A DNA stretch of 23,401 nucleotides. Origin: a virus. Its lineage: Duplodnaviria; Heunggongvirae; Uroviricota; Caudoviricetes. This document shows positions 1 through 23,401 of this stretch, one piece after another (positions within the stretch are counted from its first letter, which is position 1; the number at the start of each line of letters is the position of its first letter). The position numbers and the translations under genes were made by a program. Under the pieces are notes generated by a model that was given only the letters and a program-made list of their open reading frames with translations, had not been told where the DNA came from and did no database searches. The stretch lies in the IMG/VR virus record IMGVR_UViG_2667528074_000003, positions 1 to 23,401 of that record. One strand, given 5' to 3'.

Positions 1-615
1 ATGTTAGTTAGTAAAAGCAACGGATTTAACGCTAGCGCAGTTTTGGGTAGTGGAAGTTATAATGAAAATAAATCTTCTAAACACATGGAGCTACTAGCTC
101 ATAGTATTTTAAAATTAATTTGTAAGGAAGCTGCATCAGAGACGTATCGCGGTGCTCTTGAAACTTTACAAAAAATGATGTCTGAATGTATATATCATGA
201 AGGCAACGCCTTTGTCATTATGGGAGTTGGAGAACAATTAAAACGTATTAAATATGAAGTTGGTGAAAATAACTTAAAGGTATTCAACGTACACTTTAAT
301 AATAATCACGAGTTAGTTAGTTCTGGTGAGCCTGACGTAATATGTTTAAGCAAGCAGGTCTGGGAAAATCTTCTCATTAAACTAAAGCTGGAAAACAATG
401 AAAATGTGTTTTCTGAAACTAAAAAATTATCGAATAAAAATAATGACGATCAGTTTTTTGAATGCGCTAAAAGAAATGAACAGAACCTTTTCGATAATAT
501 AAGAAAAAGTGATTTTCATGTTGGTTTACTTAAGCCAAGTAGTACGCGTAGTGTTATTTTAGAAACGCCGCCAAATGTCTGTATGGAATCACGTAATTCA
601 TATGAAAAAAAATAG
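1..615 (+). CDS. hypothetical protein, low-GC; possibly the 5' part of a longer gene split at an A8 tract
   Basis: 204-codon ORF in AT-rich DNA starting at the window edge (true start may lie upstream); ends TAG 613-615 directly after an A8 run (605-612). No recognisable domain. Confidence 0.35.
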   Translation: MLVSKSNGFNASAVLGSGSYNENKSSKHMELLAHSILKLICKEAASETYRGALETLQKMMSECIYHEGNAFVIMGVGEQLKRIKYEVGENNLKVFNVHFNNNHELVSSGEPDVICLSKQVWENLLIKLKLENNENVFSETKKLSNKNNDDQFFECAKRNEQNLFDNIRKSDFHVGLLKPSSTRSVILETPPNVCMESRNSYEKK

Positions 616-629
616 ATGAGATTTCATCT

Positions 630-1373
630 TTGTCAGAGTCAAAGGAACACCCCATAGATATTCAAGAAAAAAAAGATGCGTTTGTGAATGAGTTCAAGGG
701 GATATTATTTGATAAAAATGGAAGGTCTTCAGAGTTTCTACTTAATTTTTATGAATGTTGCTATGAGTTTTTACCAAGAGCGCAGCCTCAGGATAAAATC
801 GAAAGCTATAATTCAGCACTGCAAGCTTTCTCCATCTTTTGTTCATCTACGTTGATACATAATAATATAGGCTTTGATTTCAAATTATTTCCAGAAGTCA
901 AACTGTGTGGGGAAAATCTTGAAACGGTATTCAAATATAAAAATGGCGATGATGTCCGGGAGATAGCCAAAATTAACATTACTCTCCAAAAAGAAGAGGA
1001 TGGTTTATATAATTTAGGTGGATTGGATTTTAAGGGATGCTTCTTTTCTGGACAGAACTTCAGTAACTATGATATTCAATATGTGAACTGGGGAACGTCA
1101 TTGTTTGATCTTGATACTCCGTGTATTTTTAATGCGCCTGCTTACAACAAGAGTAATGAAAAATCATTAAAACCTGTGAGCGAAAACGGTTTAAGTGGAG
1201 TCTTGACTGATCGTAATAATAAAATAAAACTCATCACGGGCGTGGCACCATTCGATGATATTTTATTTATGGATGATGACTTTGATGATAGTTCCTCTGA
1301 GGATGATCCCGTTGAGAATAGTCCTGTTGTGACTAGTCCCGTTGTATCAAGTTCTAAAAGCAGTTTTCAATGA
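630..1373 (+). CDS. hypothetical protein, low-GC, acidic Ser/Asp-rich C-terminus; possibly the 3' part of a frameshifted gene
   Basis: 247-codon ORF with TTG start, no in-frame ATG near the 5' end and no Shine-Dalgarno; one extra A in the upstream A8 tract would fuse it in frame to ORF 1-615. Segment LDFKGCFFSGQNFSNYDIQYVNWG is loosely pentapeptide-repeat-like. Confidence 0.4.
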   Translation: MSESKEHPIDIQEKKDAFVNEFKGILFDKNGRSSEFLLNFYECCYEFLPRAQPQDKIESYNSALQAFSIFCSSTLIHNNIGFDFKLFPEVKLCGENLETVFKYKNGDDVREIAKINITLQKEEDGLYNLGGLDFKGCFFSGQNFSNYDIQYVNWGTSLFDLDTPCIFNAPAYNKSNEKSLKPVSENGLSGVLTDRNNKIKLITGVAPFDDILFMDDDFDDSSSEDDPVENSPVVTSPVVSSSKSSFQ

Positions 1374-1758
1374 TTAATAAATGGCTATTTTTACAAAGAG
1401 ATAATAACGTAGATTGAAACAATATGTATTATTGATTGATTAAACGGGATTATTTTTTACACTACAACCATTTTGCTGCCACTACCAAAGAAAAAGGGGC
1501 TACGCTTTCACGTAACCCCTTGATTTATTTGTTGAGCTGGCGGTGTCTGAATTGGTGCTGTAATTGGTTGAAATATTTATTCTAATGTCTGGTTCAACTT
1601 TCCTTAGCTGCCTGAAAGTTTTTTTGATCTTACCCATCAATAATAGGGTTACGGTACACCACGCCTGACTGATGAACTGCGTGCTCAGGGTTACCTCTTC
1701 AACGTAAAACCGTGGCAGGAGGTCCGGACTGAAAAAACTGCTCAGGACATTATCGGCG

Positions 1759-2016
1759 GTGGACGCACGGGTAGTCTGTAAACCGAACCGACTGGGGCGC
1801 AGTATGTGGCATCTTGTCGTGCTGTTGGAGGAGCTGTGCAAACGTGGTATTAACTTTCGTGCTCTGGCCCAATCTATATTTGCCCAACAATGGGGGGACG
1901 AATGCTGTAAAAGTAAAAGAATCTGCGATCTCAAAGTTATTGTGTTATTTTTATGTGAGCAGAAGATATTCATCAGAAACGATTATGTAAATCATTTTAT
2001 TTTGCCGACGGCCTGA
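1759..2016 (+). pseudogene. remnant of a Pin/Hin-type serine recombinase (DNA invertase), internal fragment only
   Basis: Translation VVCKPNRLGRSMWHLVVLLEELCKRGINFRALAQSIF matches the conserved central block of serine invertases as I recall it (Pin: VVWKLDRLGRSMKHL...ELRERGINFRSLTDSID). No N-terminal catalytic-Ser region or C-terminal HTH; the ORF tail is unrelated. Confidence 0.5.
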
Positions 2017-2285
2017 TTGTCGAAAGAAAAGAATACCCCCGTATTCCCTGAATAGATTGACTTTTTTATCCAACCATACTTCAGCGCACTGCGTTTAAAA
2101 AATGCTTCTTTCTTATGTGGAATATCATCATTTCATCATGATGTCTTTGATGAGCGGTGAACACAATACACTTGCGCTGTCTCTTCAGGATGAATCCCCT
2201 GGTCTGGTGCCTGTGGGCTGATGTTGCAGCAGAGCTAAGGTCGCTTAAACGCTACTCAGTATTCACTTTTCAGAGGATGAAATTT

Positions 2286-5200
2286 ATGAACAGGACCAGT
2301 CCCCATTATTGTCGCCGCTCAGTACTTTCCTTATTGATATCTGCCTTGATATATGCCCCGCCTGGGATGACGGCCTTCACTCCTGATGTTATTGGTGTGG
2401 TAAACGATGAGACTGTAGATGGCAGCCAAAGAGTAGATGAACGAGGTACAACAAATAACACTCATATTATCAACCATGGCCAGCAGAATGTTCATGGCGG
2501 GGTATCTAATGGAAGTCTTATTGAATCGGGTGGATATCAAGATGTAGGAAGTCATAACAATTTTGTGGGGCAGGCTAATAATACAACCATTAACGGAGGA
2601 AGACAGACAATTCATGACGGGGGCATTTCCACCGGTACGATAATCGACAGTGGCAATCAGGACGTTTATACAGGTGGTATCAGCAATGGAACGACAATTA
2701 AGGGTGGTAATTCACACATAAGTGGGGGGACTGCGAATGGAACCATCATTGATGGTGGAGGGCAGAAAGTAACAACTCAGGGGCATGTTGATGGTACAAC
2801 GATAAATAAGTCCGGTTATCAGGACATCACGCAAGGAAGTATTGCAACGAACACAATCATAAATGGTGGACGACAGTATGTTGAACAGAGCACAGTAGGA
2901 ACAACCACCATTAAAAATGGCGGTGAGCAAAGAGTATATGAAAGCCATGCGCTGGACACGACGATTGAAGGTGGAACTCAGTCTCTGAATAATAAGTCAA
3001 CGGCAAAAATACTCAGATCTATTCTGGTGGTACGCAAATTGTTGATTACACCAGCTCCTCGGATGTTATTGAAGTTTATTCCGGTGGCGTGCTTGATGTT
3101 AGTGGTGGTACGGCAACAAATGTTACCCAGCACGATGGTGCAATTTTAAAAACAAACACTAACGGTACGACGGTGAGCGGTACGAATAGTGAAGGTGCAT
3201 TCTCCATCCACAATCACGTGGCAGACAATGTGTTGCTGGAAAACGGTGGTCATTTAGACATAAACGCATATGGTTCGGCAAACAAGACGATTATTAAAGA
3301 TAAAGGAACAATGTCAGTTTTAACGAATGCTAAAGCTGATGCGACCCGAATAGATAACGGCGGGGTAATGGATGTTACCGGAAACGCGACCAATACCATA
3401 ATCAATGGTGGTACACAGAATATTAATAATCATGGTATTGCCACGGGTACCAATATCAACGGCGGAACGCAAAATATCAAGAGCGGCGGGAAAGCTGACA
3501 CGACAATTATATCCTCCGGGAGCCGGCAGGTTGTTGAGAAAGATGGTACGGCAACTGGCAGCAATATTAGCGCCGGAGGCTCGCTGATTGTCTATACCGG
3601 TGGTATTGCACATGGGGTTAACCAGGAGACGGGCAGTGCTTTAGTTGCCAACACGGGCGCAGGGACTGATATTGAAGGATACAACAAGCTCTCTCACTTC
3701 ACTATTACCGGAGGGGAGGCTAATTATGTTGTGCTGGAAAATACCGGCGAACTGACGGTAGTGGCTAAAACCTCGGCGAAAAATACTACCGTTGATGCTG
3801 GCGGTAAGCTGATTGTCCAGAAGGAGGCTAAAACAGATACCACCAGACTTAATAATGGTGGCGTTCTGGAGGTTCAGGACGGTGGTGAGGCTAAGCATGT
3901 TGAGCAACAATCCGGCGGCGCATTAATTGCTTCCACAACTTCCGGAACCCTTATCGAAGGAACCAACAGTTATGGTGATGCTTTCTACATCAGGAATTCA
4001 GAAGCTAAAAATGTAGTGCTGGAAAACGCTGGCTCATTAACAGTCGTCACTGGTTCCCGGGCAGTTGATACGATTATTAATGCCAACGGCAAAATGGATG
4101 TTTATGGAAAAGATGTTGGCACTGTACTCAATAGTGCTGGCACCCAAACAATATATGCCAGTGCCACTTCTGATAAAGCAAATATCAAAGGTGGCAAGCA
4201 AACGGTATATGGATTAGCCACTGAGGCAAATATCGAAAGTGGTGAACAAATTGTTGATGGTGGGTCAACAGAGAAAACACACATCAATGGTGGCACGCAA
4301 ACCGTTCAGAATTATGGTAAGGCAATCAATACCGATATCGTCTCTGGCCTACAACAAATTATGGCAAACGGGACAGCGGAAGGTTCCATTATTAATGGGT
4401 GTTCACAGGTAGTTAATGAGGGCGGTCTGGCTGAAAACTCGGTGCTTAATGACGGCGGCACACTCGATGTGCGGGAGAAAGGCAGCGCAACGGGGATACA
4501 GCAGAGTAGCCAGGACGCTTTGGTTGCAACCACCAGGGCGACGCGGGTCACAGGAACACGCGCGGATGGCGTCGCGTTCAGCATCGAGCAGGGTGCGGCG
4601 AACAATATCCTGCTGGCAAATGGCGGCGTGTTAACCATGGAGTCAGACACCTCTTCTGACAAAACACAGGTCAATACGGGCGGACGGGAGATCGTCAAAA
4701 CAAAAGCCACTGCGACAGGCACGACGCTCACCGGCGGCGAACAAATCGTCGAGGGGGTGGCGAATGAGACAACGATTAACGACGGCGGAATACAAACAGT
4801 TTCAGCTAACGGAGAGGCAATAAAAACAAAGATCAATGAAGGCGGTACGCTGACAGTTAACGATAATGGCAAAGCGACAGATATCGTCCAGAACAGCGGT
4901 GCCGCTCTCCAGACGAGCACGGCTAACGGTATTGAAATCAGCGGTACTCACCAGTACGGCACTTTTTCCATTTCCGGCAATTTAGCGACCAATATGTTGC
5001 TGGAAAATGGCGGTAATTTATTGGTATTAGCAGGTACCGAAGCTCGCGACTCCACGGTTGGCAGCGGTGGAGCCGCCAACGGCAGTTATCGCAGCAACGG
5101 GCTGGGCGGTCACATTGAAACCGGGATGCGATTTACCGATGGTAACTGGAACCTGACGCCGTATGCATCGTTAACGGGGGTTCACCGCTGATAACCCTGA

Positions 5201-5546
5201 ATATCATTTATCCAATGGCATGGAATCGAAATCAGTCGATACCCGCAGTTTATATCGTGAACTGGGTGCAACGCTGAGTTACAACATGCGTCTGGGGAAC
5301 GGTATGGAAGTTGAGCCGTGGCTGAAGGCGGCTGTGCGCAAAGAATTTGTCGATGATAACCGGGTGAAAGTGAATAGTGACGGTAATTTCGTCAATGATT
5401 TGTCGGGCAGACGTGGAATATACCAGGCAGGTATTAAAGCCTCATTCAGCAGTACGTTAAGCGGGCATCTTGGGGTGGGGTATAGCCATGGTGCCGGTGT
5501 GGAATCCCCGTGGAACGGGGTAGCTGGTGTGAACTGGTCGTTCTGA
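2286..5546 (+). pseudogene. AIDA-type autotransporter adhesin gene, disrupted by three homopolymer frameshifts and with a shortened beta-barrel domain
   Basis: RBS GAGGA then ATG 2286; signal-peptide-like N-terminus MNRTSPHYCRRSVLSLLISALIYAPPGMTA; long passenger of ~19-aa repeats (GGxQxVxxGGxAxxTxI); autotransporter C-terminus ending VAGVNWSF. Frame changes at A5 (3005-3009), and G5 (5176-5180); the barrel-like part is only ~150 aa. Confidence 0.6.
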
Positions 5547-5560
5547 CCATCAACGAAAAA

Positions 5561-5576
5561 GCCCACATCTGTGGGC
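5561..5576. terminator. hairpin after the autotransporter stop (GCCCACA..TGTGGGC) flanked by A5 and T3
   Basis: Inverted repeat 5561-5567/5570-5576, 15 nt after stop 5544-5546; short T tract, so terminator function is uncertain. Confidence 0.4.
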
Positions 5577-5706
5577 TTTCATGTCACCAGGAGCCGCGGC
5601 TCCTTTGCGTATCCTTTTATGTCTCTTCACCGTCTGGTCGGTGTCCTGCTGAGACTGCTAACTTCCTGTTTTTATTGGTGTTGTCCTTATACCGTCCAAT
5701 CATGAT

Positions 5707-5733
5707 TGGTGGAGCTGGCGGGAGTTGAACCCG
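5707..5733 (-). other. prophage attachment-site core: 27-nt copy of the 3' end of tmRNA (ssrA)
   Basis: Reverse complement reads CGGGTTCAACTCCCGCCAGCTCCACCA, which is a T-arm plus acceptor-3' strand plus CCA and matches the ssrA 3' terminus as I remember it. Not a complete RNA gene: the sequence beyond 5734 is unrelated. Integrase stop lies 133 bp away. Confidence 0.6.
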
Positions 5734-5865
5734 TGATCGGAATTCACATAGTTTATTGAATATGAACGATTTATTTTTTCACGCAAGGAATTATGTGCAT
5801 TTTACGTACATATTGTTGTCCCTGTAACGTCCTGATTCTGTACAATATTCTGAAATATTTTACCG

Positions 5866-7038
5866 TTACCGGGCTGCAGAAATCGCCGTTTTTCCATCGT
5901 ATTCTGCAAGGTAAGAGCCGTAATGTCTGAACAGCATTTCCGGTCCTTTGTGCCCCATCTGACCAGCCAGCCAGAACAGGTTAACGCCCTGGCTAATGTG
6001 CCGAGTGGCGAACGTATGGCGTGTCTGGTACGGATTGCGATAACGTACACCAGCCTTTTTAAGGGTCGGTACCCAGGCTTTTTTGCGGATCGCATCTGCG
6101 TTTGCCCAGGGAGCTCGAGTTTTCGGATCGCTGAATATGAAGTCGCTTTTTAGCGCCGTGTAGGGCTTTTGTGCCTGAAGAGCTACCAGCGCTTCGTTGT
6201 TCAGTTGTACTTTGCGAGTACCGGCTTTTGTTTTGGTACTTTTGATTACCCCGACTACGCTTGCAGTCTGGACATGTGCTGTGTTGCCGATGAAGTCTAT
6301 ATCTGTCCAGCGCAACGCGCACAATTCCGAGCTGCGTAGTCCGGTATTAAAGGCGAAACGAAACAGATTTTGCCATTCCGGGTAATGACAGGCGTCATAG
6401 ATTGCTGCTGTCTCTGCTGGCGTAAAAGGATCGACCTCGTAATCATCACTGCCTGGTGTGTTGTCCAATACGTGATACCGGCTGGCGCTGACCAGCGTGA
6501 CAGGATTTATTGTTAACAAACCATCGGTCACCGCTTCATCTATGGCGCTGCGCAGAAATGAAAGATTATTGCGGATCGTTTTCAGTTTTGTTTTTCTGCT
6601 GGCGATCCAGTTTTTGAGTACTGCAGGTGTCAGTTCTGATACATGAAATTTATGCAGTGCTGACAGTGCAGACAGGCATTTTTCATACCCTTTAATTGTC
6701 GATGGCGACAGGTTACGGTTCTGGCAGATAGTCAGGTATTCATCCAGGTAAGATTTTATATTTTTGTTTTTTTTCACTCCCCCGAACAGCTCCAGCTTTT
6801 GGGAGTTGGGGAAGTATTTTGCATATTCGAAGGTACCACCGATAATCTGATTTTTTATTTCTCCCAGCAGACGCTCGGCATACTTCACACCGCGCGCGTT
6901 TACTTCCATTCTGGAGAGGGGCTCCCGACACAGAACCCCTTTATATGTAAAAGTGATAACCAGAGTGCTACCAGTTTTATGCTGGCGAATAGTTACTCCT
7001 CTAGGGAGAGATAATGATCCTTGTTCTTTCTTGCCCAT
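5866..7038 (-). CDS. int: tyrosine site-specific integrase (lambda Int family)
   Basis: 390 aa; C-terminal catalytic region with RHTFATRHISQG and LAGQMGHKGPEMLFRHYGSY (conserved His/Arg and catalytic Tyr); GGAG RBS; adjacent to att core and transcribed toward it. Confidence 0.9.
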   Translation of the reverse strand: MGKKEQGSLSLPRGVTIRQHKTGSTLVITFTYKGVLCREPLSRMEVNARGVKYAERLLGEIKNQIIGGTFEYAKYFPNSQKLELFGGVKKNKNIKSYLDEYLTICQNRNLSPSTIKGYEKCLSALSALHKFHVSELTPAVLKNWIASRKTKLKTIRNNLSFLRSAIDEAVTDGLLTINPVTLVSASRYHVLDNTPGSDDYEVDPFTPAETAAIYDACHYPEWQNLFRFAFNTGLRSSELCALRWTDIDFIGNTAHVQTASVVGVIKSTKTKAGTRKVQLNNEALVALQAQKPYTALKSDFIFSDPKTRAPWANADAIRKKAWVPTLKKAGVRYRNPYQTRHTFATRHISQGVNLFWLAGQMGHKGPEMLFRHYGSYLAEYDGKTAISAAR

Positions 7039-7202
7039 TTTGAAATCTCCATTAAGTCGACCCAGCGTTCTTTAACTCCGTCGACTTTTAATACATGTAC
7101 CCCTTCTTTCCATATTCCTCTTTGTATCCGTTTGTTAACGGCATCAACCGTTTCTCCCGCGTCGCGGCAGTAGGTTGATATAGGTACGCAATCCAGCCCC
7201 AT
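6993..7202 (-). CDS. xis: excisionase-like small DNA-binding protein
   Basis: 69 aa, basic, directly upstream of and overlapping int by 46 nt; strong RBS GAGGTGA 5 nt before ATG 7202. Assignment by position and size, not by clear motif. Confidence 0.55.
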   Translation of the reverse strand: MGLDCVPISTYCRDAGETVDAVNKRIQRGIWKEGVHVLKVDGVKERWVDLMEISKWARKNKDHYLSLEE

Positions 7203-7210
7203 ACATCACC

Positions 7211-7357
7211 TCACACAACATTTAGCCCACGGCAGTGGCACCACACTTCAAACATTCGCTTCACAATTTCACGACAATAGAAACCGTCAACATCTCGCGT
7301 CAGGTCATAGCTATTGCCGTAACGCTGGCGTACCCATAGCTCAAACGCTTTATTCAT
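7211..7357 (-). CDS. hypothetical small protein (48 aa)
   Basis: Not in the ORF track (<60 aa). ATG 7357 preceded by AAGGAAG; its stop TGA sits 8 nt before the xis start; translation MNKAFELWVRQRYGNSYDLTRDVDGFYCREIVKRMFEVWCHCRGLNVV. Confidence 0.35.
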   Translation of the reverse strand: MNKAFELWVRQRYGNSYDLTRDVDGFYCREIVKRMFEVWCHCRGLNVV

Positions 7358-7360
7358 TCT

Positions 7361-7603
7361 TTACTTCCTTTTCATGGCACGTAATTTTTTCAGATGAGCT
7401 TCCTGTTCTGTTTCTGCCAGAATTTGTCGGTATTCCTGGTGATCGATCCGTTCAAACGATTCATTAAAATCGTTCATTTTTACCGATTGTGTTTGCCCGT
7501 CCATTCTTCTGTACAACACGGTGTTGTTTATGTAGCGAACAATTTTTACCGGGTAACCGGCACTGTCGGTATACAGTTGTCCTTGATTAATCAGAGCGAA
7601 CAT
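7361..7603 (-). CDS. hypothetical protein (80 aa)
   Basis: Internal start of the 121-codon track ORF chosen because AGGAGA lies 6 nt upstream of ATG 7603; tightly packed with the flanking genes. Confidence 0.5.
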   Translation of the reverse strand: MFALINQGQLYTDSAGYPVKIVRYINNTVLYRRMDGQTQSVKMNDFNESFERIDHQEYRQILAETEQEAHLKKLRAMKRK

Positions 7604-7634
7604 TTTTTCTCCTGCTCTCTGAATAGTGAGAACT

Positions 7635-8018
7635 TCAGAGTCGTATGTTTGTAGCGGGTTTAATACTGATAATTTCTGCTGAGACAAGCATCCCGGCAAG
7701 CCAGAGCTCTCTGGACAGGTCTTCATCCTGGCATATCAGTTCGCCAATATTAATGGTGGCCATGATATCCGTTTCCCCAGTACGCTTATCCCTGACTTCT
7801 TCATAAGGTAGCGTTGCGTACAGGCTTTCAATAGCGCAACTGATAACATCCAGTCCGGTCAGATTGCCGCCGACAGTAACTTCGAATGTTTCGCGGTATT
7901 CCCATAGTCCGAAAGTTAATCGAACGGTTTGTTTTGCCATGCGTCCGCACGACGTCAGATTCGGGTCATAGTTCATTATTTTCGGTTGAGTATTCTGGTT
8001 GTTCATCTGATTTTTCAT
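7635..8018 (-). CDS. hypothetical protein (~127 aa; start uncertain)
   Basis: Track ORF 7635-8081 would overlap the SPFH gene by 35 nt, so the in-frame ATG at 8018 is preferred; no clear SD. A perfect 6-bp GC hairpin (8024-8039) lies just upstream. Confidence 0.4.
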   Translation of the reverse strand: MKNQMNNQNTQPKIMNYDPNLTSCGRMAKQTVRLTFGLWEYRETFEVTVGGNLTGLDVISCAIESLYATLPYEEVRDKRTGETDIMATINIGELICQDEDLSRELWLAGMLVSAEIISIKPATNIRL

Positions 8019-8046
8019 TAACCCGGCGGTTTGCCGGGCATATAAG

Positions 8047-8874
8047 TTATTTAATCTGGATAAATGGTGTATTGGCACCACTGGTCATGTATTGCGGCAG
8101 TGTACCGTTCCACTTGTTGATGGCTTCCAGTTCCATGACGCCTGGGTTCTGGCGCAGAGCTTCGCCGCGTAAACGAATGGCATCGGCTTCTGCCTGGGCT
8201 TTTGTACGAATCGCATCAGCCTGTCCGGCAGCTTCCGCGCGCAGCATGTTGGCTTCCGCTTCGCGCTGTTTTACTTCCTGCTCGCGTTGCAGGGTTTTCT
8301 GGTTCGCCGTGACTTTGGCATTAATGCTGTCGATAACGGTTGGCGGGTATTCCGGCTTACCCACATATGAGAGGCTCATTACCTGAATACCAATGGGTGT
8401 CATTTCTTCCTGAATGTCTTTGAGAGCTGCATCCAGAAGTTCAGACTTACCGCCGTCGATAAATTTGTCGGTGGTCATTTTGCTGGCCAGTCGGTTGAGT
8501 GCATCTGCGATCTTCTGGCGCAGGTCTGTGTCGGTAATGTCATCCACGCCTTTGCGGTAGGTCTGAAACACCGTGGTAACTTTGGATGGATCAACTTTGT
8601 AGGCCACACCGATGTGATAGCCGATGGTTGTACCGTCACTCATCTGGAAACTGAACGGTTCATCGTAGGTCTTCATTTGTTTGAAGGTGGGGAAGATATA
8701 AACTTCAGTATTCCAGCCAGTCCAGTAGCGACCAACACCGACCACCTCACCGACGCCTTTGTCGTCGCCCAGTTTATTTACCTTGATGCCAACATTACCT
8801 GGTTCAACGCGATCGCAACCGACAAGGCCAATGGTCGGAATAACAATGGCTAAAGCAAAAATAACTTTTTTCAT
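8047..8874 (-). CDS. SPFH/band-7 (stomatin-prohibitin-flotillin-HflK/C) domain lipoprotein
   Basis: 275 aa; N-terminal signal with lipobox (MKKVIFALAIVIPTIGLVGC); SPFH-like core; C-terminal Ala/Glu/Arg/Gln-rich coiled coil (QREQEVKQREAEANMLRAEAAGQADAIRTKAQAEADAIRLRGEAL); AAGGA RBS; ATGA overlap with the upstream gene. Confidence 0.8.
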   Translation of the reverse strand: MKKVIFALAIVIPTIGLVGCDRVEPGNVGIKVNKLGDDKGVGEVVGVGRYWTGWNTEVYIFPTFKQMKTYDEPFSFQMSDGTTIGYHIGVAYKVDPSKVTTVFQTYRKGVDDITDTDLRQKIADALNRLASKMTTDKFIDGGKSELLDAALKDIQEEMTPIGIQVMSLSYVGKPEYPPTVIDSINAKVTANQKTLQREQEVKQREAEANMLRAEAAGQADAIRTKAQAEADAIRLRGEALRQNPGVMELEAINKWNGTLPQYMTSGANTPFIQIK

Positions 8875-9059
8875 CTTTTATCCTTAGTGAAAGAAAGACC
8901 CTTGTAAATGGCATAAATGCAGGGCGGGGTCAGAAACGCCAGTGCAAAGCCGGAAATGACTGCTACCGTATCCTTCATGGATATAAGGAACGGGACGAGT
9001 AGTCCGTAAATGCATGCGATAATTGCCAGTAAAATTACTATTCTGAAATACAATCTCAT
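8871..9059 (-). CDS. small two-helix membrane protein, translationally coupled to the SPFH lipoprotein
   Basis: 62 aa with two hydrophobic stretches (IVILLAIIACIYGLLVPFLI and VISGFALAFLTPPCIYAIY); its stop overlaps the SPFH start (ATGA). Weak RBS. Confidence 0.55.
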   Translation of the reverse strand: MRLYFRIVILLAIIACIYGLLVPFLISMKDTVAVISGFALAFLTPPCIYAIYKGLSFTKDKR

Positions 9060-9203
9060 TGGTTTGTTGCATCCCGATATTTTTAACTGACTGACAGCGC
9101 AATAAAGAGAATAATGATTTCTGTTAGTGTCAGTACTGTGGCAAGGATTAAAAACAGTTTTACTCTGCTTAATTCACGGTTGCTTTTCATATAAACGGTT
9201 AGT

Positions 9204-9229
9204 AAAAAAACGGAAGAATTATATTCTTC
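9204..9229 (-). terminator. rho-independent terminator downstream of the 193-aa gene
   Basis: Minus strand reads GAAGAAT-ATA-ATTCTTC followed by CG and T7, beginning 8 nt after the stop at 9237. Confidence 0.5.
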
Positions 9230-9236
9230 TTAATAT

Positions 9237-9818
9237 TTAATGTGTCACTGGTGCTTCTGGTATACCATGAGTATTCAGATCGTGAATCATTTCATCCAGA
9301 AGGAGTTCAAGCCCTTCGCGCCCCATAGCAGAGACAATGAAGCCATTATCAGGATCTGCGATGAGCATTTTTTGATAGAGAAACAGAACTCGCCCCATGC
9401 CTTCATCTTCGCCATATTTTTCAATAAATCCCCATTCGACATGGTTTTGCAGGGCAATGCGAAGTGGCCCCGGGTATATACTCATACAACCATGCTTTCC
9501 CTTATAAATAACTGCGTGATCTGTGGTTCCGTTATCGTTAGGGATATCAATGGTACCGTTCTTGTTTTCCTCTTCACTGATAAACGTCGCCACATACAGC
9601 CAGCGCCATTGAGCAACCTTCATATCGACTGAAAATCTTCCCAGGAATCCGGCATCATCGGCTTCTGCAATACATTGCATGATTCTTAAACCGTGCCAGC
9701 ATGGATTGTCGTACTCACCATCATTAAGACGCTGTACGGCCTCAACATAATCAATGGTTGTACTGTCAATTTTTATGCCATGAGCTGTCGCTTCTGGTTT
9801 GAATTCAAAATTGTTCAT
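9237..9818 (-). CDS. hypothetical protein (193 aa), downstream member of an overlapping two-gene unit
   Basis: ATG 9818 preceded by AAGGAA; start overlaps the stop of the upstream 72-aa ORF (ATGA); no recognisable domain. Confidence 0.6.
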   Translation of the reverse strand: MNNFEFKPEATAHGIKIDSTTIDYVEAVQRLNDGEYDNPCWHGLRIMQCIAEADDAGFLGRFSVDMKVAQWRWLYVATFISEEENKNGTIDIPNDNGTTDHAVIYKGKHGCMSIYPGPLRIALQNHVEWGFIEKYGEDEGMGRVLFLYQKMLIADPDNGFIVSAMGREGLELLLDEMIHDLNTHGIPEAPVTH

Positions 9819-10033
9819 AATGTTTGTTCCTTTGCTGGTGGAATAATCGTGTAACCCGCTCTTTTTGCCATCCACAGAAATGTATCCATGCAACCAACGA
9901 ATTCATTATCCAACAGATGTTTTGAGTAAATCACTTTCCCATTTTCAATGGTCAACAACACTCTTACTTTTTCGTGTATTACCCCCCCCTGCTCAGGCTC
10001 ATTCTGCATTTTATTTCGTGCTGATGTCTCCAT
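9815..10033 (-). CDS. hypothetical protein (72 aa), upstream member of the overlapping two-gene unit
   Basis: ATG 10033 preceded by GGGAGA at 8 nt (the track start at 10048 is an alternative); stop overlaps the next start. Confidence 0.55.
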   Translation of the reverse strand: METSARNKMQNEPEQGGVIHEKVRVLLTIENGKVIYSKHLLDNEFVGCMDTFLWMAKRAGYTIIPPAKEQTL

Positions 10034-10231
10034 TATTTTATCTCCCATAAGCCTTGCGCAAATACAGGTTGGCTATATGAAGATAAGAATCTCCATGTTG
10101 TGCAATGAGGCAGGCAGTTTTATACGATGCCTTATTTTTCAGGAAAGTCATAACTGAGTTCCCTCTATGAATAAAAGTTGTAACAATTCCCGGCGATAAA
10201 ACCGTAATAAACGTTCAGGGCATATTGGTTG

Positions 10232-10597
10232 TTATTGCGCTAATTCTTTTTCGGCAGCAGCATTTGCATATTCACATGCAAAATTCAGAATTTCGCTGCC
10301 AAGTGTTTTTGTTTCATGATTACTGGACATATGTAATACCTGTGTTGCATGCAATAAATGATAAACATTGACCGCAAATGAATCAGGTTCCAGACAAATG
10401 CCTTCATAATCATCTTGCTGTGAGGTTGTTTCTGTCATTGTTCCCGAAGTACATGCGAACCTGTTTTTGACAATACTCTTTCCTCTAATCACTATATCGG
10501 CAACATCTATTGCTTTTATAACCTCCGGGAGAAATTCCTGGTTTGTATAATCAAACTCATCAACACAGAGAACGGTTATGTTTTCGAACTTTTTCAT
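10232..10597 (-). CDS. hypothetical protein (121 aa) whose C-terminal ~65 aa are paralogous to the N-terminal domain of the upstream 153-aa HTH protein
   Basis: ATG 10597 overlaps the stop of gene 10594-11055 (ATGA). Shared block: DSFAVNVYHLLHATQVLHMSSNHETKTLGSEILNFACEYANAAA versus DSFALNIANLLSAVRTFHLLDCARSKELGIEVMEFIHEYALSAA. Confidence 0.6.
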   Translation of the reverse strand: MKKFENITVLCVDEFDYTNQEFLPEVIKAIDVADIVIRGKSIVKNRFACTSGTMTETTSQQDDYEGICLEPDSFAVNVYHLLHATQVLHMSSNHETKTLGSEILNFACEYANAAAEKELAQ

Positions 10598-11055
10598 GCG
10601 CAAGTATCTCCAGCTGTTGGTTTACCGGTTAACAGCCACATCGGATCGCAACCAAGAACATTTGCCAGCGGGATAAGCATACTGATAGTTGGTTCATACT
10701 CTCCGCTCTCCCACTGGATGATGATATCTTCATCGAGATCGAGCAGACTGGCGAGTTCGGCTGTTGTTAAGCCGCAGGCTTCGCGTTGGGTGCGAAGGTT
10801 AACCAGCCAGCTTTTAGGGAAGGATTGTTTTTGTTGTGCAGGAGAAGCCGCAGATAGAGCATATTCATGGATAAATTCCATTACCTCAATGCCCAGTTCC
10901 TTTGAGCGAGCACAATCCAGAAGATGGAATGTGCGTACAGCACTTAGCAAATTTGCAATATTTAATGCAAAGGAATCAAGTTCTAAGCCCTTAAGCGTAA
11001 CACAGCCGCAGTTGATAAAATTAGTTGTTTCTGGAGTTGCGTTTAGTGTCTTCAT
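10594..11055 (-). CDS. two-domain regulator: N-terminal domain of unknown function plus C-terminal XRE-type helix-turn-helix
   Basis: 153 aa; C-terminal HTH LRTQREACGLTTAELASLLDLDEDIIIQWESGEYEPTISMLIPLANVLGCDPMWLL; first gene downstream of the pL-like promoter; RBS GGTGGA. Confidence 0.65.
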   Translation of the reverse strand: MKTLNATPETTNFINCGCVTLKGLELDSFALNIANLLSAVRTFHLLDCARSKELGIEVMEFIHEYALSAASPAQQKQSFPKSWLVNLRTQREACGLTTAELASLLDLDEDIIIQWESGEYEPTISMLIPLANVLGCDPMWLLTGKPTAGDTCA

Positions 11056-11108
11056 ATATCCACCAACAATTTTAAATTGAACTAAATCAAGTTATAATTG
11101 ATGGTGCG

Positions 11109-11137
11109 ATATTATGCTTTGAGAAATAGGCTGTCAA
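11109..11137 (-). promoter_or_regulatory. sigma70 promoter for the leftward early operon (pL analogue)
   Basis: Minus strand: TTGACA, 17-nt spacer, TAATAT, placed between the cI terminator and the 153-aa gene; leader contains palindromes ATCAA-N7-TTGAT and CAATTTAAAATTG. Confidence 0.5.
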
Positions 11138-11165
11138 GAAAAAATTGATATCGTGTGTTTTAGGC

Positions 11166-11189
11166 AGAAAAAAACGGGCAAAGCCCGTT
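11166..11189 (-). terminator. rho-independent terminator downstream of cI
   Basis: Minus strand AACGGGC-TTT-GCCCGTT followed by a T tract, starting 12 nt after the cI stop. Confidence 0.6.
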
Positions 11190-11200
11190 AAAATCAAAGA

Positions 11201-11890
11201 CTAACCAAATCTGTTTATATTGAATGGTACTGATGAGATCACTTTAGACTGGATATAAAGCAGAGCTAACCCCTCTTTTTCGATGCTCCATGGTTGATAA
11301 TTGGGGTTATCAGATAACACCATGATTTTGCTTCCAATTTTTTGAAGTCTTTTCACGTAGCATTCTCCATCAAAACAAAATGCATAAATGCCATCGCCAT
11401 CAAAATAAGTTACTGTCTTATCAAGAAAAAGAAGGTCGCCAGGTGAGATTGTGGGAGCCATACTGTCTCCTCTGGCGTTGCCTATTTCTATATTTTTAAA
11501 TGCTCGGTTTCCAACAAGACGACGGGCATATTCAGGATCAAGTTCTATTGAGCGTACTACATCTATAAAGTCTCCGCGGACATGGGTCCCATTACCGCAA
11601 CTAAATTCAACGTCAAGTACATTAAACACGACGCTATCTGTTCTTGCCTGATGTTTCTCTTGCGAAGAGAAGGTTGGTGAGGTGTCTTCACCTAAGAACC
11701 AGGATTGTGGATAACCGCTAATCTCTGATAACTGCGCAAGCTTATCGCTCCGTGGAAATGTTTTTCCTGTGGTCCAGTACTGCACTGATTGCGCACTCAC
11801 CCCCAGCTTACGGGCCAGCTGAGCCTGAGTCCATCCTTTTGCTTTCAGCATTGCGGCTATTCTATTTTCTGTGTTTTTGACGTTCTTCAT
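11201..11890 (-). CDS. cI: CI-type prophage repressor (N-terminal HTH plus C-terminal S24/LexA-like autopeptidase)
   Basis: 229 aa; HTH WTQAQLARKLGVSAQSVQYW; S24 motifs GDSMAPTISPGD (Ser nucleophile) and CYVKRLQK (Lys); divergent from a cro-like gene. Confidence 0.85.
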   Translation of the reverse strand: MKNVKNTENRIAAMLKAKGWTQAQLARKLGVSAQSVQYWTTGKTFPRSDKLAQLSEISGYPQSWFLGEDTSPTFSSQEKHQARTDSVVFNVLDVEFSCGNGTHVRGDFIDVVRSIELDPEYARRLVGNRAFKNIEIGNARGDSMAPTISPGDLLFLDKTVTYFDGDGIYAFCFDGECYVKRLQKIGSKIMVLSDNPNYQPWSIEKEGLALLYIQSKVISSVPFNINRFG

Positions 11891-12023
11891 GACCAGGTCC
11901 CGTGGGTTTCTTTACAAGGGTAAATCTTTACTTGATTTTAGTGTATTCGATCCTTTTGCAACTTGCATGTTAATTTAAACTTGATGTATTCTTGATTCAT
12001 TAAGTTTATCTTGGTGATTTGTT
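11891..12023. promoter_or_regulatory. immunity-region operator/promoter interval between cI and cro (OR analogue)
   Basis: 133-bp divergent intergenic region with four CTTGAT-type repeats (ACTTGATTTTA, ACTTGATGTAT, TCTTGATTCAT, TCTTGGTGATT) and palindrome TTTACaaggGTAAA; the same ACTTGAT motif recurs in the pL leader. Exact -35/-10 not resolved. Confidence 0.5.
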
Positions 12024-12296
12024 ATGAAAGGAAATGATTACGACGAACTTCGTGCATTAATTGCGCAAAATGCCATAGCGCGAAATCTTGGTGTGACACC
12101 GCAAGCGGTGAATCAGTGGTTTTCAAAAAGCACAATTCCTGCTCGTTTCGTTTTACGGGTATGTGAGGTGGTTGCATGGAAGGTTACGCCTCATGGCTTA
12201 AGGCCAGATCTTTACCCTCACCCTGAAGATGGAATTCCTGATTCGTTACGCAAAACATCAAATCCAAGCTTAGCGCACACGGGGGAGGGGAGGTAA
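12024..12296 (+). CDS. cro: Cro-like small HTH regulator (YdaS/Cro type)
   Basis: 90 aa, divergent from cI; HTH-like LGVTPQAVNQWF; RBS GGTGA 6 nt upstream. Confidence 0.7.
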   Translation: MKGNDYDELRALIAQNAIARNLGVTPQAVNQWFSKSTIPARFVLRVCEVVAWKVTPHGLRPDLYPHPEDGIPDSLRKTSNPSLAHTGEGR

Positions 12297-12302
12297 GGAA
12301 GT

Positions 12303-12431
12303 ATGAACGAAGAACGAATCGAATGCATTCTTGAGGCCATATCAGCCCTTACCGACGAAGAGATTCAGGAGGCAAGGACTGTTGCTGAAAAAACAGCCTT
12401 AGCTTTGGGATTTTCGGTTAATCCTGGTTGA
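12303..12431 (+). CDS. hypothetical small protein (42 aa) translationally coupled to cro
   Basis: Not in the ORF track; ATG 12303 lies 6 nt after the cro stop with RBS AAGGAAG; translation MNEERIECILEAISALTDEEIQEARTVAEKTALALGFSVNPG. Confidence 0.4.
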   Translation: MNEERIECILEAISALTDEEIQEARTVAEKTALALGFSVNPG

Positions 12432-12645
12432 TGGAGTTATCCAGAACGGCAGCGATGTATTCACACATATCCTGTCCTCGCTCCCTCTGCTGTTGCGGCT
12501 GACTTTTCAGGTTTTTAATTAACTCCATTCCGGATGCTGCGAGCTTTATTCGCTCTTGGATGGGAAGGGACGACAGCAATAAACCAAGTAATGCCTCAAG
12601 GCCGTCTAGCTTGGTTTCAACGCTGAATTTAGTTGTATCAGTCAT
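12418..12645 (-). CDS. hypothetical protein (75 aa) convergent with and overlapping the 3' end of the cro operon
   Basis: ATG 12645 preceded by AAGGAAA and by an extended -10 promoter; helical, charged sequence; overlaps the 42-aa ORF by 14 nt. Confidence 0.45.
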   Translation of the reverse strand: MTDTTKFSVETKLDGLEALLGLLLSSLPIQERIKLAASGMELIKNLKSQPQQQRERGQDMCEYIAAVLDNSINQD

Positions 12646-12678
12646 AGGTAATTTCCTTACTGGTTGTGTGAGAACTCC

Positions 12679-12715
12679 AGTATACCACCGAGCCTGAAGT
12701 GGTTAAAAGACAGGC
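12679..12715 (-). promoter_or_regulatory. leftward extended -10 promoter (TGGTATACT)
   Basis: Minus strand TGG-TATACT about 25 nt upstream of the RBS of the 75-aa ORF; weak -35 (TTAACC). Confidence 0.45.
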
Positions 12716-12940
12716 AAATTGAAGAGGCTAACCATGACTCCAGAAGAATTTATCTGCAAACACATAACGGAAAAGCTGGTGGCGGAGGGCTTCCCTGAAA
12801 TTGTTGCCAGGGGGGGGCATGCCGGGGACTGGATTACTACCGCCGTAGCTCGCAGGCCAGCCGCAAAGGAGCGATGTTTAATGATTGCTTGTTTCGTGCG
12901 CGGCAATGGGCACTTGGTCAGACAAATGTTACTGAGCGAA

Positions 12941-12984
12941 AGGAAAAGAAAAAGCCGGGCCGGATTAAGGTGGGCCAGCCCGGC
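12941..12984 (-). terminator. rho-independent terminator for leftward transcripts
   Basis: Minus strand GCCGGGCTGG..loop..CCGGCCCGGC (10 bp including one G-U) followed by TTTTTCTTTTCC. Confidence 0.4.
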
Positions 12985-13129
12985 CTGTCCTGACTTACCT
13001 TTGGAATCAACCTTCAAGGAGCTGTTCCATGATAAACGCCCGATTAATCACTGATCCTGACCGCCAACCGGAGGGCATTAATCACCAGACTGGAAAAGGC
13101 CTCAATCATCTGACTAAAGGACATTGATC

Positions 13130-13441
13130 ATGCTTAACATTAGCAGCACTCAAAAATTAGTCAACCCTTCAGATCCTGTTGGACAAATTCCGGTCGAACA
13201 GTGGTACAGAAGAACGTACGTGGTTTCAGAGTACGCCCGCACTTATACCGAGACAATTATCGGAAAGGCCAAATGCCCCTGTTCCGCAGCTGTGAATGGT
13301 GCGATGGCAATACGTAACGCCAATCCTTCGGTTTTATCCATCCGTTTTATAAGTATTGAGCAGCTTTCTCCTGAAGAAGGAGAGGCCAGCGAGCGCGCCC
13401 TTAACGCCTGGTTTGAGAAACATCCTGAGGAGATTGAATGA
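13130..13441 (+). CDS. hypothetical protein (103 aa) coupled to the downstream Rha-like gene
   Basis: ATG 13130 (the track TTG at 13124 is less likely); stop overlaps the ATG of gene 13438-14148. Confidence 0.5.
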   Translation: MLNISSTQKLVNPSDPVGQIPVEQWYRRTYVVSEYARTYTETIIGKAKCPCSAAVNGAMAIRNANPSVLSIRFISIEQLSPEEGEASERALNAWFEKHPEEIE

Positions 13442-14148
13442 TGAACACCGCAATTTTTAACGACAAAGTATCCATGACCAGCGTTGAAATCGCAGAGCTG
13501 GTTGGAAGTCAACACGGCAATGTCAGAATATCAATAGAGCGTCTGGCAAAACGCGGGGTGATTCAACTTCCTGCAATGCAAAAAGTTGAGAACGAACAAT
13601 CATTTAGCCAAAACAAATTCACAAACGCATATATTTTCGAAGGCGAACAAGGCAAACGCGACAGCATCATTGTCGTCGCACAACTTTGCCCGGAATTCAC
13701 TGCCCGCCTGGTAGATCGTTGGCGCGAACTGGAAGAGCAGGTGCGCAAACCAATGAGCGAAATCGAAATGGTTGCCGCGATGGCTCTTGAAGTAGTTCGT
13801 CAGCAAAAACGCCTCGACAAGATGGAAGAAAAAGTTAGCCACGTTGCCGAAACTGTCGAACAAATCAAAAGAGGCACCATACGCGATGGTTATGCAGGAT
13901 ACCGTCAGCTGGTGGCGAAAACAGGTATGTCAGATGCTAAATGCCGCAATCTGGTGAACGCATATCAGATCCCTACCGACACCCATGAATTTATGACGCC
14001 AGACGGATTATTGTCTCGTCGCGCGATTGTTGCAGTAGAACCCTTCATGTTTGCTTTTCATCGCATGATGAGTGAAGCAGAACCACGAGGTACTCGCTGG
14101 TATCACCCGAAAATGGGCCTGTTTCAGGCGCTGGGCTGGCAGGTGTAA
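13438..14148 (+). CDS. phage regulatory / antirepressor-like protein with N-terminal Rha-type DNA-binding region
   Basis: 236 aa; N-terminal MTSVEIAELVGSQHGNVRISIERL ... RWRELEEQ resembles the N-terminus of phage Rha/antirepressor proteins as I recall them; C-terminal half unassigned. Confidence 0.65.
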   Translation: MMNTAIFNDKVSMTSVEIAELVGSQHGNVRISIERLAKRGVIQLPAMQKVENEQSFSQNKFTNAYIFEGEQGKRDSIIVVAQLCPEFTARLVDRWRELEEQVRKPMSEIEMVAAMALEVVRQQKRLDKMEEKVSHVAETVEQIKRGTIRDGYAGYRQLVAKTGMSDAKCRNLVNAYQIPTDTHEFMTPDGLLSRRAIVAVEPFMFAFHRMMSEAEPRGTRWYHPKMGLFQALGWQV

Positions 14149-14362
14149 TTATGCTCACAGGTAACACATGCAAGTACTCAATCGCTGGTTCCGCGATGGC
14201 AGAGGGCGTCGCGTCCACGTTATACACTGGGAGTCTGAAACACAGCGGGTCATTTACCTGCGTGATGGTTATTCGCATGAATGCTTCAGTCCGTTGTGGT
14301 TGTTTCGTCGTGATTTTGTGGAGTGTGAAGCGCCGCCAGAGTGACGGCGTAATGGTGGAAAC

Positions 14363-14671
14363 TTACACGAAGCGGATCTGGAGTTTTTTTCCTGTTGCGC
14401 GGGCAAATTTTTTCAGTGTGGAAAATGATGGTCCACTGACACCTGACGCCAGATTACTTTCCATTCTGCTGATGACAGTTGCTTTGGTTCCCATACGCTC
14501 AGCGATCTCAGCTTGGGTTAAACCAGCTTCTTTACGTGCTGCCAGCATTTCATCAAGCAACGCAAATTCGTCGGCGATGGCGTCGTATTCTGCTTTAAAA
14601 GCTGGATCCTCCATCCATTTATCAGCCATTTCATCATGTGTAATGGTTGGCGGATTACGTTTACCAGTCAT
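14363..14671 (-). CDS. HigA-like antitoxin (XRE HTH)
   Basis: 102 aa with HTH GLTQAEIAERMGTKATVISRMESN; immediately downstream of and overlapping (11 nt) the toxin gene, the toxin-first order typical of HigBA modules. Confidence 0.8.
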   Translation of the reverse strand: MTGKRNPPTITHDEMADKWMEDPAFKAEYDAIADEFALLDEMLAARKEAGLTQAEIAERMGTKATVISRMESNLASGVSGPSFSTLKKFARATGKKLQIRFV

Positions 14672-14990
14672 GCTTTACCTCCTTCATTCTGGTTTCAGCT
14701 TTTTGGCGTTCGGCTGGTGGGGTTTTCTGGGTCTTCTTGATGAAACTATGCAGCATGATGATGCGTTTTCCTGCCAGGGTGCAGTAAAAGACGCGTGCGA
14801 TGCCATCACTACCTTTAATCCGAAGCTCGAAAAGCCCGTTACCGAAAGCACTGGTATGAGGTTCTCCGAGATTGCTGCCGTATACCTTCATGCGTTCAAC
14901 AAGATGCTGGTATCGGGCACGCATACTCAATGGAAGCTGGTCGACCTCCAGCCTGACCTCTTCACTGTAGTATTCGATAGTGTAGTTCAT
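14661..14990 (-). CDS. HigB/RelE-superfamily toxin (phage gp49-like mRNA interferase family)
   Basis: 109 aa; characteristic motifs NGLFELRIKGSDGIARVFYC and IMLHSFIKKTQKTP. Confidence 0.8.
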   Translation of the reverse strand: MNYTIEYYSEEVRLEVDQLPLSMRARYQHLVERMKVYGSNLGEPHTSAFGNGLFELRIKGSDGIARVFYCTLAGKRIIMLHSFIKKTQKTPPAERQKAETRMKEVKHDW

Positions 14991-14996
14991 GAGTTA

Positions 14997-15020
14997 AAAC
15001 ATAACAAAATGGTTATGTTT
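14997..15020. promoter_or_regulatory. palindromic operator candidate upstream of the toxin gene
   Basis: Perfect 9-bp inverted repeat AAACATAAC-N6-GTTATGTTT ending 7 nt before the toxin start codon; overlapped by a TTGTGC-17-TATGTT promoter-like element on the minus strand. Confidence 0.4.
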
Positions 15021-15671
15021 GCACAATATATTGATTCTGCAATTTCGGGACGTTACACTGTTCCAGCACCTTATAAAGCGGGTGCCGGGATTTGCACCCC
15101 GGAATTGCATACGGCGATATATGACGCGCCAGCGTCTTTTTTATCGTCCGCGCTCACGCACGCCAGAATTATGGTGGGCTGGGTAGGGGAGCCGAAAGGC
15201 TCGCCGGTTTCCGTATGCGCCGGTAGTGCAAACCCTGTTCAGTCCGCCACCAGCGAGATTTGCACCTCCGGTGGTGGAAGTTATCCATTGCATACGGAGG
15301 CTGCCATCATGGCTACAGTCCCAACTTCCCCATTCCTCAAAATTGAGATCGTCAACGGTAAGGCCGTTATTTTTTCCCTGCATGTTGCCTGCCACTTCAA
15401 GCGCATGCACCAGAACATCGTTGACAAAATCGAGTATCTGAACTGCTCGCGTGAATTTTTTACCCGCAATTTCATTCCGGGTACTTATCACATCTATGGT
15501 GACTCTCTGCGTGGTTATTACATCACCCTTGATGGTCTGATGATGCTTCAGCTTGGGTTAAGTCTGCGCACAATGCGGTACTACGAGAGCTGTATTGATG
15601 CATTCCATGAAGCTGAAACCGTCCAGGTACATTCCGCTTTCCGTCGTCATCAACGGGAGGTGCACCTATGA
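15009..15671 (+). CDS. Rha-domain phage regulatory protein, tandem paralog 1 (start uncertain)
   Basis: C-terminal ~110 aa carry a Rha-like winged-helix pattern (SLHVACHFKRMHQNIVDKIEYL ... YYITLDGLMMLQLGLSLRTMRYYESCIDAFHEAE). ATG 15009 has no SD; an internal ATG at 15309 has a GGAGG RBS. The frame stays open upstream only because it is antisense to the TA genes. Confidence 0.55.
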   Translation: MVMFAQYIDSAISGRYTVPAPYKAGAGICTPELHTAIYDAPASFLSSALTHARIMVGWVGEPKGSPVSVCAGSANPVQSATSEICTSGGGSYPLHTEAAIMATVPTSPFLKIEIVNGKAVIFSLHVACHFKRMHQNIVDKIEYLNCSREFFTRNFIPGTYHIYGDSLRGYYITLDGLMMLQLGLSLRTMRYYESCIDAFHEAETVQVHSAFRRHQREVHL

Positions 15672-16333
15672 TCCGCTACCTGAATATTGATTCTGCACTT
15701 TTGGAACGTTACACTGTCTCTGCACCTTATAAAGCGGGTGCCGGGCGTGGAAACCCGAAATTCAATATAGAGCACAACCGCGCTCATGCGGTTTTTTCGT
15801 GTCATGAGCATTGCTACGCCCAAATTATGGTGGGGCGTGCAGGGCCAACTTCGGTTGGGCCGGGTTCTATGTTGACCGGTATTTCCACCCCTGTACGTCT
15901 CACCACCTATATGGTCGTGGAAAGCCTTGGTGGTGAGTTCTTTGAATTCAACATAGGGGCTGTCACCATGACTACCACCACTACCCACCCATTCCTCAAA
16001 ATTGAGATTATTAACGGTAAGGCCGTTATTTTCTCCCTGCATGTAGCCTGCCATTTCAAGCGCATGCACCAGAACATCGTCGACAAAATCGAGTACCTGA
16101 ACTGCTCGCGCGAATTTTTCACCCGCAATTTCATACCGGGTACTTATCACATCTATGGTGACTCTTTGCGAGGTTATTACATCACCCTTGATGGCCTGAT
16201 GATGCTTCAGCTTGGGTTAAGTCTGCGCACAATGCGGTACTACGAGAGCTGTATTGAAGCATTCCATGAGGCAGAAACCAGCGTGAATCATACCGCTTTT
16301 CGCCGTAATCAATGGGAGGCGCGCCATGTGTAA
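15668..16333 (+). CDS. Rha-domain phage regulatory protein, tandem paralog 2
   Basis: 221 aa; ATG overlaps the stop of paralog 1 (ATGA) and is preceded by GGGAGGTG; the C-terminal domain is nearly identical to paralog 1 with mostly synonymous differences. Confidence 0.65.
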   Translation: MIRYLNIDSALLERYTVSAPYKAGAGRGNPKFNIEHNRAHAVFSCHEHCYAQIMVGRAGPTSVGPGSMLTGISTPVRLTTYMVVESLGGEFFEFNIGAVTMTTTTTHPFLKIEIINGKAVIFSLHVACHFKRMHQNIVDKIEYLNCSREFFTRNFIPGTYHIYGDSLRGYYITLDGLMMLQLGLSLRTMRYYESCIEAFHEAETSVNHTAFRRNQWEARHV

Positions 16334-16559
16334 TAACCATTATTCAGACACCTCTGTTACGGTAATTAAAACCCTGATGGATGCACTGATTGACATCTCT
16401 GTTATCGCAGATATGGCGCATAAACACGCCACCAGTGAAACAGAATATGCCGGGGCTGTCGTTCCTCACTCACTGGCTGTTATGCAAATTAGCGCCGATC
16501 AGGCGCTGGAAACAGCCAGCAAAATGCTCATGGCTGATGTGCGGGAGGTACATCCATGA
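16326..16559 (+). CDS. hypothetical protein (77 aa)
   Basis: Start overlaps the end of the upstream gene by 8 nt; part of the coupled operon leading into the replication genes. Confidence 0.5.
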   Translation: MCNNHYSDTSVTVIKTLMDALIDISVIADMAHKHATSETEYAGAVVPHSLAVMQISADQALETASKMLMADVREVHP

Positions 16560-16780
16560 TTCGCCGCCTCGTTAATTCTCTGTATCACCGATACAACTGT
16601 TGCCCCCGTGTGGGGCAGTGGATTGCCACCAGCAACGGTCACGTTCTGCGGGTTTGCCTGGTCAGCACCGAAAGCCAGAAAGTTGTGTGTGAATTACTGG
16701 GGCGTAACTACACCATTAGCTATCCGTTGATGGCGTTTCAGTCCGGAAAAATGTTTAAACGCCTGGGAGGTGCCGTGTGA
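16556..16780 (+). CDS. hypothetical Cys-containing small protein (74 aa)
   Basis: ATGA overlap with the upstream gene; several Cys (CCPRVGQW, CLVSTESQKVVC); stop overlaps the GTG start of the replication initiator. Confidence 0.5.
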   Translation: MIRRLVNSLYHRYNCCPRVGQWIATSNGHVLRVCLVSTESQKVVCELLGRNYTISYPLMAFQSGKMFKRLGGAV

Positions 16781-17754
16781 GCCGGTTAATTAAATTGCTT
16801 GATCGCCCGATTGCTTACAATCCGGCTTTTGCAAAGCTGAAAGCAGGAAAAGTGCGATCGGGGCCGGTTGCGGCTGTTTTTCTTTCACAGCTTGTCTACT
16901 GGCATAACCGTATGGATGGTGGCTGGATGTATAAAACCCAGTCCGATATTTTAGCAGAGACAGCATTAACCCGCGATGAGCAGGAAACTGCGCGTAAGCG
17001 CCTTGTTGCGCTTGGTGTTCTGGAAGAAAAGCTACGTGGTATTCCTGCCATTATGCATTACCGGATTAATACTGAACGGCTTGAAGCACTGCTGATTGAA
17101 CAGGTAAAACCTGATACGAAGGCTGACAGCAACGAGTCCAGCGCCGCAAATATCAAGAATGTGGGAACGCCGCAATCTGAAGCAGGGCAATACCGCGAAC
17201 AAGTTTGTGGAAACCCCGCAAACTGTGGTGTGGAAACACCGCAAACAGTGATGCGGGATCACCGCAAACCGTCATGTGGAAACCCCGCAAACATTCATAC
17301 AGGAGATTACACAGAGAATACTCATGAGATTACTCATGAGACTAAAAACACTATTGGCGCATCCGCTGACGCGTCTGCACCAGCGCGTTCTGCCCGACAA
17401 GAATATTCACCGGAATTTGAACAGGCCTGGCAGGAATACCCCAAACGTGCTGGTGGTAATTCCAAGTCGGCAGCCTTTAAAGCCTGGAAAGCCCGAATCA
17501 GGGAAGGTGTGACACCCGAAACCATGCTTGATGGCGTGAGGCGTTATGCCGCCTGGGTACGTGCCACAGGAAATACCGGCACACAATTCGTGAAGCAGGC
17601 CGCGACGTTTTTTGGACCCGATCGTCACTTCGAAGATTTCTGGCAACAGCCAGCCGCTCCCGGAGGTGGGCGACAGCGACAGATAGATATCCTGTCTGGT
17701 CTTGGTGCCATGTCTGACGAATTCGGTAAATCCAGTGACAACTTAACATTCTGA
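16777..17754 (+). CDS. replication initiation protein (lambda O-like), with origin iterons inside the coding sequence
   Basis: 325 aa; GTG start with GGGAGG RBS; N-terminal winged-helix-like region similar in pattern to lambda O; central linker encodes six phased direct repeats; followed by helicase loader and helicase genes. Confidence 0.75.
   Translation: MSRLIKLLDRPIAYNPAFAKLKAGKVRSGPVAAVFLSQLVYWHNRMDGGWMYKTQSDILAETALTRDEQETARKRLVALGVLEEKLRGIPAIMHYRINTERLEALLIEQVKPDTKADSNESSAANIKNVGTPQSEAGQYREQVCGNPANCGVETPQTVMRDHRKPSCGNPANIHTGDYTENTHEITHETKNTIGASADASAPARSARQEYSPEFEQAWQEYPKRAGGNSKSAAFKAWKARIREGVTPETMLDGVRRYAAWVRATGNTGTQFVKQAATFFGPDRHFEDFWQQPAAPGGGRQRQIDILSGLGAMSDEFGKSSDNLTF
17170..17292. 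repeat. replication-origin iterons: six direct repeats with core CCGCAAAC at exact 23-bp spacing
   Basis: Core 8-mers at 17170, 17193, 17216, 17239, 17262 and 17285 (variants CCGCAATC, CCGCGAAC); best copies TGTGGAAACCCCGCAAAC; followed by an AT-rich stretch (17293-17345). Confidence 0.7.
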
Positions 17755-17764
17755 GGTGACAGCG

Positions 17765-18643
17765 ATGATGACGTTTAACCTGCGTGAACAACAAACAAGA
17801 CTACAGGCGCGGATGGATGAGTTACGGTCTGAGATGGCGTTTGCGGAGACTGGGGAAAAACCGTGGCCTTATCGTTCCTGCCGGATGTGTGAAGGTCGCG
17901 GATATTGCGAAAAACATGGCGAATATCACACGCATATTCTGGTGTGGGGGGATCGTAATGGCGAGGACAGAGAGAAAATTTCACACTGTCCTCACTGCCT
18001 GAGTGCTGAAATCAACGATGTGATTATGGAGTTGTCGTCCCTGAAGGCGGAAGAACTGACTGATAACGCCGGAATTGCACTGCGTTTTCGTGACTGTGAG
18101 TTTGAAAACTATCAGGAGATTAATCCTGACGCAGCCAGAAATCTTGCTGCCTGTCGTCGCTATGCCGAAAACTGGGCGGATGTTCTGGAGAATGGCACAA
18201 ATCTCGTGCTGACTGGCAGTTGTGGCACCGGTAAAAATCACCTGGCGGTTGCGATGGCAAAATATGTCATCCGCAACTATCTCGCCAGTGTTGAGATCAC
18301 CGACGTGATGCGCCTGACCCGGGCTGTGAAAAACTGCTGGCGGAATGACAGCGAAAAAACTGCGGATGAGGTGATTGAGCATTATGCATCACTGGATCTG
18401 CTGATTATCGACGAAGTGGGTGTCCAGTTTGGTAGCGCGGCGGAAATGGCCATTCTTCAGGAAATTATCAATGCCCGGTACGAAAGTATTCTGCCAACCA
18501 TCCTGATCAGCAATCTTTCACCGAAGGCGTTGTGGGCATACATCAGTCCACGTATTGCTGACAGGGTTACGGATGGTGGCCGTAACCTGTTGTCCTTCAA
18601 CTGGCCCAGCTACCGGGCACATACCGGAGGTGTGGCAGCATGA
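17765..18643 (+). CDS. DnaC-like helicase loader (AAA+ ATPase) with N-terminal Cys-rich region
   Basis: Walker A LTGSCGTGKNHLAVAMA (DnaC-type GTGKNHL), Walker B LLIIDEVG; CxxC...CPHC cluster near the N-terminus; RBS GAGGTGA before ATG 17765 (track GTG at 17756 is an alternative). Confidence 0.85.
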   Translation: MMTFNLREQQTRLQARMDELRSEMAFAETGEKPWPYRSCRMCEGRGYCEKHGEYHTHILVWGDRNGEDREKISHCPHCLSAEINDVIMELSSLKAEELTDNAGIALRFRDCEFENYQEINPDAARNLAACRRYAENWADVLENGTNLVLTGSCGTGKNHLAVAMAKYVIRNYLASVEITDVMRLTRAVKNCWRNDSEKTADEVIEHYASLDLLIIDEVGVQFGSAAEMAILQEIINARYESILPTILISNLSPKALWAYISPRIADRVTDGGRNLLSFNWPSYRAHTGGVAA

Positions 18644-20040
18644 TCAGCCAGAACAGTCCGGTCTGGCGTAACGATGATCTGGAAGGTGCTGTTATTGGCG
18701 CATTCTTTTTGCGTGGGGCAGATCCGGAAGTGATGGATATTCTGGCCACACTACCGGCGGACGTTTTTTCTGTACGACCGTACCGGGATATCTACACAGG
18801 CATCTGCAGACAGGCCCGTGTGTCCGGCGTGATTGATCCTGTGCTGTTGTGCAATGAGATGCCGGAACTTGCCCCGGTGATTACTGATACCGGGCGTAAA
18901 ACCTGGGTGAAGTCATCTCTGGAACACTATGTTGCAGCACTGCGACGCAATGCCGCACTGCGTGATGCAGAAAAAACACTGGCCGAAGCATTGCAGAAAT
19001 TACGTGATGCGCATACCTGTGAAGCAGCTGAAGATGCCCTGAAGGATGCTCAAAACATGATGGTCTCATTGTCGACCGAAAAGGGCATTATTCAGCCTGT
19101 ACACATTGATGATGTACTTCCGGAGGTGGTTGACCGTGTTGAATGCCGGAATCAGGGGCTGGAGAAATCCAGGACGTTGATGACCGGTATTGATGAGCTG
19201 GACGCAAAAACAGGAGGCATGGAGCCCGGCGACCTGATATTCATCGCGGCGCGCCCTTCGATGGGGAAAACAGAACTGGCGCTGGATATCATCGACAAAG
19301 TGACTGAACAGGGGCGCGGTGTTCTTCTGTTCACAATGGAAATGGCGAACATTCAGATCGGTGAACGCATGGTGTCTGCTGCCGGAGGAATGCCTGTATC
19401 GCGCCTGAAATCTGTCTCTAACTTTGGTGACGAAGACTGGGCGCGTTTCATTAAGGGTGTGGAGCTGATGACCGGACGCAATATCTGGATGGTGGACCAG
19501 GCGAACCTGACCATTGACGAGATATGCGCAACAACGAAACACCATTTGATTAAACATCCGGAAACGGCACTGGTGGTGGTTGATTATCTCGGGCTGATAA
19601 AAACCCGAACCACGGGGCGTCATGACCTTGCCGTGGGTGAAATCTCAAAGGGACTTAAAGGCCTGGCAAAATCCGGTGGTTTTCCGTTGATTGCGCTGAG
19701 CCAGCTTTCCCGCAGTGTGGAGTCCAGACCAAATAAACGTCCCATGAACTCAGACCTGAAAAATTCCGGAGAAATAGAGGCGGATGCTGACATCATTCTG
19801 ATGCTTTACAGGGATGAAGTGTACAACCCGGATACGCAGGCCAGGGGCATCGCAGAAATTAATATCACGAAGCAACGTAATGGTTCTCTGGGGACGATTT
19901 ACCGACGTTTTTATAACGGACATTTTCTGCCCGTAGACCAGGAAAGCGCACAGGTTCTTTCTACACCAATGCAGCCGTCCAGACCGCGAAGATACAGTAA
20001 CAAACGAACTGACAGCAGTAAGATGGAGCGTTTCTTTTGA
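18640..20040 (+). CDS. DnaB-family replicative helicase
   Basis: 466 aa; DnaB-like N-terminal domain; Walker A ARPSMGKTELALDI; ATGA overlap with the DnaC-like gene. Confidence 0.85.
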   Translation: MISQNSPVWRNDDLEGAVIGAFFLRGADPEVMDILATLPADVFSVRPYRDIYTGICRQARVSGVIDPVLLCNEMPELAPVITDTGRKTWVKSSLEHYVAALRRNAALRDAEKTLAEALQKLRDAHTCEAAEDALKDAQNMMVSLSTEKGIIQPVHIDDVLPEVVDRVECRNQGLEKSRTLMTGIDELDAKTGGMEPGDLIFIAARPSMGKTELALDIIDKVTEQGRGVLLFTMEMANIQIGERMVSAAGGMPVSRLKSVSNFGDEDWARFIKGVELMTGRNIWMVDQANLTIDEICATTKHHLIKHPETALVVVDYLGLIKTRTTGRHDLAVGEISKGLKGLAKSGGFPLIALSQLSRSVESRPNKRPMNSDLKNSGEIEADADIILMLYRDEVYNPDTQARGIAEINITKQRNGSLGTIYRRFYNGHFLPVDQESAQVLSTPMQPSRPRRYSNKRTDSSKMERFF

Positions 20041-20051
20041 ACAACCAGACA

Positions 20052-20294
20052 ATGACTTTTACCCCTGAACAATTACGTAAACAGGCACAGGAAATGTTGC
20101 GACAAGCGGAACAACTGGAAAAAACAGGTGTAACAAAAGATACCATTCGTCGGGATATGGTTCCCGCGCTCAGAGAATTGATGCAGGCGAAACACCGTGC
20201 ACAAAAAGCGGTGGATGAGCTGGTGGATTGTGTGGCAGAGCTGGAAACCAAAGTTGGAAAGTTTGAAAAACTGGTGCATGAGGTGCTGCGCTGA
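20052..20294 (+). CDS. hypothetical small helical protein (80 aa)
   Basis: ATG 20052 (track TTG at 20037 overlaps the helicase stop); stop overlaps the ATG of the next gene; weak RBS. Confidence 0.45.
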
Positions 20295-20677
20295 TGCGTG
20301 ATATTCAGATGGTTCTTGAGCGTTGGGGAGCGTGGGTGGCAAATAATCATGAGGATGTTACCTGGTCATCGATTGCAGCCGGATTCAAGGGGCTTATTCC
20401 TTCAAAGGTTAAATCGCGACCGCAATGTTGTGACGATGATGCGATGGTTATTTGTGGTTGCATGGCTCGTCTGAAAAAGAGCAACAATGACTTGCATGAT
20501 TTGCTGGTGGATTATTACGTTTGGGGCATGACGTTTATGAGGCTGGCGCAGAAGCATAATTGCTCTGATGGATATATCGGGAAAAGGTTACAGAAAGCAG
20601 AGGGAATAATCGAAGGTATGTTAATGGCATTAGACATTTGCTTAGAGATGGATATTGATGTTACTAAGCTTAATTAA
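20294..20677 (+). CDS. late-gene antiterminator Q-like protein (phage 82 / DLP12 QuuD-like)
   Basis: 127 aa at the canonical position after the replication genes and before the late region; N-terminus [14 protein letters not shown] and Cys cluster ([12 protein letters not shown]) match my recollection of DLP12 QuuD; followed by a hairpin-rich leader. Confidence 0.6.
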
Positions 20678-20758
20678 TACGATTATTTTTTAATAAAAAA
20701 CGGGGCGTAAAAACACCCCCAAGATAAAGGGTAATATATAACAGAAAGTTTAGATAGT

Positions 20759-20840
20759 AAGAAGCAGGGCTCTAATGCTTCTTAAAGAAGTGGCTTGAGG
20801 GAGCCACTTATATGCTGAGAAGATAAAACCTTCTCAGCAT
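20759..20840. promoter_or_regulatory. cluster of three consecutive perfect hairpins between Q and the porin gene (candidate late-leader terminator region and porin terminator)
   Basis: Hairpin A 20759-20783 (8-bp stem), B 20788-20809 (8-bp stem), C 20812-20840 (11-bp stem ATGCTGAGAAG/CTTCTCAGCAT); C lies 17 nt beyond the porin stop on the opposite strand. Confidence 0.4.
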
Positions 20841-20857
20841 ATCCTTTATTAACCAGA

Positions 20858-21961
20858 TTAGAACTGGTATACCATACCTACAGCAACGATATCGTCAGTG
20901 TTTACACCAAGAGCTTTAGTAAAGTCATTTTTGTCAAGCAGGTTGATTTTGTAATCAACGAAGGTAGACATATTTTTGTTGAAATAATAAGTTGCGCCAA
21001 CATCAACATATTTGACTAAATCCTGGTCACCAAAAATGCCAAGATCTTTACCTTTTGATTGCAGATAAGCAACAGACGGACGCAGACCGAAATCGAACTG
21101 ATATTGTGCAACAGCTTCGAAGTTTTGTGCTTTATTAGCCACAAAGTAATCTGCGAATTTAGTCATATTCTGGGTTTCTGAATAGGTTGTTGCCAGATAA
21201 ACGTTGTTTGCGTCGTATTTCAGACCTGCAGCCCAGACTTCTGCATTTTCGCCGGAAGCAAATACTCCTGGGAGAAGTTTACCCAATTTGACTTGAGTGT
21301 CGGTACGATCAGATTTCGCATACGTTGCACCAATGCCGAAACCTTCGTATTCATAGGTCGCAGAGAAACCAAAACCATCGCCATTGCCTTTGGTGTAGTT
21401 ATCTAAGCTACTACGATCATGATTATTCTTACCCTGGTACTGTGCAGCAAAATTCAGACCATCAACCAGACCAAAGAAGTCGTTGTTACGATAAGTTGCA
21501 ACACCAGTGGTACGACCAGTCATGAATACATCTGTTTGGGTCCAGGTATCTCCACCGAATTCTGGCAGGACGTCAGTCCATGCACCGATATCGTATGCTA
21601 CACCGTAGTTACGACCGTAATCGACGGAGCCGTAGTCACCGAATTTAAGCCCTGCAAATGCAAGACGGGTTTTATCTTTGGCTGCTCCCTGTTCTTCAGT
21701 ACGGTTTCCTTTGAATTCATATTCCCACTGACCGAAACCAGTCAGTTGATCGTTGATCTGAGTTTCGCCTTTGAAACCCAGACGAGCATAAGTTGTGTCG
21801 CCATCATTTGCATCGTTAGAGGAGAAGTAGTGCTTAGCATTAACTTTTCCGTACAGATCCAACTTGTTGCTGTCTTTATTATAAATCTCTGCTGCCTGAG
21901 CAGACATCGCCATCAGTACTGATGCAGCCACAGCAGAAATTGCCACCGTTAATTTTTTCAT
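20858..21961 (-). CDS. outer-membrane general porin of the OmpC/OmpF/PhoE family (phage-borne NmpC/Lc-like)
   Basis: 367 aa; signal peptide [23 protein letters not shown] then AEIYNKD...; near-colinear with OmpC as I recall it ([38 protein letters not shown], terminal MVYQF); opposite orientation to the phage operons; AT-rich upstream region. Confidence 0.9.
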
Positions 21962-22468
21962 CACGAACCCTTTTTTTTGAACTATTTTTAAAAAATGATG
22001 TCACTGCGCGATAAATATTCATCTAATCAATGTGGTTATTTCAAGAGTCAAGTTTAATTTAGTGATTGATAATATGATCAAGATCTCATTTATGCGCGTT
22101 GGTATAATTTGTTGATATTTTTGTGTAATGCGGAATTTAATTAATGAAATACATTATTTACTCATTTTTCATTGAAAAATAACAATGATGTATTTGATGT
22201 AATATGTGTTATTCGTATGTTTTGTTTTGTTATATTGCATTAACATTTGAGTGGCGTATTTGTGGTTTACGTACGTAAAAATTCAATTATGATGTTAAGA
22301 GTGGTTGCTTCGACTCCTTCCTTAAAACCGCCGTCGGGCTGTTTTTTGTACCCGAAAAACGGCACAGGACGTTAAACGTGCTGGTGGTTGCGAATACTGG
22401 TCTTTCAGCTTGCTGGCTTTTTCGACAAGAGTTATTGGTATGTCACGTTAACCAGAAAGGAAAAAGAC

Positions 22469-22663
22469 ATGCTAAAACAGCAGGATATGACCGAAACTGC
22501 CAGAGTGGTGTTTAATGAATTAAGCGTCACCGAACCGGCGACCGTCGGGGAAATTGCGCAGAATACTTACCTTTCACGCGAACGCTGCCAGTTAATACTG
22601 ACTCAGCTTGTTATGGCGGGTCTGGCAGATTATCAGTTCGGTTGTTACAGACGTCTTCCGTAG
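22469..22663 (+). CDS. hypothetical small protein (64 aa), possibly winged-helix-like
   Basis: ATG 22469 with AGGAAA RBS (track start 22388 has no RBS); precedes the methyltransferase gene. Confidence 0.45.
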   Translation: MLKQQDMTETARVVFNELSVTEPATVGEIAQNTYLSRERCQLILTQLVMAGLADYQFGCYRRLP

Positions 22664-22816
22664 TGAAGGCTTTTTAATTTGTGGTAATGGGCGGCTGGTG
22701 GGTGTTAGCGGCACCTGCCAGCCATCTGCTCATGCGTTGGGGTCACAAGCAAACCTCAGGCCCATCTGCTTTGCGCAAAAGCGGTATGAGCCTATCAGAG
22801 AAGTGCTTATTGATCT

Positions 22817-23401
22817 ATGGCTAATACTGTAAAAATATCCAGTTGTGAGTTAATCAACGCTGATTGCCTGGAATTTATCCGGACCTTACCGGAAAACTCC
22901 GTCGATCTGATAGTCACAGACCCGCCATACTTTAAAGTGAAGCCCGAGGGCTGGGATAACCAGTGGAAGGGCGACGCTGATTACCTGCAATGGCTGGACC
23001 AGTGTCTTGCGCAGTTCTGGCGGGTATTAAAACCCGCCGGAAGTCTTTACCTGTTCTGTGGTCATCGCCTGGCATCTGATACCGAAATCATGATGCGTGA
23101 ACGCTTTAATGTACTGAACCACATTATCTGGGCGAAGCCGTCCGGACGCTGGAACGGGTGCAACAAGGAAAGCCTGCGGGCGTATTTCCCGGCAACAGAA
23201 CGCATTCTGTTTGCCGAACATTATCAGGGGCCATATCAGCCAAAAAATGACGGCTATGCGGCAAAAGGGCGCGAGCTTAAGCAGCACGTCATGGCCCCGC
23301 TGATTGCTTACTTTCGTGATGCGCGTGAATCACTGGGGATAACGTCGAAACAGATAGCGGAAGCCACCGGAAAGAAAAACATGGTTTCGCACTGGTTTGG
23401 T
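22817..23401 (+). CDS. DNA methyltransferase (DPPY motif, N6-adenine-type), 3'-truncated by the window end
   Basis: Not in the ORF track because no stop is reached; open from ATG 22817 to the window end (195 codons); motif IV LIVTDPPYF near the N-terminus. Confidence 0.75.
   Translation, partial: MANTVKISSCELINADCLEFIRTLPENSVDLIVTDPPYFKVKPEGWDNQWKGDADYLQWLDQCLAQFWRVLKPAGSLYLFCGHRLASDTEIMMRERFNVLNHIIWAKPSGRWNGCNKESLRAYFPATERILFAEHYQGPYQPKNDGYAAKGRELKQHVMAPLIAYFRDARESLGITSKQIAEATGKKNMVSHWFG

What the first reader, a model, noticed from the sequence alone, without database searches (positions are those of the whole stretch)
2286..5546. Autotransporter adhesin gene inactivated by three homopolymer frameshifts and lacking a full beta-domain
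Frame is restored by adding one A to the A5 run at 3005-3009 and by removing one G from the G5 run at 5176-5180; the repaired protein (~1087 aa) goes from signal peptide through AIDA-type repeats to the terminal WSF. The barrel-like C-terminal part is only ~150 aa, so an internal deletion is also likely. Indels at homopolymers could be real decay, phase variation, or sequencing errors.
Basis: seen in the sequence. Interest (0 to 1): 0.4.

Follow-up and report, generated by a model that had tools for sequence, protein, structure and literature searches.

The report
Decayed E. coli ypjA/ehaD adhesin pseudogene
This is a dead copy of the E. coli surface-adhesin gene ypjA/ehaD, broken by a 1,320-base internal deletion and two one-base slips; the same broken allele sits in hundreds of sequenced strains, so it is real but ordinary gene decay.

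Summary
Window 2286-5546 (+) is the E. coli autotransporter adhesin gene ypjA/ehaD, about 96% identical to K-12 b2647, at its normal site between the pinH remnant and ssrA.

It carries three lesions relative to intact alleles:
- A6>A5 at 3005-3009 (-1).
- An in-frame 1,320-nt deletion with its junction at 5061-5063. It removes K-12 residues 927-1366: the passenger end, the pertactin domain, the linker and the first ~42% of the beta-barrel.
- G4>G5 at 5176-5180 (+1).

There are two frameshifts, not three.

Counts in 5,426 complete E. coli genomes:
- deletion junction: 323
- G5: 321
- A5: 143
- intact middle segment: 2,480
- G4: 2,458

Every sampled A5 carrier also has the deletion and G5. A5 was not found on two other flank types; a control search found A6 on the K-12-type flank in 1,272 genomes.

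The lesions are therefore inherited and nested: deletion and G5 arose first, A5 later. This rules out sequencing error. It also rules out functional phase variation, because no tract length restores a translocator. NCBI's PGAP annotation pipeline already marks this allele as a pseudogene. Verdict: already known, low interest.

The parts
2286..3009 (+). 5' segment of the ypjA/ehaD pseudogene in the original frame. It holds the ATG start, an N-terminal signal-peptide-like region (MNRTSPHYCRRSVLSLLISALIYAPPGMTA) and the first AIDA repeats. As it stands, translation from this ATG stops at 3147-3149 after 287 codons.
   Evidence: The start matches the K-12 ypjA start, and alignment to K-12 runs from CDS nt -199 to 2789 at 96.05% identity.
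3005..3009 (+). A5 run, a -1 frameshift. All intact alleles examined, and the sister pseudogene allele in strain W2-5, have A6.
   Evidence: alignments. A5 occurs in 143 genomes. A6 on the same flanks occurs in 547. A5 on K-12-type or KTa008-type flanks occurs in 0. A6 on K-12 flanks occurs in 1,272.
3010..5180 (+). Middle segment holding the rest of the AIDA-repeat passenger and the start of the barrel remnant. It is out of frame relative to the start codon and shows up mechanically as ORF 3089-5191.
5061..5063 (+). Junction of the in-frame 1,320-nt deletion (K-12 CDS nt 2780-4099, aa 927-1366). The trinucleotide GCA is shared by both ends. In intact alleles the ends lie in 13-nt imperfect direct repeats: GCAAGGGTGGGGC on the left and GCAGCGGTGGAGC on the right.
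   Evidence: An 81-nt probe across the junction is fully covered in 323 of 5,426 genomes.
5064..5546 (+). Remnant of the beta-barrel translocator: the last 160 codons plus the stop, interrupted by the G5 frameshift. The ATG-initiated ORF 5220-5546 (108 aa) is what PGAP sometimes calls a separate CDS, WP_000444409.1.
   Evidence: PF03797 profile positions 107-254 of 255. TIGR01414 positions 268-432 of 432. Annotations.
5176..5180 (+). G5 run, a +1 frameshift. Intact alleles have G4. It returns reading to the original frame, and the shifted frame ends at TGA 5189-5191.
   Evidence: G5 occurs in 321 genomes and G4 in 2,458.
5707..5733 (-). Context only: a 27-nt 3'-end fragment of ssrA (tmRNA) left as the attachment-site copy. 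The chromosome stops matching prophage-free strains after 5733.
   Evidence: 187 nt after the ypjA stop are identical to strain 165, where ssrA starts at the equivalent position. ARAGORN finds no complete tmRNA in the window.
5866..7038 (-). Context only: the tyrosine integrase of a lambdoid prophage inserted at ssrA next to the pseudogene. It is not part of the pseudogene.
   Evidence: The homologous prophage in strain C5 is annotated as tyrosine-type recombinase/integrase.

Best explanation
This is a non-functional remnant of the chromosomal type Va autotransporter adhesin gene ypjA/ehaD. It was inactivated stepwise and is inherited vertically in an E. coli sub-lineage.

Shown:
1. A 1,320-nt in-frame deletion removed the C-terminal end of the passenger, the pertactin domain, the proline-rich linker and about the first 42% of the beta-barrel.
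2. A G4>G5 insertion disrupts the remaining barrel.
3. In a nearly clonal subset of those alleles, an A6>A5 deletion truncates translation after 287 codons.

Inferred:
- The deletion arose by slipped misalignment or illegitimate recombination between the 13-nt imperfect direct repeats.
- The two 1-nt indels arose by replication slippage in short homopolymers.
- The order is deletion and G5 first, in unresolved order relative to each other, then A5.
- Any product, a 287-aa signal-peptide-bearing fragment, cannot reach the surface because no translocator is made. The locus therefore contributes no adhesin function.
For: Identity and synteny:
- The region is 96-97% identical to K-12 ypjA and lies between the ypjC/ypjB and pinH remnants and ssrA.
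- NCBI's PGAP pipeline annotates the identical sequence as the ypjA/EhaD pseudogene.

Lesions mapped base by base.

Domain loss:
- K-12 YpjA has AIDA repeats (13 matched stretches), Pertactin at 1057-1179 and the Autotransporter domain at 1265-1504.
- The repaired window protein keeps only AIDA repeats plus PF03797 positions 107-254.

The lesions are real and inherited:
- The allele is 100% identical in many independent complete genomes.
- Junction 323, G5 321 and A5 143 genomes, against the intact middle segment in 2,480 and G4 in 2,458.

The lesions are nested:
- All 8 A5 carriers checked carry the deletion and G5. These are the window, the six loci tested, and MS6193 (hit H56 = H23, identical over the full query).
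- The six fetched A5 loci are 99.69-99.98% identical to the window over 4.9-5.7 kb, with 0-2 substitutions each.
- Strain W2-5 has the deletion, G5 and A6, with zero other differences in the gene.
- Other A6 deletion carriers are more diverged or mosaic.
- A5 is never seen on K-12-type or KTa008-type flanks (0 and 0 hits). The positive control found 1,272 genomes.
Against: - No expression or protein data exist for this allele, so loss of function is inferred from domain loss.
- The order of the deletion and G5 cannot be resolved: 323 versus 321 genomes. The two discordant genomes were not identified.
- Population counts come from exact 28-mer seeding, so they are lower bounds wherever flanking SNPs exist.
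- The window's own reads were not available. The argument against sequencing error rests on identical alleles in other genomes.
Confidence: 0.93

Rival explanations
1. The homopolymer indels are sequencing or assembly errors, for example long-read homopolymer miscalls, and the real gene is intact.
For: Both indels lie in homopolymers, the typical site of such errors. The window's reads cannot be inspected.
Against: - Exactly the same tract lengths occur in 143 (A5) and 321 (G5) complete genomes from many laboratories, hosts and years.
- The states are phylogenetically nested rather than random.
- Even with both tracts corrected, the 1,320-nt deletion remains. A deletion of that size is not a homopolymer miscall, and it is present in 323 genomes.
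Confidence: 0.01
2. The A and G tracts are phase-variation switches (contingency loci) that turn adhesin expression on and off by slipped-strand mispairing.
For: - Adhesin genes are classic phase-variable loci (general knowledge).
- Strain W2-5 differs from the window allele only by A6 versus A5.
Against: - The tracts are only 4-6 nt, shorter than tracts that switch at useful rates (established knowledge).
- G5 tracks the deletion almost one to one, 321 versus 323 genomes, and G4 is found in 2,458 genomes.
- A5 occurs only in a near-clonal allele and in none of the 1,272 K-12-type genomes.
- No combination of tract lengths restores a translocator, because the deletion removed the linker and about 42% of the barrel.
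Confidence: 0.02
3. The short C-terminal domain is a native, functional short-barrel variant, or the fragments have a new function. Candidates are the 287-aa secreted N-terminal piece, the 700-aa internal ORF and the 108-aa barrel piece.
For: - The deletion is in frame.
- PGAP gives the 108-aa ORF a protein accession in some genomes.
- The allele persists in about 6% of complete genomes.
Against: - The retained piece covers only PF03797 positions 107-254 and TIGR01414 positions 268-432, so it lacks the pore-plugging linker helix and the first strands of the barrel.
- In every carrier sampled, the in-frame fusion is itself broken by G5.
- The 700-aa ORF has no signal peptide of its own, and its GTG start is purely a mechanical ORF call.
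- Further hits accumulate on this allele: A5, and IS3 insertions in three strains whose allele is otherwise 100% identical to the window's (H1-H3) and in deletion+G5 carriers S1-CAM-02-A and JNEC-KY179. That is the pattern of an unconstrained pseudogene.
Confidence: 0.03

Closest known systems
E. coli K-12 YpjA (b2647) / EHEC EhaD, an AIDA-I-type (type Va) autotransporter adhesin associated with biofilm formation
   Same: - Orthologous locus with the same neighbours: ypjC/ypjB, the pinH remnant and ssrA.
- 96-97% nucleotide identity.
- Same start codon and signal-peptide-like N-terminus, same AIDA repeat passenger and same C-terminal ...NWSF.
- The literature places YpjA/EhaD among the biofilm-associated AIDA/Ag43-like autotransporters (PMC9289746, PMC4076661, PMC12547504).
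   Different: - It lacks residues 927-1366 of the K-12 protein: the passenger end, the Pertactin domain, the Pro-rich linker and the first ~42% of the barrel.
- It carries two frameshifts, so it cannot make the protein.
The PGAP-annotated pseudogene allele 'adhesin-like autotransporter YpjA/EhaD; frameshifted; incomplete' or 'AIDA repeat-containing protein; frameshifted', e.g. strain 165 NZ_CP020509 and O177:H21 NZ_CP016546
   Same: 100% identical over all 3,261 nt.
   Different: Nothing in the gene differs. Only the downstream context does: the window has a lambdoid prophage in ssrA where strain 165 has an uninterrupted ssrA.
Other independently inactivated ypjA alleles in E. coli
   Same: The same gene is disrupted in other strains by IS3 or IS1 insertions, and by a separate 1-nt deletion in strain 150, whose sequence grouped with the O157:H7 records.
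   Different: These are different lesions at different positions.

Membership tests
YpjA/EhaD orthologue (by descent) | High nucleotide identity to ypjA along the retained length | tested here: met
   96.05% identity over 2,989 nt and 97.1% over 661 nt to K-12 ypjA.
YpjA/EhaD orthologue (by descent) | Conserved chromosomal position between the ypjB/pinH remnants and ssrA | tested here: met
   DUF5507 and DUF5508 ORFs lie at window 1-1373. The ssrA 3' end is at 5707-5733. The order matches K-12 and 10 other strains.
Functional type Va (classical) autotransporter | N-terminal Sec signal peptide | tested here: inconclusive
   The N-terminus MNRTSPHYCRRSVLSLLISALIYAPPGMTA differs from the first 30 residues of K-12 YpjA at two positions (H7/Y, T29/A) and looks like a signal peptide by eye. 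No signal-peptide predictor was run.
Functional type Va (classical) autotransporter | Beta-helical passenger with AIDA-type repeats | tested here: met
   PF16168 at E=1.6e-141 with 10 matched stretches in the repaired translation. TIGR04415 repeat at E=1.3e-72.
Functional type Va (classical) autotransporter | Pertactin-like/autochaperone junction domain at the passenger C-terminus | tested here: not met
   PF03212 is present in K-12 YpjA at 1057-1179. It is absent from the repaired window protein and lies inside the deleted aa 927-1366.
Functional type Va (classical) autotransporter | Complete C-terminal beta-barrel translocator with its linker | tested here: not met
   Only PF03797 profile positions 107-254 of 255 and TIGR01414 positions 268-432 of 432 remain.
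Functional type Va (classical) autotransporter | Single uninterrupted reading frame from signal peptide to C-terminal aromatic residue | tested here: not met
   Two frameshifts. The first in-frame stop is at 3147-3149, after 287 codons.
Phase-variable contingency locus | Tract-length polymorphism scattered among close relatives | tested here: not met
   G5 (321 genomes) tracks the deletion (323). G4 is in 2,458 genomes. A5 occurs only in a near-clonal allele and in none of the 1,272 K-12-type genomes.
Phase-variable contingency locus | An ON tract length that yields a functional product | tested here: not met
   Repairing both tracts still gives a protein with no linker and a partial barrel.

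The most novel reading that the evidence does not exclude
ypjA/ehaD may be under recurrent selection for loss in E. coli, for example to shed a surface antigen or phage receptor, or to avoid the cost of a silent adhesin. This allele would then be one of several independent knock-outs. Others seen here are IS3 and IS1 insertions and a separate frameshift in strain 150, 3 nt from this deletion's left endpoint. That proximity hints at a mutational hot spot in the GGGTGGGG motif. The evidence does not exclude this reading, but it equally fits neutral decay of a poorly expressed gene.
Probability: 0.15. Interest if true: 0.3.

Novelty: already known. Interest (0 to 1): 0.08.

Why it matters
It matters little beyond bookkeeping. 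The result shows that this strain, like about 6% of complete E. coli genomes, cannot make the YpjA/EhaD adhesin. Presence/absence 'adhesiome' surveys that score ypjA by partial sequence hits may therefore count dead alleles as present. It also exposes an annotation inconsistency: the same 3,261-nt sequence is annotated either as one pseudogene or as a pseudogene plus a 'real' 108-aa barrel-fragment protein.

Tried and rejected
- Sequencing error was rejected on population counts and identical alleles.
- Phase variation was rejected on tract length, on the nested distribution and on the lack of any functional ON state.
- A native short barrel was rejected because the missing segment is present in 2,480 genomes and the retained domain is partial.
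- One search showed no PF03797 hit in the repaired full-length protein. This is a reporting or filter effect: the isolated 160-aa tail hits PF03797 at E=5.6e-26.
- I tried to count genomes carrying the G7 frameshift allele of strain 150 with a 35-mer. The search returned nothing, even though strain 150 itself carries that sequence. BLAST's low-complexity filter on the G7 run is the likely cause, so the count is unknown.
- A direct-repeat search on the K-12 gene failed on a strand restriction. The junction repeats were read from the alignment instead.
- Literature searches found no open-access paper describing this specific deletion allele.
- The promoter/terminator scan gave nothing informative for the gene.

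Full report
**What is there**

The ORF table shows three collinear + strand ORFs: 2157/2286-3149, 3089-5191 and 5220-5546. A megablast of 2286-5546 against 5,426 complete E. coli genomes matches the gene annotated ypjA, 'adhesin-like autotransporter YpjA/EhaD' or 'AIDA repeat-containing protein'. At least 27 genomes match at 100% identity over the full 3,261 nt, and three more are identical apart from an IS3 insertion. In those records PGAP flags the gene as a pseudogene: 'frameshifted; incomplete; missing C-terminus'.

The neighbourhood is the normal ypjA locus:
- ypjC/ypjB-type ORFs (DUF5507, DUF5508) at window 1-1373;
- a recombinase (pinH) remnant;
- ypjA;
- the 3' end of ssrA.

**Mapping the lesions**

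I aligned the region to K-12 ypjA (b2647; 4,581 nt; 1,526 aa). Window 2086-5073 matches CDS nt -199..2789 at 96.05% identity. Window 5061-5721 matches nt 4097..4755 at 97.1%.

Within the gene there are exactly two 1-nt indels:
- A5 at 3005-3009, where K-12 has A6;
- G5 at 5176-5180, where K-12 has G4.

The two alignment blocks overlap by 13 nt. K-12 nt 2780-4099 are absent, which is 1,320 nt or 440 codons, so the deletion is in frame. The junction falls in a shared GCA at window 5061-5063. In intact alleles the two ends lie in imperfect 13-nt direct repeats, GCAAGGGTGGGGC and GCAGCGGTGGAGC. This is the signature of slipped misalignment or illegitimate recombination, which is an inference.

Adding one A and removing one G gives a single 3,261-nt open frame of 1,086 aa plus a stop, running from MNRTSP... 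to ...NWSF. Unrepaired, translation from the ATG at 2286 stops at 3147-3149 after 287 codons.

The 'three homopolymer frameshifts' of the title is not: there are two.

**What the deletion removes**

Pfam on K-12 YpjA finds:
- AIDA repeats, 13 matched stretches;
- Pertactin (PF03212) at 1057-1179;
- a Pro-rich linker;
- the Autotransporter beta-domain (PF03797) at 1265-1504.

The deleted residues 927-1366 take out the end of the passenger, the whole pertactin domain, the linker and the first part of the barrel. The remaining 160-aa tail matches only PF03797 profile positions 107-254 of 255 and TIGR01414 positions 268-432 of 432. Even a frame-repaired product would have no complete translocator.

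**Real or artefact; switch or decay**

I used short probes in which every 28-nt seed must span the lesion. Counts in the 5,426 complete genomes:

| Probe | Genomes |
|---|---|
| Deletion junction | 323 |
| Intact 1,320-nt middle segment | 2,480 |
| G5 | 321 |
| G4 | 2,458 |
| A5, window-type flanks | 143 |
| A6, same flanks (includes the O157-type flank, 1 mismatch) | 547 |
| A5, K-12-type flanks | 0 |
| A5, KTa008-type flanks | 0 |
| A6, K-12-type flanks (positive control) | 1,272 |

- All A5 carriers examined also have the deletion and G5. These are the window, strains 165, O177:H21, QML220601, 158274-3, MEI148-20EC and 2c3, and MS6193 (identical over the full query).
- The six fetched A5 loci are 99.69-99.98% identical to the window over 4.9-5.7 kb, with 0-2 substitutions each.
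- Strain W2-5 has the deletion, G5 and A6, and no other difference in the gene.
- Other deletion+G5 carriers with A6, or an in-frame A>T change in CE0032f, are more diverged or mosaic in the 5' repeats.

The distribution is nested. The deletion and G5 came first, in an order that cannot be resolved, and A5 arose later in a near-clonal subset.

This excludes sequencing error. It also argues against phase variation:
- the tracts are only 4-6 nt;
- G5 tracks the deletion almost one to one;
- A5 is confined to one allele;
- no tract combination can give a working autotransporter.

**Mechanism and consequence**

This part is inferred. The locus makes at most a 287-aa signal-peptide-bearing fragment that cannot be displayed on the surface, so the adhesin function is lost. 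Intact YpjA/EhaD is described as a biofilm-associated AIDA/Ag43-like autotransporter (PMC9289746, PMC4076661, PMC12547504).

Further hits land on the same dead allele in other strains, including IS3 insertions. Independent lesions occur in other ypjA alleles: an IS1 insertion, and a 1-nt deletion in strain 150, an O157-type allele, that creates a G7 run 3 nt from this deletion's left end. Together these fit an unconstrained or dispensable gene.

**Comparison with known things, and novelty**

By descent this is ypjA/ehaD. It fails the tests for a functional type Va autotransporter: no pertactin-like junction domain, no complete barrel and no uninterrupted frame. The allele is already present and annotated as a pseudogene in hundreds of public genomes. 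I found no open-access paper that describes this specific deletion, but nothing about it is unexpected.

**Context**

Immediately downstream, the chromosome matches prophage-free strains for 187 nt past the stop codon. The match ends after a 27-nt ssrA 3' fragment at 5707-5733. A lambdoid prophage follows, encoding:
- an integrase at 5866-7038 (-);
- a cI-like repressor;
- Rha and Ash-Rha ORFs;
- a replicative helicase;
- an antiterminator Q;
- an OmpC-like porin.

No complete tmRNA gene lies in the window, so the intact ssrA is expected beyond the right end.

**Verdict**

The interpretation resolves to ordinary, fixed, stepwise pseudogene decay. It is already known and of low interest.

Noticed in passing
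window 5707-23401: A lambdoid prophage is inserted into the 3' end of ssrA right after the pseudogene. It encodes an integrase at 5866-7038(-), an SPFH/Band-7 protein at 8047-8874(-), an ORF at 11201-11890(-) in the position of the XRE (cI-like) repressor of the strain C5 prophage, a replicative helicase at 18640-20040, a Q antiterminator at 20294-20677 and an OmpC-like porin at 20858-21964(-). The best match in complete genomes covers only 92% at 97.1% identity (strain C5), so this exact prophage mosaic is not in that collection.
   Followed up: partly
window 13438-16333: Three consecutive + strand ORFs all carry a Rha regulatory domain: 236 aa with Rha, 506 aa with Ash+Rha, and 221 aa with Ash+Rha. 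This looks like a tandem duplication or fusion of anti-repressor-like genes. The related strain C5 prophage has a RelE/ParE toxin-antitoxin pair in the corresponding place.
   Followed up: partly
window 1-1373 and about 1700-1900: The neighbouring genes are also decayed. ypjC-like (DUF5507) and ypjB-like (DUF5508) ORFs sit in different frames, and PGAP calls them a frameshifted 'YpjCB family protein'. A short recombinase (pinH) remnant follows. The whole ileY-ssrA interval looks like a decaying old island.
   Followed up: partly
L012 (E. coli strain 150, NZ_CP028592), ypjA nt ~2784: This allele, which grouped with the O157:H7 records, has its own 1-nt deletion turning GGGTGGGG into a G7 run. 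It causes a frameshift with a stop at codon 993. It lies 3 nt from the left endpoint of the 1,320-nt deletion in the window allele. A search for its prevalence returned nothing, probably because of the low-complexity filter.
   Followed up: partly
L013 (S1-CAM-02-A), L017 (JNEC-KY179), hits H1-H3 and H43: Some strains carry additional IS3 or IS1 insertions inside ypjA. H1-H3 carry an IS3 in an allele otherwise identical to the window's. JNEC-KY179 has also lost the equivalent of window 2718-4274 next to its IS3.
   Followed up: partly
window 5220-5546; annotations in L001, L004, L005 versus L002, L006: PGAP annotates the identical 3,261-nt sequence in two ways. In some genomes it is a single frameshifted pseudogene. 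In others it is a truncated pseudogene plus a separate 'real' 108-aa CDS, WP_000444409.1, named as an autotransporter beta-barrel domain-containing protein. That CDS is just the barrel fragment after the G5 frameshift.
   Followed up: yes
L015 (CE0032f) and L013, equivalent to window 2500-3500: Some carriers of the deletion+G5 lesion have a strongly diverged 5' repeat region: about 90 differences clustered in 1 kb, with paired compensating indels. This indicates recombination mosaics within the AIDA repeats. CE0032f has AAAAATT where others have AAAAAAT, an in-frame substitution at the same A tract.
   Followed up: partly

Follow-up and report, generated by a model that had tools for sequence, protein, structure and literature searches.

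Evidence for the integrase-proximal attR of a lambda-like prophage in the 3' end of ssrA

Results

The stretch of DNA analysed here (the window, 23,401 nt) begins in bacterial chromosome and runs into a prophage, and the features on either side of the boundary are collected in Table 1. Positions 1-5721 are collinear with the ypjC-ypjB-pinH-ypjA segment of Escherichia coli K-12 at 96-97% identity. The ypjA of the window encodes AIDA repeats and an autotransporter beta-domain; it is shorter than its K-12 counterpart by ~1.3 kb, with a deletion joint near 5061-5073, and is otherwise collinear with it. Split into three ORFs, ypjA/ehaD is a pseudogene here, and it is found in the same state in 2013C-3264, where it is annotated as a pseudogene. 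The ORFs of sister contigs that are equivalent to the pinH remnant gave a weak Resolvase match. Measured from ssrA, the hairpin beyond ypjA is placed where phage P' arms end in their terminator hairpins. Rfam matches to isrB and rsmX at this terminator were below threshold and chance-like, and the B' arm had no match in Rfam at permissive thresholds.

Table 1. Features at and around the junction, in window coordinates
Feature	Position	Strand	Basis or remark
pinH invertase remnant	1708-1947	+	Collinearity with the annotated K-12 pinH pseudogene
ypjA/ehaD autotransporter, disrupted	2157-5546	+	ORFs 2157-3149, 3089-5191 and 5220-5546
Hairpin, T-runs on both strands, terminator-like	5558-5579	.	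Directly after the ypjA stop codon
B' arm	5590-5706	-	Downstream of intact ssrA in empty E. coli sites; resembles a phiNP-type P' arm
GGATACGCAAAGGAGCCGCGGCTCC	5590-5614		Part of the putative B' arm relic
ATCATGATTGG			B'-side sequence joined to ssrA in the empty-site junction
att core TGGTGGAGCTGGCGGGAGTTGAACCCG	5707-5733	-	Displaced ssrA 3' fragment, which makes the junction an attR
T-arm dyad CGGG-TTCAACT-CCCG	5719-5733	-	T-loop of 7 nt, 5723-5729
P arm of the attachment site	5734-5865	-	Separates int from the core
Candidate arm-type Int sites, 11-nt spacing	5793-5834	-	Sense: CAGGACGTTAC, AGGGACAACAA, tandem ATGTACGT-AAA-ATGCACAT
int, 390-aa tyrosine integrase with arm-binding domain	5866-7038	-	Pfam, PHROG, structures
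xis, 69-aa excisionase (recombination directionality factor)	6993-7202	-	PHROG 2917, fold

In K-12, the ypjC-ypjB-pinH-ypjA segment starts directly beyond the attR of the CP4-57 island, and the order there is a degenerate ssrA fragment, psaA (TTCAGACTCCGCCAGCCCACCA), followed by ATCATGATTGGACGG... and then by ypjA. An earlier reading of the sequence, made without database searches, had likened the flank to the distal end of CP4-57. The two flanks are indeed orthologous at the identity given above, while in K-12 the CP4-57 attR separates the island from ypjA and pinH, which lie just beyond it. The same reading had the phage occupying or sharing that ssrA hotspot. CP4-57 itself is absent from the window, where flank and phage meet with nothing in between. 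Another degenerate fragment resembling the ssrA 3' end, TTCAGACACCGCCAGCTCAACAA, was observed at 1529-1605 on the minus strand. It is a CP4-57-type attR relic preceded by ~55 nt that resemble the K-12 CP4-57 distal end (77% over 77 nt), and its place between ypjB and the pin remnant leaves old att relics on both sides of the pinH-ypjA segment.

The reverse complement of the att core matches the terminal 27 nt of K-12 ssrA at 27 of 27 positions. The core takes in all but the first of the five bases in the T-stem 5' strand, followed by the T-loop, the T-stem 3' strand, the acceptor 3' strand and CCA; identity with ssrA ends at that first base, where the window has A and ssrA has G. The Rfam tmRNA model likewise places the 27-mer as T-arm plus acceptor 3' strand (E = 7e-4, for a fragment), so that the alignment and the model both agree with the sequence-only reading of a tmRNA 3' copy. 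The 27-mer is present as a single copy in the window, and 100 shuffles yielded 0 matches with up to 3 mismatches permitted. ARAGORN found no whole tmRNA gene in the window, and ssrA is therefore represented there by its 3' fragment only. That the 27-mer marks the boundary between flank and prophage, as had been proposed, also fits the homology on its two sides: similarity to K-12 and to unoccupied sites reaches through the core, while similarity to the prophage of C5, the closest prophage, begins at window position 5706. The direct repeat around the related prophages of 2013C-3264 and C5 is identical to the window core.

Both int and xis point toward the core, start with ATG and have GGAG/GAGG just before each start. 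The int stop codon starts 132 nt beyond the core end and the two genes overlap by 46 nt, in line with the distance of 133 bp and the overlap reported earlier, and the proposed gene identities are backed by the agreement of Pfam, PHROG 1, PHROG 2917, structure alignments and fold matches. Pfam domains in Int are Arm-DNA-bind_2 (PF12167, residues 12-79, 9e-19), a SAM-like core-binding domain and Phage_integrase (1e-18). The protein was assigned to the PHROG 1 integrases (2.5e-64), and it aligns with the Tn1549 and lambda Int structures over the catalytic motifs. Its catalytic positions are R235, K269, Y337, R340, H363 and Y373, all but Y337 (five of six) carrying the canonical residue. Y337 (codon ~6028-6030, in PYQTRHT) replaces the first His of the HxxR motif, a position that is His in most tyrosine recombinases. 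The equivalent residue is also Tyr in phiNP, an active phage, and in phiES15 and LMessi, so this is a family trait and not a defect. An identical integrase protein was found in 211 index blocks of a public assembly collection.

Xis belongs to the PHROG 2917 excisionases (1e-40) and had no Pfam or NCBIfam match; its homologues are called excisionase by many sources, and one of them has PF06806. A PDB sequence search with Xis returned only 2kvv, at a non-significant level. An AlphaFold model was built from 30 homologues (pLDDT 82.7), and its best solved matches were recombination directionality factors (RDFs): 2kvv (probability 1.0, TM 0.67), P2 Cox, RdfS and Pukovnik Xis. The Foldseek E-values were weak (at least 0.01), as expected at 69 residues. 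On this model, Xis is a small winged-helix RDF encoded beside int, with a predicted role in directionality. The xis/int overlap is also kept in phiES15 and phiNP. A promoter and terminator scan of 5400-7600 gave a match count no greater than in shuffled sequence.

The P arm and core are contiguous in the intact attP of phage LMessi, and they are kept in C5 beside a different flank. The candidate Int sites in this arm carry the motifs GGAC, GGAC, GTAC and GCAC at intervals of 11 nt, and their tandem is also found in the P' arms of LMessi, 2013C-3264, phiES15 and CP-1639. In phiNP, both arms carry an altered version, CGTAAA-GAGCCGC, changed in step. Repeats that co-vary between P and P' in this way would be the pattern expected of arm-type protein sites, and we infer binding from it. 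Between the window and phiNP, Int identity is 61% in the arm-binding domain, 65% in the core-binding domain and 70% in the catalytic domain, so the arm-binding domain is slightly the most diverged. Phasing of GNAC at 10-11 nt was significant in the E. coli arm (p = 0.002) and in Arsenophonus (p < 0.002), with p = 0.09-0.47 in the other arms; given such mixed statistics across arms, it is suggestive.

An attB query of 320 nt was assembled from the last 160 nt of ssrA and the 160 nt left of the core. It was matched at 100% over its full 320 nt in many genomes, and at least 80% of it was covered in one place in 2528 of 5426 complete E. coli genomes (~47%). An unoccupied attB therefore exists and is common. 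In assembly GCA_035784165.1 (JALKPB010000020.1, 11173-12015), glaH/csiD comes within ~850 nt after an identical int gene; the whole ypjA-ygaQ segment beside the att site is thus missing, and a deletion next to the junction is suggested.

The window matches GenBank contig LIQA01000002.1 (380,721 nt) of assembly GCA_001413995.1 at 100% identity. Its right end (23401) lies 2 nt from the end of that contig and inside the prophage, and the remaining phage is on other contigs. The far end, where the earlier reading had expected the intact ssrA, was seen in both of the complete relatives examined, 2013C-3264 and C5. An intact ssrA lies ~48 kb away at the other prophage end in 2013C-3264, where the direct repeat is exactly 27 bp, and ~48 kb from the core in C5, in the orientation predicted from the fragment. 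The int of both relatives is ~97-98% identical to that of the window; for 2013C-3264 the value is 98%, and 97-99% per domain (protein), and the C5 prophage, as the closest to that of the window, reaches 97.1%. The same junction was found in 19 complete genomes. In C5, the same P arm and core abut a CP4-57-type arm, which in K-12 is found after ssrA. Homology stops exactly at the core edge and a CP4-57-type arm lies beyond it, so C5 holds a tandem array with a CP4-57-like island, and this extra island is on the distal (ypjA) side, not between phage and ssrA.

Toward the right end of the window, a porin gene and then C5-collinear sequence come after a Q antiterminator gene (20294-20677), and the window stops ~2.7 kb past Q. 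No stx gene is visible within the window. In C5, Q and the porin are followed by a methyltransferase, a tRNA and lysis genes, with no stx. The porin gene, just downstream of Q at 20858-21964 on the minus strand, encodes a 368-aa OmpC-like protein; its counterparts in related prophages carry the annotation 'porin OmpC', which makes a phage-borne cargo gene the probable reading. Two overlapping ORFs were also observed in the early region (14363-14990, minus strand), encoding 109 aa (Gp49/RelE-ParE type) and 102 aa (HTH), and their C5 counterparts are annotated as a type II toxin-antitoxin pair.

The 117-nt stretch between the core and the ypjA terminator was compared with known phage arms. Against the phiNP P' arm, the identity was 81% (118/145, z ~30), rising to ~90% over 117 nt, through GGAGCCGCGGCTCC, and the stretch includes the phiNP-type tandem repeat GGATACGCAAAGGAGCCGCGG. 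Identity to LMessi-type arms was 65-68%, and no relation to the CP4-57 P' arm was found (z = 0.8). A scan of one genome per species gave 34 loci in which the ssrA 3' end is followed by an arm of this type. When reference arms were added, 36 distinct arms could be aligned free of gaps over ~110 nt, and in most of them a terminator hairpin closes the arm at an equal distance. Phage genes (tail-fibre, J, antirepressor, gtrA) come after arms like the E. coli flank in Photorhabdus, Providencia and Arsenophonus, so this is a phage arm type. In E. coli (ypjA) and Trabulsiella (ars operon), non-phage genes come after it, which points to a relic of a former phiNP-type prophage. Judged by this similarity and context, 5590-5706 in E. 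coli is best read as the putative relic of an earlier phiNP-type prophage P' arm.

Two other accounts of the same stretch were rejected. A host-resident ssrA trailer copied by phages, with similarity falling with host distance, was ruled out, as the copies in Photorhabdus, Providencia and Arsenophonus are prophage attL sites. A conserved trailer RNA hairpin (CACCGACCAGACGGTG vs CACTGACCAGACAGTG) was set aside, as the motif lies ~11 nt apart between arm classes and does not form one column set.

Discussion

We consider it very likely that the locus is the int-proximal attR, consisting of P arm, 27-bp core and B' arm, of a lambda-like prophage in the 3' end of ssrA. It is the order of P arm, core and B' arm in the ssrA orientation that makes the junction an attR. 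The phage attP and ssrA would have recombined inside the 27-bp identity block, with strand exchange most likely in the 7-nt T-loop and the dyad serving as inverted core-type Int sites. The T-loop falls within the identity block of each of the three phages compared, phiNP (25 nt), phiES15 (26 nt) and the window phage (27 nt), which points to a crossover there, and on this comparison the T-loop is our best guess. The phage copy of the 3' end would complete ssrA at the far junction, and the original bacterial 3' end would have been displaced to the int-side junction, beside ypjA. A heterobivalent Int would act with its catalytic and core-binding domains on the core sites and with its N-terminal domain on the phased arm sites, while Xis, encoded just upstream of int, would direct the reverse (excision) reaction. 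We infer this mechanism, and with it the crossover and the binding sites, from the lambda paradigm together with the anatomy of the locus; this copy may still be active.

Several features of the module recall lambda: a heterobivalent Int, a small winged-helix Xis overlapping int, repeats in both arms, and int and xis closing a leftward early operon and pointing toward att. Unlike in lambda, the phage targets an RNA gene and replaces its 3' end, the sequence similarity to lambda Int is weak (E ~1e-4), and Xis is of a different sequence family. Integration sublocations at this gene are said to have been classified by Williams in 2003 in 'Traffic at the tmRNA gene'.

Among sequenced phages, the closest integrases, at 87-89%, are those of Escherichia phage LMessi and Cronobacter phage phiES15, together with phi467 and the PhiR12 series. 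LMessi (Int 87.7%) is a free phage in which the P arm, an identical 27-bp core and the P' arm stand as one attP; its attP arms are ~79% identical to those of the window, and the rest of its genome differs. In phiES15 (Int 87.8%), a 26-nt attP is annotated and the same 46-nt xis/int overlap is found, whereas the identity block is 26 nt, two extra genes lie between int and attP, and the remaining genome is different. The Stx prophage CP-1639, inserted at ssrA, was reportedly treated by Creuzburg et al. in 2005. Like the window prophage, CP-1639 (AJ304858) is lambda-like and lies in ssrA, with a homologous P' arm beside ssrA, but its distal end adjoins a remnant integrative element with an intA fragment, where that of the window adjoins ypjA. 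The Stx1a prophage of 2013C-3264 is lambda-like and shares its int, its ypjA junction and the sequence of its 27-bp repeats with the window. ssrA is among the listed insertion sites of Stx phages, first described for CP-1639 (PMC8065619).

Integration of phiNP at the 25-bp ssrA 3' end has been shown experimentally in E. coli K-12 (PMC6456863), and its 25-mer corresponds to the first 25 nt of the window 27-mer. In this Citrobacter phage (OR565852), xis overlaps int as in the window, and both Int and Xis are homologous to those described here. It differs in the identity of its proteins (Int 67.6% overall, Xis 62%), in its arm repeats, which are of the GAGCCGC type against the ATGCAC type of the window, and in an ATPase gene between int and attP. 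It also has myovirus morphology (PMC6456863), whereas the window prophage is lambda-like. As phiNP, phiES15 and CP-1639 are published, the junction type is already documented.

CP4-57 in K-12 shares with the window its target gene and its distal chromosomal flank, but it carries a P4-type integrase beside the intact ssrA, whereas the int of the window is at the end with the displaced fragment. The window Int aligns with CP4-57 IntA at 28% over 78 aa only and is unrelated beyond the catalytic box, and no CP4-57-type arm follows the core in the window. The element is therefore not a relative of CP4-57, and the target alone is in common.

Other explanations of the junction were weighed against the attR reading. 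The prophage could be defective, truncated or in a tandem array whose far end is not ssrA, leaving att, int and xis stranded with no precise excision. Tandem arrays are known at ssrA, C5 itself joining the phage type of the window to a CP4-57-like island, but that island is on the ypjA side only, and ssrA stands at the far end in both complete relatives. Old att relics are common at the ssrA site and the distal end of CP-1639 adjoins a remnant integrative element, yet the window phage adjoins the ancestral flank directly. The contig break falls within the window prophage; the part that can be seen has full-length int and xis with good start contexts and a perfectly matched core. We regard this explanation as unlikely, with a small but real chance of being correct.

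It is very improbable that the 27-mer is a leftover attR of an earlier CP4-57-like island and that the phage carrying int and xis lies at another site and is merely adjacent. A degenerate ssrA fragment does stand at the same position beside the same flank in K-12 (psaA), but that relic is degenerate where the window copy is perfect. The P arm is moreover joined to the same core in the LMessi attP and, beside a different flank, in C5, the identity breaks exactly at the core edges, and the window Int has only its short match to IntA. A chance match to ssrA, which is refuted by the shuffles and would have had to fall in exactly the surroundings of an att site, has next to no probability. The int-proximal attR is thus our preferred reading, and it describes a textbook prophage junction of a documented kind, correct but already known.

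The 117 bp that follow ssrA in empty E. coli sites are usually taken as the native attB flank. A further-reaching proposal is that this flank is a phiNP-type relic P' arm with phased repeats, such that every empty E. coli site is attL-like and the window junction is attP-like; we consider this proposal improbable in its full form, with a slight chance of being right. The window junction would then be composed of the current P arm, the core and an old P' arm. If phiNP-type integrases still bind the relic, it could, speculatively, bias integration, promote tandem arrays or allow Xis-independent rearrangements.

Conclusions

One prophage end in a draft genome is delimited, and its integration module and target are named. 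This can be used for annotation, for the design of excision PCR and for prophage typing, as Stx1a phages use this integrase and site in other strains. The sole mildly new point is the leftover phage arm, which appears as a seemingly native ssrA flank and shows reuse of the hotspot. The ssrA hotspot has clearly been used many times.

Follow-up and report, generated by a model that had tools for sequence, protein, structure and literature searches.

Gene content of the leftward operon

Within the window (the whole 23,401-nt stretch analyzed, IMG/VR virus record IMGVR_UViG_2667528074_000003), a run of co-oriented minus-strand ORFs occupies positions 7211-11055, from xis to a sigma-70 promoter. 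The initial annotation read this run as the leftward early operon of a lambdoid-style prophage in which none of the lambda early-left genes could be recognized, and the question is whether it holds a novel system or known genes. The operon reading was borne out (Table 1). We conclude that the region is very probably the pL operon of a phiP27-like E. coli temperate prophage, known, widespread and mosaic; it represents no new kind of system because it is built of swappable cassettes of a known prophage type.

Table 1 Features of the leftward operon and its surroundings
Feature	Position	Strand	Remarks
int	5866-7038	-	tyrosine recombinase in relatives' annotation; distal end of leftward gene string
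xis	6993-7202	-	phrog_2917 excisionase, E 1e-40; distal end of leftward gene string
48-aa protein adjoining xis	7211-7357	-	phrog_3871 E 4e-35
DUF4222 protein, 80 aa	7361-7603	-	Pfam DUF4222 E 2e-15; distant RgdR-family member
DUF5406 protein, 127 aa (123 aa from ATG 8006)	7635-8018	-	
GC hairpin	8021-8039	-	8 nt past SPFH stop; 3' boundary of cassette
SPFH/Band-7 lipoprotein, 275 aa	8047-8874	-	Pfam Band_7 E 6e-31; phrog_200 'lipoprotein' E 3e-114
Two-TM membrane protein, 62 aa	8871-9059	-	phrog_1130 E 8e-24; stop overlaps SPFH start (ATGA)
p35, candidate 35-aa single-TM peptide	9083-9190	-	open in 5/5 cassette-bearing loci
Weak hairpin + T7	9204-9229	-	5' boundary of SPFH cassette
L06-like protein, 193 aa	9237-9818	-	start overlaps L07 stop (ATGA)
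L07-like protein, 72 aa	9815-10033	-	phrog_340 E 1e-24; from ATG 10033
p37, 37 aa	10038-10151	-	below 40-aa cutoff, hence missed; annotated in PhiR49_2
Non-coding spacer, 80 nt	10152-10231	-	conserved core ATTACGGTTTTATCGCCGGGGATTGT
L08-like protein, 121 aa	10232-10597	-	phrog_5451 E 1e-77; start overlaps L10 stop (ATGA)
L10-like regulator, 153 aa, first pL gene	10594-11055	-	variable N-domain (about residues 1-75) + one HTH_3
Two OL operator copies, ATCAAG-N6-TTGAT	11086-11102, 11133-11149	.	motif matches with 0 and 1 mismatch
pL-like sigma-70 promoter	11109-11137	-	TTGACA 11137-11132, 17 nt spacer, TAATAT ending at 11109
Intrinsic terminator 3' of repressor gene	11166-11189	-	stem 7 bp with 5 GC pairs, then T-run
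cI-like repressor	11201-11890	-	XRE HTH + S24/LexA-type peptidase domain; outside 7211-11055, defines immunity region

When the nine ORFs of at least 40 aa were scanned with Pfam, PHROGs, NCBIfam and PADLOC, no match to exo/bet/gam, kil, cIII or N was observed, as had been claimed, and none was observed for the two small ORFs (p35 and p37), which were scanned with Pfam and PHROGs only. From the promoter side, the products are an XRE-type HTH regulator, a paralog of its N-domain, the product of a 37-aa gene, the L07-like and L06-like proteins, a 35-aa membrane ORF, a 2-TM protein, the SPFH/Band-7 lipoprotein, the DUF5406 and DUF4222 (RgdR family) proteins and the 48-aa protein. All genes are co-oriented, and overlapping stop and start codons join four gene pairs. 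The count is 10-11 genes rather than nine when the probable p37 and the candidate p35 are included. The description of the operon as unannotated was incorrect, as the genes are annotated in RefSeq and phage records, and every ORF of at least 40 aa has an existing PHROG family. Homology assigned the HTH_3 and DUF4222 proteins to regulatory families, a result that the initial annotation had named as counting against it; in the family scans, no operon gene was assigned to a recombination family. Spacing of the ORFs (overlapping or under 35 nt apart, according to the initial annotation) is exceeded at two gaps between ORFs of at least 40 aa, 9060-9236 (177 nt) and 10049-10231 (183 nt), and gaps of 46 and 80 nt persist when p35 and p37 are counted.

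Of the two small ORFs, p37 is probably a real gene, because it is open in 7/7 related loci (73-100 % amino acid identity) and synonymous codon changes outnumber non-synonymous ones (13/9 and 15/10). The adjacent L07-like ORF is open as far as 10048, with GGGAGA 7 nt before ATG 10033. In the case of p35, one synonymous change was observed against 3-5 non-synonymous changes, which do not support coding status, and no family match was found in Pfam and PHROGs. The core of the 80-nt spacer is nearly invariant across seven loci, even where the flanks have diverged, and the spacer has no stable fold (z +0.9).

Mosaic structure and distribution

The operon was divided into four blocks. Block A consists of the DUF5406, DUF4222 and 48-aa protein genes, followed by xis and int. 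Block B is a portable membrane cassette (candidate p35, the phrog_1130 2-TM protein and the SPFH lipoprotein), and block C includes the L08-like paralog of the L10 N-domain, p37, and the L07-like and L06-like genes. Block D is the L10-like XRE-HTH regulator gene, which moves with pL, cI and cro in the immunity region. Breakpoints between the blocks map to about 10598-10625 and to the hairpins. In related phages, these four blocks were shown to assort independently of one another.

Blocks A, B, C and D were found in 631, 535, 159 and 296 of 5426 E. coli genomes, respectively (135, 215, 80 and 54 at a coverage of at least 80 %), and block B at 198 places on plasmids. Only three of the 5426 genomes hold at least 80 % of the 5800-13500 query. 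The 48-aa protein is kept in six of the fetched relatives (E. coli C5, A36, phiP27, Stx2d phage, ASU11 and PhiR49_2), and RefSeq annotation gives the same gene order in E. coli C5 and A36. The region shares 93.8 % DNA identity over 92 % of 7211-11055 with genes L03-L10 of the Stx2e phage phiP27 (AJ298298 / NC_003356). This identity, and the presence of its parts in hundreds of E. coli genomes, contradict the view of the operon as novel, undescribed cargo.

Hairpins at the cassette boundaries

Both hairpins that had been proposed to punctuate the operon exist. The GC hairpin is CCCGGC-AAACC-GCCGGG at 8022-8038, with a closing G-U pair (8039/8021); its loop has 5 nt, not the 4 nt reported at 8024-8039. 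It has a free energy of -14.5 kcal/mol (z -3.3, equalled by 1/200 shuffles) and no U-tract follows it on either strand. Across five loci the loop varies but the stem does not change, so covariation gives no evidence that RNA structure rather than DNA sequence is conserved. The P88 SPFH gene is followed by an unrelated GC hairpin (-21.1 kcal/mol). The supposed terminator at 9204-9229 has a 7-bp A/T-rich stem of only -4.9 kcal/mol (z -1.5, equalled by 17/200 shuffles) and was not called by the consensus terminator scan. It is kept only in cassette-bearing loci, where a single G-C pair has changed to G-U. The region has four terminator-like sites, which does not exceed the shuffle expectation of 5.1.

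Both hairpins were thus rejected as convincing intrinsic terminators, given the weakness of the T7 hairpin and the missing U-tract of the GC hairpin. The former would be at most a leaky terminator, and the latter would most likely serve as a 3' stabilizer or processing site of the cassette transcript. The proposal that they divide the operon into modules was nevertheless confirmed. They bracket the 2-TM and SPFH cassette, and the phages ASU11 and PhiR49_2, although homologous in the adjacent L06-to-L08 genes, have neither the cassette nor either hairpin.

The membrane cassette

The signal sequence of the SPFH protein carries a lipobox (LVGC, Cys20) with Asp at +2. Because of these two features, the protein would be an inner-membrane-anchored, periplasm-facing scaffold paired with its 2-TM partner. 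The gene pair recurs in the P2-like phage P88 and in a P1-like phage, in both of which the phrog_1130 family gene lies directly upstream of the SPFH gene. In the P1-like phage the pair is located away from any long operon and must therefore have its own promoter there. PHROGs places the 2-TM protein in the category 'moron, auxiliary metabolic gene and host takeover'. The pair probably acts at the membrane in the manner of a moron, for example in exclusion, in changing the envelope or in modulating a membrane protease.

Several superinfection exclusion proteins (Llp, Cor, Ltp and SieA) are lipoproteins or membrane proteins, and the cassette was compared with them. Specifically, it could be a superinfection-exclusion or anti-phage module at the inner membrane, which is possible but unlikely. 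The cassette is mobile, as it occurs in three temperate phage lineages that are unrelated to each other and also on 196 plasmids (most of them non-mobilizable and about 90 kb in size), and the lipobox with Asp at +2 also suits this role. However, PADLOC gave no defence match for any cassette gene, a literature search found no link of SPFH to phage defence, and both here and in P88 the cassette lies within an early lytic operon and lacks an obvious promoter of its own.

It is far less probable that the unassigned genes stand in, as non-homologous analogs, for the lambda functions that are missing. In such a case the periplasmic SPFH lipoprotein could, for instance, take the place of cIII by interference with FtsH-HflKC, or recombination or RecBCD inhibition could come from the L06-like or DUF5406 protein. 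Their position is equivalent to that of the lambda early-left functions, and the SPFH protein has its best matches, both among solved structures and in NCBIfam, to HflK/HflC, whose SPFH domains are likewise periplasmic (PDB 7VHP topology). But these matches are weak (25 bits against NCBIfam cutoffs of 134-660), as for any SPFH domain, and the cassette is also found in phages of the P1 and P2 types, in which no cII/cIII circuit is used. In addition, structure searches returned no fold for the L06-like and DUF5406 proteins, and no recombinase or nuclease-inhibitor similarity was found for either.

The L10-like regulator and its paralog

The L10-like protein matches Pfam HTH_3 (E 1.4e-10) and phrog_4836 (E 2e-77), and its PDB matches are the HTH domains of the P22 C2 and 434 repressors. 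Most of its relatives have 230 aa and two tandem HTH_3 domains. The type of its N-domain follows the cI type in 4/4 immunity types, and the protein would be an early regulator whose variable N-domain is tied to the immunity type. The C-terminal half of the L08-like protein is a paralog of this N-domain (BLASTP against L10 residues 24-70, 45 % identity, E 2e-10). The shared domain family is tiny, with 14 clusters in 1.8 billion representatives.

This paralogy, the translational coupling of the two genes and the occurrence of the shared domain mostly as free 60-80-aa proteins or HTH fusions would fit a SinR/SinI-type switch, in which the L08-like protein titrates the L10-like protein off DNA through a shared oligomerization domain. 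We consider such a switch quite improbable, as the L08 type does not co-vary with the L10 N-domain type in seven loci and a recombination breakpoint separates the two genes.

Transcription of the operon

The pL-like promoter matches 10/12 consensus positions and is the top minus-strand site across 6900-12400 in a hexamer scan. One OL copy (11133-11149) overlaps its -35 hexamer, and three further operator copies (two mismatches each) lie at 11920-12015 (pR/pRM), between the cI and cro genes. Across the window the motif matches 20 times (10 expected), with the matches clustering at pL and pR/pRM. The cI-like repressor has LexA/UmuD-type and HTH matches in NCBIfam, and its relatives are labelled 'XRE/LexA family transcriptional regulator' in RefSeq. 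The terminator after its gene (11189-11173 + T-run) has -11.2 kcal/mol, z -3.5, and was equalled by 0/200 shuffles. No internal minus-strand promoter above 9/12 was found, in a crude hexamer scan which could miss one; the sole 9/12 site (10438-10409) falls within the L08 gene, and no such site stands before the SPFH cassette. Inspection of the short leader by eye revealed no boxA/nut-like element.

Partial expression in the lysogen, as initially proposed, thus finds no sequence support. Silence of the operon in the lysogen is the better prediction, because the pL operators recur at pR and cI is followed by a strong terminator. The repressor would shut pL via the two flanking operators, the terminator would block read-through and insulate the operon from pRM transcription, and SOS induction would switch it on. 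Since neither N nor nut was found, transcription would get to xis and int only by read-through of weak structures.

The reading of the operon as new accessory cargo, in which internal terminators separate transcription units and part is expressed in the lysogen, could draw on the hairpins at real module boundaries, the PHROGs category of the 2-TM protein and the promoter required in the P1-like phage. We regard it as unlikely, and somewhat more so than the exclusion module, in view of the known and annotated genes, the poor terminators, the scan for internal promoters and the operators and cI terminator that favour repression.

Comparison with known systems

The operon agrees with that of phiP27 in gene order and families from the xis-adjacent gene to the HTH gene. 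The phiP27 operon likewise lacks Red/N genes, and its genes there are annotated 'unknown'. The two differ in integrase/excisionase, in the cI/cro immunity region and in the L10 N-domain (type 1 in the window, type 6 in phiP27). The phiP27 spacer of roughly 580 nt between L08 and L10, in which L09 lies, is absent from the window, and downstream of Q the window has a porin gene where phiP27 has stx.

Like the lambda pL operon (N, cIII, kil, gam, bet, exo, xis, int), the operon is leftward, has an operator-controlled promoter beside the repressor gene and a terminator 3' of that gene, and ends in xis-int. It has no other lambda pL homologs, and its first gene encodes an XRE-type HTH protein instead of N.

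RgdR (ECs1581) is a prophage-encoded DUF4222 protein that regulates LEE type III secretion (PMC3378721). The 7361-7603 protein is likewise small, prophage-encoded and of the DUF4222 Pfam family, whose model RgdR matches at 82 bits. However, the pairwise E-value is marginal (0.21), RgdR has 99 aa against 80 aa, and its functionally important RGD motif is QGQ here.

In the SPFH/NfeD-type operons qmcA-ybbJ and yqiJ-yqiK, a Band-7/SPFH protein is also coupled translationally to a small polytopic membrane protein, a two-gene pattern attributed to the Yokoyama and Matsui review as cited in PMC9872710. The partner here is a 62-aa 2-TM protein without the NfeD OB-fold, and a lipid anchor replaces the TM helix of these proteins and of HflK/HflC. 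Compared with lambdoid morons, the 2-TM and SPFH pair is similarly either there or missing as a whole between conserved flanking genes and is shared across phage lineages, with stem-loops at both edges in phiP27-type loci and after the pair in P88. It differs from them in that no promoter of its own was detected and the T-run hairpin is on the upstream side of the cassette, not the downstream side.

Gene content of the early-left operon

When the nine ORFs of at least 40 aa in the early-left region (7211-11055) were scanned against Pfam, PHROGs, NCBIfam and PADLOC, and two smaller ORFs (p35 and p37) against Pfam and PHROGs, a PHROG family was found for all nine of the larger ORFs. No homologs of exo, bet, gam, kil, cIII or N were found among the 11 ORFs at E ≤0.1 in Pfam, PHROGs and NCBIfam. 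The lambda early-left functions are indeed lacking, as reported in the initial annotation, and this is already known for phiP27-type phages. PADLOC returned only generic HTH-region matches (RmrA and capH) for the L10-like protein, and no match for the other eight ORFs. PDB sequence searches with the DUF5406 and L06-like proteins gave no matches, a search of BFVD with L06 gave nothing below E 0.09, and DUF5406 was not mentioned in any paper found in the literature search.

Three gene pairs within the operon share ATGA overlaps (10597/10594, 9818/9815 and 8874/8871). The earlier description of every ORF as overlapping or under 35 nt from the next is contradicted by gaps of 177 nt (9060-9236) and 183 nt (10049-10231), and spacers of 46 and 80 nt are left when p35 and p37 are counted. 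The p37 ORF is annotated in phage PhiR49_2 and its codon changes against divergent relatives are more often synonymous than non-synonymous (13/9 and 15/10); it is probably a genuine gene. As a coding gene p35 is unproven, because it shows one synonymous change versus 3-5 non-synonymous changes.

Features of the prophage early region and its neighbours (L names refer to phiP27 genes)
Feature	Position	Strand	Family or remark
Tyrosine integrase (int)	5866-7038	-	
Excisionase (xis)	6993-7202	-	phrog_2917, E 1e-40
48-aa protein	7211-7357	-	phrog_3871
DUF4222 protein	7361-7603	-	
DUF5406 protein	7635-8018	-	
Band_7/SPFH lipoprotein	8047-8874	-	Pfam E 6e-31; phrog_200 'lipoprotein'
Membrane protein (2-TM)	8871-9059	-	phrog_1130
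p35, single-TM peptide ORF	9083-9190	-	open in five loci
L06-like	9237-9818	-	phrog_1515
L07-like	9815-10033	-	phrog_340
p37, small ORF	10038-10151	-	open in 7/7 related loci
L08-like	10232-10597	-	phrog_5451
XRE-type HTH_3 protein (L10-like)	10594-11055	-	phrog_4836
cI-like repressor	11201-11890	-	S24 peptidase domain
cro-like gene	12024-12296	+	divergent
Rha/Ant-like, O-like, DnaC-like and DnaB-like genes	rightward of cro		O-like, DnaC-like and DnaB-like: replication genes
Q antiterminator	20294-20677		

Prophage surroundings

The window holds a lambdoid-style prophage, in which the xis and int genes overlap. The left flank (1-5546) contains DUF5507/DUF5508 genes and AIDA-autotransporter fragments and therefore lies outside the prophage. 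AIDA-type autotransporter repeats were found left of the integrase in 2157-5546 (+), with eight AIDA stretches within 3089-5191, and a separate beta-barrel fragment lies near them at 5220-5546 (+). The autotransporter gene seems to be disrupted, and integration of the prophage may have taken place next to it or within it.

Directly downstream of Q is a full-length Gram-negative porin gene (20858-21964, minus strand; Porin_1, E 8e-152), whereas phiP27 carries tRNAs and stx2e at this place. In addition, isrK sRNA followed by C4 antisense RNA was detected in two tandem copies (15066-15254 and 15722-15910, plus strand; Rfam 62-82 bits, above gathering). Each copy lies within the 5' portion of a different member of a pair of paralogous Rha/Ant-like ORFs (14151-15671 and 15668-16333; phrog_995), where the mechanical ORF calls probably extend too far.

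Promoter and operators

Among minus-strand sites in 6900-12400, the top-scoring promoter is TTGACA-17-TAATAT at 11137-11109, with a 10/12 consensus match. A 17-bp motif, ATCAAG-N6-TTGAT, is perfect at 11086-11102 and occurs with one mismatch at 11133-11149, overlapping the -35 hexamer. The cI-cro intergenic region has three further copies (11920-12015), each with two mismatches (20 matches in the window versus 10 expected). A cI-type repressor would be expected to have its operators in this OL/OR arrangement, from which we infer binding. The layout is that of a lambda-type pL, with the promoter beside the repressor gene and putative operators common to pR/pRM. The terminator after cI is strong (11189-11173 and a T-run; -11.2 kcal/mol), and 0 of 200 shuffles folded as well. 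The promoter scan of 6900-12400 revealed no internal minus-strand promoter upstream of the SPFH cassette, the sole other match on this strand being a 9/12 site within the L08 gene. On the basis of the promoter, the operators, the cI terminator and a cassette with no internal promoter before it, the operon is predicted to be repressed in the lysogen and expressed on induction.

Two hairpins at the edges of a 2-TM and SPFH cassette

The 2-TM and SPFH genes, preceded by p35, are bracketed by two hairpins. The first (stem 9229-9213 followed by seven T residues; 9204-9229) is weak, with -4.9 kcal/mol, z -1.5 and two GC pairs, and was equalled by 17 of 200 shuffles. The second, CCCGGC-AAACC-GCCGGG at 8022-8038 plus a closing G-U pair (8021-8039), is stable (-14.5 kcal/mol; z -3.3), and a U-tract beside it is absent on either strand. 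Neither hairpin combines a stable GC-rich stem with a following U-tract as an intrinsic terminator does. The internal hairpins of the initial annotation both exist, and they mark the boundaries of the cassette; as terminators they are unproven. An Rfam search over 6900-12400 (gathering threshold, and E ≤1) yielded nothing credible, with only a chance snoRNA match at E 0.16.

Both hairpins are kept in the five loci with the p35/2-TM/SPFH block (the window, E. coli C5, A36, phiP27 and an Stx2d phage); among these the GC hairpin differs in its loop, and a single G-C pair of the weak stem is changed to G-U. In ASU11 and PhiR49_2 the stretch that links the L06-like gene to its downstream genes (DUF5406 in ASU11) has another sequence; the block is missing there, and so are both hairpins. 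Directly adjacent 2-TM (phrog_1130) and SPFH lipoprotein genes were found again in the early operon of the P2-like phage P88, where an unrelated GC hairpin of -21.1 kcal/mol is located after the SPFH stop. The P1-like phage MH422554 has both genes as well; the small one is an unannotated 72-aa phrog_1130 member (~4296-4513, minus strand) directly upstream of the annotated SPFH gene. The cassette is therefore common to lambdoid, P2-like and P1-like phages. The SPFH core was found on 196 plasmids, mostly ~90-kb non-mobilizable ones. Since the hairpins are conserved or absent together with the block, and the pair recurs in P88 and the P1-like phage and the SPFH core on plasmids, the hairpins are the edges of a portable cassette.

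A tRNA-like sequence was observed just downstream of the SPFH stop in MH422554. An apparent terminator upstream of this P1-like cassette was dropped, as the site is within a divergent promoter region. In E. coli C5, an IS110-family element (5216-6629 of the compared locus) is inserted between the GC hairpin, ~15 nt upstream of it, and the DUF5406 start codon, at the equivalent of window ~8001-8013, and it parts the SPFH cassette from the DUF5406/DUF4222/48-aa block.

The SPFH protein belongs to the Band_7 superfamily (Pfam, 108 bits; cutoff 23.6). Its top PDB and NCBIfam matches are HflK/HflC, and it scores far under the family cutoffs (18-25 bits against equivalog cutoffs of 134-660). Its translation contains a signal peptide with a lipobox, MKKVIFALAIVIPTIGLVGC|D (LVGC, with Asp at +2), which predicts a lipoprotein. 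Under the standard E. coli Lol-avoidance rule, the protein is predicted to sit in the inner membrane as a lipoprotein exposed to the periplasm. The old 'serine protease' label for L05, the phiP27 SPFH protein, has no Pfam support. The family of the 62-aa 2-TM partner is phrog_1130 only; no NfeD domain was found in it, and Pfam gave only DUF6320 at E 0.028, below the cutoff.

It is conceivable, but in our estimate unlikely, that this translationally coupled 2-TM and periplasmic SPFH cassette is a phage membrane system for superinfection exclusion or for remodelling of the FtsH-HflKC protease cage, with the hairpins separating its expression from that of the remaining pL operon. No paper linking SPFH proteins to phage defence surfaced in the literature search.

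The L10-like HTH gene, L08 and the conserved spacer

The L10-like protein is a member of the XRE/Cro-C1 group (HTH_3, 41.5 bits; cutoff 23), with PDB matches to P22 C2 and the 434 repressor. In most relatives this first pL gene encodes a 230-aa protein with a tandem pair of HTH_3 domains; in the 153-aa form of the window the first HTH runs directly into the final part of the second, joined through a shared 'GCDP' motif. In E. coli prophages two forms were observed, ~230 aa with two HTH_3 domains and 136-153 aa with one (the window versus P0059, P0090 and L005 5002-5739). The two forms differ by a deletion or duplication that runs between the repeats of the 'GCDP' motif.

The HTH part is ~95% conserved across phages, and the L10 N-domain falls into at least five types; across the examined loci, these go with the cI type. 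This N-domain has a paralog in the C-terminal half of the L08-like protein (45% identity; E 2e-10), and titration of L10 by L08 as in SinR/SinI is thus possible. However, the L08 type did not co-vary with the N-domain type when tested, so this model is unsupported. A profile search among 1.8 billion representatives placed the shared domain in 14 clusters, mostly of free 60-80-aa proteins, and found no informative fusion among them.

The 80-nt spacer that separates the L08-like gene from p37 (10152-10231) has a core, ATTACGGTTTTATCGCCGGGGATTGT, which is near-invariant in seven loci even with diverging flanks. The conserved spacer includes ATCGCCGGG(G/A)AT, and its core holds a near-palindrome, ATCGCCGGGGAT (window form ATCGCCGGGAAT), which could be a candidate binding site for the conserved HTH protein. 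The two long spacers have no stable fold (z +0.5 and +0.9).

The DUF4222 protein and RgdR

The DUF4222 protein of the window (Pfam, 56.8 bits; cutoff 27) shares its family domain with RgdR (82 bits against the same model), a prophage-encoded protein that regulates type III secretion (PMC3378721; PMC10877973); in pairwise comparison the two are only marginally similar (E 0.21). The RGD motif of RgdR (residues 20-22), needed for T3SS activation (PMC3378721), differs from the aligned residues of the window protein, which are QGQ.

Distribution and relationship to phiP27

A 7.7-kb query (5800-13500) matched 925 of 5426 complete E. coli genomes, with E. coli C5 as the best match (96.5% over 99%) and at least 80% of the query held by three genomes only. 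Block A (DUF5406, DUF4222 and 48-aa genes; 7211-8018) was found in 631 of the 5426, block B (the cassette; 8019-9236) in 535, block C (L06/L07-like genes and p37; 9237-10231) in 159 and block D (the L10-like side; 10232-11200) in 296. Between the L08 and L10 genes, a breakpoint recurs at ~10598-10625. RefSeq labels the C5 genes as DUF4222, DUF5406, SPFH domain-containing, helix-turn-helix and hypothetical proteins.

The picture of dense accessory cargo split into modules was partly confirmed as an observation and partly supported as an interpretation. As a discovery, the gene string matters little. What is gained is a revised map, with 10-11 genes, their true start codons, the operators and the conserved structures marked, and the finding that the two hairpins form the edges of a portable 2-TM and SPFH cassette occurring in three phage lineages. 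The L06-like, DUF5406 and L08/L10 N-domain genes are common prophage genes and reasonable targets for functional screens.

The early-left region matches positions 1644-5778 of the Stx2e phage phiP27 with 93.8% DNA identity over 92% of its length. These positions hold genes L03-L10, labelled 'unknown' except L05 ('putative serine protease' or 'lipoprotein'). In tblastn, all genes of the region are present in phiP27, except for a differing L10 N-domain. The gene string has been in databases since the phiP27 deposition (AJ298298), and parts of it occur in up to ~1/10 of complete E. coli genomes. With collinear L03-L10 homologs between xis and the repressor gene, the region is a known gene string of the phiP27-like early-left type and no new kind of system.

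Follow-up and report, generated by a model that had tools for sequence, protein, structure and literature searches.

Two bacterial systems stand closest to the gene pair described here. HflK/HflC of E. coli (PDB 7vhq, 7wi3, 9cz2), an SPFH cage around FtsH, likewise joins an SPFH fold to a long helix and stands on the periplasmic face of the membrane. The qmcA-ybbJ operon (SPFH-NfeD; PDB 8z5g) likewise couples an SPFH gene, through a 4-nt overlap in E. coli, to the gene of a small multi-helix membrane protein, and the partner lies inside the cage. In phages, many genome papers mention SPFH genes briefly and none accounts for them; according to a 2026 paper (PMC13239085), the reason 'remains unclear'. 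Within the literature searched, an experimental phenotype is described for one phage-borne SPFH protein only, PM0222 (Pmorf0222) of Pasteurella multocida, an HflK/C-like protein of a prophage island that is reported to act on the animal host, with effects on mouse virulence and activation of TLR1/2 (PMC9872710). We found no characterised phage function, exclusion role or defence role of SPFH proteins in this literature, in agreement with the original prediction, which knew of no SPFH-based exclusion or anti-phage module.

The stretch of DNA analysed here, 23,401 nt in length and referred to as the window, carries an E. coli phiP27-like prophage. On its minus strand, a gene for a 62-aa two-helix protein is tightly coupled to a gene for a 275-aa SPFH lipoprotein (Table 1). 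The pair sits between xis/int and the CI/Cro region, in the leftward early region of a lambdoid prophage. With the integrase, excisionase, CI-like and Cro-like genes placed, the location between xis and the immunity region that the original prediction had given is borne out, as are the two proteins themselves and their translational coupling through an ATGA read on the minus strand. The GC content of the SPFH gene (49-52%) exceeds that of the neighbouring genes (37-45%), a difference typical of an acquired accessory gene and compatible with a moron.

Table 1. Features of the locus and its prophage setting, in window coordinates.
Feature	Position	Strand	Basis or remark
Integrase	5866-7038		
Excisionase	6993-7202		PHROG 2917, 1e-40
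Stable GC-rich stem-loop, no U-run	8015-8045	-	Right after the SPFH stop codon; -14.5 kcal/mol, z = -3.2
275-aa SPFH/Band-7 lipoprotein gene	8047-8874	-	Pfam PF01145; PHROG 200 'lipoprotein', 2.7e-114
Predicted signal peptide and lipobox, MKKVIFALAIVIPTIGLVGC	8815-8874	-	Translation; Cys20 codon 8815-8817
ATGA overlap of hairpin stop codon and SPFH start codon	8871-8874	-	Plus strand t-c-a-t; ATG 8874-8872, TGA 8873-8871
62-aa hairpin inner-membrane protein gene	8871-9059	-	ORF; PHROG 1130 'membrane protein', 7.9e-24
Shine-Dalgarno AAGGA of the SPFH gene	8881-8885	-	In the hairpin gene's 3' end, 6 nt ahead of the ATG; read from the sequence
35-aa single-helix ORF, unannotated; candidate third cassette member	9083-9190	-	23 nt upstream of the hairpin gene
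CI-like repressor	11201-11890		
Cro-like gene	12024-12296		

The SPFH protein begins MKKVIFALAIVIPTIGLVGC-DR, with a lipobox, Cys20 and an aspartate at position +2. Its signal sequence, MKK-VIFALAIVIPTIG-LVGC, comprises a positive N-region, a hydrophobic core and a lipobox near residue 20 (criterion [LVI][ASTVI][GAS]C), which fits a lipoprotein, and lipidation is predicted. Pfam PF01145 is matched at 108.3 bits (cut-off 23.6, E = 6.1e-31) over profile positions 2-176 of 176. The AlphaFold2 monomer model (pLDDT 79, pTM 0.56) comprises an alpha/beta core followed by a 65-residue helix, residues 178-242, as expected from the SPFH core and long helical tail that had been read from the sequence. 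A short helix comes next, and the C-terminus carries a conserved KW(N/D)GxLP...PF motif. Residues C20, W255, G257 and P260 are invariant in the alignment of homologues, and the lipobox cysteine is kept in 12 of 12 diverse homologues. Among close homologues the +2 residue is Asp in 104 of 109 and Glu in 5 of 109. Asp at +2 is the classical inner-membrane retention signal in Enterobacteria. In many distant homologues the residue after the lipobox cysteine is not Asp, with T, S and A common, so that inner-membrane retention is secure only for the enterobacterial branch and the fused forms.

By Foldseek, the top PDB matches of the model are protomers of HflK/C, prohibitin, erlin, stomatin, flotillin and QmcA(-YbbJ), with near full-length alignments of about 240-300 columns and E-values from 3e-13 to 1e-7. 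The protein is not an orthologue of HflK, HflC, QmcA or FloT; orthology to a housekeeping SPFH protein with a known role is what the original prediction had named as speaking against an undescribed system. Its NCBIfam scores fall far below the equivalog cut-offs for HflC (TIGR01932, 25.5 against 134.4 bits) and HflK (TIGR01933, 23.4 against 159.4 bits), and orthology to QmcA or FloT was rejected, the likeness to QmcA being that of generic SPFH proteins (profile match, 95% probability). Beyond the 'lipoprotein' and 'membrane protein' families, the PHROG scan gave two unknown families and a marginal 'protease' family (E = 8e-4). The labels 'putative serine protease' (phiP27 L05 and others), 'putative transposase' and 'peptidyl-tRNA hydrolase' found on phage SPFH homologues are treated here as probable legacy misannotations, Pfam and NCBIfam giving SPFH-type matches only.

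The 62-aa protein has hydrophobic helices at about residues 1-29 and 31-51, connected by a short, conserved loop, LVPFLISMKDT, that is predicted to be periplasmic. Within the family alignment, the proline of the motif PxL(I/V)S is invariant. On average, the N-tail has 1.5 lysine plus arginine residues, the loop 0.4 and the C-tail 3.6, and the predicted topology is N-in/C-in. No Pfam family matches the protein. Of the two profiles that the original prediction had proposed to search for, Band_7/SPFH is thus present in its partner and NfeD is absent by Pfam from both. We ruled out an NfeD identity for the hairpin, since Pfam NfeD was absent in eight family members and hhalign against E. coli YbbJ gave a probability of 0.9%; at 62 aa, the protein is also too short to hold an NfeD (OB-fold) domain.

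For the present analysis, we delimited the module as a hairpin protein of PHROG 1130 and an SPFH protein of PHROG 200, the former encoded just ahead of the latter or fused to it. Here, a two-helix protein with PxL(I/V)S lies upstream of an SPFH protein with KW(D/N)GxLP. A hairpin HMM, with a best unrelated score of 14.7 bits against 16-77 bits for true matches (1.27 million residues, six-frame flanks), finds a match immediately ahead of the SPFH gene in 62 of 79 species-representative genomes of bacteria and is positive in 10 of 16 diverse phage loci. The hairpin gene ends at the SPFH start in all 80 closely related viral contigs (80/80), and the intergenic gap in homologous pairs is mostly -4 to about +12 nt. 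Such pairing is evidently far beyond chance, and the co-occurrence as a unit that the original prediction had proposed to check is clear.

Several apparent exceptions to this pairing were traced. Two further species representatives, L098 and L099 from E. coli/Shigella, keep the hairpin as a remnant about 770 bp upstream, displaced by an insertion, and their SPFH signal peptide is replaced. In the P1-like MH445380, the hairpin gene is there and unannotated. Among close relatives, 33 hairpin matches were 'partial'; 30 of these, in viral contigs, reflect BLAST end-trimming of a divergent 5' end, with the hairpin gene still ending at the SPFH start, and the other three are the displaced L098/L099 remnants and a more divergent Pantoea copy (L101).

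The two proteins also occur as one polypeptide. In-frame fusions matching the hairpin HMM were found in 17 of 150 family representatives (50% identity), with the hairpin N-terminal of the SPFH domain in 16 and C-terminal in P0197. Twenty extended sequences that we read run from the hairpin through a third hydrophobic segment, usually with a lipobox-like cysteine, into the SPFH domain; this cysteine is invariant in 16 aligned fusions, and the AlphaFold2 model of one fused form has three helices followed by the SPFH domain. Some apparent fusions could be gene-calling artefacts in which the true SPFH start is internal. The order of hairpin, third segment and SPFH domain implies that the hairpin is C-in and that the SPFH domain would be periplasmic, on the inner membrane. 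Judged from these sequence comparisons, the two genes make up a membrane module that is self-contained and moves horizontally, and nearly every genome with this SPFH subfamily has them side by side.

An all-against-all BLAST of the neighbourhoods of 27 loci revealed no third gene conserved with the pair across lineages, the shared elements being the pair itself and antisense shadow ORFs. The N4 gp18-type exclusion protein and a 54-aa ORF of AV124, considered as third members, were rejected, as they are not shared among the 27 loci and the PHROG assignments of the neighbours differ. The 35-aa ORF upstream of the hairpin gene, with one predicted hydrophobic segment, is intact in 50 of 51 related loci, where substitutions are mostly conservative; in the remaining locus the start codon is changed to ATA (Ile). 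It had no match in PHROG, Pfam or PADLOC searches and was not found beside the pair in the distant phages whose neighbourhoods were compared. Its membership of the module is uncertain.

The pair is found in a wide range of replicons. In phiP27, the SPFH protein (L05) is 98% and the hairpin 97% identical to those of the window, the upstream hairpin ORF being unannotated there. Strictly lytic phages with the pair include N4, the Vequintavirinae, the jumbo phage Munch and Agrobacterium OLIVR6; N4 gp20 is 62% identical to the SPFH protein and is preceded by the gp19 hairpin with an 8-nt overlap. At about 79% identity, the pair occurs on P1-like plasmids and on plasmids of roughly 106-112 kb, including Y. 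pestis plasmids; we take the latter size class to be SSU5/pMT1-type phage-plasmids. It is widespread among lytic phages of plant-associated, soil and aquatic bacteria, and Dyella, which is free-living, has it too.

In two genera the chromosomal setting is that of a stable locus. The Dyella pair is flanked by a BlaR1/BlaI-like pair and nrdB/nrdA, a synteny that holds in at least 13 species, about half of which have a hemerythrin gene separating the pair from nrdB. In Leptospira, the pair adjoins sdhA/sdhB-like genes (succinate dehydrogenase/fumarate reductase-type) in seven genomes. We regard these copies, from their conserved non-phage synteny, as cellular orthologues, a pattern unlike that of a dedicated defence gene. 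The position given by the original prediction, the lambdoid early-left region, is right for the pair here; the pair is not specific to prophage accessory regions or defence islands, given the copies in lytic phages, plasmids, Dyella and Leptospira.

On the minus strand at 9060-9240, a crude consensus scan found no promoter-like (sigma-70-like) site for the pair; such a search could miss a promoter ahead of the 35-aa ORF that is weak or not of the sigma-70 type. With no promoter of its own detected, there is no sign that the lysogen expresses the pair. Upstream of the pair is a weak hairpin with a U7 run. A promoter-like site with a 10-of-12 match is found at 11137-11109, just after a terminator-like site at 11189-11173. 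The pair appears to be an internal gene unit of the leftward early operon, which would run from near 11137-11109 to xis and int. Lying inside this operon, the pair would be made after induction or infection and not in the quiescent lysogen. No canonical terminator was called after 8047 by the terminator scan, and the stem-loop that follows the SPFH stop codon could be a transcript-stabilising or pausing element.

Our preferred reading, to which we assign a probability of roughly 55%, is that, during lytic growth, the two proteins assemble an SPFH scaffold against the inner membrane, on its periplasmic face. It would be an auxiliary copy of a membrane-organising device of cells and not a dedicated anti-phage system. 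The hairpin would reside in the inner membrane with both ends cytoplasmic and its PxLISxxDT loop at the periplasmic surface. The SPFH lipoprotein would be exported, lipidated at Cys20 and, owing to Asp+2, kept at the inner membrane. Its long helix and C-terminal tail would mediate oligomerisation into a ring or cage, as in all solved SPFH proteins. Standing on the periplasmic face, on the same side as HflK/C and opposite to QmcA-YbbJ, the cage would enclose a membrane patch containing hairpin subunits. We infer the cage from homology and a moderate-confidence monomer model. The output may be that the inner membrane of the infected cell is compartmentalised or stabilised, or that a host inner-membrane client is corralled, to the benefit of the phage; either form of this output, membrane organisation or client sequestration, is generic. 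We further speculate, with considerable doubt, that the pair could be an ancient, hitherto unrecognised two-component caging device captured by many phage lineages to wall off inner-membrane patches from the periplasmic side, against competing phage DNA entry or membrane-targeting abortive-infection effectors and premature holin action. If true, such a device would explain how common SPFH genes are in phage genomes.

Superinfection exclusion, or anti-phage defence more broadly, is a possible role for the pair, though in our judgement an unlikely one. The SPFH assembly and hairpin would here block the entry of incoming DNA, or adsorption-linked steps, at the inner membrane and so protect the lysogen or infected cell. 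T4 Imm/Sp and P22 SieA, small phage-made inner-membrane or periplasmic proteins that act at the inner membrane, are the models; the parallel is a functional analogy only, as the PHROG scan, which matched families 200 and 1130, detected no sequence relationship of these proteins to the pair and no exclusion family of the Imm, Sp, Sie, Cor or Llp types. The location in a non-essential early-left region of a temperate phage is favourable, as is a predicted position at the inner membrane and periplasm, the site of DNA entry, and E. coli shows a patchy distribution, with 545 positives among 5426 genomes. The N4 pair comes after gp18, which belongs to PHROG 1510 ('superinfection exclusion'), and an SPFH gene of the Vi01-like phage PhiSH19 adjoins an annotated exclusion gene (PMC3220722); however, a gp18-like gene is not conserved with the pair elsewhere. 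Copies in lytic phages weaken the defence reading that the original prediction had offered, although those in N4 and the Vequintavirinae do not contradict it, since virulent phages encode exclusion too. It is weakened further by the PADLOC-DB 2.0 search, in which no model was matched at E 0.1 or better by the pair and its neighbours (7361-9893), by the lack of a detected promoter that would indicate lysogen expression, and by the core-like synteny of the Dyella and Leptospira pairs, whose neighbours are nrdAB or sdh genes and which lie outside defence islands. Nor did the literature searched link SPFH proteins to phage exclusion. Nothing that we found marks the pair as an anti-phage defence system.

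Somewhat less probable again is mimicry of HflK/C, in which the phage SPFH protein would replace or compete with HflK/C around FtsH, altering the turnover of CII/CIII/Xis-type regulators, LpxC and sigma-32 and thereby adjusting envelope synthesis or the choice between lysis and lysogeny. By sequence, no solved structure is closer than HflK (E = 2e-4); HflK/C 7vhq is the top Foldseek match (E = 3e-13), HflC and HflK are the best NCBIfam matches, and the predicted membrane side agrees. In Gekk3-15 the annotation is 'putative FtsH membrane protease modulator', and the idea has been raised for the Burkholderia phage CSP3 (PMC10269572). However, the NCBIfam scores given above exclude orthology, the likeness is confined to the generic SPFH2/coiled-coil region common to all family members, and prohibitin, erlin and stomatin are nearly as good by fold. 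Strictly lytic phages, which have no lysogeny decision to tune, also carry the pair, and partner and anchor both differ between HflK/C and the phage protein, as set out below.

We consider it very improbable that the lipoprotein serves lysogenic conversion or virulence, exposed or shed (for example in outer-membrane vesicles) and acting on an animal host as reported for PM0222. In its favour, TLR2 is generically activated by lipoproteins, and the phiP27-like prophage, related to the Stx-type phage phiP27, resides in a pathogenic-type E. coli. A prophage-island SPFH protein is described as contributing to mouse virulence (PMC9872710). Such an activity, however, does not explain why lytic phages of plant-associated, soil and aquatic bacteria, and the free-living genus Dyella, have copies; Asp+2 predicts inner-membrane retention and not surface exposure, and a membrane role inside the cell is what the obligatory hairpin partner in the inner membrane and the fusions speak for.

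N4 is well known to lyse its host very late, which could favour a scaffold that restrains or organises holins or spanins in the inner membrane. That such delay of lysis is the function is scarcely plausible: the distant Kayvirus SPFH gene mbpS and its holin-like one-helix neighbour mbpV do lie beside the endolysin gene lysK (PMC7150955), but that pair lacks the hairpin family, the pair studied here is among early or middle genes in the present prophage, N4 and the other Gram-negative phages examined, no lysis genes are among its immediate neighbours in the stretches examined, and its cellular orthologues are in non-phage loci.

The present analysis adds three elements. A specific hairpin membrane protein accompanies a large branch of phage SPFH genes, as a partner or in fusion; the predicted place of the assembly is the inner membrane, on its periplasmic side; and the pair is also a conserved chromosomal locus in Dyella and Leptospira. 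A vague annotation becomes a defined two-gene system, with N4 gp19/gp20, phiP27-like prophages, and P1-like and presumed ~106-112 kb phage-plasmids as models. Should phage entry, the integrity of the membrane or a host protease turn out to be under its control, the module would represent a new and widespread phage-host interface; should it have only a subtle fitness effect, it would be one more uncharacterised accessory gene.

Compared with described systems, HflK/HflC is the best match among solved structures by both sequence and fold, at an identity of only 16-18%. It is anchored by an N-terminal transmembrane helix, in contrast to the predicted lipid anchor of the phage protein, and forms a hetero-oligomer of two paralogues without a hairpin partner. 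With qmcA-ybbJ, the phage pair shares the logic of a scaffold and a membrane-embedded partner; unlike in that operon, the partner gene comes first and the partner has neither an NfeD/OB-fold domain nor detectable similarity to YbbJ, so that a partner type other than NfeD is added to those described for SPFH proteins. The cytoplasm is the side that QmcA faces, whereas the phage SPFH protein is a predicted exported lipoprotein. In Staphylococcus Kayvirus (MbpV/MbpS; PMC7150955) and other Gram-positive or archaeal phages, an SPFH protein is likewise encoded beside a small membrane protein, but identity is only 24-26% and the Kayvirus neighbour is a one-helix protein outside the hairpin family (HMM scores of 3 bits or less). 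The phiP27 L05 protein with its upstream ORF, N4 gp19/gp20, and PHROG 200 with PHROG 1130 are identical to the present pair in architecture and gene order, and by this comparison the pair is another copy of known phage homologues, with nothing different in kind.

The module comprises two translationally coupled genes, one for a 62-aa protein whose two hydrophobic helices flank the loop ISMKDT (hereafter the hairpin) and one for a 275-aa SPFH lipoprotein. The Shine-Dalgarno sequence of the SPFH gene, AAGGA, lies within the small gene, 6 nt upstream of the ATG. The SPFH protein opens with a textbook lipobox, MKKVIFALAIVIPTIGLVGC followed by DR, and matches Pfam Band_7/SPFH at 6.1e-31. Its AlphaFold2 model (pLDDT 79, from a 33-sequence alignment) comprises, in order, an alpha/beta core, a single 65-residue helix (residues 178-242), a short helix and a low-confidence tail. 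The original prediction had described overlapping genes for a two-helix protein and an SPFH lipoprotein, and the ORFs, ATGA overlap, lipobox, Pfam match and model agree with it in every detail. The hairpin gene is preceded, at a distance of 23 nt, by an unannotated ORF whose 35-aa product has one hydrophobic helix. Of 51 related loci, 50 keep this ORF intact, with mostly conservative substitutions, and the remaining one has ATA (Ile) where the start codon should be; the ORF has no family match in Pfam, PHROG or PADLOC and is probably a real gene for a small membrane protein. The cassette of this ORF and the pair is flanked by two stem-loops, one GC-rich and stable without a U-run (-14.5 kcal/mol, z = -3.2), the other AT-rich and weak with a following U7 (-4.9 kcal/mol); a terminator scan made no canonical call at either.

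The window is a prophage of E. coli. It matches strain 2013C-3264 at 99.6% identity over 1.7 kb, and in that strain the prophage adjoins ypjA and a tRNA-Ile gene. In the host flank, AIDA-repeat autotransporter adhesin ORFs (YpjA/EhaD-like) are broken up between two or more reading frames, which fits the pseudogene annotated in this near-identical strain. The immunity region has a CI-like repressor and a divergent Cro-like gene. Leftward from it, after a terminator-like and then a promoter-like site, come two HTH/CII-like genes, several uncharacterised genes (PHROG 340, PHROG 1515), the 35-aa ORF and the pair, and beyond it DUF5406, DUF4222, a 48-aa ORF, an excisionase (PHROG 2917, 1e-40) and an integrase. 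Since a crude scan of the coding strand gave no promoter-like site just upstream of the pair, we read it as an internal member of a leftward early operon; because the SPFH gene is richer in GC than its flanks, and the scan was crude, the pair may still have an independent promoter. Two adjacent, overlapping early-left genes have a common N-terminal region and are both matched by PHROGs 5451 and 4587, the second also carrying an HTH_3 domain and matching PHROG 4836 'CII-like regulator'; the two resemble the product of a partial tandem duplication within the regulatory region. Anti-repressor-type regulators stand in tandem in an unusual array of three successive genes with Rha and/or Ash domains (236 aa, Rha; 506 aa, Ash and Rha; 221 aa, Ash and Rha). 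The prophage also carries a general porin gene (Pfam Porin_1, 8e-152), shortly downstream of the intact gene for the Q antiterminator, an order that resembles the lysogenic-conversion arrangement of the Lc/NmpC type; the annotation of strain 2013C-3264 has a frameshift in Q, with different genes after it.

Features of the window discussed in the text.
Feature	Coordinates	Strand	Remark
Hairpin gene, 62-aa ORF	8871-9059	-	ORF translation
SPFH gene, 275-aa ORF	8047-8874	-	ORF translation
ATGA overlap	8871-8874	-	large-gene ATG over small-gene TGA; plus strand reads t-c-a-t
35-aa ORF	9083-9190	-	
GC-rich stem-loop	8015-8045	-	3' of SPFH stop codon
AT-rich stem-loop and U7	9203-9229	-	3' of upstream PHROG 1515 gene
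Overlapping early-left gene, first	10232-10603	-	
Overlapping early-left gene, second	10594-11055	-	
Promoter-like site	11137-11109		leftward, after terminator-like site; 10-of-12 match
Terminator-like site	11189-11173		leftward, past CI-like repressor
CI-like repressor	11201-11890		
Cro-like gene	12024-12296		divergent from CI-like repressor
Rha/Ash genes	13438-16333	+	
Q antiterminator gene	20294-20677	+	
Porin gene	20858-21964	-	
Adhesin ORFs (host flank)	2157-5191	+	

Relatives of the SPFH protein occur in 763 phage records. Temperate carriers include phiP27, other Stx phages and P1-like elements; strictly virulent ones include N4, Vequintavirinae (AV124, pEa_SNUABM_55), jumbo phage Munch, Aeromonas Gekk3-15, Burkholderia vB_PR1, Agrobacterium OLIVR6 and Sinorhizobium phiM6; at greater distance there are Caulobacter phages, Staphylococcus K, Enterococcus EF24C and haloviruses. 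The phiP27 pair shows 97-98% protein identity to that of the window, and N4 gp20, an SPFH homologue (62% identity), is preceded with an 8-nt overlap by gp19, a 68-aa two-helix protein. The window locus is one more copy of a sequence already brought to light by the sequencing of phiP27 and N4. Translated upstream ORFs of diverse phages yielded the same kind of protein as the hairpin, with the loop motif G-x-x-x-P-x-L-(I/V)-S-A-x-(D/S)-T and an invariant Pro. In public records the hairpin gene is unannotated in P1-like MH445380 (3784-4020) and phiP27 AJ298298 (5816-6004), and homologous SPFH genes bear misleading names: 'putative serine protease', 'putative transposase', 'peptidyl-tRNA hydrolase' and 'protein QmcA'. 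The RefSeq label is already 'SPFH domain-containing protein'.

By an HMM built from 23 hairpins and used on three data sets, a hairpin was found directly upstream of the SPFH gene in 62 of 79 species-representative bacterial loci (16-77 bits); the best unrelated score, in a control of 1.27 million residues of six-frame flanking translation, was 14.7 bits. Two more loci, L098 and L099, have the hairpin moved ~770 bp away by an insertion. The other 15 gave no match: 14 are Bacteroidota or unclassified loci of the same kind, with SPFH identity of only 30-39%, and in one (L165) the contig stops short of the upstream region. Among close viral relatives, the hairpin gene ends at the SPFH start in 80 of 80. 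Co-occurrence of the two genes as a unit, which the original prediction had left to be checked, is borne out by these counts; a neighbourhood comparison of 27 loci found no third gene accompanying the pair. In L098 and L099 (~5030-6000), which represent the species Shigella flexneri and E. coli, the insertion separates a truncated hairpin gene from an SPFH gene whose signal peptide is swapped for MKKVIPALALVLLTTGLVGC; this widespread variant is cluster P0001, with 1366 member sequences, and its module appears to be decaying or rewired. Ahead of more distant SPFH lipoprotein genes lie a 116-aa three-helix protein in Caulobacter phage Ccr29 (1631-1981) and a 72-aa one-helix protein in Pseudomonas FBPa29 (1722-1940), neither matched by the hairpin HMM, which suggests that the partner was replaced while the order of small membrane protein, then SPFH, persists.

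Across 1.84 billion representatives, a full HMMER scan gave 223 clusters at E <= 1e-30 and 970 at E <= 1e-10. Among the best 150, 17 match the hairpin HMM; 16 of these run from an N-terminal hairpin through a third hydrophobic segment, which usually bears a lipobox-like Cys, to the SPFH domain, and in P0197 the hairpin is C-terminal. One fusion, modelled by AlphaFold2, shows three helices and then the SPFH fold. As Rosetta-stone evidence, the fusions argue that the two proteins act together, and from them we infer a cytoplasmic hairpin C-terminus and a periplasmic SPFH domain with its anchor in the inner membrane. The charge distribution of the hairpin (mean K+R: N-tail 1.5, loop 0.4, C-tail 3.6) and Asp at lipobox position +2 agree with this predicted topology. 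Position +2 is Asp in 104 of 109 close homologues and Glu in the other five; Asp+2 is often missing in distant homologues. Under the classical +2 rule, Asp+2 leads to inner-membrane retention in Enterobacteria, so retention of the SPFH lipoprotein is predicted. The lipobox-like Cys is invariant across 16 aligned fusions (including P0188, P0193, P0196, P0206, P0208 and P0209). Signal peptidase II may cut these into two polypeptides, or the true SPFH start may be internal, in which case some fusions may be gene-calling artefacts.

The region was found in 545 of 5426 complete E. coli genomes, and 198 of the 635 places where it occurs are plasmid-borne. PLSDB carrier plasmids are mostly non-mobilisable (628 of 672); one class is 94-98 kb, P1-like, with ~92% identity, and another is 106-112 kb with ~79% identity, which we take to be SSU5/pMT1-type phage-plasmids. 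There are 64 Yersinia carrier plasmid records, and two Y. pestis plasmids among the records listed are 96-101 kb. In at least 13 Dyella species the pair occupies the same syntenic position, flanked by a BlaR1/BlaI-like pair and by nrdB/nrdA; about half of these species have a hemerythrin gene separating it from nrdB. The neighbours of the pair in seven Leptospira genomes are succinate dehydrogenase/fumarate reductase-type genes. This core-like, non-phage placement, together with strictly lytic carriage and the lack of a PADLOC match, argues for an ancestral role in cellular membrane physiology, captured repeatedly by phages. The same observations point away from a dedicated anti-phage system, although phages could still use the pair for superinfection exclusion. 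For the reading first proposed, superinfection exclusion or defence, we found no positive evidence, nor, in the literature searched, anything relevant linking SPFH to anti-phage activity, defence or exclusion; a 2026 report (PMC13239085) calls the reason for the presence of the SPFH gene 'unclear', suggesting adsorption or DNA entry. We consider superinfection exclusion or defence unlikely.

We favor, at roughly 55%, a mobile two-gene module whose products, the hairpin and a lipoprotein retained at the inner membrane, would together assemble into an SPFH ring or cage on the periplasmic side of that membrane. In the window prophage, the pair would be expressed as part of the leftward early operon once induction or infection has taken place, and the cage would organize or stabilize the membrane or corral an inner-membrane client. 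The analysis establishes the domain identities, the coupling, the conserved pairing, the fusions and the non-phage orthologues; lipidation, topology, oligomerisation, expression timing and output are inferred. The best Foldseek matches are HflK/C, prohibitin, erlin, stomatin, flotillin and QmcA-YbbJ protomers and major vault protein, all of which build rings or cages. The nearest solved structure by sequence is HflK, at an E of only 2e-4. Mimicry of HflK/C acting on FtsH is a doubtful reading; an HflC-like phage gene that might drive lysogeny has been reported (PMC10269572). The protein is not an HflC or HflK orthologue, scoring 25.5 and 23.4 bits in NCBIfam against cut-offs of 134.4 and 159.4. 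The literature searched held no characterized function for a phage SPFH gene; genome papers mention the gene and either speculate about its role or call it unclear. Also reported there are the MbpS/MbpV pair of Kayvirus (PMC7150955) and the detection of a few peptides in crude-lysate or virion preparations. A virulence or lysogenic-conversion lipoprotein is very improbable; Pasteurella PM0222, a prophage-island SPFH protein, is linked to virulence and TLR1/2 activation (PMC9872710), the one phenotype found for such a protein in that literature. Control of lysis timing we likewise hold to be a slim prospect.

The hairpin-SPFH module is real, widespread and offers good experimental handles. Four aspects appear undescribed so far: an obligate hairpin partner, the occurrence of fusions, the predicted periplasmic inner-membrane placement and the cellular orthologues. 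The partner is not an NfeD protein. The profile search that the original prediction proposed for NfeD as partner type came back negative: eight hairpin members had no Pfam match, and hhalign against E. coli YbbJ gave a probability of 0.9%. The logic nonetheless resembles the SPFH-NfeD arrangement, in which a scaffold gene is coupled to the gene for a small partner in the membrane, and differs from it in partner family, gene order, lipid anchor and membrane side; partner, fusions, placement and cellular orthologues together define a non-NfeD variant of SPFH-partner systems.

Follow-up and report, generated by a model that had tools for sequence, protein, structure and literature searches.

The 153-aa and 121-aa proteins encoded beside the CI-like repressor gene of this prophage are, as judged from their alignments, homologous over one domain, a predicted helical hairpin. 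Comparison of related loci shows that this shared domain arose by module shuffling or duplication between the 5' end of the regulator gene and the small genes located just downstream. Our best reading of the locus is a composite one, to which we give a probability of about 0.4. The hairpin would be a shuffled, self-associating module, and the partner devoid of helix-turn-helix (HTH) domain would titrate or modulate the regulator in phages like that of the window (the whole stretch of 23,401 nucleotides analysed here). Their products already figure among the hypothetical proteins of public catalogues (PHROGs 4836, 5451 and 4587). We found no earlier description of the shared-domain relationship, of the recurrence of three kinds of module in fused and free form, or of an immunity boundary located inside a gene.

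The minus strand of the window carries the left arm of the prophage, with small early genes between the integrase and the CI-like repressor. The prophage is a lambdoid of the phiP27/Eru7 type, E. coli-type. Identities of 93-96% were obtained between the window DNA and E. coli prophages, phage PhiR49_2 and, in the L08 part, phiP27. The 153-aa and 121-aa genes correspond to L10 and L08 of phiP27, for which the notes of the phiP27 record read ‘unknown’. The features are as follows.

5866-7038, minus strand: integrase, in the prophage left arm
10232-10597, minus strand: 121-aa protein without HTH, homologue of phiP27 L08, phrog_5451 (ORF and PHROG profile)
10238-10402, minus strand: C-terminal class-I helical hairpin of the 121-aa protein, residues 66-120, equivalent to the stand-alone 66-aa phrog_4587 (BLASTP and AlphaFold2, AF2)
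10457-10582, minus strand: small alpha/beta module of the 121-aa protein, residues 6-47 (AF2, strand-helix-helix-strand-strand, pLDDT about 80)
10594-10597, minus strand: ATGA stop/start overlap of the 153-aa and 121-aa ORFs (sequence)
10594-11055, minus strand: 153-aa modular XRE-family regulator, homologue of phiP27 L10, phrog_4836 (ORF and PHROG profile)
10627-10812, minus strand: five-helix XRE HTH of the 153-aa protein, residues 82-143 (Pfam HTH_3, AF2, Foldseek)
10790-10805: mosaic joint at the junction of N-terminal module (N-module) and HTH, left boundary of the immunity module (blastn)
10846-10986, minus strand: N-terminal class-I helical hairpin of the 153-aa protein, residues 24-70, the shared domain (BLASTP segment and AF2)
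11061-11106, minus strand: leader inverted repeat or hairpin, ending at the Shine-Dalgarno sequence (RNA fold -14.9 kcal/mol, z = -3.1)
11086-11102: operator-like palindrome ATCAATTATAACTTGAT, just 3' of the -10 element, no mismatch to ATCAAT-N6-TTGAT
11137-11109, minus strand: pL-like sigma-70 promoter, TTGACA-17-TAATAT (10 of 12 consensus positions)
11133-11149: second operator-like site, overlapping the -35 element, one mismatch to ATCAAT-N6-TTGAT
11173-11189, minus strand: intrinsic terminator after cI
11201-11890, minus strand: CI-like repressor (Pfam HTH_3 and Peptidase_S24)
12024-12296, divergent from cI: YdaS/Cro-like gene

Downstream of cI, the order is terminator, strong sigma-70-like promoter, 153-aa ORF and 121-aa ORF. 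The two ORFs are as described in the first-pass annotation of this DNA. The second one starts with the ATG at 10597 and ends at 10232; a mechanical ORF list lengthens it to the TTG at 10603, giving 123 aa. The ATGA overlap indicates that the two genes are translationally coupled. The pL-like promoter is conserved in all loci with a U1-type repressor (see below for repressor types). Sites resembling ATCAAT-N6-TTGAT are also found in the cI-cro intergenic region, at 11920-11936 and 11969-11985. Analogous leader hairpins are present in unrelated immunity types as well. The first-pass annotation had placed the pair at the head of the early-left operon. The repressor gene, terminator, promoter and operator-like sites agree with this at the level of consensus matches only, and it is reasonable to consider the 153-aa and 121-aa genes as the first genes of a CI-controlled leftward early operon. 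Because they lie behind a predicted operator-flanked pL-like promoter, they are probably silent in the lysogen.

The 153-aa protein is an ordinary member of the XRE/Cro-CI family of HTH proteins, both by profile and by predicted fold. Pfam HTH_3 (PF01381) matches residues 87-141 (E = 1.4e-10, 41.5 bits for a gathering cut-off of 23), in agreement with the C-terminal HTH first noticed in the sequence. No Peptidase_S24 domain is present in this protein. Pfam gives HTH families alone, and the S24 repressor is the neighbour at 11201-11890. The phrog_4836 profile covers the full length of the protein (E = 1.8e-77), and every one of its 159 homologues is annotated just as ‘helix-turn-helix domain-containing protein’. 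AF2 monomer models were built with family alignments. For the 153-aa protein, the model shows a disordered N-terminus, a hairpin (helices 24-45 and 49-69, pLDDT about 78), a linker and the five-helix HTH (82-143). Foldseek aligns this HTH with P22 C2 and 434 repressor/Cro (TM(target) 0.84-0.88, rmsd 1.2-1.5 Å, 29-32% identity) and with the N-domain of SinR (TM(target) 0.85-0.88). P22 C2, 434 repressor/Cro and DicA have the same five-helix fold. The 153-aa protein differs from the P22 C2, 434 and DicA proteins in that it has neither an S24 nor a C-terminal dimerisation domain and carries its HTH C-terminal to an accessory module. With the NCBIfam model of DicA it scores 36 bits, versus a cut-off of 101. 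The single-HTH form of the window terminates with ...CDPMWLLTGKPTAGDTCA, a tail found after the second HTH of relatives with two HTHs, for example P0055. This tail suggests that the window's regulator is an in-frame recombinant between two HTH repeats.

The 121-aa protein is composed of two modules. In the AF2 model, the alpha/beta module (6-47) is followed by a disordered linker and by a hairpin made of helices 71-89 and 94-120 (pLDDT 83-92). The phrog_5451 profile covers the protein at full length (E = 1.1e-77), and phrog_4587, the stand-alone 66-aa family, matches the C-terminal hairpin (E = 2.4e-28). None of the 29 homologues has a name. The protein has zero matches in Pfam or PADLOC and one chance match in NCBIfam; a fold search of the PDB and BFVD with its model returned nothing under E = 0.36.

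The first-pass annotation had described a duplicated domain with about 35-40% identity over 40 residues. The similarity is real and stronger than that. The BLASTP alignment, which has no gap, covers residues 24-70 in the 153-aa protein and 69-115 in the 121-aa protein (21/47 identities, 45%, E = 2e-10). With family representatives, the local score is 94 and stands 15.7-16.6 standard units (z) above shuffled sequences, versus z ≤ 2.2 for control neighbour ORFs. Profiles cross-match in both directions: phrog_4587 (E = 3.5e-7) and phrog_5451 (E = 3.3e-6) recognise the N-domain of the 153-aa protein, and phrog_4836 the C-domain of the 121-aa protein (E = 3e-4). Pairwise and profile comparison thus give a significant similarity, and searches of Pfam, NCBIfam and PADLOC with the pair returned no family of the N, CII, S24, toxin or defence kind. 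One asparagine in helix 1 and one tyrosine in helix 2 are invariant across fused and free class-I hairpins. The models predict, with moderate confidence, that the shared domain folds as a helical hairpin in both proteins. Outside the HTH, neither protein matches any Pfam family in hmmscan at E ≤ 1. The hairpin and the alpha/beta module are without match in Pfam, NCBIfam, PADLOC, PDB sequences, PDB folds and BFVD. A PDB profile search with the shared domain gave as sole match a designed repeat protein (E = 0.036).

The 153-aa homologues combine a highly variable N-module, an almost invariant HTH and an optional second HTH, as in the common 230-aa forms. Our survey recovered 80 IMG/VR loci containing the HTH core, and their N-modules fall into eight types. 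Each of these occurs with a single type of upstream repressor, a perfect linkage: N0 goes with U0, N1, N2 and N3 with U1, N4 with U2, N5 with U3, N6 with U4 and N7 with U5. Physical proximity, as simple linkage, explains this association. Within one immunity group, CI proteins are 87-93% identical whereas N-modules are 49-62% identical, and the N-module is fast-evolving. Its retention in proteins that already carry two HTHs argues for a role beyond dimerising. The HTH core itself hardly varies from one immunity type to another (26 invariant columns in A1). In blastn comparisons, homology between the window and loci of five other immunity types begins abruptly at 10796-10805, with the joint at about 10797. 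In some loci (L003, L006), the 165-bp HTH segment stands isolated, at about 93% identity, and the DNA on either side of it is unrelated. Because DNA homology between types starts at the N-module/HTH junction, the left edge of the immunity module can be placed inside the 153-aa gene. Among the 11-mers common to 7-8 of the 8 immunity types, no palindromic intergenic site near the locus was found that could serve the invariant HTH as a conserved operator. Apart from the segment coding for the HTH, 11-mers present in all types cluster mainly in the coding sequence of a Rha-like gene (13942-13955 and 14095-14105).

In 77 of the 80 loci, at least one small HTH-less module gene is located within 700 nt downstream of the regulator gene, often overlapping its stop codon. 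These free modules fall into several types.

D0: class-I hairpin, found by itself (61-68 aa) or in a 121-aa protein that also has the alpha/beta module
D5: 63 aa, class-I, B/C subtype
D4: 63 aa, second helical class
D1: 80 aa, without significant similarity to any tested N-module type

Proteins of 61-71 aa that consist of the hairpin alone are present in E. coli, Pantoea and Salmonella. Fused and free class-I counterparts are clearly related (z = 10-16 for N1-N3 with D0; z = 12-28 for N4/N5 with D5 and with the C-domain of P0147). A second helical class, class II, behaves in the same way, with z = 14 between the NE N-module and D4; hhalign shows no profile-profile similarity between class-I and class-II hairpins. 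The alpha/beta module corresponds to the N-terminal module of the two-HTH Salmonella proteins P0168, P0176 and P0180 (E = 2e-8 to 2e-7) and stands alone in Pantoea. The Pantoea locus is organised as Cro, CI, a hairpin-HTH protein (183 aa), the alpha/beta module alone (69 aa) and the hairpin alone (67 aa), and the free hairpin resembles the N-module of its own regulator (z = 12.8). A Salmonella locus (L094) encodes a hairpin-HTH-HTH protein, an alpha/beta-HTH-HTH protein, and then a free class-I hairpin and a protein opening with a class-II hairpin. The domain is found, fused and free, in related loci and in several genera. The occurrence of all three kinds of module (class-I hairpin, class-II hairpin and alpha/beta) both fused to HTHs and free is, on these comparisons, far beyond chance. 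It shows repeated shuffling between the 5' end of the regulator gene and the downstream small genes.

From the shared domain, the first-pass annotation had suggested hetero-oligomerisation. A dedicated hetero-oligomeric pair is not supported by the comparison, where the same partners stand beside unrelated N-modules. Co-variation of partner type with the N-module of the regulator was expected and is absent across more than 80 related loci. D0 follows N0, N4, N6, N7 and NE regulators as readily as N1/N2. The arrangement of phiP27, N0 followed by D0, is the commonest combination, and N0 shows no similarity to D0 (z about 0-1). More generally, no similarity to the following D0 partner is detected for the N0, NE, N6 and N7 N-modules (z < 1.3), and the class-I N3 regulators are entirely without D0. 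In L090, the neighbour of an N0 regulator is P0147, a 121-aa partner whose hairpin is of the B type (z = 27.8 to N5). In L091, the gene after that of the NE regulator P0105 encodes an A-type partner instead of D4, which the NE module resembles. Partner subtypes track the 3' flank rather than the N-module. Because partner type does not track the N-module, the hairpin match in the window represents one of several combinations. Since the partner usually lies beside regulators with unrelated N-modules, pairing of regulator and partner is not obligatory for the family. Taken across these loci, the combinations indicate that the core function of the partner cannot depend on likeness to the resident regulator.

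Within these limits, our preferred reading is that of a titrated regulator. The first gene encodes a putative DNA-binding XRE regulator made of the nearly invariant HTH and an exchangeable N-module, in this case a class-I hairpin. The second gene encodes a protein without DNA-binding domain, made of the alpha/beta module and a class-I hairpin. The predicted structure suggests that the hairpin is probably an oligomerisation or interaction module. Self-association is proposed because a two-helix hairpin of 45 residues, above all one that is free in a protein of 61-68 aa, has to join another hairpin in a four-helix bundle if its hydrophobic face is to be buried; in this way, the hairpin would oligomerise the regulator. 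Where regulator and neighbour hold the same class of hairpin, as in the window, mixed bundles are likely. Translational coupling, together with the common hairpin class, would favour mixed oligomers of the 121-aa and 153-aa proteins. Such oligomers would titrate, modulate or re-wire the regulator, as SinI does with SinR. The predicted hairpin and the free 61-71-aa forms fit a self- or hetero-associating module and the logic of a regulator and its anti-regulator. The pairing of a regulator with an anti-regulator is plausible but unproven.

The main rival, possible if doubtful, is common descent without functional interaction between the two proteins of the window. The free modules would be independent small early proteins, for instance of the host-takeover or anti-defence type, and the regulator would have captured one of these self-associating modules for its own oligomerisation. 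The independence of partner type from N-module type, with unrelated domains in the commonest N0 and D0 pairs, favours this reading. The sharp mosaic joint at the N-module/HTH junction, the island of about 93% identity formed by the HTH in unrelated DNA, and the association of partner subtypes with the 3' flank instead of the N-module point in the same direction. Against it speak the position of a free module directly downstream in 77/80 loci and across genera, the frequent stop/start overlaps, the occurrence of all three kinds of module in fused and free form, and the invariant asparagine and tyrosine common to fused and free hairpins.

A decoy acting on a common target is unlikely. Here, the N-module and the free modules would share one binding target, such as a host protease, RNA polymerase or the phage's own CI/Cro, and the free copies would protect the regulator or compete with it. 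The missing co-variation of partner and N-module would then be accounted for, and both genes belong to the early-left operon. In PHROG, family 4836 bears the label ‘CII-like regulator’. The perfect linkage of the N-module to CI and its faster evolution (49-62% vs 87-93%) are compatible with an interaction surface under pressure, but physical proximity explains the linkage and no Pfam match to lambda CII or CIII is observed at E ≤ 1. A combinatorial variant seems improbable. In this variant, the regulator with its invariant HTH would carry an immunity-linked interaction module under rapid diversification, and the free modules, which often differ in type from the resident regulator, would be type-specific dominant-negative inhibitors, or antirepressor-like binders, directed against the regulators or repressors of heterotypic lambdoid phages, as a system of modules and decoys. 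The locus would then be a place where prophages of E. coli and Salmonella, Stx phages among them, compete with one another or coordinate their induction.

The antitoxin-like reading of the first-pass annotation finds no support. A toxin-antitoxin or anti-phage defence system, in which the small protein would be the effector and the HTH protein the antitoxin or the sensor, is very unlikely. The small gene does adjoin that of an HTH protein that weakly matches antitoxin and RmrA/CapH models, but these matches span the generic HTH alone. The 121-aa protein matches no family in PADLOC, Pfam or NCBIfam, the partner is often a bare hairpin of 61-68 aa, and the genes, placed after a pL-like promoter with operator-like sites on both sides, are probably not expressed in the lysogen. 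A functional counterpart of lambda N, an antiterminator heading the pL operon, has gene position and a structured leader in its favour and nothing else, and is extremely improbable given a canonical HTH of the P22 C2/434 type, an N-terminus, MKTLNATPETTNFINCG, without arginine-rich motif, and the lack of any N family match in Pfam or NCBIfam.

By analogy, the locus would work most like SinR/SinI (and SlrR/SlrA) of Bacillus subtilis, although it is no member of that family. In both cases, a two-helix module of an XRE regulator is homologous to an adjacent small protein without HTH, and the HTH fold of the 153-aa protein matches the N-domain of SinR in Foldseek. A study of this system (PMC3163267) describes a heterodimer surface that comprises residues conserved between regulator and antagonist, and reports that SinI abolishes DNA binding. 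Several differences are observed. SinR has its helical hooks at the C-terminus and its HTH at the N-terminus, whereas in the 153-aa protein the hairpin (24-69) precedes the HTH (82-143). The helices are longer here, with about 20-27 residues. The partner gene is downstream and translationally coupled, and its product has an alpha/beta module in addition. Further differences are the hypervariability of the modules and the independence of partner type from regulator type. No match to Pfam SinI (PF08671) was obtained here with hmmscan at E ≤ 1.

Lambda CIII is a substrate and an inhibitor of FtsH. It is encoded in the early-left operon and protects the HTH activator CII. The window pair resembles CII/CIII in associating an early HTH regulator with a small early-left protein that could act as competitor or decoy. 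In contrast, cII belongs to the rightward operon of lambda and CIII is no paralogue of a CII domain. The two pairs have no sequence relationship, and Phage_CII is absent from the hmmscan results at E ≤ 1.

L10 and L08 of phiP27 are direct homologues located at the same place. L08 is about 90% identical to the 121-aa protein. L10 has the same HTH, preceded by an unrelated N-module of class II (N0). The L10 and L08 genes are about 580 bp apart in phiP27, with another small ORF between them. The Eru7 Stx2a phages, such as the reference Stx2_14040, have a ‘transcriptional regulator’ and a 66-aa hypothetical protein at the same position; the regulator is a two-HTH protein of 242 aa, and the gene order is Cro, CI, regulator, 66-aa protein. 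No recognisable homologue of N, CII or CIII is present in the early-left region of phages of the phiP27/Eru7 type. No paper characterising genes of the L10/L08 type was found in the literature, and the Eru papers are silent on them. PsrA/PsrB were considered as relatives and rejected, being AraC-like and unrelated.

The module opens the early-left operon in widespread enterobacterial prophages, including phiP27 (Stx2e) and Eru7-type Stx2a phages. In Stx phages, the lysis-lysogeny decision controls the output of Shiga toxin. If the hairpins mediate contacts between regulator and anti-regulator, the locus would provide a compact switch component and natural, fast-evolving ‘micro-protein’ antagonists. 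If they do not, it still shows unusually clean domain shuffling around an invariant HTH, which is also where the immunity region has its left boundary. Eru7-type Stx2a phages are described as particularly widespread in Europe and present in severe outbreak strains (PMC8951638). The HTH-coding core was found in 282 of 5426 complete E. coli genomes (about 5%), always annotated as ‘helix-turn-helix domain-containing protein’, and in Stx1a, Stx2a and Stx2d phages, including Stx2_14040. A profile of the shared domain retrieves just 63 cluster representatives among 1.84 billion proteins, and the named ones all come from Enterobacterales (E. coli, Salmonella, Enterobacter, Yokenella and Pantoea). A scan of genome contigs with the degenerate pattern CDPMWLLTG identified one Pantoea locus.

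The 153-aa XRE regulator of the early-left operon, composed of a predicted N-terminal helical hairpin and a C-terminal HTH, carries two landmarks within its gene:

10594-10650, C-terminus of the 153-aa protein, tail CDPMWLLTGKPTAGDTCA
10636-10805, segment in which the immunity module has its left edge (at ca 10797), as placed by DNA homology to other immunity types

The regulator family comprises members of 138-265 aa side by side. The single-HTH 153-aa protein ends in tail CDPMWLLTGKPTAGDTCA, which two-HTH relatives (family member P0055, for example) have after their second HTH. This suggests that the two HTH repeats recombined in frame to give the 153-aa form. In Stx phages, “Clade VIII CI” proteins that lack an S24 domain and contain two HTH domains have been described (PMC8951638). 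These proteins might be two-HTH members of the same family and not true CI. In the related loci L003 and L006, the 165 bp encoding the HTH form a lone island of ca 93% identity between unrelated flanks. The HTH-coding segment behaves as a conserved recombination linker would.

Modular rearrangement is also visible in the HTH-less neighbor. In the Pantoea gossypiicola locus (L083, 7346-7755), the alpha/beta module (69 aa) and the hairpin (67 aa) are encoded by two overlapping genes. Hence, the two modules have either been fused in the E. coli 121-aa protein or become separated in Pantoea. In a Salmonella enterica contig (L094, 522-1147), a divergently oriented 113-aa plus 95-aa HTH gene pair has been inserted, with cI on one side and the hairpin-HTH gene on the other. 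From its sequence, this pair looks like a candidate toxin-antitoxin system of the HigB/HigA type.

RNA folding predicts a long hairpin in the leader of the 153-aa gene:

11061-11106, minus strand, leader hairpin

Its predicted stability is -14.9 to -20.9 kcal/mol (z = -3.1 to -4.6) and its 3’ arm reaches the Shine-Dalgarno sequence of the gene. Leader hairpins are also found directly 5’ of the regulator start codon in other related loci (L005, L074, L009, L006 and L084-L086). Immunity types of unrelated sequence have 10-15-bp hairpins at the same position that are as strong (z = -4 to -6). The arrangement is reminiscent of the lambda N leader with its RNase III-sensitive hairpin. In the window, the hairpin may partly be a side effect of the two neighboring operator palindromes.

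Two genes of the early-left operon are located upstream of its SPFH/Band-7 lipoprotein gene:

9237-9821, phrog_1515, function unknown
9815-10048, phrog_340, function unknown

The operon also encodes a 275-aa SPFH/Band-7 lipoprotein and an overlapping 62-aa membrane protein (8047-9059, minus strand), as is the case for phiP27 L05.

To the right of cro, Rfam matches at gathering level (62-82 bits) revealed a unit present as two tandem copies, positioned in and after a 506-aa Ash/Rha-type ORF (14151-15671):

15066-15254, plus strand, isrK sRNA then C4 antisense RNA, copy one
15722-15910, plus strand, isrK sRNA then C4 antisense RNA, copy two

By sequence, this tandem resembles a duplicated antirepressor control cassette of the P1 immI type (c4/ant-like).

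The prophage end is marked by the integrase:

5866-7038, integrase

Region 1-5200 is non-prophage and contains ORFs for a DUF5508 protein and an AIDA-repeat autotransporter adhesin. In the adhesin region, reading frames 2157-3149 and 3089-5191 overlap and could represent a frameshifted or split adhesin gene.

Follow-up and report, generated by a model that had tools for sequence, protein, structure and literature searches.

The best-described relatives of the locus considered here are the sieB units of phages lambda and P22, a transcription unit that was reportedly defined by Ranade and Poteete in 1993. In both phages a single gene is reversed within a repressor-controlled early operon, after its first early-left gene (N-sieB-ral in lambda and 24-sieB-ral in P22, with sieB reversed), and the e14 prophage has a like arrangement in ymfJ-ymfI-ymfH, in which ymfI is the reversed gene. 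According to PMC10883804, the P22 prophage expresses sieB. In RNA-seq analysis of E. coli K-12 the pairs ymfI-ymfJ and sieB-ydaF are listed as convergent overlapping units, or excludons (PMC12288877), and upon SOS induction of K-12 ymfI is expressed weakly and late and ymfJ strongly (PMC11002266). The rac10 and rac11 genes overlap as well. A further precedent is tai of phage phi80, a reversed prophage defence gene that interrupts an operon (PMC11364771).

Here we describe a leftward unit consisting of a promoter, a short leader and a 75-aa open reading frame that lies just downstream of a cro-like gene in a 23,401-nucleotide stretch of DNA (the window). The window represents an E. coli lambdoid prophage and is 99.9% identical to sequences in strains EC11 and C5. 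We conclude that this unit is probably a cassette of the sieB/ymfI kind, carrying an accessory ('moron'-type) gene under its own promoter, that is reversed into the start of the rightward early operon. The kind of element is known, and the window adds to it a new cargo, a new arrangement of the -10 element, and a new host operon.

Gene organization around the locus

A cI-like repressor with HTH and S24 peptidase domains (Pfam) is encoded on the minus strand at 11201–11890, in the same sense as the cassette, and is followed by the sole minus-strand terminator predicted by the terminator scan (11189–11173); no terminator-like site is found on that strand between 12418 and 11190, and the fold of 12280–12440 contains a hairpin without a U-run. 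On the plus strand, a cro-like gene of the YdaS/Cro family (12024–12296; Pfam YdaS_toxin, 1.2e-12, with a weak match to P22_Cro) is the first gene of the rightward early operon, and it is this operon that the cassette opposes. Counterparts of the cro-like gene carry a Cro annotation in related phages. The 42-aa ORF that follows (orf42, 12303–12431, plus strand; present in the ORF list and annotated in EC11) starts 7 nt past the cro stop codon and has a Shine-Dalgarno sequence (GGAGG/AAGGA). It runs tail to tail into the 75-aa ORF on the minus strand (orf75, 12645–12418; present in the ORF list and in RefSeq as WP_000132761.1, 'hypothetical protein'). As the first-pass annotation of this DNA had noted, orf75 is convergent with the cro-coupled orf42 and overlaps its 3′ end, the overlap being 14 nt in the ORF list.

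To the right of the cassette are a 106-aa ORF (12734–13054, plus strand, containing a run of eight G residues at 12810–12817) and a 103-aa ORF (13130–13441, plus strand), both of which belong to an inserted module described below. These are followed by a Rha-family gene, a reversed RelE/HTH pair, ash, replication genes and a Q antiterminator. The terminator scan predicts no plus-strand terminator between cro and the downstream genes. An Rfam scan of 11000–14500 at E≤1 gives a chance snoRNA match only, so there is no known small RNA or riboswitch in this interval.

A predicted leftward promoter and leader

The predicted promoter lies on the minus strand, and direct reading of the sequence and a promoter scan agree on its layout. 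The -35 element TTAACC (12706–12701) is separated by a 16 nt spacer from an extended -10 element TGGTATACT, with the TG at 12687–12686 and the hexamer TATACT at 12684–12679 (the -35 to -10 interval thus spanning 12706–12679; scan score 9 of 12 with the TG). Transcription is predicted to start at about 12675–12671, giving a 5′ leader of about 25 nt (12646–12672, minus strand) that is predicted to be unstructured and that contains the Shine-Dalgarno sequence AAGGA (12658–12654), 8 nt ahead of the ATG at 12645. The layout agrees with the earlier proposal of an extended -10 promoter firing leftward from about 12672 into a well-initiated 75-aa ORF. The core of the promoter is kept across hundreds of phages, and the reading frame behind AAGGA and ATG 12645 carries the signature of purifying selection.

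It is credible from the sequence that this promoter is activator-independent, as had also been proposed. The hexamer TATACT is TG-extended, and a cII site of the form TTGC-N6-TTGC is absent at the -35 position, where the sequence reads TTGC-CTGTCT-TTTA and where the first tetramer varies in relatives (GTGC, ATGC); this pattern occurs just once in the window, at 3551–3564. The OR operator repeats have no copy near the leftward promoter, and control of the promoter by the immunity repressor is rejected for this reason.

Taken by itself, the promoter motif is no better than chance. There are four promoter-like sites in 3 kb where shuffled sequences lead one to expect 4.8, and a count of TGNTATNNT over the window gives 16 where 14 are expected. 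The weight of the case therefore comes from comparison and conservation. First, the promoter and leader together (12646–12702) are 100% identical in RMDEC465, which is hetero-immune to the window prophage, whereas the flanking ORFs there are only about 90% identical. Second, an 84 nt segment that includes the leader (12633–12716) is about 91% identical in prophages of the Rac-SA53 type and in Klebsiella phages, where it lies ahead of unrelated ORFs.

A conserved core shared by many cassettes

The -35 element and the TG of the extended -10 are both supplied by a 35 nt cassette core, TGCCTGTCTTTTAACCACTTCAGGCTCGGTGGTAT (12682–12716, minus strand), that is widespread. Scanning for the exact pattern TGCCTGTCTTTTNNCCACTTNAGGCTCGGTGGTAT identifies the core in at least 119 viral contigs; it is present in 133 phage records and in 1761 of 5426 complete E. 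coli genomes, with up to five copies in each. There are no annotated features under the core among the 12 matches listed for E. coli genomes.

When loci are oriented by the core, those with both the core and TATNNT number 171, and a start codon with a Shine-Dalgarno sequence lies 29–36 nt after the -10 hexamer in 157 of them. The ORFs that follow the core fall into 16 families with no BLASTP link to one another and range from 40 to 163 aa, mostly from 60 to 113 aa. They include YmfI of the K-12 e14 prophage, rac10 of Rac-SA53, an 81-aa ORF of SfV, a 63-aa ORF of SfII, the ECs_2282 zinc-ribbon family, and the 75-aa protein of the window. The -10 hexamers across the cassettes are TATCCT, TATACT, TATGCT, TATTCT or TATCTT. 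Positions 4 and 5 vary, and the final T is kept in all but one of 161 TATNNN hexamers; most of the loci were gathered with a pattern requiring GGTGGTAT, which fixed TAT but left the final base free, so that only this last position and the spacing of the ORF escape the bias of the search.

A smaller but unbiased sample, independent of the core pattern, is provided by scans anchored in the flanking sequences, which were used in place of SieB-based retrieval of loci because the latter gave only K-12-like copies of Rac. In this sample TATNNT is present if the ORF starts about 30 nt away and is absent in the long-leader sieB types, an either/or pattern that is the behaviour expected of a real -10 element. 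The window fits the short-leader, ymfI-type design, having the core, a TG-TATNNT element, a start codon 29–36 nt further on, and a Shine-Dalgarno sequence. A literature search for a shared cassette or cargo hotspot found nothing specific, which is absence of evidence only.

Comparison with sieB and other reversed prophage genes

Over a 33 nt stretch of the core, the identity is 97% to lambda, P22, HK620, VT1-Sakai and numerous P22-like phages of Salmonella. This stretch immediately precedes sieB in lambda and P22. The core occupies 29652–29684 in the P22 record BK000583, the annotated sieB promoter 29690–29720, and the RNA starts at 29727. The P22 sieB -10 (TAAACT) and RNA start are about 35–43 nt downstream of the core, and the lambda -10 (TAAACT) is likewise about 35 nt on. 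Lambda and P22 carry TGGTTCTCG where the window has TGGTATACT, so the predicted -10 of the window is a different solution, abutting the core and followed by a 25 nt leader. On these comparisons, the window promoter appears to be a short-leader variant of the sieB promoter region, distinct from the promoter that has been mapped. In K-12 Rac, sieB is accompanied by a core that has diverged, and the kilS/kilR start is placed back to back with this core. When K-12 SieB is used as a tblastn query, nothing is found near any of 127 cores.

The two units are also alike in plan, in that the gene is reversed inside a repressor-controlled early operon after its first gene, cro in the window taking the place of N or 24. 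There are several differences nonetheless. First, the sieB cargo is a protein of 162–192 aa, whereas the window encodes an unrelated 75-aa protein, predicted to be soluble and helical. Second, the host operon is that of pL in lambda and P22 but that of pR in the window. Third, equivalents of esc or sas are not evident in the window.

The cassettes of e14 ymfI, Rac-SA53 rac10, SfV/SfII and the ECs_2282 family have the same short-leader design as the window, sharing the core, TG-TATNNT, a leader of about 25 nt, the Shine-Dalgarno sequence and the ATG, as well as a small cargo (60–113 aa) and a convergent overlapping neighbour. They differ from it in their early-left location, where they converge on the repressor gene or run antisense to it, and in carrying cargo unrelated to the 75-aa protein. 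Like phi80 taiEcA and like morons in general, the cassette is a gene with its own promoter set against the flow of a phage operon and variably present among similar phages, and like them it would be expected to be on in the lysogen and off under opposing lytic transcription. However, taiEcA is set against a Q-dependent late operon and the window cassette against an early one, and the cassette departs from morons in having no flanking terminator and in using a portable promoter that it shares with many other cargoes.

The 75-aa protein

The substitution pattern indicates that orf75 is a genuine protein-coding gene under purifying selection. Among informative pairs from eight loci, dN/dS in the orf75 frame is 0.13–0.36, and the other frames have values of at least 0.7, save for one antisense frame whose third codon positions coincide with those of orf75; that frame is not open. 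The first-pass annotation had called for conservation in related phages to be checked. The family proves to be tiny: its close members form five 90%-identity clusters, all from E. coli, and four remote homologues of 74–88 aa are found among 1.8 billion representatives. Homologues down to about 32% identity retain both the length and the pattern.

AlphaFold2 predicts three helices (residues 9–26, 29–48 and 51–74) arranged as a three-helix bundle, with a mean pLDDT of 76 from a shallow alignment, which makes the model one of only moderate confidence. Searches with the 75-aa protein against Pfam, PHROG, PADLOC and NCBIfam give no matches, and Foldseek searches of PDB and BFVD with the predicted fold return nothing below E=2. 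Homology to the rac10-type cargo was considered and rejected, as BLASTP finds none and hhalign gives a probability of 1%.

Genomic position and insertion of the cassette

The location of the cassette in the window is unusual for its family. Cassettes of this type usually lie with the repressor on one side and the early-left genes on the other, antisense to cI, as in lambda, P22, e14, SfV and Rac-SA53. Across 127 core loci, a cI-like gene lies downstream in the opposite sense to the cassette in 44, against 5 in which the repressor is in the same sense, and early-left genes of the recE type diverge upstream of the cassette in 39. The post-cro position with a same-sense repressor is confined to the window, EC11, RMDEC465, STEC307 and two viral contigs (about six of the 127). 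The order cro-orf42-orf75-orf106, with orf75 reversed, is the mirror image of the early-left arrangement and is placed in the early-right operon. All close homologues of orf75 keep the post-cro site, and a 50%-identical homologue of the protein sits in the usual site, convergent with cI.

In phages with the same cI and cro (PhiR49_2, 94%; Stx2 phages, 80%), cro leads straight to the Roi/Rha gene and the cassette is absent; the Rha proteins of the window and of these same-immunity phages are 79% identical. As cro is directly followed by Roi/Rha in PhiR49_2 and Stx2_14040, the segment 12297–13437 (plus strand), which contains orf42, the reversed 75-aa cassette and the 106-aa and 103-aa ORFs, is an insert. 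Its absence from iso-immune phages means that the cassette is dispensable for that immunity circuit. RMDEC465 has the module at about 90% identity together with a different repressor and a different cro, and STEC307 has DNA in common with the window only to the right of 12679, its cargo being an unrelated 85-aa ORF.

The 42-aa ORF as a possible partner

The first-pass annotation regarded the two convergent, overlapping small genes as not explained by the canonical immunity-region model. This can be softened, since a convergent 3′ overlap is the normal state of such cassettes (ymfI-ymfJ, sieB-ydaF and rac10-rac11). orf42 is kept open in relatives at 42, 46 or 71 aa with a pN/pS of 0.32–0.48, which weakly suggests that it is protein-coding. 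Among the loci with close homologues of orf75, it is called beside orf75 in L137–L141, is intact in L002, and is not called in L136; in L139 its stop codon is lost, extending the ORF to 71 aa. Searches of PADLOC, NCBIfam, Pfam and PHROGs with the 42-aa protein are all empty.

One could envisage a two-gene module in which the lysogen would produce the 75-aa protein and lytic transcription from pR the 42-aa protein, the two acting as a function and its antidote, with the overlap enforcing mutually exclusive expression. The presence of orf42, called or intact, beside orf75 in most of the close-homologue loci and its pN/pS are consistent with this, as are the convergent overlapping partners rac10/rac11, ymfI/ymfJ and sieB/ydaF and the precedents of sieB/esc and of phi80 tai/ati (PMC11364771). 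However, different cassettes have unrelated partners, beside a remote homologue of orf75 the partner is a different one of 104 aa, orf42 loses its stop codon in L139 and extends to 71 aa, and neither protein is matched by toxin-antitoxin or defence models. The argument is one of analogy only, and we regard such a module as unlikely.

Inverted repeats within the core

The core contains two interleaved inverted repeats on the minus strand, GCCTG/CAGGC (12715–12711 and 12696–12692) and ACCAC/GTGGT (12703–12699 and 12688–12684). Sequence-different versions are found at the same place after conserved flanks, and nine of ten such variants have a GC-rich stem of 5–6 bp (per-variant shuffle p of 0.02–0.18). 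The variant in K-12 Rac is GCCCGG/CCGGGC, and others are GTGCCG/CGGCAC, CCCTGA/TCAGGG, GCTGG/CCAGC, GCCGG/CCGGC and TGCTG/CAGCA. The fold energy of the core is ordinary.

Three specific roles for the core or its flank were considered and rejected. The first is a terminator, as a U-run is absent in both orientations. The second is a tRNA or tRNA fragment in the sal3-type flank, for which ARAGORN and Rfam are negative. The third is a plus-strand antitermination site of the nut/put type, an idea prompted by the position of the element, behind cro in the window and on the pL side in other phages; conservation like that of boxA/boxB is absent and the fold is ordinary, and the early-left start in Rac (kilS) lies beyond the element, which also argues against it.

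A more general proposal is that the core serves primarily as a site for protein binding, as a DNA or RNA structure, or as a joint where recombination exchanges cargo, and that promoter activity in the short-leader cassettes is secondary. The core is kept in lambda and P22 even though it lies upstream of the annotated sieB promoter, the GC-rich inverted repeat is retained in nine of the ten sequence-different versions, and mosaic breakpoints fall at or inside the core (at 12679 in STEC307). Nevertheless, the fold energies are unremarkable, U-runs are absent in both directions, Rfam and tRNA searches give no match, and single-base variants of the stem give G·U pairs in opposite orientations, so that no strand is favoured. 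The either/or occurrence of TATNNT in turn argues for use as a promoter. We therefore consider it improbable that the core serves primarily in such a capacity.

Relationship to lambda pRE

The geometry that first drew attention to this locus is that of lambda pRE. A leftward promoter downstream of cro gives a transcript antisense to cro and sense to cI, as do pRE and the pO/oop antisense RNA in lambda, and this part of the first-pass description stands. The proposed role in establishing repression is less well supported. In such a scheme, leftward RNA passing through cro into cI would aid repression, and orf75 would be a coding leader. It is true that the transcript is antisense to both orf42 and cro and sense to cI in the window, that no intrinsic minus-strand terminator is predicted until after cI (11189–11173), so that read-through is physically possible, and that all close orf75 homologues keep the post-cro position.

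There are several observations that weigh against it. First, loci with the repressor antisense to the cassette outnumber those with it in the same sense by 44 to 5, and a function that needs to reach cI is not the conserved one because the cassette as a rule faces in the opposite direction; one remote homologue of orf75 itself shows the antisense geometry. Second, iso-immune phages are without the unit, and RMDEC465, which has a different immunity, possesses it. Third, pRE has a poor -10 and -35 and cII boxes that straddle the -35, and in the window such boxes are missing, as is any nearby operator copy; the window -10 looks constitutive, and Pfam finds no cII-like family in the eight neighbouring ORFs scanned. 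Fourth, the 530 nt from the orf75 stop to cI are untranslated with a C/G ratio of 1.44 and then 1.24, and Rho-dependent termination before cI is therefore plausible. The unit also differs from pRE in that its transcript has a predicted translated ORF of its own, and in that the geometry is not kept across the cassette family. A pRE-like role is thus not supported, and we judge it very unlikely. Antisense damping of cro is possible.

Finally, the notion that this is a chance motif beside a spurious ORF with no functional unit at all, which would accord with the chance-level frequency of the promoter-like motif in the window and with a 75-aa protein of no recognizable family, is strongly disfavoured and can be given hardly any credence in view of the purifying selection on the orf75 frame, the retention of length and pattern in homologues to about 32% identity, and the maintenance of promoter and leader across hundreds of genomes at a fixed distance from the ORF.

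A model for expression of the cassette

Returning to an autonomously transcribed accessory cassette as the preferred interpretation, we infer the activity of the promoter, the timing of its expression, its interference with pR and the function of its product along the following lines. A conserved sigma-70 promoter, with a weak -35 and a TG-extended -10, and a short open leader would drive synthesis of the 75-aa protein. In the lysogen, cI would hold pR off, leaving the leftward promoter unopposed, and the 75-aa protein would be made. Upon induction or infection, strong transcription from pR would cross the cassette on its way to the genes for Rha, replication and Q. Such a crossing is required because neither a plus-strand terminator nor a restart promoter is predicted. 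The pR transcription would there meet the cassette promoter head-on, and the cassette would presumably be silenced by collision and by antisense pairing, in the manner of an 'excludon' or 'non-contiguous operon'.

The cassette RNA would be antisense to orf42 and for some way into cro, and it may trim leaky expression from pR. Such trimming would be a by-product of the landing site and not the conserved purpose of the cassette. The 75-aa protein most likely serves the prophage or its host during lysogeny, for example in exclusion or defence, a guess that is made from the class of position it occupies (sieB, phi80 tai), and orf42 may provide a lytic-phase partner for it.

Implications for lambdoid prophages

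Viewed alone, the locus is ordinary: a prophage accessory gene with its own promoter. The core is of more general use, being a cheap sequence flag found in about a third of complete E. coli genomes. It shows where small prophage genes truly begin and on which strand they lie, both of which are often wrong in public annotation, and the diverse, uncharacterised 60–113-aa proteins that it flags, located in the slot of the exclusion gene sieB, constitute a list of candidates for anti-phage or lysogeny functions.

A broader proposal, which is speculative and on present evidence doubtful, is that the core and leader form a portable cassette marking an unrecognised immunity-side hotspot in enterobacterial lambdoid prophages. 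Such a hotspot would hold at least 16 families of tiny proteins expressed in the lysogen, many of them new exclusion, defence or host-modulating factors, and the core hairpin would have a role of its own in regulation or exchange; behind cro, as here, the cassette would feed back on the lysis-lysogeny switch, with orf42 as the antidote. Whatever the merit of this proposal, the window offers a natural experiment in which the cassette opposes pR behind cro instead of pL, and the iso-immune phages that are without the insert would allow the effect of head-on transcription on the lysis-lysogeny switch to be tested.

Inverted repeats and flank of the cassette core

The conserved 35-nt core that bears the promoter parts of the small-gene cassette (window positions 12682-12716, minus strand) contains a GC-rich inverted repeat of 5-6 bp, which is kept at the same position in sequence-different versions of the core in many phages, among them K-12 Rac (L127 2060-2105) and comparison loci L251, L276, L245, L232 and L235. 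Type A cores have an additional inverted repeat, ACCAC/GTGGT, interleaved with the first. A reading of the core inverted repeat as a terminator was ruled out, and comparison with known RNA families gave no match. In sal3-type phages (L133, L145 and L228-L255) the flank ATGCCTTGCTCGTCAATNCTCTCATCGTTGTG is conserved beside the core, and within it, on the early-sense strand, lies the tRNA T-arm-like motif GGTTCGATTCC; neither ARAGORN nor Rfam finds a tRNA in this flank.

Arrangement and public annotation

In Rac (L127 1906-2110) a diverged core lies upstream of sieB, back to back with the start of the kilS small RNA and kilR, so the cassette and early-left promoters of Rac-type prophages do not oppose each other but are adjacent and divergent.

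Public annotations contradict the cassette reading at three loci. In a Klebsiella phage (L007 2675-2986), a 102-aa ORF is annotated on the strand opposite to the zinc-ribbon cargo, the small ORF downstream of the core; in SfV (L130 2501-2960), orf33 overlaps the 81-aa cargo; and in Salmonella phage sal3 (L133 1746-2162), gp050 has its annotated start upstream of the promoter core. Among the matches listed, the core itself carries no annotated feature in E. coli genomes.

The adjoining 106-aa ORF

Adjoining the cassette is a 106-aa ORF (12734-13054, plus strand) with a homopolymeric G tract (G8, 12810-12817). The frame is lost after 39 aa in STEC307, where the G tract falls, the RMDEC465 counterpart is annotated as 84 aa, and the PHROG 4439 match is limited to residues 1-28 of the product, which together point to a frameshift-prone or decaying gene.

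Left prophage edge and a second reversed unit

At the left prophage edge (about 8150-8910) potB is joined to a tail-fibre assembly gene, with early-left genes adjoining. There is no integrase on that side, and the 99.9%-identical strain EC11 has its integrase adjoining mlrA, at a distance of over 30 kb rightward, which suggests that the prophage is rearranged. A reversed ompC-like porin gene (20858-21964) adjoins the Q antiterminator gene.

The early-right operon that the cassette opposes contains a second reversed unit (14363-14990, minus strand), consisting of a toxin of the RelE/ParE type and its HTH partner. In RMDEC465 the equivalent site is occupied by a TumE/HVO_A0114 pair instead, and the site is therefore another exchangeable head-on slot.

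Follow-up and report, generated by a model that had tools for sequence, protein, structure and literature searches.

A Gp49-type toxin–antitoxin cassette lying antisense in the early region of a lambdoid prophage, with a putative operator in its promoter and a probably leaderless toxin message

The window, by which we mean the whole stretch of 23,401 nucleotides analysed here, is a lambdoid prophage by gene content, and the toxin–antitoxin pair on its minus strand is likely to be a self-contained, autoregulated type II cassette of the Gp49/Tad-Ata kind, inserted antisense in the early-right operon of that prophage. The pair itself is routine; what comparison with its relatives adds is a well-supported putative operator and a probable leaderless message for the toxin. 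The coding parts of the cassette are the following:

Positions 14661 to 14990, minus strand: toxin gene, 109 aa, of the Gp49/Tad/HigB-like branch of RelE/ParE.
Positions 14363 to 14671, minus strand: antitoxin gene, 102 aa, an N-terminal segment followed by a C-terminal Xre-type HTH (residues ~44–98).
Positions 14684 to 14677, minus strand: Shine-Dalgarno sequence of the antitoxin, AAGGAGGT, strong to near-perfect, inside the 3' end of the toxin gene and 5 nt before the antitoxin ATG.

The toxin-first order of a Gp49 protein and an HTH protein, which an earlier note had read from the letters alone, is borne out by these coordinates: the two reading frames share 11 nt (ATGACTGGTAA), and an in-frame TAA stands directly 5' of the toxin ATG. 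To place the pair among distant relatives, one genome per species was scanned, which returned relatives down to ~40% identity; their hosts are Gamma-, Beta- and Alphaproteobacteria, Chlorobi, Campylobacterota and others. All counts of layout given below cover 67 non-identical loci from many phyla, and the toxin-first layout with an Xre-HTH antitoxin is common to 65 of them.

The toxin scores 89.8 bits with Pfam Gp49 (PF05973), where the cutoff is 23.9 (E 1.2e-25; profile positions 2–90 of 90), and phrog_2523 aligns with residues 1–109, its full length. The antitoxin matches Pfam HTH_3 (E 2.7e-11), phrog_1373 and the HigA chain 6AF3_B. Among solved structures the two chains of 6AF3, the HigBA complex of Streptococcus pneumoniae, are the best matches for toxin and antitoxin; for the toxin the match to HigB has an E-value of 1.3e-5 with the single sequence and of 1.4e-16 with a profile. 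This toxin-family profile, built like the family alignment from 14 relatives, also matches entries of Mycobacterium tuberculosis HigB1 at about 1e-6, among them 7NBU (E 1.2e-6), described as ribosome-bound (PMC9098466). By sequence the pair appears to be a member of the known Gp49/Tad-Ata ("HigB-like") branch, recognisable by standard annotation. Of the label "gp49/HigB family" that the toxin had been given, the first half stands and the second needs qualification: Gp49 is its sole Pfam match at E ≤0.01, the canonical HigB Pfam families are not matched, and the name HigB is for that reason valid in a broad sense only. The NCBIfam RelE/ParE model gives the toxin 20.9 bits, under its cutoff of 62.85. 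PADLOC system models assign the pair to no defence system and return only partial and generic matches, namely toxin residues 50–99 against the C-terminus of NsnC and generic HTH matches. A single-sequence AlphaFold2 model of the toxin reached a pLDDT of only 53.5 and was set aside. It should be noted that close relatives of the toxin are already labelled RelE/ParE toxins by NCBI, and that Gp49-type toxins rank among the commonest toxin groups in surveys of E. coli.

Several described systems resemble the pair. Phage N15 gp49/gp48, from whose first member Gp49 takes its name, belongs to the same Pfam family (45% identity for the toxin, 32% for the antitoxin) and like the window pair resides in a temperate phage, although its genes overlap by 1 nt rather than 11. 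Both N15 gp49/gp48 and Tad-Ata (Paracoccus pAMI2, SXT) have the toxin first and an Xre-HTH antitoxin second, as in the window. Reviews place Tad-Ata (COG4679) in the RelE superfamily, with the toxin always first and a weak resemblance to classical HigB. For toxicity and stabilisation, reviews refer to the study of Dziewit et al. from 2007. Canonical HigBA systems (Proteus vulgaris Rts1, E. coli, Vibrio cholerae HigB1) share with the window pair the toxin-first order, the HTH antitoxin and the RelE-type nuclease, but their toxin belongs to another Pfam family; Gp49-type and classical HigB toxins have little similarity (PMC5906591).

The surroundings of the pair are those of a prophage, with an integrase and a CI-like repressor and, further, YdaS/Cro-like, Rha, DUF4222, replication, Q and porin genes. 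The early-right genes at 12024–20677 (YdaS/Cro-like, Rha, DUF4222, replication genes, Q) lie on the plus strand, and the minus-strand pair is therefore antisense to them, in agreement with the strand opposition to the neighbouring phage genes that had been claimed. The features that matter for its context are:

Positions 5866 to 7038: integrase gene.
Positions 11201 to 11890, minus strand: CI-like repressor gene.
Positions 14168 to 14344, plus strand: left neighbour, DUF4222 gene (Pfam DUF4222, E 2.7e-15).
Positions 14340 to 15027, minus strand: toxin–antitoxin cassette, an insert of 688 bp relative to "empty-site" prophages.
Positions 15031 to 15036 and 15054 to 15059, plus strand: putative isrK promoter, TTGATT-17-TACACT, ending 6 nt before isrK.
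Positions 15066 to 15142, plus strand: isrK sRNA (Rfam, 63.7 bits; gathering score 50).
Positions 15167 to 15254: C4 antisense RNA (Rfam, 80.5 bits).
Positions 15722 to 15798 and 15823 to 15910: second isrK and C4, a tandem paralogue (Rfam).

The limits of the cassette follow from phages Stx1_14040 and Stx2_14040, in which window position 14339 is joined straight to 15028, so that the cassette comprises 14340–15027 and adds 687 bp net. A search with the two flanks as query gave matches in ~960 of the 5426 complete E. coli genomes, and in most of a spread sample listed from these the match continues through the junction without a break. The HigB-like cassette was found in only 19 genomes, every time chromosomal, and in nine genomes the slot is occupied by an unrelated TumE/HVO_A0114 toxin–antitoxin cassette in the same orientation; a plasmid search returned a solitary antitoxin homologue only. 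The HigB-like cassette also occurs at a second location, flanked by ren-like and ant/ninB genes, in the Stx phages POCJ13, 75/02 and PhiR5_2. The empty sites, the TumE alternative and the second location in Stx phages mark the cassette as a mobile module that enters the early regions of phages by recombination, and the present slot as a small hotspot. In POCJ13, 75/02 and PhiR5_2, too, it lies antisense to its neighbours.

The description of the pair as lying between antirepressor-like genes holds in substance, but not for the immediate neighbours, which are the DUF4222 gene on the left and an RNA-controlled antirepressor module on the right. Comparison of the junctions shows that the stop codon of the DUF4222 gene comes from the first bases of the cassette, and Rha is found further left. 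On the right side lie two isrK-C4-antirepressor modules. Here the reading of the neighbour as "ash/Rha" has to be replaced: Rfam identifies the RNA genes isrK and C4, which are followed by a well-initiated antirepressor ORF beginning at 15309. The first isrK and C4 lie inside the ORF that is annotated as "ash family protein" in relatives. In Gifsy-1, isrK has its own promoter (PMC4825925), and the Gifsy-1 order PisrK-isrK-orf45-anrP is matched by the right-hand module of the window. The cassette border is 3 nt from the putative isrK −35, and the −35 elements of isrK and of the toxin stand back to back, 4 bp apart. An ATG at 15009, in the spacer of the palindrome described below, was considered as a start for Ash and dropped, given the Rfam isrK and C4 within that ORF; this reading was also undone by the conserved "IDSA" codons, which are likely the isrK −35 region.

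Upstream of the toxin gene, the following elements can be recognised:

Positions 14997 to 15020: putative operator, a perfect 9+9 inverted repeat with a 6-nt spacer, AAACATAAC-CATTTT-GTTATGTTT, which fills the promoter spacer and overlaps the −10.
Positions 15021 to 15026, minus strand: putative −35, TTGTGC, weak (3/6 consensus positions).
Positions 14998 to 15006, minus strand: extended −10, TG-T-TATGTT, which is the right operator arm.
Positions 14990 to 14991, minus strand: predicted start of transcription, on the A of the toxin ATG or on the nucleotide preceding it.

The perfect 9-bp inverted repeat that had been noticed at the toxin start (15020 to 14997) stops 7 nt short of the toxin ATG and exceeds the first-order Markov expectation. 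In the whole window, 4 distinct perfect repeats have arms of at least 9 bp and a loop of ≤10, against a simulated mean of 1.5 per window; as the same first-order Markov simulations give an expectation of 0.0025 per 40 nt, a repeat just 5' of the toxin start is unlikely to have arisen by chance. Among 49 close cassettes from viral contigs, the ATAAC-n6-GTTAT core, the TTG and the TATGTT are retained, although the sequences further upstream belong to at least four unrelated contexts. Among the distant relatives, 38 of 59 loci have the centre of the repeat 17 or 18 nt 5' of the toxin start codon, and the half-sites differ by clade, in step with the recognition helix of the antitoxin (shared ancestry being uncorrected in this comparison):

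Half-sites ATAAC / GTTAT and TAACA / TGTTA: recognition helix T(K/Q)A(T/P)A(I/V)xR.
Half-sites TTAAC / GTTAA: recognition helix T(K/Q)TPAIxR.
Half-sites GTTATCA / TGATAAC: recognition helix xKSNISR (12/13).
Half-sites ATAGCA / TGCTAT: recognition helix T(T/S)(Q/T)S... or VSQPV..R.

Such co-variation is what would be expected of a cognate repressor and its operator, and seems hard to square with another factor. Its fixed place, its invariance in close relatives and its co-variation with the recognition helix support the operator that had been proposed, and the antitoxin almost certainly has its binding site in this palindrome. We have weighed whether the repeat serves mainly as something else, either an RNA hairpin or terminator, or the site of another phage regulator that controls the isrK-antirepressor promoter, from whose putative −35 it is only 10 bp away. 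Once transcribed it could fold into a 9-bp hairpin of −8 to −9 kcal/mol, but this hairpin is A+T-rich and weak (z ~ −2), and the T-run that would follow it is absent on the plus strand and short on the minus strand. Further, the repeat goes with the cassette and not with isrK, given that empty-site prophages and those with the TumE cassette have isrK without the repeat, and the same position and the same co-variation with the antitoxin helix recur in non-phage genomes of many phyla. A mainly non-operator role is thus very unlikely in our judgement, and we continue with the palindrome as the putative operator of the antitoxin.

The operator coincides with the promoter that it would control. Read on the minus strand, this promoter is TTGTGC - 17 nt - TG-T-TATGTT - TTAACTC - ATG. 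It was read by hand and then backed by comparison with relatives: a consensus sigma-70 scan of 14100–15400 called no promoter, and missed that of the toxin because its −35 fits at only 3/6 positions. The toxin of the window has no Shine-Dalgarno sequence, and across the 49 close cassettes the 7 nt between the −10 and the ATG are free in sequence and constant in length, and are never a ribosome-binding site. The same picture emerges from the distant relatives. A Shine-Dalgarno sequence of at least 4 nt is absent before the toxin start in 63/67 loci and present in 4/67; before the antitoxin start it is found in 58 of 65 relatives. Of the 67 loci, 44 have the motif TGnTAnnnT ending 5–8 nt 5' of the toxin start codon, compared with a background of 0.45% at random positions within the same loci, and 39 of these 44 relatives with an extended −10 have a TTG spaced at 16–18 nt. 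The near-leaderless toxin mRNA that had been suggested for the window is well supported by this conservation of the extended −10 position and of the missing Shine-Dalgarno sequence, and the message of the toxin probably starts right at the start codon.

This layout is a trait of the subfamily and does not extend to all Gp49 toxins, since other branches have a normal leader with GGAGG. These include N15 gp49, whose gene has such a ribosome-binding site, unlike that of the window toxin, and relatives with strong consensus promoters; some of them keep the spacer palindrome. A similar arrangement has been described in Synechocystis for Ssl7039/Ssl7038, a plasmid-borne cyanobacterial system that can be likened to the prophage-borne window pair by domain and layout: the Gp49-domain toxin is first in the operon, and a genome-wide map places the transcription start of ssl7039 on its start codon (PMC4963859). 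The authors of that study remark that all leaderless toxin–antitoxin loci in it are toxin-first (PMC4963859). The paper on the A. baumannii HigBA system contains no mapping of start sites. Leaderless genes are rare in E. coli; paaR2-paaA2-parE2 of an E. coli O157:H7 prophage and lambda cI are examples of prophage-borne leaderless translation in this host (PMC8630535), where the leaderless gene is the repressor and not, as in the window, the toxin, and the proteins are unrelated.

The position of the promoter also bears on the length of the toxin. In phage POCJ13 and in E. coli EC11, the NCBI pipeline (RefSeq) annotates the toxin as 264-nt genes, that is, as 87 aa starting at M23, and a weak GAG a few nt 5' of the M23 codon could be cited in favour of this start, which would imply a leadered mRNA and make the palindrome and the upstream ATG irrelevant to the toxin. 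The first 22 residues are nevertheless kept across the family, with M1 invariant and a motif MxYxIEYY, and among close cassettes the first ten codons shown vary mostly synonymously. The Pfam model requires residues 15 onward and the PHROG model spans 1–109, and in most of 160 loci the tblastn matches start at residue 1. The 87-aa call moreover goes together with a long "ash" call on the other strand that is itself doubtful; in EC11 the annotation has such a long ash protein, which starts inside the antisense strand of the toxin. We regard the M23 start as highly improbable. The conserved N-terminus, the synonymous codons, the full-length profiles and the promoter abutting the first ATG together indicate that the 109-aa form is the correct one. 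A toxin shortened by 22 residues, combined with a doubtful "ash" call over RNA genes, presents a problem for catalogues of toxin–antitoxin systems.

The elements described suggest how the 109-aa toxin and its antitoxin might be controlled. A dimer of the antitoxin, alone or with the toxin, would bind the palindrome and thereby block RNA polymerase at the extended −10. Transcription would start at the toxin AUG or 1 nt before it, and the toxin would be translated leaderless and hence poorly. Leaderless translation is inefficient in E. coli. The antitoxin, well translated from AAGGAGGT, would be in excess despite the toxin-first order, and on its loss the freed toxin would be expected to cleave mRNA in the ribosomal A site, like its solved relatives. 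For the prophage this might mean addiction, defence or nothing at all; abortive infection and prophage stabilisation, which had been suggested, are guesses. Toxin-first operons may achieve antitoxin excess in a simple way, by placing a strongly initiated antitoxin cistron behind a toxin cistron that is leaderless. The leaderless layout appears conserved across phyla in this subfamily, where the earlier report that we found concerned one cyanobacterial locus only. With an operator that would at the same time be the extended −10, the classes of half-site and helix point to repressors and operators that pair orthogonally, and to a recognition code open to test.

Whether the toxin can act in this way depends on its active site. 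Residues that are needed for the toxicity of M. tuberculosis HigB1 or are proposed to be catalytic, together with their S. pneumoniae counterparts, have been compiled (PMC9098466), and by alignment seven of them have a counterpart in the window toxin, at E55, R57, R66, F83, K85, Q88 and K89. Within the family alignment, E55 and R66 are invariant, and R57, F83, K85, Q88 and K89 nearly so. S. pneumoniae HigB (6AF3/6AF4) has the motif E-x-R...R...F-x-K-x-x-Q-K in common with the window toxin, though its chain is longer (141 residues). HigB1 of the M. tuberculosis TAC system (7NBU) is an A-site mRNA nuclease with a Gp49-like fold and a long C-terminal helix; its E66, R68, R77, F93, K95, Q98 and K99 correspond to E55, R57, R66, F83, K85, Q88 and K89 of the window toxin, whereas its K58 and N73 are not kept (S47 and D62 by alignment). 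The TAC system requires a SecB-like chaperone, while the window cassette has no third gene.

Gp49-type proteins without toxicity are on record, namely HigB2 and HigB3 of M. tuberculosis (PMC9098466), and in a related cassette (L060) the catalytic motif is degenerate while the layout is unchanged. The pair could by this precedent consist of non-toxic phage regulators, a nuclease-dead protein of Gp49 fold and a repressor. HigB2 and HigB3, however, are without residues matching F83 and K89 (PMC9098466), and the window toxin retains all of the seven residues listed, most of them nearly invariant, which makes a non-toxic pair unlikely. Because the catalytic-residue set of solved HigB toxins is kept, we infer from homology that the toxin is an active RelE-type mRNA nuclease. 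Its dependence on the ribosome is uncertain, since Ssl7039, an RNase that is neutralised by its antitoxin, cleaved RNA without ribosomes in vitro (PMC4963859).

The strand opposite to the pair has a further property. A plus-strand ORF at 14151–15671 (506 aa) spans the entire cassette antisense and runs into the "ash" region. To this frame the cassette contributes exactly 229 codons and no stop, compared with 11 and 13 stops in the other plus-strand frames; the TumE cassette contributes 249 codons and no stop, compared with 14 and 9 stops in the others. Under synonymous recoding of both genes of a cassette, following the codon usage of E. coli, the probability of encountering no stop was 0.022 for the HigB-like cassette and 0.005 for the TumE cassette. 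One might suppose that ribosomes on early-operon transcripts cross the cassettes, yielding a fusion protein or protecting against Rho polarity, and that only open cassettes persist; we consider this doubtful. A fusion protein is unlikely because most of the downstream "ash" part consists of RNA genes. Polarity might conceivably select against antisense stretches that go untranslated.

The idea that the 506-aa frame is selected only in the ash slot was rejected, as the frame is open elsewhere and closed in some cassettes of that slot. It is open outside the ash slot, in L034-39 and L171 and in a 79%-identical TumE cassette of the nin region; it is closed in the ash-slot cassettes L013 and L019. 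One to three stops occur in L013, L019, L021-33 and L040-51, and five and nine in L090 and L091, the two more distant homologues checked.

An insertion slot, with borders at window positions 14339/14340 and 15027/15028, lies where the end of the DUF4222 gene meets the isrK promoter. This junction is unbroken in most prophages of the spread sample checked, and is occupied in the window by the HigB-like cassette and in nine genomes by the TumE/HVO_A0114 cassette. Both cassettes provide the stop codon of DUF4222, and about 9 nt (A[G/A]TGACGGC) at their left border are common to the two. The slot was examined in the window and in loci L003, L087, L088, and L170, and showed no target duplication.

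A plus-strand ORF of 506 aa (window 14151-15671) is antisense to the entire HigB-like cassette. The HigB-like cassette preserves the reading frame and contains no stop in it (recoding null P = 0.022), and the unrelated TumE cassette is likewise frame-preserving with zero stops in that plus-strand frame (recoding null P = 0.005). The loci considered were the window, L003, and L171, a TumE cassette outside the slot. The open antisense frame also occurs outside the DUF4222/isrK slot, and it is interrupted in some cassette lineages.

To the right of the cassette, the window encodes two tandem copies of the isrK sRNA and the C4 antisense RNA, all above the gathering score.

isrK and C4 copies in the window (Rfam)
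15066-15142, plus strand: isrK, copy 1
15167-15254, plus strand: C4, copy 1
15722-15798, plus strand: isrK, copy 2
15823-15910, plus strand: C4, copy 2

Upstream of each isrK-C4 copy is TTGATT-17-TACACT, and downstream of each is an antirepressor ORF, that of the first copy having its ATG at 15309. The copies are located within ORFs resembling "Ash/Rha" proteins. The Pfam "Ash" match may represent translated RNA genes. In RefSeq, the "ash family protein" of Escherichia coli EC11 (L002) begins inside the antisense strand of the toxin, which is shortened to 87 aa in both L002 and L001.

RefSeq annotations in relatives
L002 (EC11), 9462-9725: 87-aa toxin
L001, 5337-5600: 87-aa toxin
L002 (EC11), 9657-10475: "ash family protein"

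Among loci L089-L168, operator half-site classes match the recognition-helix motifs of the antitoxin one-to-one (e.g., TGATAAC with KSNISR, TGCTAT with TTQSAIAR), a pairing that suggests a possible recognition code. A related cassette (L060, 2501-2824; toxin identity 34%) is still leaderless in layout and retains the operator ATAAC-n6-GTTAT, but has a degenerate catalytic motif (R57C, F83V, K85Q, Q88A, K89Y); it may be a non-toxic derivative. Two viral contigs, L049 and L050, carry a mutated toxin start codon at position 2501, ATA instead of ATG, in an otherwise intact cassette. A lone antitoxin homologue with about 70% nucleotide identity (L169, 1204-1512) lies on the Salmonella Infantis pESI-like plasmid pN55391 and is found on 141 Salmonella plasmids; upstream of the L169 copy there is no toxin ORF of 60 aa or longer, and it may be an orphan antitoxin.

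Three further inverted repeats in the window are perfect over 9 bp or more (5558-5579, 20758-20784, and 20813-20840), the latter two flanking the region directly upstream of a prophage-borne OmpC-type porin gene (20858-21964, minus strand; Pfam Porin_1, E 8e-152). This porin gene is located downstream of, and on the strand opposite to, the Q antiterminator gene.

Follow-up and report, generated by a model that had tools for sequence, protein, structure and literature searches.

Why two adjacent prophage genes should be nearly identical in their 3' halves and strongly diverged in their 5' halves, and yet keep one reading frame and almost one length throughout, is the question raised by positions 15009-16333 of the window, the 23,401-nt stretch of viral DNA that we analysed. 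The locus consists of two long, eta-like ORFs on the plus strand, both open from end to end. ORF 1 (15009-15671, 220 aa) holds a promoter, an IsrK-type gene, a C4-type gene and a nested ORF in a single frame, and the start of ORF 2 (15668-16333, 221 aa) overlaps the stop of ORF 1 in an ATGA at 15668-15671. Comparison of the ORF core (15333-15617) with its counterpart in unit 2 revealed 94% identity, with differences distributed 2/0/15 over the three codon positions (15 of 17 in the third), leaving 14 codons changed synonymously and 2 non-synonymously. The 5' halves were only about 60-70% identical, each with a conserved promoter and terminator, and identity by block was 69% in isrK, 38% in the spacer, 59% in C4 and 50% from C4 to the internal ATG. 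Differences in these upstream blocks were spread evenly over codon positions (8/9/7, 11/12/13 and 7/12/8), and the two 5' halves differed by 3 nt in length. The mosaic described in the original prediction, near-identical 3' halves with mainly third-position differences behind 5' halves that had diverged while keeping frame and length, was thus reproduced. Two readings had been offered for it, two-domain proteins with a fast-evolving N-terminal module or short Rha genes behind structured leaders; the second stood, with isrK and C4 as the leaders, and the first did not. We consider it highly probable that each unit is an RNA switch of the P1-immI/P4-immunity type nested in an 'Ash-Rha' reading frame.

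The promoter-like element noted earlier, TTGATT-17-TACACT, lies inside each 5' half on the plus strand, at 15031-15059 in unit 1 (-35 TTGATT 15031-15036, 17-nt spacer, -10 TACACT 15054-15059) and at 15687-15715 in unit 2 (TTGATT 15687-15692, TACACT 15710-15715). A consensus promoter scanner did not list it, its agreement with the sigma-70 consensus being a weak 8 of 12 positions, and support was instead taken from conservation in homologues. In 40 distinct upstream sequences of homologous cassettes, TACACT was present in every one and TTGATT in 39, and conservation was absent from the region 5' of the hexamers. In unit 1 this putative IsrK/PLE-type promoter ends 6 nt ahead of the first base of a match to the Rfam family isrK (RF01394), which covers 15066-15142 on the plus strand with 63.7 bits; the corresponding match in unit 2 covers 15722-15798 with 61.6 bits, both above the gathering score of 50. 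Each sequence contains two 5' hairpins followed by an intrinsic terminator, as well as copies, termed a1 and b1, of the C4 targets described below. In unit 1, a1 occupies 15090-15097 (AUUUGCAC) in the loop of IsrK hairpin 2 and b1 occupies 15105-15114 (UUGCAUACGG), and in unit 2 the copies lie at 15746-15753 (CGUGGAAA) and 15761-15770 (UUCAAUAUAG). The hairpins with T tracts and different stems reported earlier were both recovered by a terminator scan, which found 6 terminator-like sites across the region against 1.7 expected. The first is formed by a hairpin at 15123-15136 with a T run to 15142, and the second by a hairpin at 15776-15793 with a T run to 15798. The motifs described earlier as promoter-like and terminator-like would be the promoter and terminator of IsrK. 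Transcription from its own promoter, Hfq binding and trans-activation are known for IsrK only from Gifsy-1, and are predicted here.

Downstream of each IsrK-type sequence we found a full-length match (1-87 of 87) to the C4/CI-type antisense RNA family (RF01695), at 15167-15254 in unit 1 (80.5 bits) and at 15823-15910 in unit 2 (82.4 bits), both on the plus strand, against a gathering score of 45; over both units, the E values of the isrK and C4 matches ranged from 1e-11 to 4e-15. The conserved AUG at the 5' end of the C4 RNA corresponds to ATG1, at 15171-15173 and 15827-15829, respectively. Minimum free energy folds of both units gave the family structures, with a long P1 helix of C4 enclosing two hairpins. 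The 5' halves had been proposed for a covariation analysis, and across 21 homologues 99.8% of cells in the three C4 helices were paired, with 8 pairs (56 cells) changed on both sides, compared with at most 2 doubly changed pairs in slid controls. The b' element of the first C4 RNA forms the 12-nt loop of P3 (15208-15219, UUUCCGUAUGCG) and its a' element the junction (15225-15232, AGUGCAAA), and the same elements of the second lie at 15864-15875 (GUUCUAUGUUGA) and 15881-15888 (AUUUCCAC). C4 of P1 and P7 is a substrate of RNase P, which cuts its precursor (PMC2190699). Release of C4 from a longer precursor by RNase P, and repression in trans, are predicted for this prophage.

The a' and b' elements are complementary both to a1 and b1 and to a second pair of sites between C4 and the internal ATG. 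In unit 1, site a2 (15258-15265, plus strand) repeats AUUUGCAC and pairs with a' at -8.3 kcal/mol (RNAduplex), and site b2 (15289-15300, UGCAUACGGAGG) is complementary to b' and contains the Shine-Dalgarno sequence GGAGG at 15296-15300. In unit 2, a2 (15917-15923, GUGGAAA), part of a class A3 triple, likewise pairs at -8.3 kcal/mol, and b2 (15948-15959, UCAACAUAGGGG), part of a class B2 triple, includes the purine-rich ribosome-binding site. The pairing codes of the two units differ, being A5/B1 in unit 1 and A3/B2 in unit 2. The b' element of unit 1 paired with its cognate b2 at -16.7 kcal/mol and with the target of the second copy at -7.9 kcal/mol, and b' of unit 2 gave -12.1 kcal/mol with its own b2 and -6.7 kcal/mol with the first-copy target; over all b pairings in the window, cognate energies ranged from -12.1 to -16.7 kcal/mol, compared with -6.7 to -9.6 kcal/mol for cross pairings. 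Given the different codes, at least the b interaction is likely to be orthogonal between the units. For the a-box the separation is not clean, since a' of unit 2 can also form a duplex of -8.8 kcal/mol with the conserved GGUGGUGGAA in unit 1. Comparison with homologues firmly supports the predicted layout, in which a conserved internal promoter precedes an IsrK-type sRNA (the class of c4-a1b1 and SeqA) ending at an intrinsic terminator, followed by a C4/CI-type RNA whose a' junction and b' loop are complementary to a1/b1 and to a2/b2, with b2 covering the Shine-Dalgarno sequence of the internal ATG.

We then examined the codes over a set of 131 cassettes, which reduced to 78 unique leaders and from which the sites were taken by MAFFT alignment and column extraction. 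These leaders fell into 6 a-classes and 12 b-classes, observed in 23 combinations, and the three sites of each set (a1/a'/a2 and b1/b'/b2) shifted together with a single exception, L090, which carries a non-cognate b1. The cognate partner was the best partner for b1 in 12 of 12 classes, for b2 in 12 of 12, for a1 in 7 of 7 and for a2 in 6 of 7, and the mean pairing energy of b2 over classes was -18.2 kcal/mol for cognate and -8.0 kcal/mol for non-cognate pairs. In all aligned cassettes b2 overlapped the Shine-Dalgarno sequence of the nested ORF.

The nested ORFs start at the internal ATG (ATG2) and encode the Rha-like domain alone, nested ORF 1 at 15309-15671 (120 aa), with a Shine-Dalgarno sequence and the third-position substitution pattern, and nested ORF 2 at 15968-16333 (121 aa), both on the plus strand. 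Profile searches with nested ORF 1 matched PHROG 995 (E = 5e-56) and PHROG 518, 'Rha-like' (E = 1.5e-13). Scores for Phage_pRha (PF09669) were 27.8 and 28.8 bits, below the cutoff of 29.9, and those for TIGR02681 were 35-38 bits, below the cutoff of 45.95, though covering positions 3-101 of 108. The earlier label 'Rha-like' therefore holds at the level of PHROG 518 and not at the Pfam and TIGR02681 cutoffs, and the nested protein is best described as a divergent Rha relative and not as a scored member of the family. The gene at 13438-14148 barely reached the Phage_pRha cutoff (30.0 against 29.9), and, the two short proteins being sub-threshold, the proposed count of three Rha-type regulators applies only loosely. 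The start context of nested ORF 1, GGAGGCTGCCATCATGGCTACA, is identical to that of P4 kil, and the ORF occupies the position of kil in P4 and of icd-ant in P1. Antirepressor activity of the 120-aa protein is assumed from its family context. Both nested ORFs contain, 45 nt in, a hairpin followed by a T run that resembles a terminator.

If the leaders specify RNAs, the long frame that crosses them has to be explained. The layout is that of eta/kil in both units, 15009-15671 containing 15309-15671 and 15668-16333 containing 15968-16333. Variable leader columns showed no bias by codon position in either of two sets (21/22/20 and 30/34/32), and none of 78-79 unique leaders carried an in-frame stop. 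Distinct stop sites in homologous leaders numbered 0 in the leader frame and 19 and 18 in the other two, a sample of related sequences for which the nominal (2/3)^37 overstates independence. In the 131-cassette set the distance from ATG1 to ATG2 was always 138 or 141 nt, a multiple of 3, and in class A6 leaders indels of -1 and -2, separated by 27 nt, compensate each other, the roughly 10 residues between them being replaced by unrelated ones. Of 61 further phage cassettes, 56 had an ATG1 frame of 108 codons or more, and the other frames extended for 14-83 codons, with two outliers of 100 codons or more. In the enterobacterial phage cassettes the frame thus appears to be selected for openness without selection on the peptide, as for eta/kil, and the P4 precedent accounts both for the stop-free leaders and for the long ORFs in the ATG1 frame. 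We dropped a purely non-coding leader, with the long ORF as an annotation artefact, on the 0 stops in 78-79 leaders and the 56 of 61 long ATG1 frames. We likewise rejected the idea that every C4 locus has an open frame; of 60 C4 loci from diverse Proteobacteria (Pseudomonas and others), 17 had a stop inside C4, and a frame of the same type reached at least 100 codons in only 15, compared with 7 in each of the other frames. Openness of the frame is therefore a feature of the clade of enterobacterial phage cassettes and not a rule of the C4 family.

Both long ORFs score above the 26-bit gathering cutoff of Pfam Phage_ASH (PF10554), with 52.9 bits for ORF 1 (aa 16-107) and 34.9 bits for ORF 2 (aa 15-104), and PGAP-style annotation names such ORFs 'ash family protein'. 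Together with a frame that is open in every homologue, where indels keep phase, so that the polypeptide is probably made under some conditions, these matches are what would favour a two-domain protein, with a fast-evolving 'Ash' N-terminus under diversifying selection, for instance for the binding of different repressors, joined to a conserved Rha domain and the RNA matches incidental. We regard this as very improbable, given that substitutions are equally frequent at all codon positions, that a protein model predicts neither compensatory base pairs nor three-site complementary sets, that the compensating -1/-2 indels scramble the peptide, and that the frame is often closed in distant relatives. 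In P4, the same Pfam family spans the 'cI' ORF (aa 22-85, overlapping the C4 match), which lies over the CI RNA gene, and the immunity factor there is an RNA according to the passages on P4 immunity in PMC4825925 and PMC10111431. In P4 as in the window, PF10554 falls on translated isrK and C4 RNA genes, and membership is therefore uninformative on protein function. The grain of truth in the protein-module reading is the frame, which none of the homologues that we examined closes or shifts; the fast-evolving module itself we reject. We regard as equally improbable an ordinary recent tandem duplication, in which the 5' halves drifted, the 3' halves were held by purifying selection or gene conversion and no separate regulatory specificity arose. 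The units are indeed adjacent, head to tail, equal in length and 94% identical in their cores, and in recurrent arrays two or three units repeat every 656 nt. However, divergence follows a pattern: the promoter, hairpin 1, the C4 helices and the ribosome-binding site are kept, and the a and b boxes switch coherently between classes. The halves also have separate histories. Each leader of the window has relatives of 97.5-97.9% identity in other phages; those of leader 2 (97.9%) precede a different gene (62% identical), and nested ORF 2 has a 99.2% identical counterpart in L117, where it follows an A1/B6 leader 79% identical to leader 2. Leader and ORF thus appear to be separate modules that recombine between phages and assort independently, and the mosaic would arise because they exchange modularly, not because of unequal rates after one duplication.

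A further possibility is that the RNAs are real and act mainly as P4-style termination controllers of the downstream replication genes, with the Rha ORFs as passengers. The passages on P4 in PMC4825925 and PMC10111431 state that CI RNA prematurely terminates the replication operon, the cassettes lie directly upstream of small ORFs and O-like, DnaC-like and DnaB-like genes, and each nested ORF has the hairpin with a T run near its start. We think this reading very improbable too. In every case b2 covers the Shine-Dalgarno sequence from which the nested ORF would be translated; P1 shows the same arrangement, and there translational repression comes first. Main immunity is supplied by a CI-like LexA-type repressor and a Cro-like protein. 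The two mechanisms are, moreover, not exclusive, blocked translation leading to termination in both P1 and P4.

What we propose for the nested RNA switch as to transcription start, processing, repression, activation by IsrK and long-ORF translation is taken over from P1, P4 and Gifsy-1. By analogy with these systems, read-through transcripts would be processed, with RNase P acting at the 5' end, to release C4, which would bind a2/b2 and block translation of the nested ORF, probably with premature transcription termination. IsrK, carrying the same target sequences, would compete for C4 and activate translation in trans, so that the IsrK:C4 balance would set antirepressor output. Transcripts from an upstream promoter would be translated straight through the module, as for P4 eta, and the long ORF would be kept open for this reason, with selection on openness of the frame only and not on the peptide. 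Ribosomes in transit would keep the RNAs from folding and transcription from terminating, so that expression would escape RNA immunity. In P4, long-ORF translation reportedly depends on the upstream promoter alone and prevents termination, and we predict the same here. Through the ATGA overlap, translation of the second long ORF would be coupled to that of unit 1. Immediately upstream of unit 1 lies a divergent toxin-antitoxin pair; with no obvious upstream gene for translational coupling, the eta-like bypass may fail there. Directly downstream of the cassettes are overlapping small ORFs, followed by the O-like, DnaC-like and DnaB-like genes, and elsewhere the prophage encodes the CI-like repressor (at 11201-11890) and the Cro-like protein of its main immunity.

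Comparison with known systems placed these units closest to the immunity regions of P4, P1 and Gifsy-1. In the passages of PMC10111431 devoted to P4, the immunity region is given as PLE - seqA - cI (CI RNA) - seqB/seqC with nested eta/kil (Forti 1999); eta translation occurs from the upstream promoter alone and prevents termination, and Kil is the truncated form. Homology to P4 extends at the DNA level along the whole leader in a seqA-cI-kil alignment, with Rfam matches to isrK and C4 in identical order, matches to Phage_ASH in both and a BLASTP E value of 2e-7 between long ORF 1 and P4 eta. In P4, a 214-aa ORF at 8168-8812 on the minus strand spans isrK and C4, and its nested 65-aa end begins at the homologous ATG; in both, the long ORF begins upstream of an internal constitutive promoter and the nested in-frame gene has an identical SD/ATG context. 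The a-box of P4 corresponds to class A6 of the prophage cassettes. P4 differs in that it is a satellite with one unit, an insertion between seqA and cI and a 65-aa Kil as the nested product, whereas here a lambdoid prophage with its own CI/Cro immunity carries two units in tandem, with different codes and 120-aa Rha-like domains. Termination at timm in P4 is Rho-dependent.

The immI operon of P1 and P7 is laid out, according to Citron and Schuster (1990) and the GenBank annotation of P1, as P51 - a1 b1 - c4 - a2 b2 - icd - ant1/ant2. The order P51/-10, a1, b1, c4, a2, b2, start codon recurs in our units with spacing preserved nearly nucleotide for nucleotide, the units align in sequence with a1b1-c4-icd of P1, b2 overlaps the ribosome-binding site and the C4 covariance model matches both; the P1 GenBank annotation describes translational repression as the primary event in P1. 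Specificity set by variation of a' and b' resembles the heteroimmunity of P1 and P7 (PMC12197685). In contrast to our units, the P1 ORF that crosses c4 stops before icd without an in-frame fusion, and the controlled genes are icd and the large Ant1/2. P1 also has no IsrK-type terminator, for which reason Rfam finds c4-a1b1 (RF03163) and C4 in P1, and isrK and C4 in P4 and here. The Gifsy-1 locus of Salmonella is arranged as isrK - orf45 (STnc1160) - anrP - isrJ, IsrK acts in trans on its own read-through transcript to activate translation, STnc1160 is an RNA of about 80 nt processed from the 'orf45' region, and orf45 must be translated from its first AUG for anrP to be expressed (Hershko-Shalev et al. 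2016, PMC4825925). Features that our units share, or are predicted to share, are an IsrK sRNA with terminator, read-through into a downstream antirepressor-like gene, the ~80-nt RNA at the position of C4, and conserved nucleotides with variable amino acids; orf45 has its first AUG at about +107, and ATG1 here lies at +106 counted from 15066, where the isrK match begins and the transcript would start. Unlike the present frame, which is fused in phase over 138/141 nt, orf45 (45 codons) ends in AUGA on the anrP start and is translationally coupled to it, and Gifsy-1 has another downstream gene and a single unit, with no tandem pair. In PICIs of Gram-negative bacteria, the relevant passages of PMC10111431 place Rfam C4/isrK matches inside Phage_ASH, Phage_pRha or other genes of the Bro network and read them as immunity RNAs; those elements are satellites, and these passages contain neither pairing-code classes nor differently coded tandem units nor frame statistics.

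Tandem neighbours differed in code in 10 of 10 arrays, which is the chance expectation given 23 combinations and carries no weight in our reading. In the literature on ash family proteins and on C4 RNA with an antirepressor, we found no tandem, differently coded units; the mechanism is already known, and the tandem pair with different codes is a modest new element. Cassettes matching those of the window occurred in 1375 of 5426 complete E. coli genomes. It is possible, although we advance it only tentatively, that E. coli lambdoid prophages carry a combinatorial library of orthogonal C4/IsrK codes (at least 6 a x 12 b classes, 23 combinations), stacked as 2-3 differently coded units before near-identical Rha-domain genes, with a leader of dual use that would give two RNAs from the internal promoter and serve as a sequence-indifferent open spacer for transcripts from upstream. 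If so, stacking could keep the antirepressor inducible despite a matching C4 RNA supplied in trans by a co-resident prophage, or, conversely, could let the prophage shut off antirepressors belonging to several kinds of incoming phage. The label 'ash family protein', carried by hundreds of RefSeq E. coli genomes, would hide two regulatory RNAs and a shorter true start, and P1 c4, P4 CI/eta/kil and Salmonella IsrK, usually treated apart, would be one module, common in lambdoid and Stx-type prophages. Its code classes and differently coded tandem units suggest RNA-level cross-talk or heteroimmunity among co-resident prophages, which, if so, would bear on the induction of Shiga-toxin phages.

The original prediction described two tandem ORFs (15009-15671 and 15668-16333), and both were present, with near-identical 3' halves whose core was 94% identical, the differences falling mainly at third codon positions (2/0/15; 14 synonymous codons and 2 non-synonymous), and strongly diverged 5' halves whose individual blocks were 38-69% identical, the differences between unit 1 and unit 2 being evenly distributed across codon positions. 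It had left two readings, a fast-evolving N-terminal module or short Rha genes preceded by structured leaders, and the second proved correct, as the 5' halves matched the Rfam families isrK and C4. The isrK matches (RF01394, gathering score 50) lay at 15066-15142 in unit 1 (63.7 bits) and 15722-15798 in unit 2 (61.6 bits), and those to C4 antisense RNA (RF01695, gathering score 45) at 15167-15254 (80.5 bits) and 15823-15910 (82.4 bits), all four exceeding the gathering scores. Minimum-energy folds of the window units reproduced both family structures, and in the C4 helices of 21 sequences 99.8% of cells were paired, with both-sided changes in 8 pairs (56 cells) vs at most 2 pairs with slid partners.

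The predicted TTGATT-17-TACACT promoter (15031-15059 and 15687-15715) and hairpin with T run (15123-15144 and 15776-15797) were likewise found in both units, and this "terminator" is the IsrK terminator. The promoter ended 6 nt 5' of the first isrK-match base and, scoring 8/12 against consensus, was not called by the promoter scanner. Among 40 distinct sequences upstream of homologous cassettes, TACACT was kept in all 40 and TTGATT in 39, with no conservation further upstream. Each C4 carries a conserved AUG at its 5' end (15171, 15827) and is followed by a Shine-Dalgarno sequence and ATG (GGAGG at 15296-15300 with ATG 15309; AGGGG with ATG 15968) that start nested ORFs of 120 and 121 aa, within which all the conserved, third-position-variable sequence lies. 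A further terminator-like hairpin (AACGGTAAGGCCGTT), with a T run after it, was observed 45 nt inside each nested ORF (15354-15368 and 16012-16028, plus strand) and was kept in all short-Rha-type cassettes found, even in variants with altered stems. It may be an attenuator dependent on nested-ORF translation, in a position comparable to P4 timm.

A 21-nt segment of IsrK hairpin 1, used to scan viral contigs, recovered 120 loci, which together with the window gave 131 cassettes and 78 unique leaders. From these we extracted, by alignment column, the sites a1 (loop of IsrK hairpin 2), b1 (immediately 3' of hairpin 2), b' (loop of C4 helix P3, 12 nt), a' (C4 junction), and a2 and b2 (3' of C4). 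The sites covaried, forming 6 a-classes and 12 b-classes in 23 combinations with one exception. By RNAduplex, the cognate partner was best in 12/12 classes for b1, 12/12 for b2, 7/7 for a1 and 6/7 for a2, and mean b2 duplex energies were -18.2 kcal/mol for cognate vs -8.0 kcal/mol for non-cognate pairs; b2 contained the Shine-Dalgarno sequence in every case. The window units belong to classes A5/B1 (unit 1) and A3/B2 (unit 2), with b-box duplexes of -12.1 to -16.7 kcal/mol for cognate and -6.7 to -9.6 kcal/mol for cross pairs. The a-box was less clean, since unit 2 a' can pair with a conserved GGUGGUGGAA of unit 1 at -8.8 kcal/mol. The exception, viral contig L090 (cassette at 589, minus strand), combines a class B2 IsrK b1 (CAAUAUAG) with class B5 b' and b2; it is a natural recombinant whose IsrK decoy would mismatch its own C4 loop.

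The same organization is known from phage P1, whose record annotates P1c4, a1, b1, c4, a2, b2 and icd, then ant1/ant2; element order and nearly every spacing of P1 immI are as in the window units. Rfam detected c4-a1b1 and C4 on P1 and isrK and C4 on P4, and the leaders of the window units, P1 and P4 could be aligned over their whole length. The supplement of Weinberg et al. 2010 (PMC2864571) describes the c4 motif and an upstream "c4-a1b1" motif and proposes competition of a1/b1 with a2/b2 for C4, and RNase P uses the C4 RNA of P1/P7 as a substrate (PMC2190699). In Gifsy-1, short IsrK activates translation of its own read-through transcript in trans (Hershko-Shalev et al. 2016, PMC4825925); processing of the "orf45" region, in which nucleotides but not amino acids are conserved, yields an ~80-nt RNA, STnc1160, and expression of the antirepressor-like anrP needs translation from the first orf45 AUG at +107 (PMC4825925). 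The window C4 AUG lies at +106 from the first isrK-match base, the inferred start.

We first assumed that the long ORF was an annotation artefact, which was ruled out by its stop-free frame, spacing and compensating indels. Across the unique leaders, the internal-ATG frame had 0 stops from transcription start to ATG, and the other two frames had 19 and 18 distinct stop sites; the C4 AUG was always 138 or 141 nt from the internal ATG. Class A6 leaders lack 1 nt in a' and, 27 nt further 3', another 2 nt; the second deletion returns the frame to phase, and the stretch of peptide between the two is replaced. Variable leader columns showed no preference for any codon position (21/22/20 and 30/34/32), and therefore selection does not act on the leader amino-acid sequence. 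Another scan of viral sequences, by a C4 structural pattern, added 61 unique cassettes that have other IsrK hairpins, of which 56 had a C4-AUG ORF of at least 108 codons; other frames spanned 14-83 codons, bar two outliers of 100+ codons. On viral contig L299 (C4 at 10300, plus strand), the C4-AUG ORF of 43 codons ends in ATGA on the next start, the Gifsy-1 orf45 arrangement and not an in-frame fusion. Among 60 C4 loci from diverse Proteobacteria, collected with a model built in this analysis, the frame was often closed, with a stop inside C4 in 17/60. As judged from these sequences, the open frame is a feature of the enterobacterial phage clade.

By analogy, the open frame would be explained by the eta/kil arrangement of P4. 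A 214-aa P4 ORF, 8168-8812 (minus strand), has its start 5' of the internal promoter, covers both RNA matches (isrK and C4) and ends in a 65-aa part from the homologous ATG; the start context of kil, GGAGGCTGCCATCATGGCTACA, is identical to that of the unit 1 nested gene. According to Forti et al. 1999 as summarised in PMC10111431, the long ORF is eta and kil is the gene nested in it; termination of transcripts that start at the internal constitutive promoter gives rise to CI RNA, Kil synthesis requires read-through, and full-length Eta is translated only from an upstream promoter, coupled to the preceding gene, its translation preventing termination. The ATG of the unit 2 long ORF overlaps the unit 1 stop (ATGA, 15668-15671), which would provide the same kind of coupling.

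Leaders and ORFs had separate relatives. Leader 2 shared 97.9% identity with leaders in L011, L015 and L119, viral contigs where a different, longer Rha-type gene follows it (62% identical to ORF 2), and ORF 2 was 99.2% identical to an ORF of contig L117 behind an A1/B6 leader (leader 79% identical); leader 1 was 97.5% identical to that of L051. Leader and ORF are therefore separate modules, which on these relationships are exchanged by recombination at two conserved junctions, the promoter and the start codon, and the separate relationships ruled out unequal rates after a single duplication as the source of the mosaic. Genes behind such leaders include the 120-aa Rha-like type, an ~185-aa Rha type and one for an unrelated protein of 77 aa. 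Tandem arrays of 2-3 complete isrK-C4-ORF units (period 656 or ~865 nt) occurred in nine other IMG/VR prophage contigs (L016 with three units, L003, L011, L037, L039, L050, L084, L100, L117), adjacent units always being unlike in a-class or b-class. A second C4, preceded by a different IsrK hairpin, is also present in L010, L031 and L057.

The nested proteins scored below the Pfam and TIGRFAM Rha cutoffs with near-complete domain coverage and matched PHROG "Rha-like" (E = 1.5e-13); by these matches they are divergent Rha-domain proteins. Pfam Phage_ASH (PF10554) matched ORF 1 residues 16-107, exactly the IsrK-C4-b2 region, and in P4 the old "cI gene product" CDS, overlapping the Rfam C4 match. 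In PGAP annotation the long ORFs are called "ash family protein"; on P4 (L241, 8168-8584, minus strand) and in the window (15009-15330, 15668-15990) both Phage_ASH and this name thus cover RNA genes, isrK/seqA and C4/CI, in conceptual translation. The window cassettes were matched by 1375/5426 complete E. coli genomes.

The window comes from an E. coli chromosome, the ypjA region being 100% identical to the left flank, and by gene content carries a lambdoid prophage: an integrase (5866-7038, minus strand), a CI-like repressor whose C-terminal part is of LexA/UmuD type (11201-11890, minus), a Cro-like gene (12024-12296), a Rha-family gene (13438-14148), the two Rha-like cassette ORFs (plus), two small overlapping ORFs, an O-like putative replication initiator (16777-17754, plus), and DnaC-like (17756-18643) and DnaB-like (18640-20040) genes. 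Between the Rha gene and cassette 1 sits a divergent pair of RelE/HigB-like toxin (Gp49/DUF891) and HTH_3 antitoxin (14363-14990, minus). A 506-codon ORF in the cassette frame (14151-15671, plus), perhaps open by chance, starts 3 nt after the Rha stop codon and runs antisense through this pair; L037 and L073 have similarly long extensions upstream. Iteron-like 18-nt repeats TGTGGAAACNCCGCAAAC with 23-nt spacing (17160-17292, plus) inside the initiator ORF are probably the phage origin. Overlapping stops and starts (ATGA, ATGTGTAA and others) at 15668-15671, 16326-16333, 16556-16559 and 16777-16780 form a chain from ORF 1 through ORF 2 and the two small unknown ORFs to the initiator gene, suggesting that translation of the replication genes is coupled to that of the cassettes.

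In the literature compared, we found no tandem complete units with different pairing codes, no pairing-code repertoire of this size and no population evidence for an open leader frame without peptide constraint. The element families and mechanism were known already from P1 immI, P4 immunity and Gifsy-1 IsrK. In PICIs, Rfam C4 and isrK detect CI/seqA relatives inside Bro-network genes (PMC10111431), of which the window ORFs are the lambdoid counterpart. The original observation is thus confirmed, its elements being members of known families whose mechanism is of the P1 immI, P4 immunity and Gifsy-1 IsrK type, with each functional step in the window units expected to proceed as in these relatives.

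Follow-up and report, generated by a model that had tools for sequence, protein, structure and literature searches.

In phage lambda, gene O houses the replication origin, which is made up of four iterons together with an AT-rich region; the origins of lambda-like Stx phages have six iterons. Lambda, P22, and L each possess different iterons, located inside the initiator gene (PMC8022706; PMC7466680), which in P22 and L is gene 18. In the Bacillus phage SPP1, the products gp38, gp39, and gp40 act with oriL, which is located in gene 38 (PMC6316719). Among plasmids, iteron replicons such as those of RK2 (TrfA) and F (RepE) combine a winged-helix initiator with phased iterons that lie by an unwinding element of short repeats (13-mers), and staphylococcal RepA_N plasmids carry iterons inside repA. 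Winged-helix Rep proteins bind not only iterons but also the repeats of the unwinding element, the latter as single strands and in a strand-specific manner (PMC4081077).

Initiator gene and replication module

The locus described here is situated in a DNA stretch of 23,401 nt (hereafter the window), in a rightward operon downstream of CI and Cro-like genes; in lambda, the initiator gene is likewise part of the rightward early operon. The initiator gene is directly followed by a gene for a DnaC/IstB-like loader and then by one for a DnaB-family helicase:

16777-17754, plus strand: O-like initiator gene (325 aa) that holds the putative origin (ORF; PHROG profiles)
16861-17100, plus strand: N-terminal winged-helix domain (aa 29-108), presumed to bind the iterons (AlphaFold2 order H-E-H-H-E-E-H, pLDDT 70-83)
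17410-17610, plus strand: helical C-terminal domain (aa 212-278), presumed to recruit loader and helicase (AlphaFold2 helices, pLDDT 68-86)
17756-18643, plus strand: DnaC-like helicase loader gene (Pfam IstB_IS21, E 5e-16; PHROG 50 "DnaC-like helicase loader," E 8e-85)
18640-20040, plus strand: DnaB-like replicative helicase gene (Pfam DnaB_C, E 3e-72, and DnaB N-terminal domain; PHROG 19)

The initiator matches PHROG 270 ("replication initiation protein," E 6e-64), its best family, and PHROG 9773 ("replication initiation O-like," E 3e-51). Residues 27-112 were additionally found to match PHROG 678 (E 2e-7, columns 74-149) and PHROG 345 (E 9e-5, columns 46-106), column ranges that lambda O and P22 gp18 span as well. 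As P22 gp18 also matches PHROG 270 (E 4e-9), it shares all three families with the initiator, though any homology would be only remote: hhalign aligned the two proteins weakly over the winged helix (E 0.004, with a probability of only 8%). No match was obtained in Pfam-A (E <= 0.01), NCBIfam (E <= 1), or PDB sequences, and no similarity to lambda O was detected by BLASTP, hhalign, or Pfam. Any homology to O consequently rests on the PHROG profiles and the weak hhalign match to P22 gp18, which hint at a possible remote relationship with both proteins.

The AlphaFold2 model of the whole initiator has low overall confidence (mean pLDDT 55). Foldseek comparison of its N-terminal domain with the PDB returned winged-helix DNA binders throughout, headed by the N-terminal domains of staphylococcal plasmid RepA proteins (4pql, 5kbj, and 4pt7; E 0.03); at E values of 0.03 or above and with generic winged-helix folds, these weak matches inform on the fold class and not on the family. 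The C-terminal domain matches the PHROG families "DnaD-like helicase loader" and "primosomal protein." Residues 110-207 are predicted to form a disordered linker, and it is this linker that the iterons and an adjoining A-rich array encode. The iterons occupy codons 128-172 of 325, compared to codons 117-145 of 299 in lambda, and together with the A-rich array they extend over codons 128-190, between the winged-helix and the helical domain. In lambda, too, the origin is situated at the linker that separates the DNA-binding from the helicase-recruiting domain.

The gene set differs from that of lambda, whose P protein hijacks the host DnaB, whereas here a DnaC-like loader is paired with the phage's own DnaB-like helicase. 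P22 gene 12 also codes for a DnaB-type helicase of the phage itself, but P22 is devoid of a DnaC-like loader gene. The same order of origin binder (gp38), loader (gp39), and DnaB-type helicase (gp40) exists in SPP1, where oriL, as here, combines direct repeats with an AT-rich unwinding element inside the origin-binder gene (PMC6316719). SPP1, however, has a Gram-positive host and a second origin, oriR, outside the initiator gene; the likeness is one of gene order and layout, and none would be expected at the sequence level. SPP1 gp39 is not known to be an AAA+ protein of the DnaC/IstB type. The gene set is of the SPP1 type and the origin anatomy of the lambda and P22 type.

Sequence and spacing of the iterons

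The earlier note had described six copies of an 8-mer core with exact 23-bp phasing. Both a recount and Tandem Repeats Finder (period 23, 3.8 copies, score 113) bore this out: CCGCAAAC occurs exactly at 17216, 17239, 17262, and 17285, the one-mismatch variants CCGCAATC and CCGCGAAC start at 17170 and 17193, respectively, and all spacings among the six copies are exactly 23 bp. The autocorrelation that had been suggested as a check reached 0.62 at lag 23 (17137-17297), compared to a maximum of 0.44 at any lag in 2000 shuffles, and is the strongest periodicity at any lag in the entire window. The 8-mer, however, does not represent the full unit. It is the right arm of an 18-bp iteron, TGYGG-N5-CCGCAAAC, with dyad symmetry (TGCGG/CCGCA) and an A-tract spacer, AAAC(N). 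The pattern TGYGG-N5-CCGCA matches on both strands, and the full dyad is found in five of the six units:

17144-17151, plus strand: upstream half-site CCGCAAAT, a weaker possible seventh site 26 bp upstream of 17170 and outside the 23-bp register
17160-17177, plus strand: iteron 1, TGTGGGAACGCCGCAATC, full dyad; positions mostly 0.9-1.0 conserved in 39 relatives
17183-17200, plus strand: iteron 2, CAGGGCAATACCGCGAAC, left arm degenerate; in the 23-bp register
17206-17223, plus strand: iteron 3, TGTGGAAACCCCGCAAAC, full dyad
17229-17246, plus strand: iteron 4, TGTGGAAACACCGCAAAC, full dyad
17252-17269, plus strand: iteron 5, TGCGGGATCACCGCAAAC, perfect dyad (TGCGG/CCGCA); GATC occurs here and nowhere else in the putative origin
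17275-17292, plus strand: iteron 6, TGTGGAAACCCCGCAAAC, full dyad; adjoins the candidate unwinding element

At the position of iteron 2, relatives read TTGGTGCAAyCCCGCAAAC, and the upstream half-site is less conserved among them. The full dyad (zero mismatches) has no further copy elsewhere in the window. Nor did a search for a possible second origin turn up another iteron: a reverse-strand CCGCAAAC at 17839 lacks a dyad partner and is a chance occurrence.

Lambda iterons are 18-bp dyads as well (TCCCTC-AAAAC-GAGGGA), with the same combination of GC-rich arms and A-tract spacer and with spacings of 20, 24, and 23 bp, compared to a uniform 23 bp here. Their sequence is unrelated (TCCCTCAAAACGAGGGA in this origin versus TGYGGAAACCCCGCAAAC in lambda) and P22 iterons, of the ATCGGTAAAAC type, differ too. 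A literature string search with the iteron sequence returned no relevant paper and a search for phiP27 together with iterons nothing specific, which is in line with the earlier suggestion of a distinct iteron sequence. An Rfam scan of the origin yielded no RNA family, and only weak, phage-like matches to the segment were found in a plasmid collection. In E. coli C5, the segment is present in identical form.

Constraint at the DNA level

Since 23 is not a multiple of three, the iteron core is read in all three frames, as PQ, RE, and NPAN. Among 39 distinct relatives, conservation of the first, second, and third codon positions is flat across the iteron array (0.855/0.872/0.860), while the N-terminal domain displays a protein-like profile (0.91/0.95/0.60) and the 33 bp following the iterons reach 0.99/0.93/0.97. 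The iterons and the A-rich array are constrained as DNA, not as protein. Of 44 IMG/VR relatives of the N-terminal domain (73-98% aa identity), only two or three depart from a layout in which the core copies of the array lie multiples of 23 bp apart; copy numbers differ, leaving gaps of 46 or 69 bp. In Serratia and Pantoea relatives (50-55% aa identity), the core has drifted and the 23-bp register is kept.

A conserved repeat array downstream of the iterons

An AT-rich stretch had also been reported to follow the iterons. Such a segment is present, but its AT content is only 65%, and it is better described as a conserved array of repeats spaced by 11-12 bp:

17298-17345, plus strand: A-rich array of GAGAWTAC repeats (spacing 11-12 bp), candidate DNA-unwinding element

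The repeats GAGATTAC, GAGAATAC, GAGATTAC, and a terminal GAGAC start at 17303, 17314, 17326, and 17338 (steps of 11, 12, and 12 bp), and Tandem Repeats Finder reports a period of 12 with 3.3 copies. The top strand is 42% A. The segment holds the 40-mer of lowest stability in the 3.3-kb replication module (16777-20040), but in the window it reaches only the 95th percentile and does not rank with the least stable stretches. Like this segment, the one in lambda is A-rich and purine-skewed and lies on the same side of the iterons, with a higher AT content (73%); in P22, an A-rich region in which the short repeat ACAAAAGACAATA occurs twice comes after the iterons of the O-like gene 18.

The GAGAWTAC array is the most conserved DNA of the initiator gene. 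The 15-mer TACAGGAGATTACACAGAGA is invariant among 38 distinct relatives, and third codon positions are conserved at 0.97. The distance to the last iteron is fixed in all relatives, and the internal repeats are spaced by 10-12 bp. No second copy of the motif is present elsewhere in the window, and a literature string search with a 12-mer of the array returned no relevant paper. The array contains an AGGAG, and an internal translation start was considered. This was rejected because the reading frame offers no ATG, GTG, or TTG thereafter and the two ATGs present, at 17324 and 17336, lie in other frames.

Searching IMG/VR for the exact 15-mer retrieved many chance matches, as expected for 15 bases, which were set apart by the missing upstream periodicity (best upstream autocorrelation approximately 0.35, compared to 0.47-0.72 for true matches). 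True matches always come directly after an iteron array with a period of 22-23 bp, irrespective of which iterons and which helicase-recruiting domain the gene carries; as an exact match was required, this result applies to the families found and not to conservation of the element outside them. The array is common to origins with several iteron types and is kept even though the winged-helix domains differ, and in other initiator families the 15-mer is read in differing frames. A tentative reading, to which we give somewhat less than an even chance, is that the array constitutes a distinct, sequence-specific origin module of three to four copies one helical turn apart, found in all three frames across initiator families. 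It might provide a common landing or melting site for something shared, for example a host factor or a conserved single-strand-binding surface of the initiators, and might also be the crossover point at which origin specificity is swapped against the helicase-loading machinery.

Modular inheritance of the iterons and the helicase genes

Comparison of relatives revealed that the iteron sequence goes with the N-terminal domain, not with the C-terminal one. The CCGCAAAC iterons are retained by relatives that share this N-terminal domain but carry other C-terminal domains, and the consensus shifts stepwise as the N-terminal domain diverges. Conversely, where this C-terminal domain is combined with a different N-terminal domain, other repeats occupy the same place, namely GGGAAACCCCTC at 23 bp in Stx1_14040 and a 15-bp TGAACCGTCAGAATC repeat in phiP27. 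Beside the Stx1_14040-type GGGAAACCCCTC, GGCGG..CCGCCAAC was observed as another repeat type. The C-terminal domain co-occurs with DnaC-like and DnaB-like genes in six of six cases, compared to 0 of 45 without. The switch between the two parental similarities falls on the repeat array:

17295-17355, no strand assigned: mosaic joint, the overlap of the two parental similarities (sequence similarity)

The N-terminal part and the iterons match Salmonella phages up to nucleotide 579 of the gene; from nucleotide 519 onward, the C-terminal part resembles Stx and phiP27 phages. At the GAGAWTAC array, at least three different C-terminal types are found attached to this N-terminal domain with its iterons, and at least three N-terminal types to this C-terminal type.

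Interpretation and alternative explanations

The interpretation that we consider probable is that the iterons and the A-rich array form the replication origin of a phiP27/Stx-phage-like E. coli prophage inside the gene of its own initiator, most likely working as the lambda origin does. The earlier note had proposed a lambdoid origin arrangement within an O-like gene, and the layout, the domains, the phasing, the DNA-level constraint, and the pairing of specificities all agree with that proposal. Lambda-type origin activity is suggested by sequence, as every sequence-level expectation that was tested held true. The origin itself is an ordinary kind of element, of lambda-like build with its own binding-site sequence, while the GAGAWTAC array is a very conserved short-repeat module that may so far not have been described.

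Extreme conservation of the array could, however, reflect a recombination joint rather than an unwinding element. In such a scenario, the iterons would be genuine initiator sites and the array a homology patch shared for the swapping of modules (N-terminal domain and iterons against helicase recruitment), with melting taking place at the weakest DNA. The two parental similarities overlap exactly on 17295-17355, several domain types on either side are joined at the array, and its AT content is modest. In addition, GAGAWTAC repeats are missing from phiP27, although its C-terminal domain and helicase genes are the same, and the repeats are consequently not indispensable for this module. A mere patch of homology would nevertheless leave unexplained why the internal repeats keep their 10-12-bp spacing, why the distance to the last iteron is fixed in all relatives, and why position and A-rich polarity are the same as in the unwinding regions of lambda and P22. 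We regard this explanation as rather unlikely, and the array could be selected for function and serve as a crossover site at the same time.

It is improbable that the array is a regulatory or copy-control site, used for autorepression, for titrating or handcuffing the initiator, or for excluding related phages, with the true origin elsewhere in the prophage. Plasmid iterons do serve copy control too, cloned lambda origin fragments are reported to inhibit related phages (PMC3349717), SPP1 maintains a second origin outside its initiator gene, and the window covers only part of the prophage. Against this, the 23.4 kb available hold no second dyad or GAGAWTAC copy, the full origin layout of iterons and downstream A-rich repeats is located beside the loader and helicase genes, and this layout matches lambda, P22, and SPP1 oriL, for which origin function was shown experimentally. 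The locus differs from iteron plasmids in being a phage element, and nothing in it points to copy control.

A cluster of host DnaA boxes, bound by DnaA instead of a phage protein, is a very improbable identity for the repeats. The relaxed DnaA-box consensus is TTWTNCACA, with TGTGNAWAA as its reverse complement, and TGTGGAAAC, which is carried by three iteron units, fits eight of the nine positions of the latter. This is the best fit found, and a conserved TTWTNCACA core is not present, since TGTG alternates with TGCG: position 3 of the unit is freely T or C across relatives (conservation 0.77), and TGCGG breaks the CACA core, yet makes the dyad with CCGCA perfect. Moreover, the conserved right arm CCGCAAAC has no counterpart in a DnaA box, and the repeats take on another sequence when the phage protein has another N-terminal domain, whereas DnaA is constant in these hosts.

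It is hardly credible that the repeats arose as a side effect of slippage or duplication within a low-complexity, disordered linker and have no DNA function. The encoded segment is indeed predicted to be disordered, and relatives differ in copy number (gaps of 46 or 69 bp). Against this, the 23-bp period puts successive copies in different frames, conservation is as high at third codon positions as at the other two (0.86, compared to 0.60 in the folded domain), the register is kept across at least 45% protein divergence, and the third-position conservation of only 0.60 in the neighboring domain excludes very recent copying.

Proposed mechanism of initiation

If the locus functions as a lambda-type origin, initiator dimers would bind the dyad sites via their winged helices, with half-sites 10 bp apart from center to center. 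Iterons approximately 2.2 turns apart would present these sites on roughly one face of the DNA, and the phased A-tracts together with the bound initiator might wrap the DNA into an O-some-like complex. This complex, transcription of the early rightward operon, and negative supercoiling could then jointly cause the adjacent GAGAWTAC element to melt. The C-terminal domain would bring in the DnaC-like loader and the DnaB-like helicase of the phage, upon which host primase and polymerase would be recruited.

Significance

The analysis locates a probable origin for a group of phiP27/Stx-phage-like prophages of E. coli and relatives, whose initiators are annotated only as "DNA-binding protein" or "replication protein" and carry no annotated origin. 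Judged by comparison alone, the lambda rule, by which the iterons belong with the initiator's N-terminal domain and the helicase machinery with its C-terminal domain, extends to initiators that escape Pfam and use a phage-encoded DnaC/DnaB pair. The conserved helical-turn repeat by the iterons provides a small, testable lead on origin melting and on the recombination of replication modules. Knowledge of these pairings may be of use for predicting replication incompatibility or interference between co-resident prophages and for designing replicons that consist of an origin and its initiator.

Genomic Context of the Initiator Gene

The iteron array, six 23-bp-spaced units at 17160-17292, is located within an O-like initiator gene that heads a set of replication genes:

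16777-17754, + strand: array-bearing open reading frame (ORF), 325 codons
17756-18643: DnaC/IstB-like gene, directly after the array-bearing ORF
18640-20040: DnaB-like helicase gene, after the DnaC/IstB-like gene

This set parallels gp38, gp39 and gp40 of SPP1, in which oriL lies inside gene 38 (PMC6316719). An integrase, an opposite-strand CI-like repressor, a Cro-like gene, an antirepressor and two Rha-like regulators are encoded upstream, and the initiator gene is therefore part of the rightward early operon of the prophage. Its product gave no match in Pfam, NCBIfam or PDB sequence searches; it matches PHROG families named replication initiation protein or O-like, and its RefSeq name is “DNA-binding protein.” About 40% of the window is similar to phiP27 and several Stx-converting phages.

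Upstream, a regulatory cassette is tandemly duplicated (15066-15254 and 15722-15910). Each copy contains an isrK Hfq-binding sRNA (63.7 and 61.6 bits) and a C4 antisense RNA (80.5 and 82.4 bits) and is followed by a Rha-like regulator gene (ORFs to 15671 and at 15668-16333), an arrangement resembling the P1/P7-type antirepressor control region in two copies. The 506-aa ORF reported by the ORF finder at 14151-15671 is probably an artefact running across the first copy. The integrase gene is found at 5866-7038 on the minus strand and phage similarity begins near 7200; roughly the first 5.8 kb of the window are probably host chromosome. No tRNA gene is present in the window, which rules out a tRNA inside it as the attachment site.

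Phased Iterons in a Predicted Disordered Linker

An earlier note had described six core repeats with exact 23-bp phasing, and a recount over 17137-17350 bears this out, every spacing between the six copies being 23 bp:

17170: core copy CCGCAATC
17193: core copy CCGCGAAC
17216, 17239, 17262 and 17285: exact core CCGCAAAC, four copies

An additional copy with one mismatch is present at 17144, 26 bp upstream of the array. Tandem Repeats Finder reports a period of 23 with 3.8 copies (score 113). The autocorrelation that the note had proposed as a check reaches 0.62 at lag 23 over 17137-17297, against a maximum of 0.44 at any lag in 2000 shuffles, and elsewhere in the window no 160-bp segment shows comparable periodicity at lags 5 to 60. 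In register, the unit reads TGTGGAAAC(N)CCGCAAAC and forms a dyad, its arms TGYGG and CCGCA being complementary with centres 10 bp apart. Across the whole window, mismatch-free copies of TGYGG-N5-CCGCA are confined to 17160, 17206, 17229, 17252 and 17275; the left arm of the 17183 unit is degenerate.

As a consequence of the 23-bp period, successive copies fall in different reading frames, and the core is translated successively as Pro-Gln, Arg-Glu, Asn-Pro-Ala-Asn, Pro-Gln, Arg-Lys and Asn-Pro-Ala-Asn. Of 44 IMG/VR loci whose products are related to the N-terminal 120 residues (73-98% identity), all except two or three have the core copies of the array at multiples of 23 bp. Conservation by codon position was computed on an alignment of 39 distinct genes.

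Conservation at codon positions 1/2/3
N-terminal domain: 0.91/0.95/0.60
Iteron array, 17160-17297: 0.855/0.872/0.860
17298-17330: 0.99/0.93/0.97

The N-terminal domain shows the profile expected when selection acts on the protein. That of the iteron array is flat; here the constraint acts on DNA, not protein. The 20-mer TACAGGAGATTACACAGAGA is invariant among 38 distinct sequences. In an AlphaFold2 model based on 27 homologues, a winged-helix-like domain occupies aa 29-108 (pLDDT 70-83) and a helical domain aa 212-278. The predicted disordered linker between them, aa 110-207, is modeled with very low confidence and coincides exactly with the iterons and the 12-bp repeats downstream, so that the stretch carrying the DNA signals probably needs no particular amino-acid sequence.

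A Conserved Repeat Element Downstream of the Iterons

The iterons are followed by a conserved, A-rich second array of period 12 (3.3 copies, 17303-17341; Tandem Repeats Finder):

17303: first unit, GAGATTAC
17314: second unit, GAGAATAC
17326: third unit, GAGATTAC
17338: fourth, short unit, GAGAC

The GAGAWTAC motif occurs nowhere else in the window. The AT-rich stretch that the earlier note had placed after the iterons does exist, but is only moderately AT-rich at 65%. Within the replication module the least stable 40-mer falls at 17306-17355; across the whole window its stability is unremarkable. The self-complementary 8-mer CTCATGAG occurs twice, 12 bp apart, at 17321-17340, and a scan marked the pair as resembling a minus-strand terminator hairpin. 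In relatives the sequence is CTCAGGAG, hence these palindromes are peculiar to the window phage.

IMG/VR was searched for the invariant 15-mer GAGATTACACAGAGA, about a hundred chance matches being expected for 15 bases. Where two or more further repeats accompany the match, a 22- or 23-bp periodic array almost always lies directly upstream (autocorrelation mostly 0.47-0.72, for some 22-bp arrays 0.35-0.43); no periodicity was found upstream of the remaining matches (~0.35). The arrays share dyad symmetry and an A-tract, vary in sequence (TGCGGAAAnCCnGCA, GGCGGnAACCCCGCCAAC, TTGGCG..CGCCAA, TGCTCAAAATGAGCA, TGATCAAAATGATCA, GGTCAAAATGACC, and GGACATGCAAGCATGTCC) and fall in different N-terminal families. 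Successive GAGANTAC are spaced by 10, 11 and 12 bp in 5, 26 and 16 cases, respectively. Relative to the reading frame, the 15-mer begins with codon position 2 in the window's group and with position 1 in the group of locus L058; in locus L079 an 11-bp period passes through the reading frames. The element is thus a signal at the DNA level, with units about a helical turn long, and is common to origins of different specificity.

Four IMG/VR phage contigs of 32-46% GC (L053, L061, L096, and L153) encode a different initiator family (motif NYNKAGFD.TKWYSI) and carry 22-bp dyad iterons (e.g., TGCTCAAAATGAGCA and GGTCAAAATGACC), after which comes the same CAGAGATTACACAGAGA element. Given its presence in these low-GC contigs, the element seems to reach well beyond enterobacterial phages.

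Mosaic Structure of the Initiator Gene

The initiator gene is a mosaic: nt 13-579 are similar to Salmonella phages F1055 and 118970_sal3 (74%) and nt 519-978 to Stx phages and phiP27 (90-93%). Both Salmonella phages possess the window's iterons (TGCGGAAACCCCGCAAAC, period 23) and 12-bp repeats; their C-terminal part differs, and loader and helicase genes are absent downstream. Stx1_14040 combines the window-type C-terminal part and DnaC-like and DnaB-like genes with a different N-terminal domain and, at the same place (locus L003, 2390-2550), three copies of GGGAAACCCCTC (GGGAAAC-type) spaced by 23 bp, with TACAGAGAATAC-type 12-mers after them. A third arrangement, about seven 15-bp TGAACCGTCAGAATC-like repeats and two GATCCGCAAG repeats, is found in phiP27 (locus L004, 2320-2500), where 12-mers are absent from the origin site. 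Both origin types are joined to the window-type C-terminal domain and helicase genes, and the origin is unannotated in either record.

In a tblastn survey of 51 loci, the window-type C-terminal domain was accompanied by DnaC-like and DnaB-like genes in all six loci possessing it, while neither gene occurred in any of the 45 loci with a window-type N-terminal and another C-terminal domain. The iteron consensus drifts with N-terminal divergence, and the 23-bp register is retained in Serratia and Pantoea prophages at 50-55% identity.

Iteron consensus by N-terminal identity to the window
Mostly at least 76% (few outliers 61-74%): TGnGG..CCGCAAAC
67-75%: GGnGG..CCGCCAAC
51-62%: TGCGGAAAACCAGCA

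These associations, N-terminal domain with iterons and C-terminal domain with helicase genes, are the pattern established for lambda O, whose N-terminal half sets origin specificity and whose C-terminal half sets the partner, as known from classical lambda/phi80/82 hybrid work. The principle has been restated for lambda, P22 and L (PMC8022706).

The two parental similarities overlap at the GAGAWTAC element (17295-17355), which places the crossover inside it: the Salmonella-phage similarity, covering the N-terminal part and iterons, ends at 17355, and the Stx/phiP27 similarity, covering the C-terminal part and helicase genes, begins at 17295. The preferred reading of the element as a candidate unwinding element is suggested by position and by analogy with oriC and RK2 oriV, whose repeated 13-mers are bound single-stranded by winged-helix Rep proteins (PMC4081077). 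Alternatively, it might be mainly a homology patch for module exchange, which is compatible with a role in unwinding.

Relationship to Lambda and P22

Neither BLASTP nor hhalign detected similarity between the window initiator and lambda O. With P22 gp18, hhalign aligned aa 31-91 to gp18 45-107 (E 0.004, low probability). Residues 27-112 match PHROG 678 (E 2e-7) and PHROG 345 (E 9e-5) in profile columns also covered by lambda O and P22 gp18, and gp18 matches PHROG 270, the best family of the window protein. Among Foldseek matches, only winged-helix DNA binders were found, led by the N-terminal domains of RepA initiators from staphylococcal plasmids (E 0.03). We read this as a possible remote kinship of the DNA-binding domain.

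The window iteron is TGYGGAAACNCCGCAAAC, spaced by 23 bp throughout and occupying codons 128-172 of 325, whereas that of lambda is ATCCCTCAAAACGAGGGA, spaced by 20/24/23 bp in codons 117-145 of 299. The segment after the iterons measures 48 bp in both, with 65% AT and 42% A on the coding strand in the window versus 73% and 56% in lambda. The annotated P22 origin in gene 18 contains ATCGGTAAAAC-type repeats followed by two ACAAAAGACAATA. In the A-rich origin regions of lambda (L049, 620-667) and P22 (L172, 925-960), ACAAAAGA is repeated at 14-15 bp, loosely like the window's ACAGGAGA/ACAGAGA repeats. This common ACA-RR-AGA pattern could be coincidental or could reflect something that lambdoid unwinding elements have in common.

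Proposed Mechanism and Distribution

In the proposed model, initiator dimers would occupy the six sites on one DNA face and wrap the DNA. The adjacent repeat element would then melt, aided by transcription from the rightward promoter and supercoiling, and the C-terminal domain would deliver the DnaC-like/DnaB-like complex, followed by host primase and polymerase.

Lambdoid phages differ from one another in the iterons that their initiator genes contain (PMC8022706), and the window's kind of origin is textbook. No paper containing its iteron sequence or the GAGAWTAC element was found in the searchable literature, outside which most subscription journals lie. A megablast comparison with 5,426 complete E. 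coli genomes recovered the exact origin segment (17100-17350) from a single one, bovine strain C5 (100% identical); the surrounding 4.1 kb match 587 genomes. Within E. coli this origin specificity is thus rare, and it seems to have entered from a prophage pool of the Salmonella/Citrobacter type. The N-terminal domain and iteron type occur widely among prophages of Salmonella, Citrobacter, Enterobacter and others. Of the whole arrangement, only the shared helical-turn repeat might reward experimental work.
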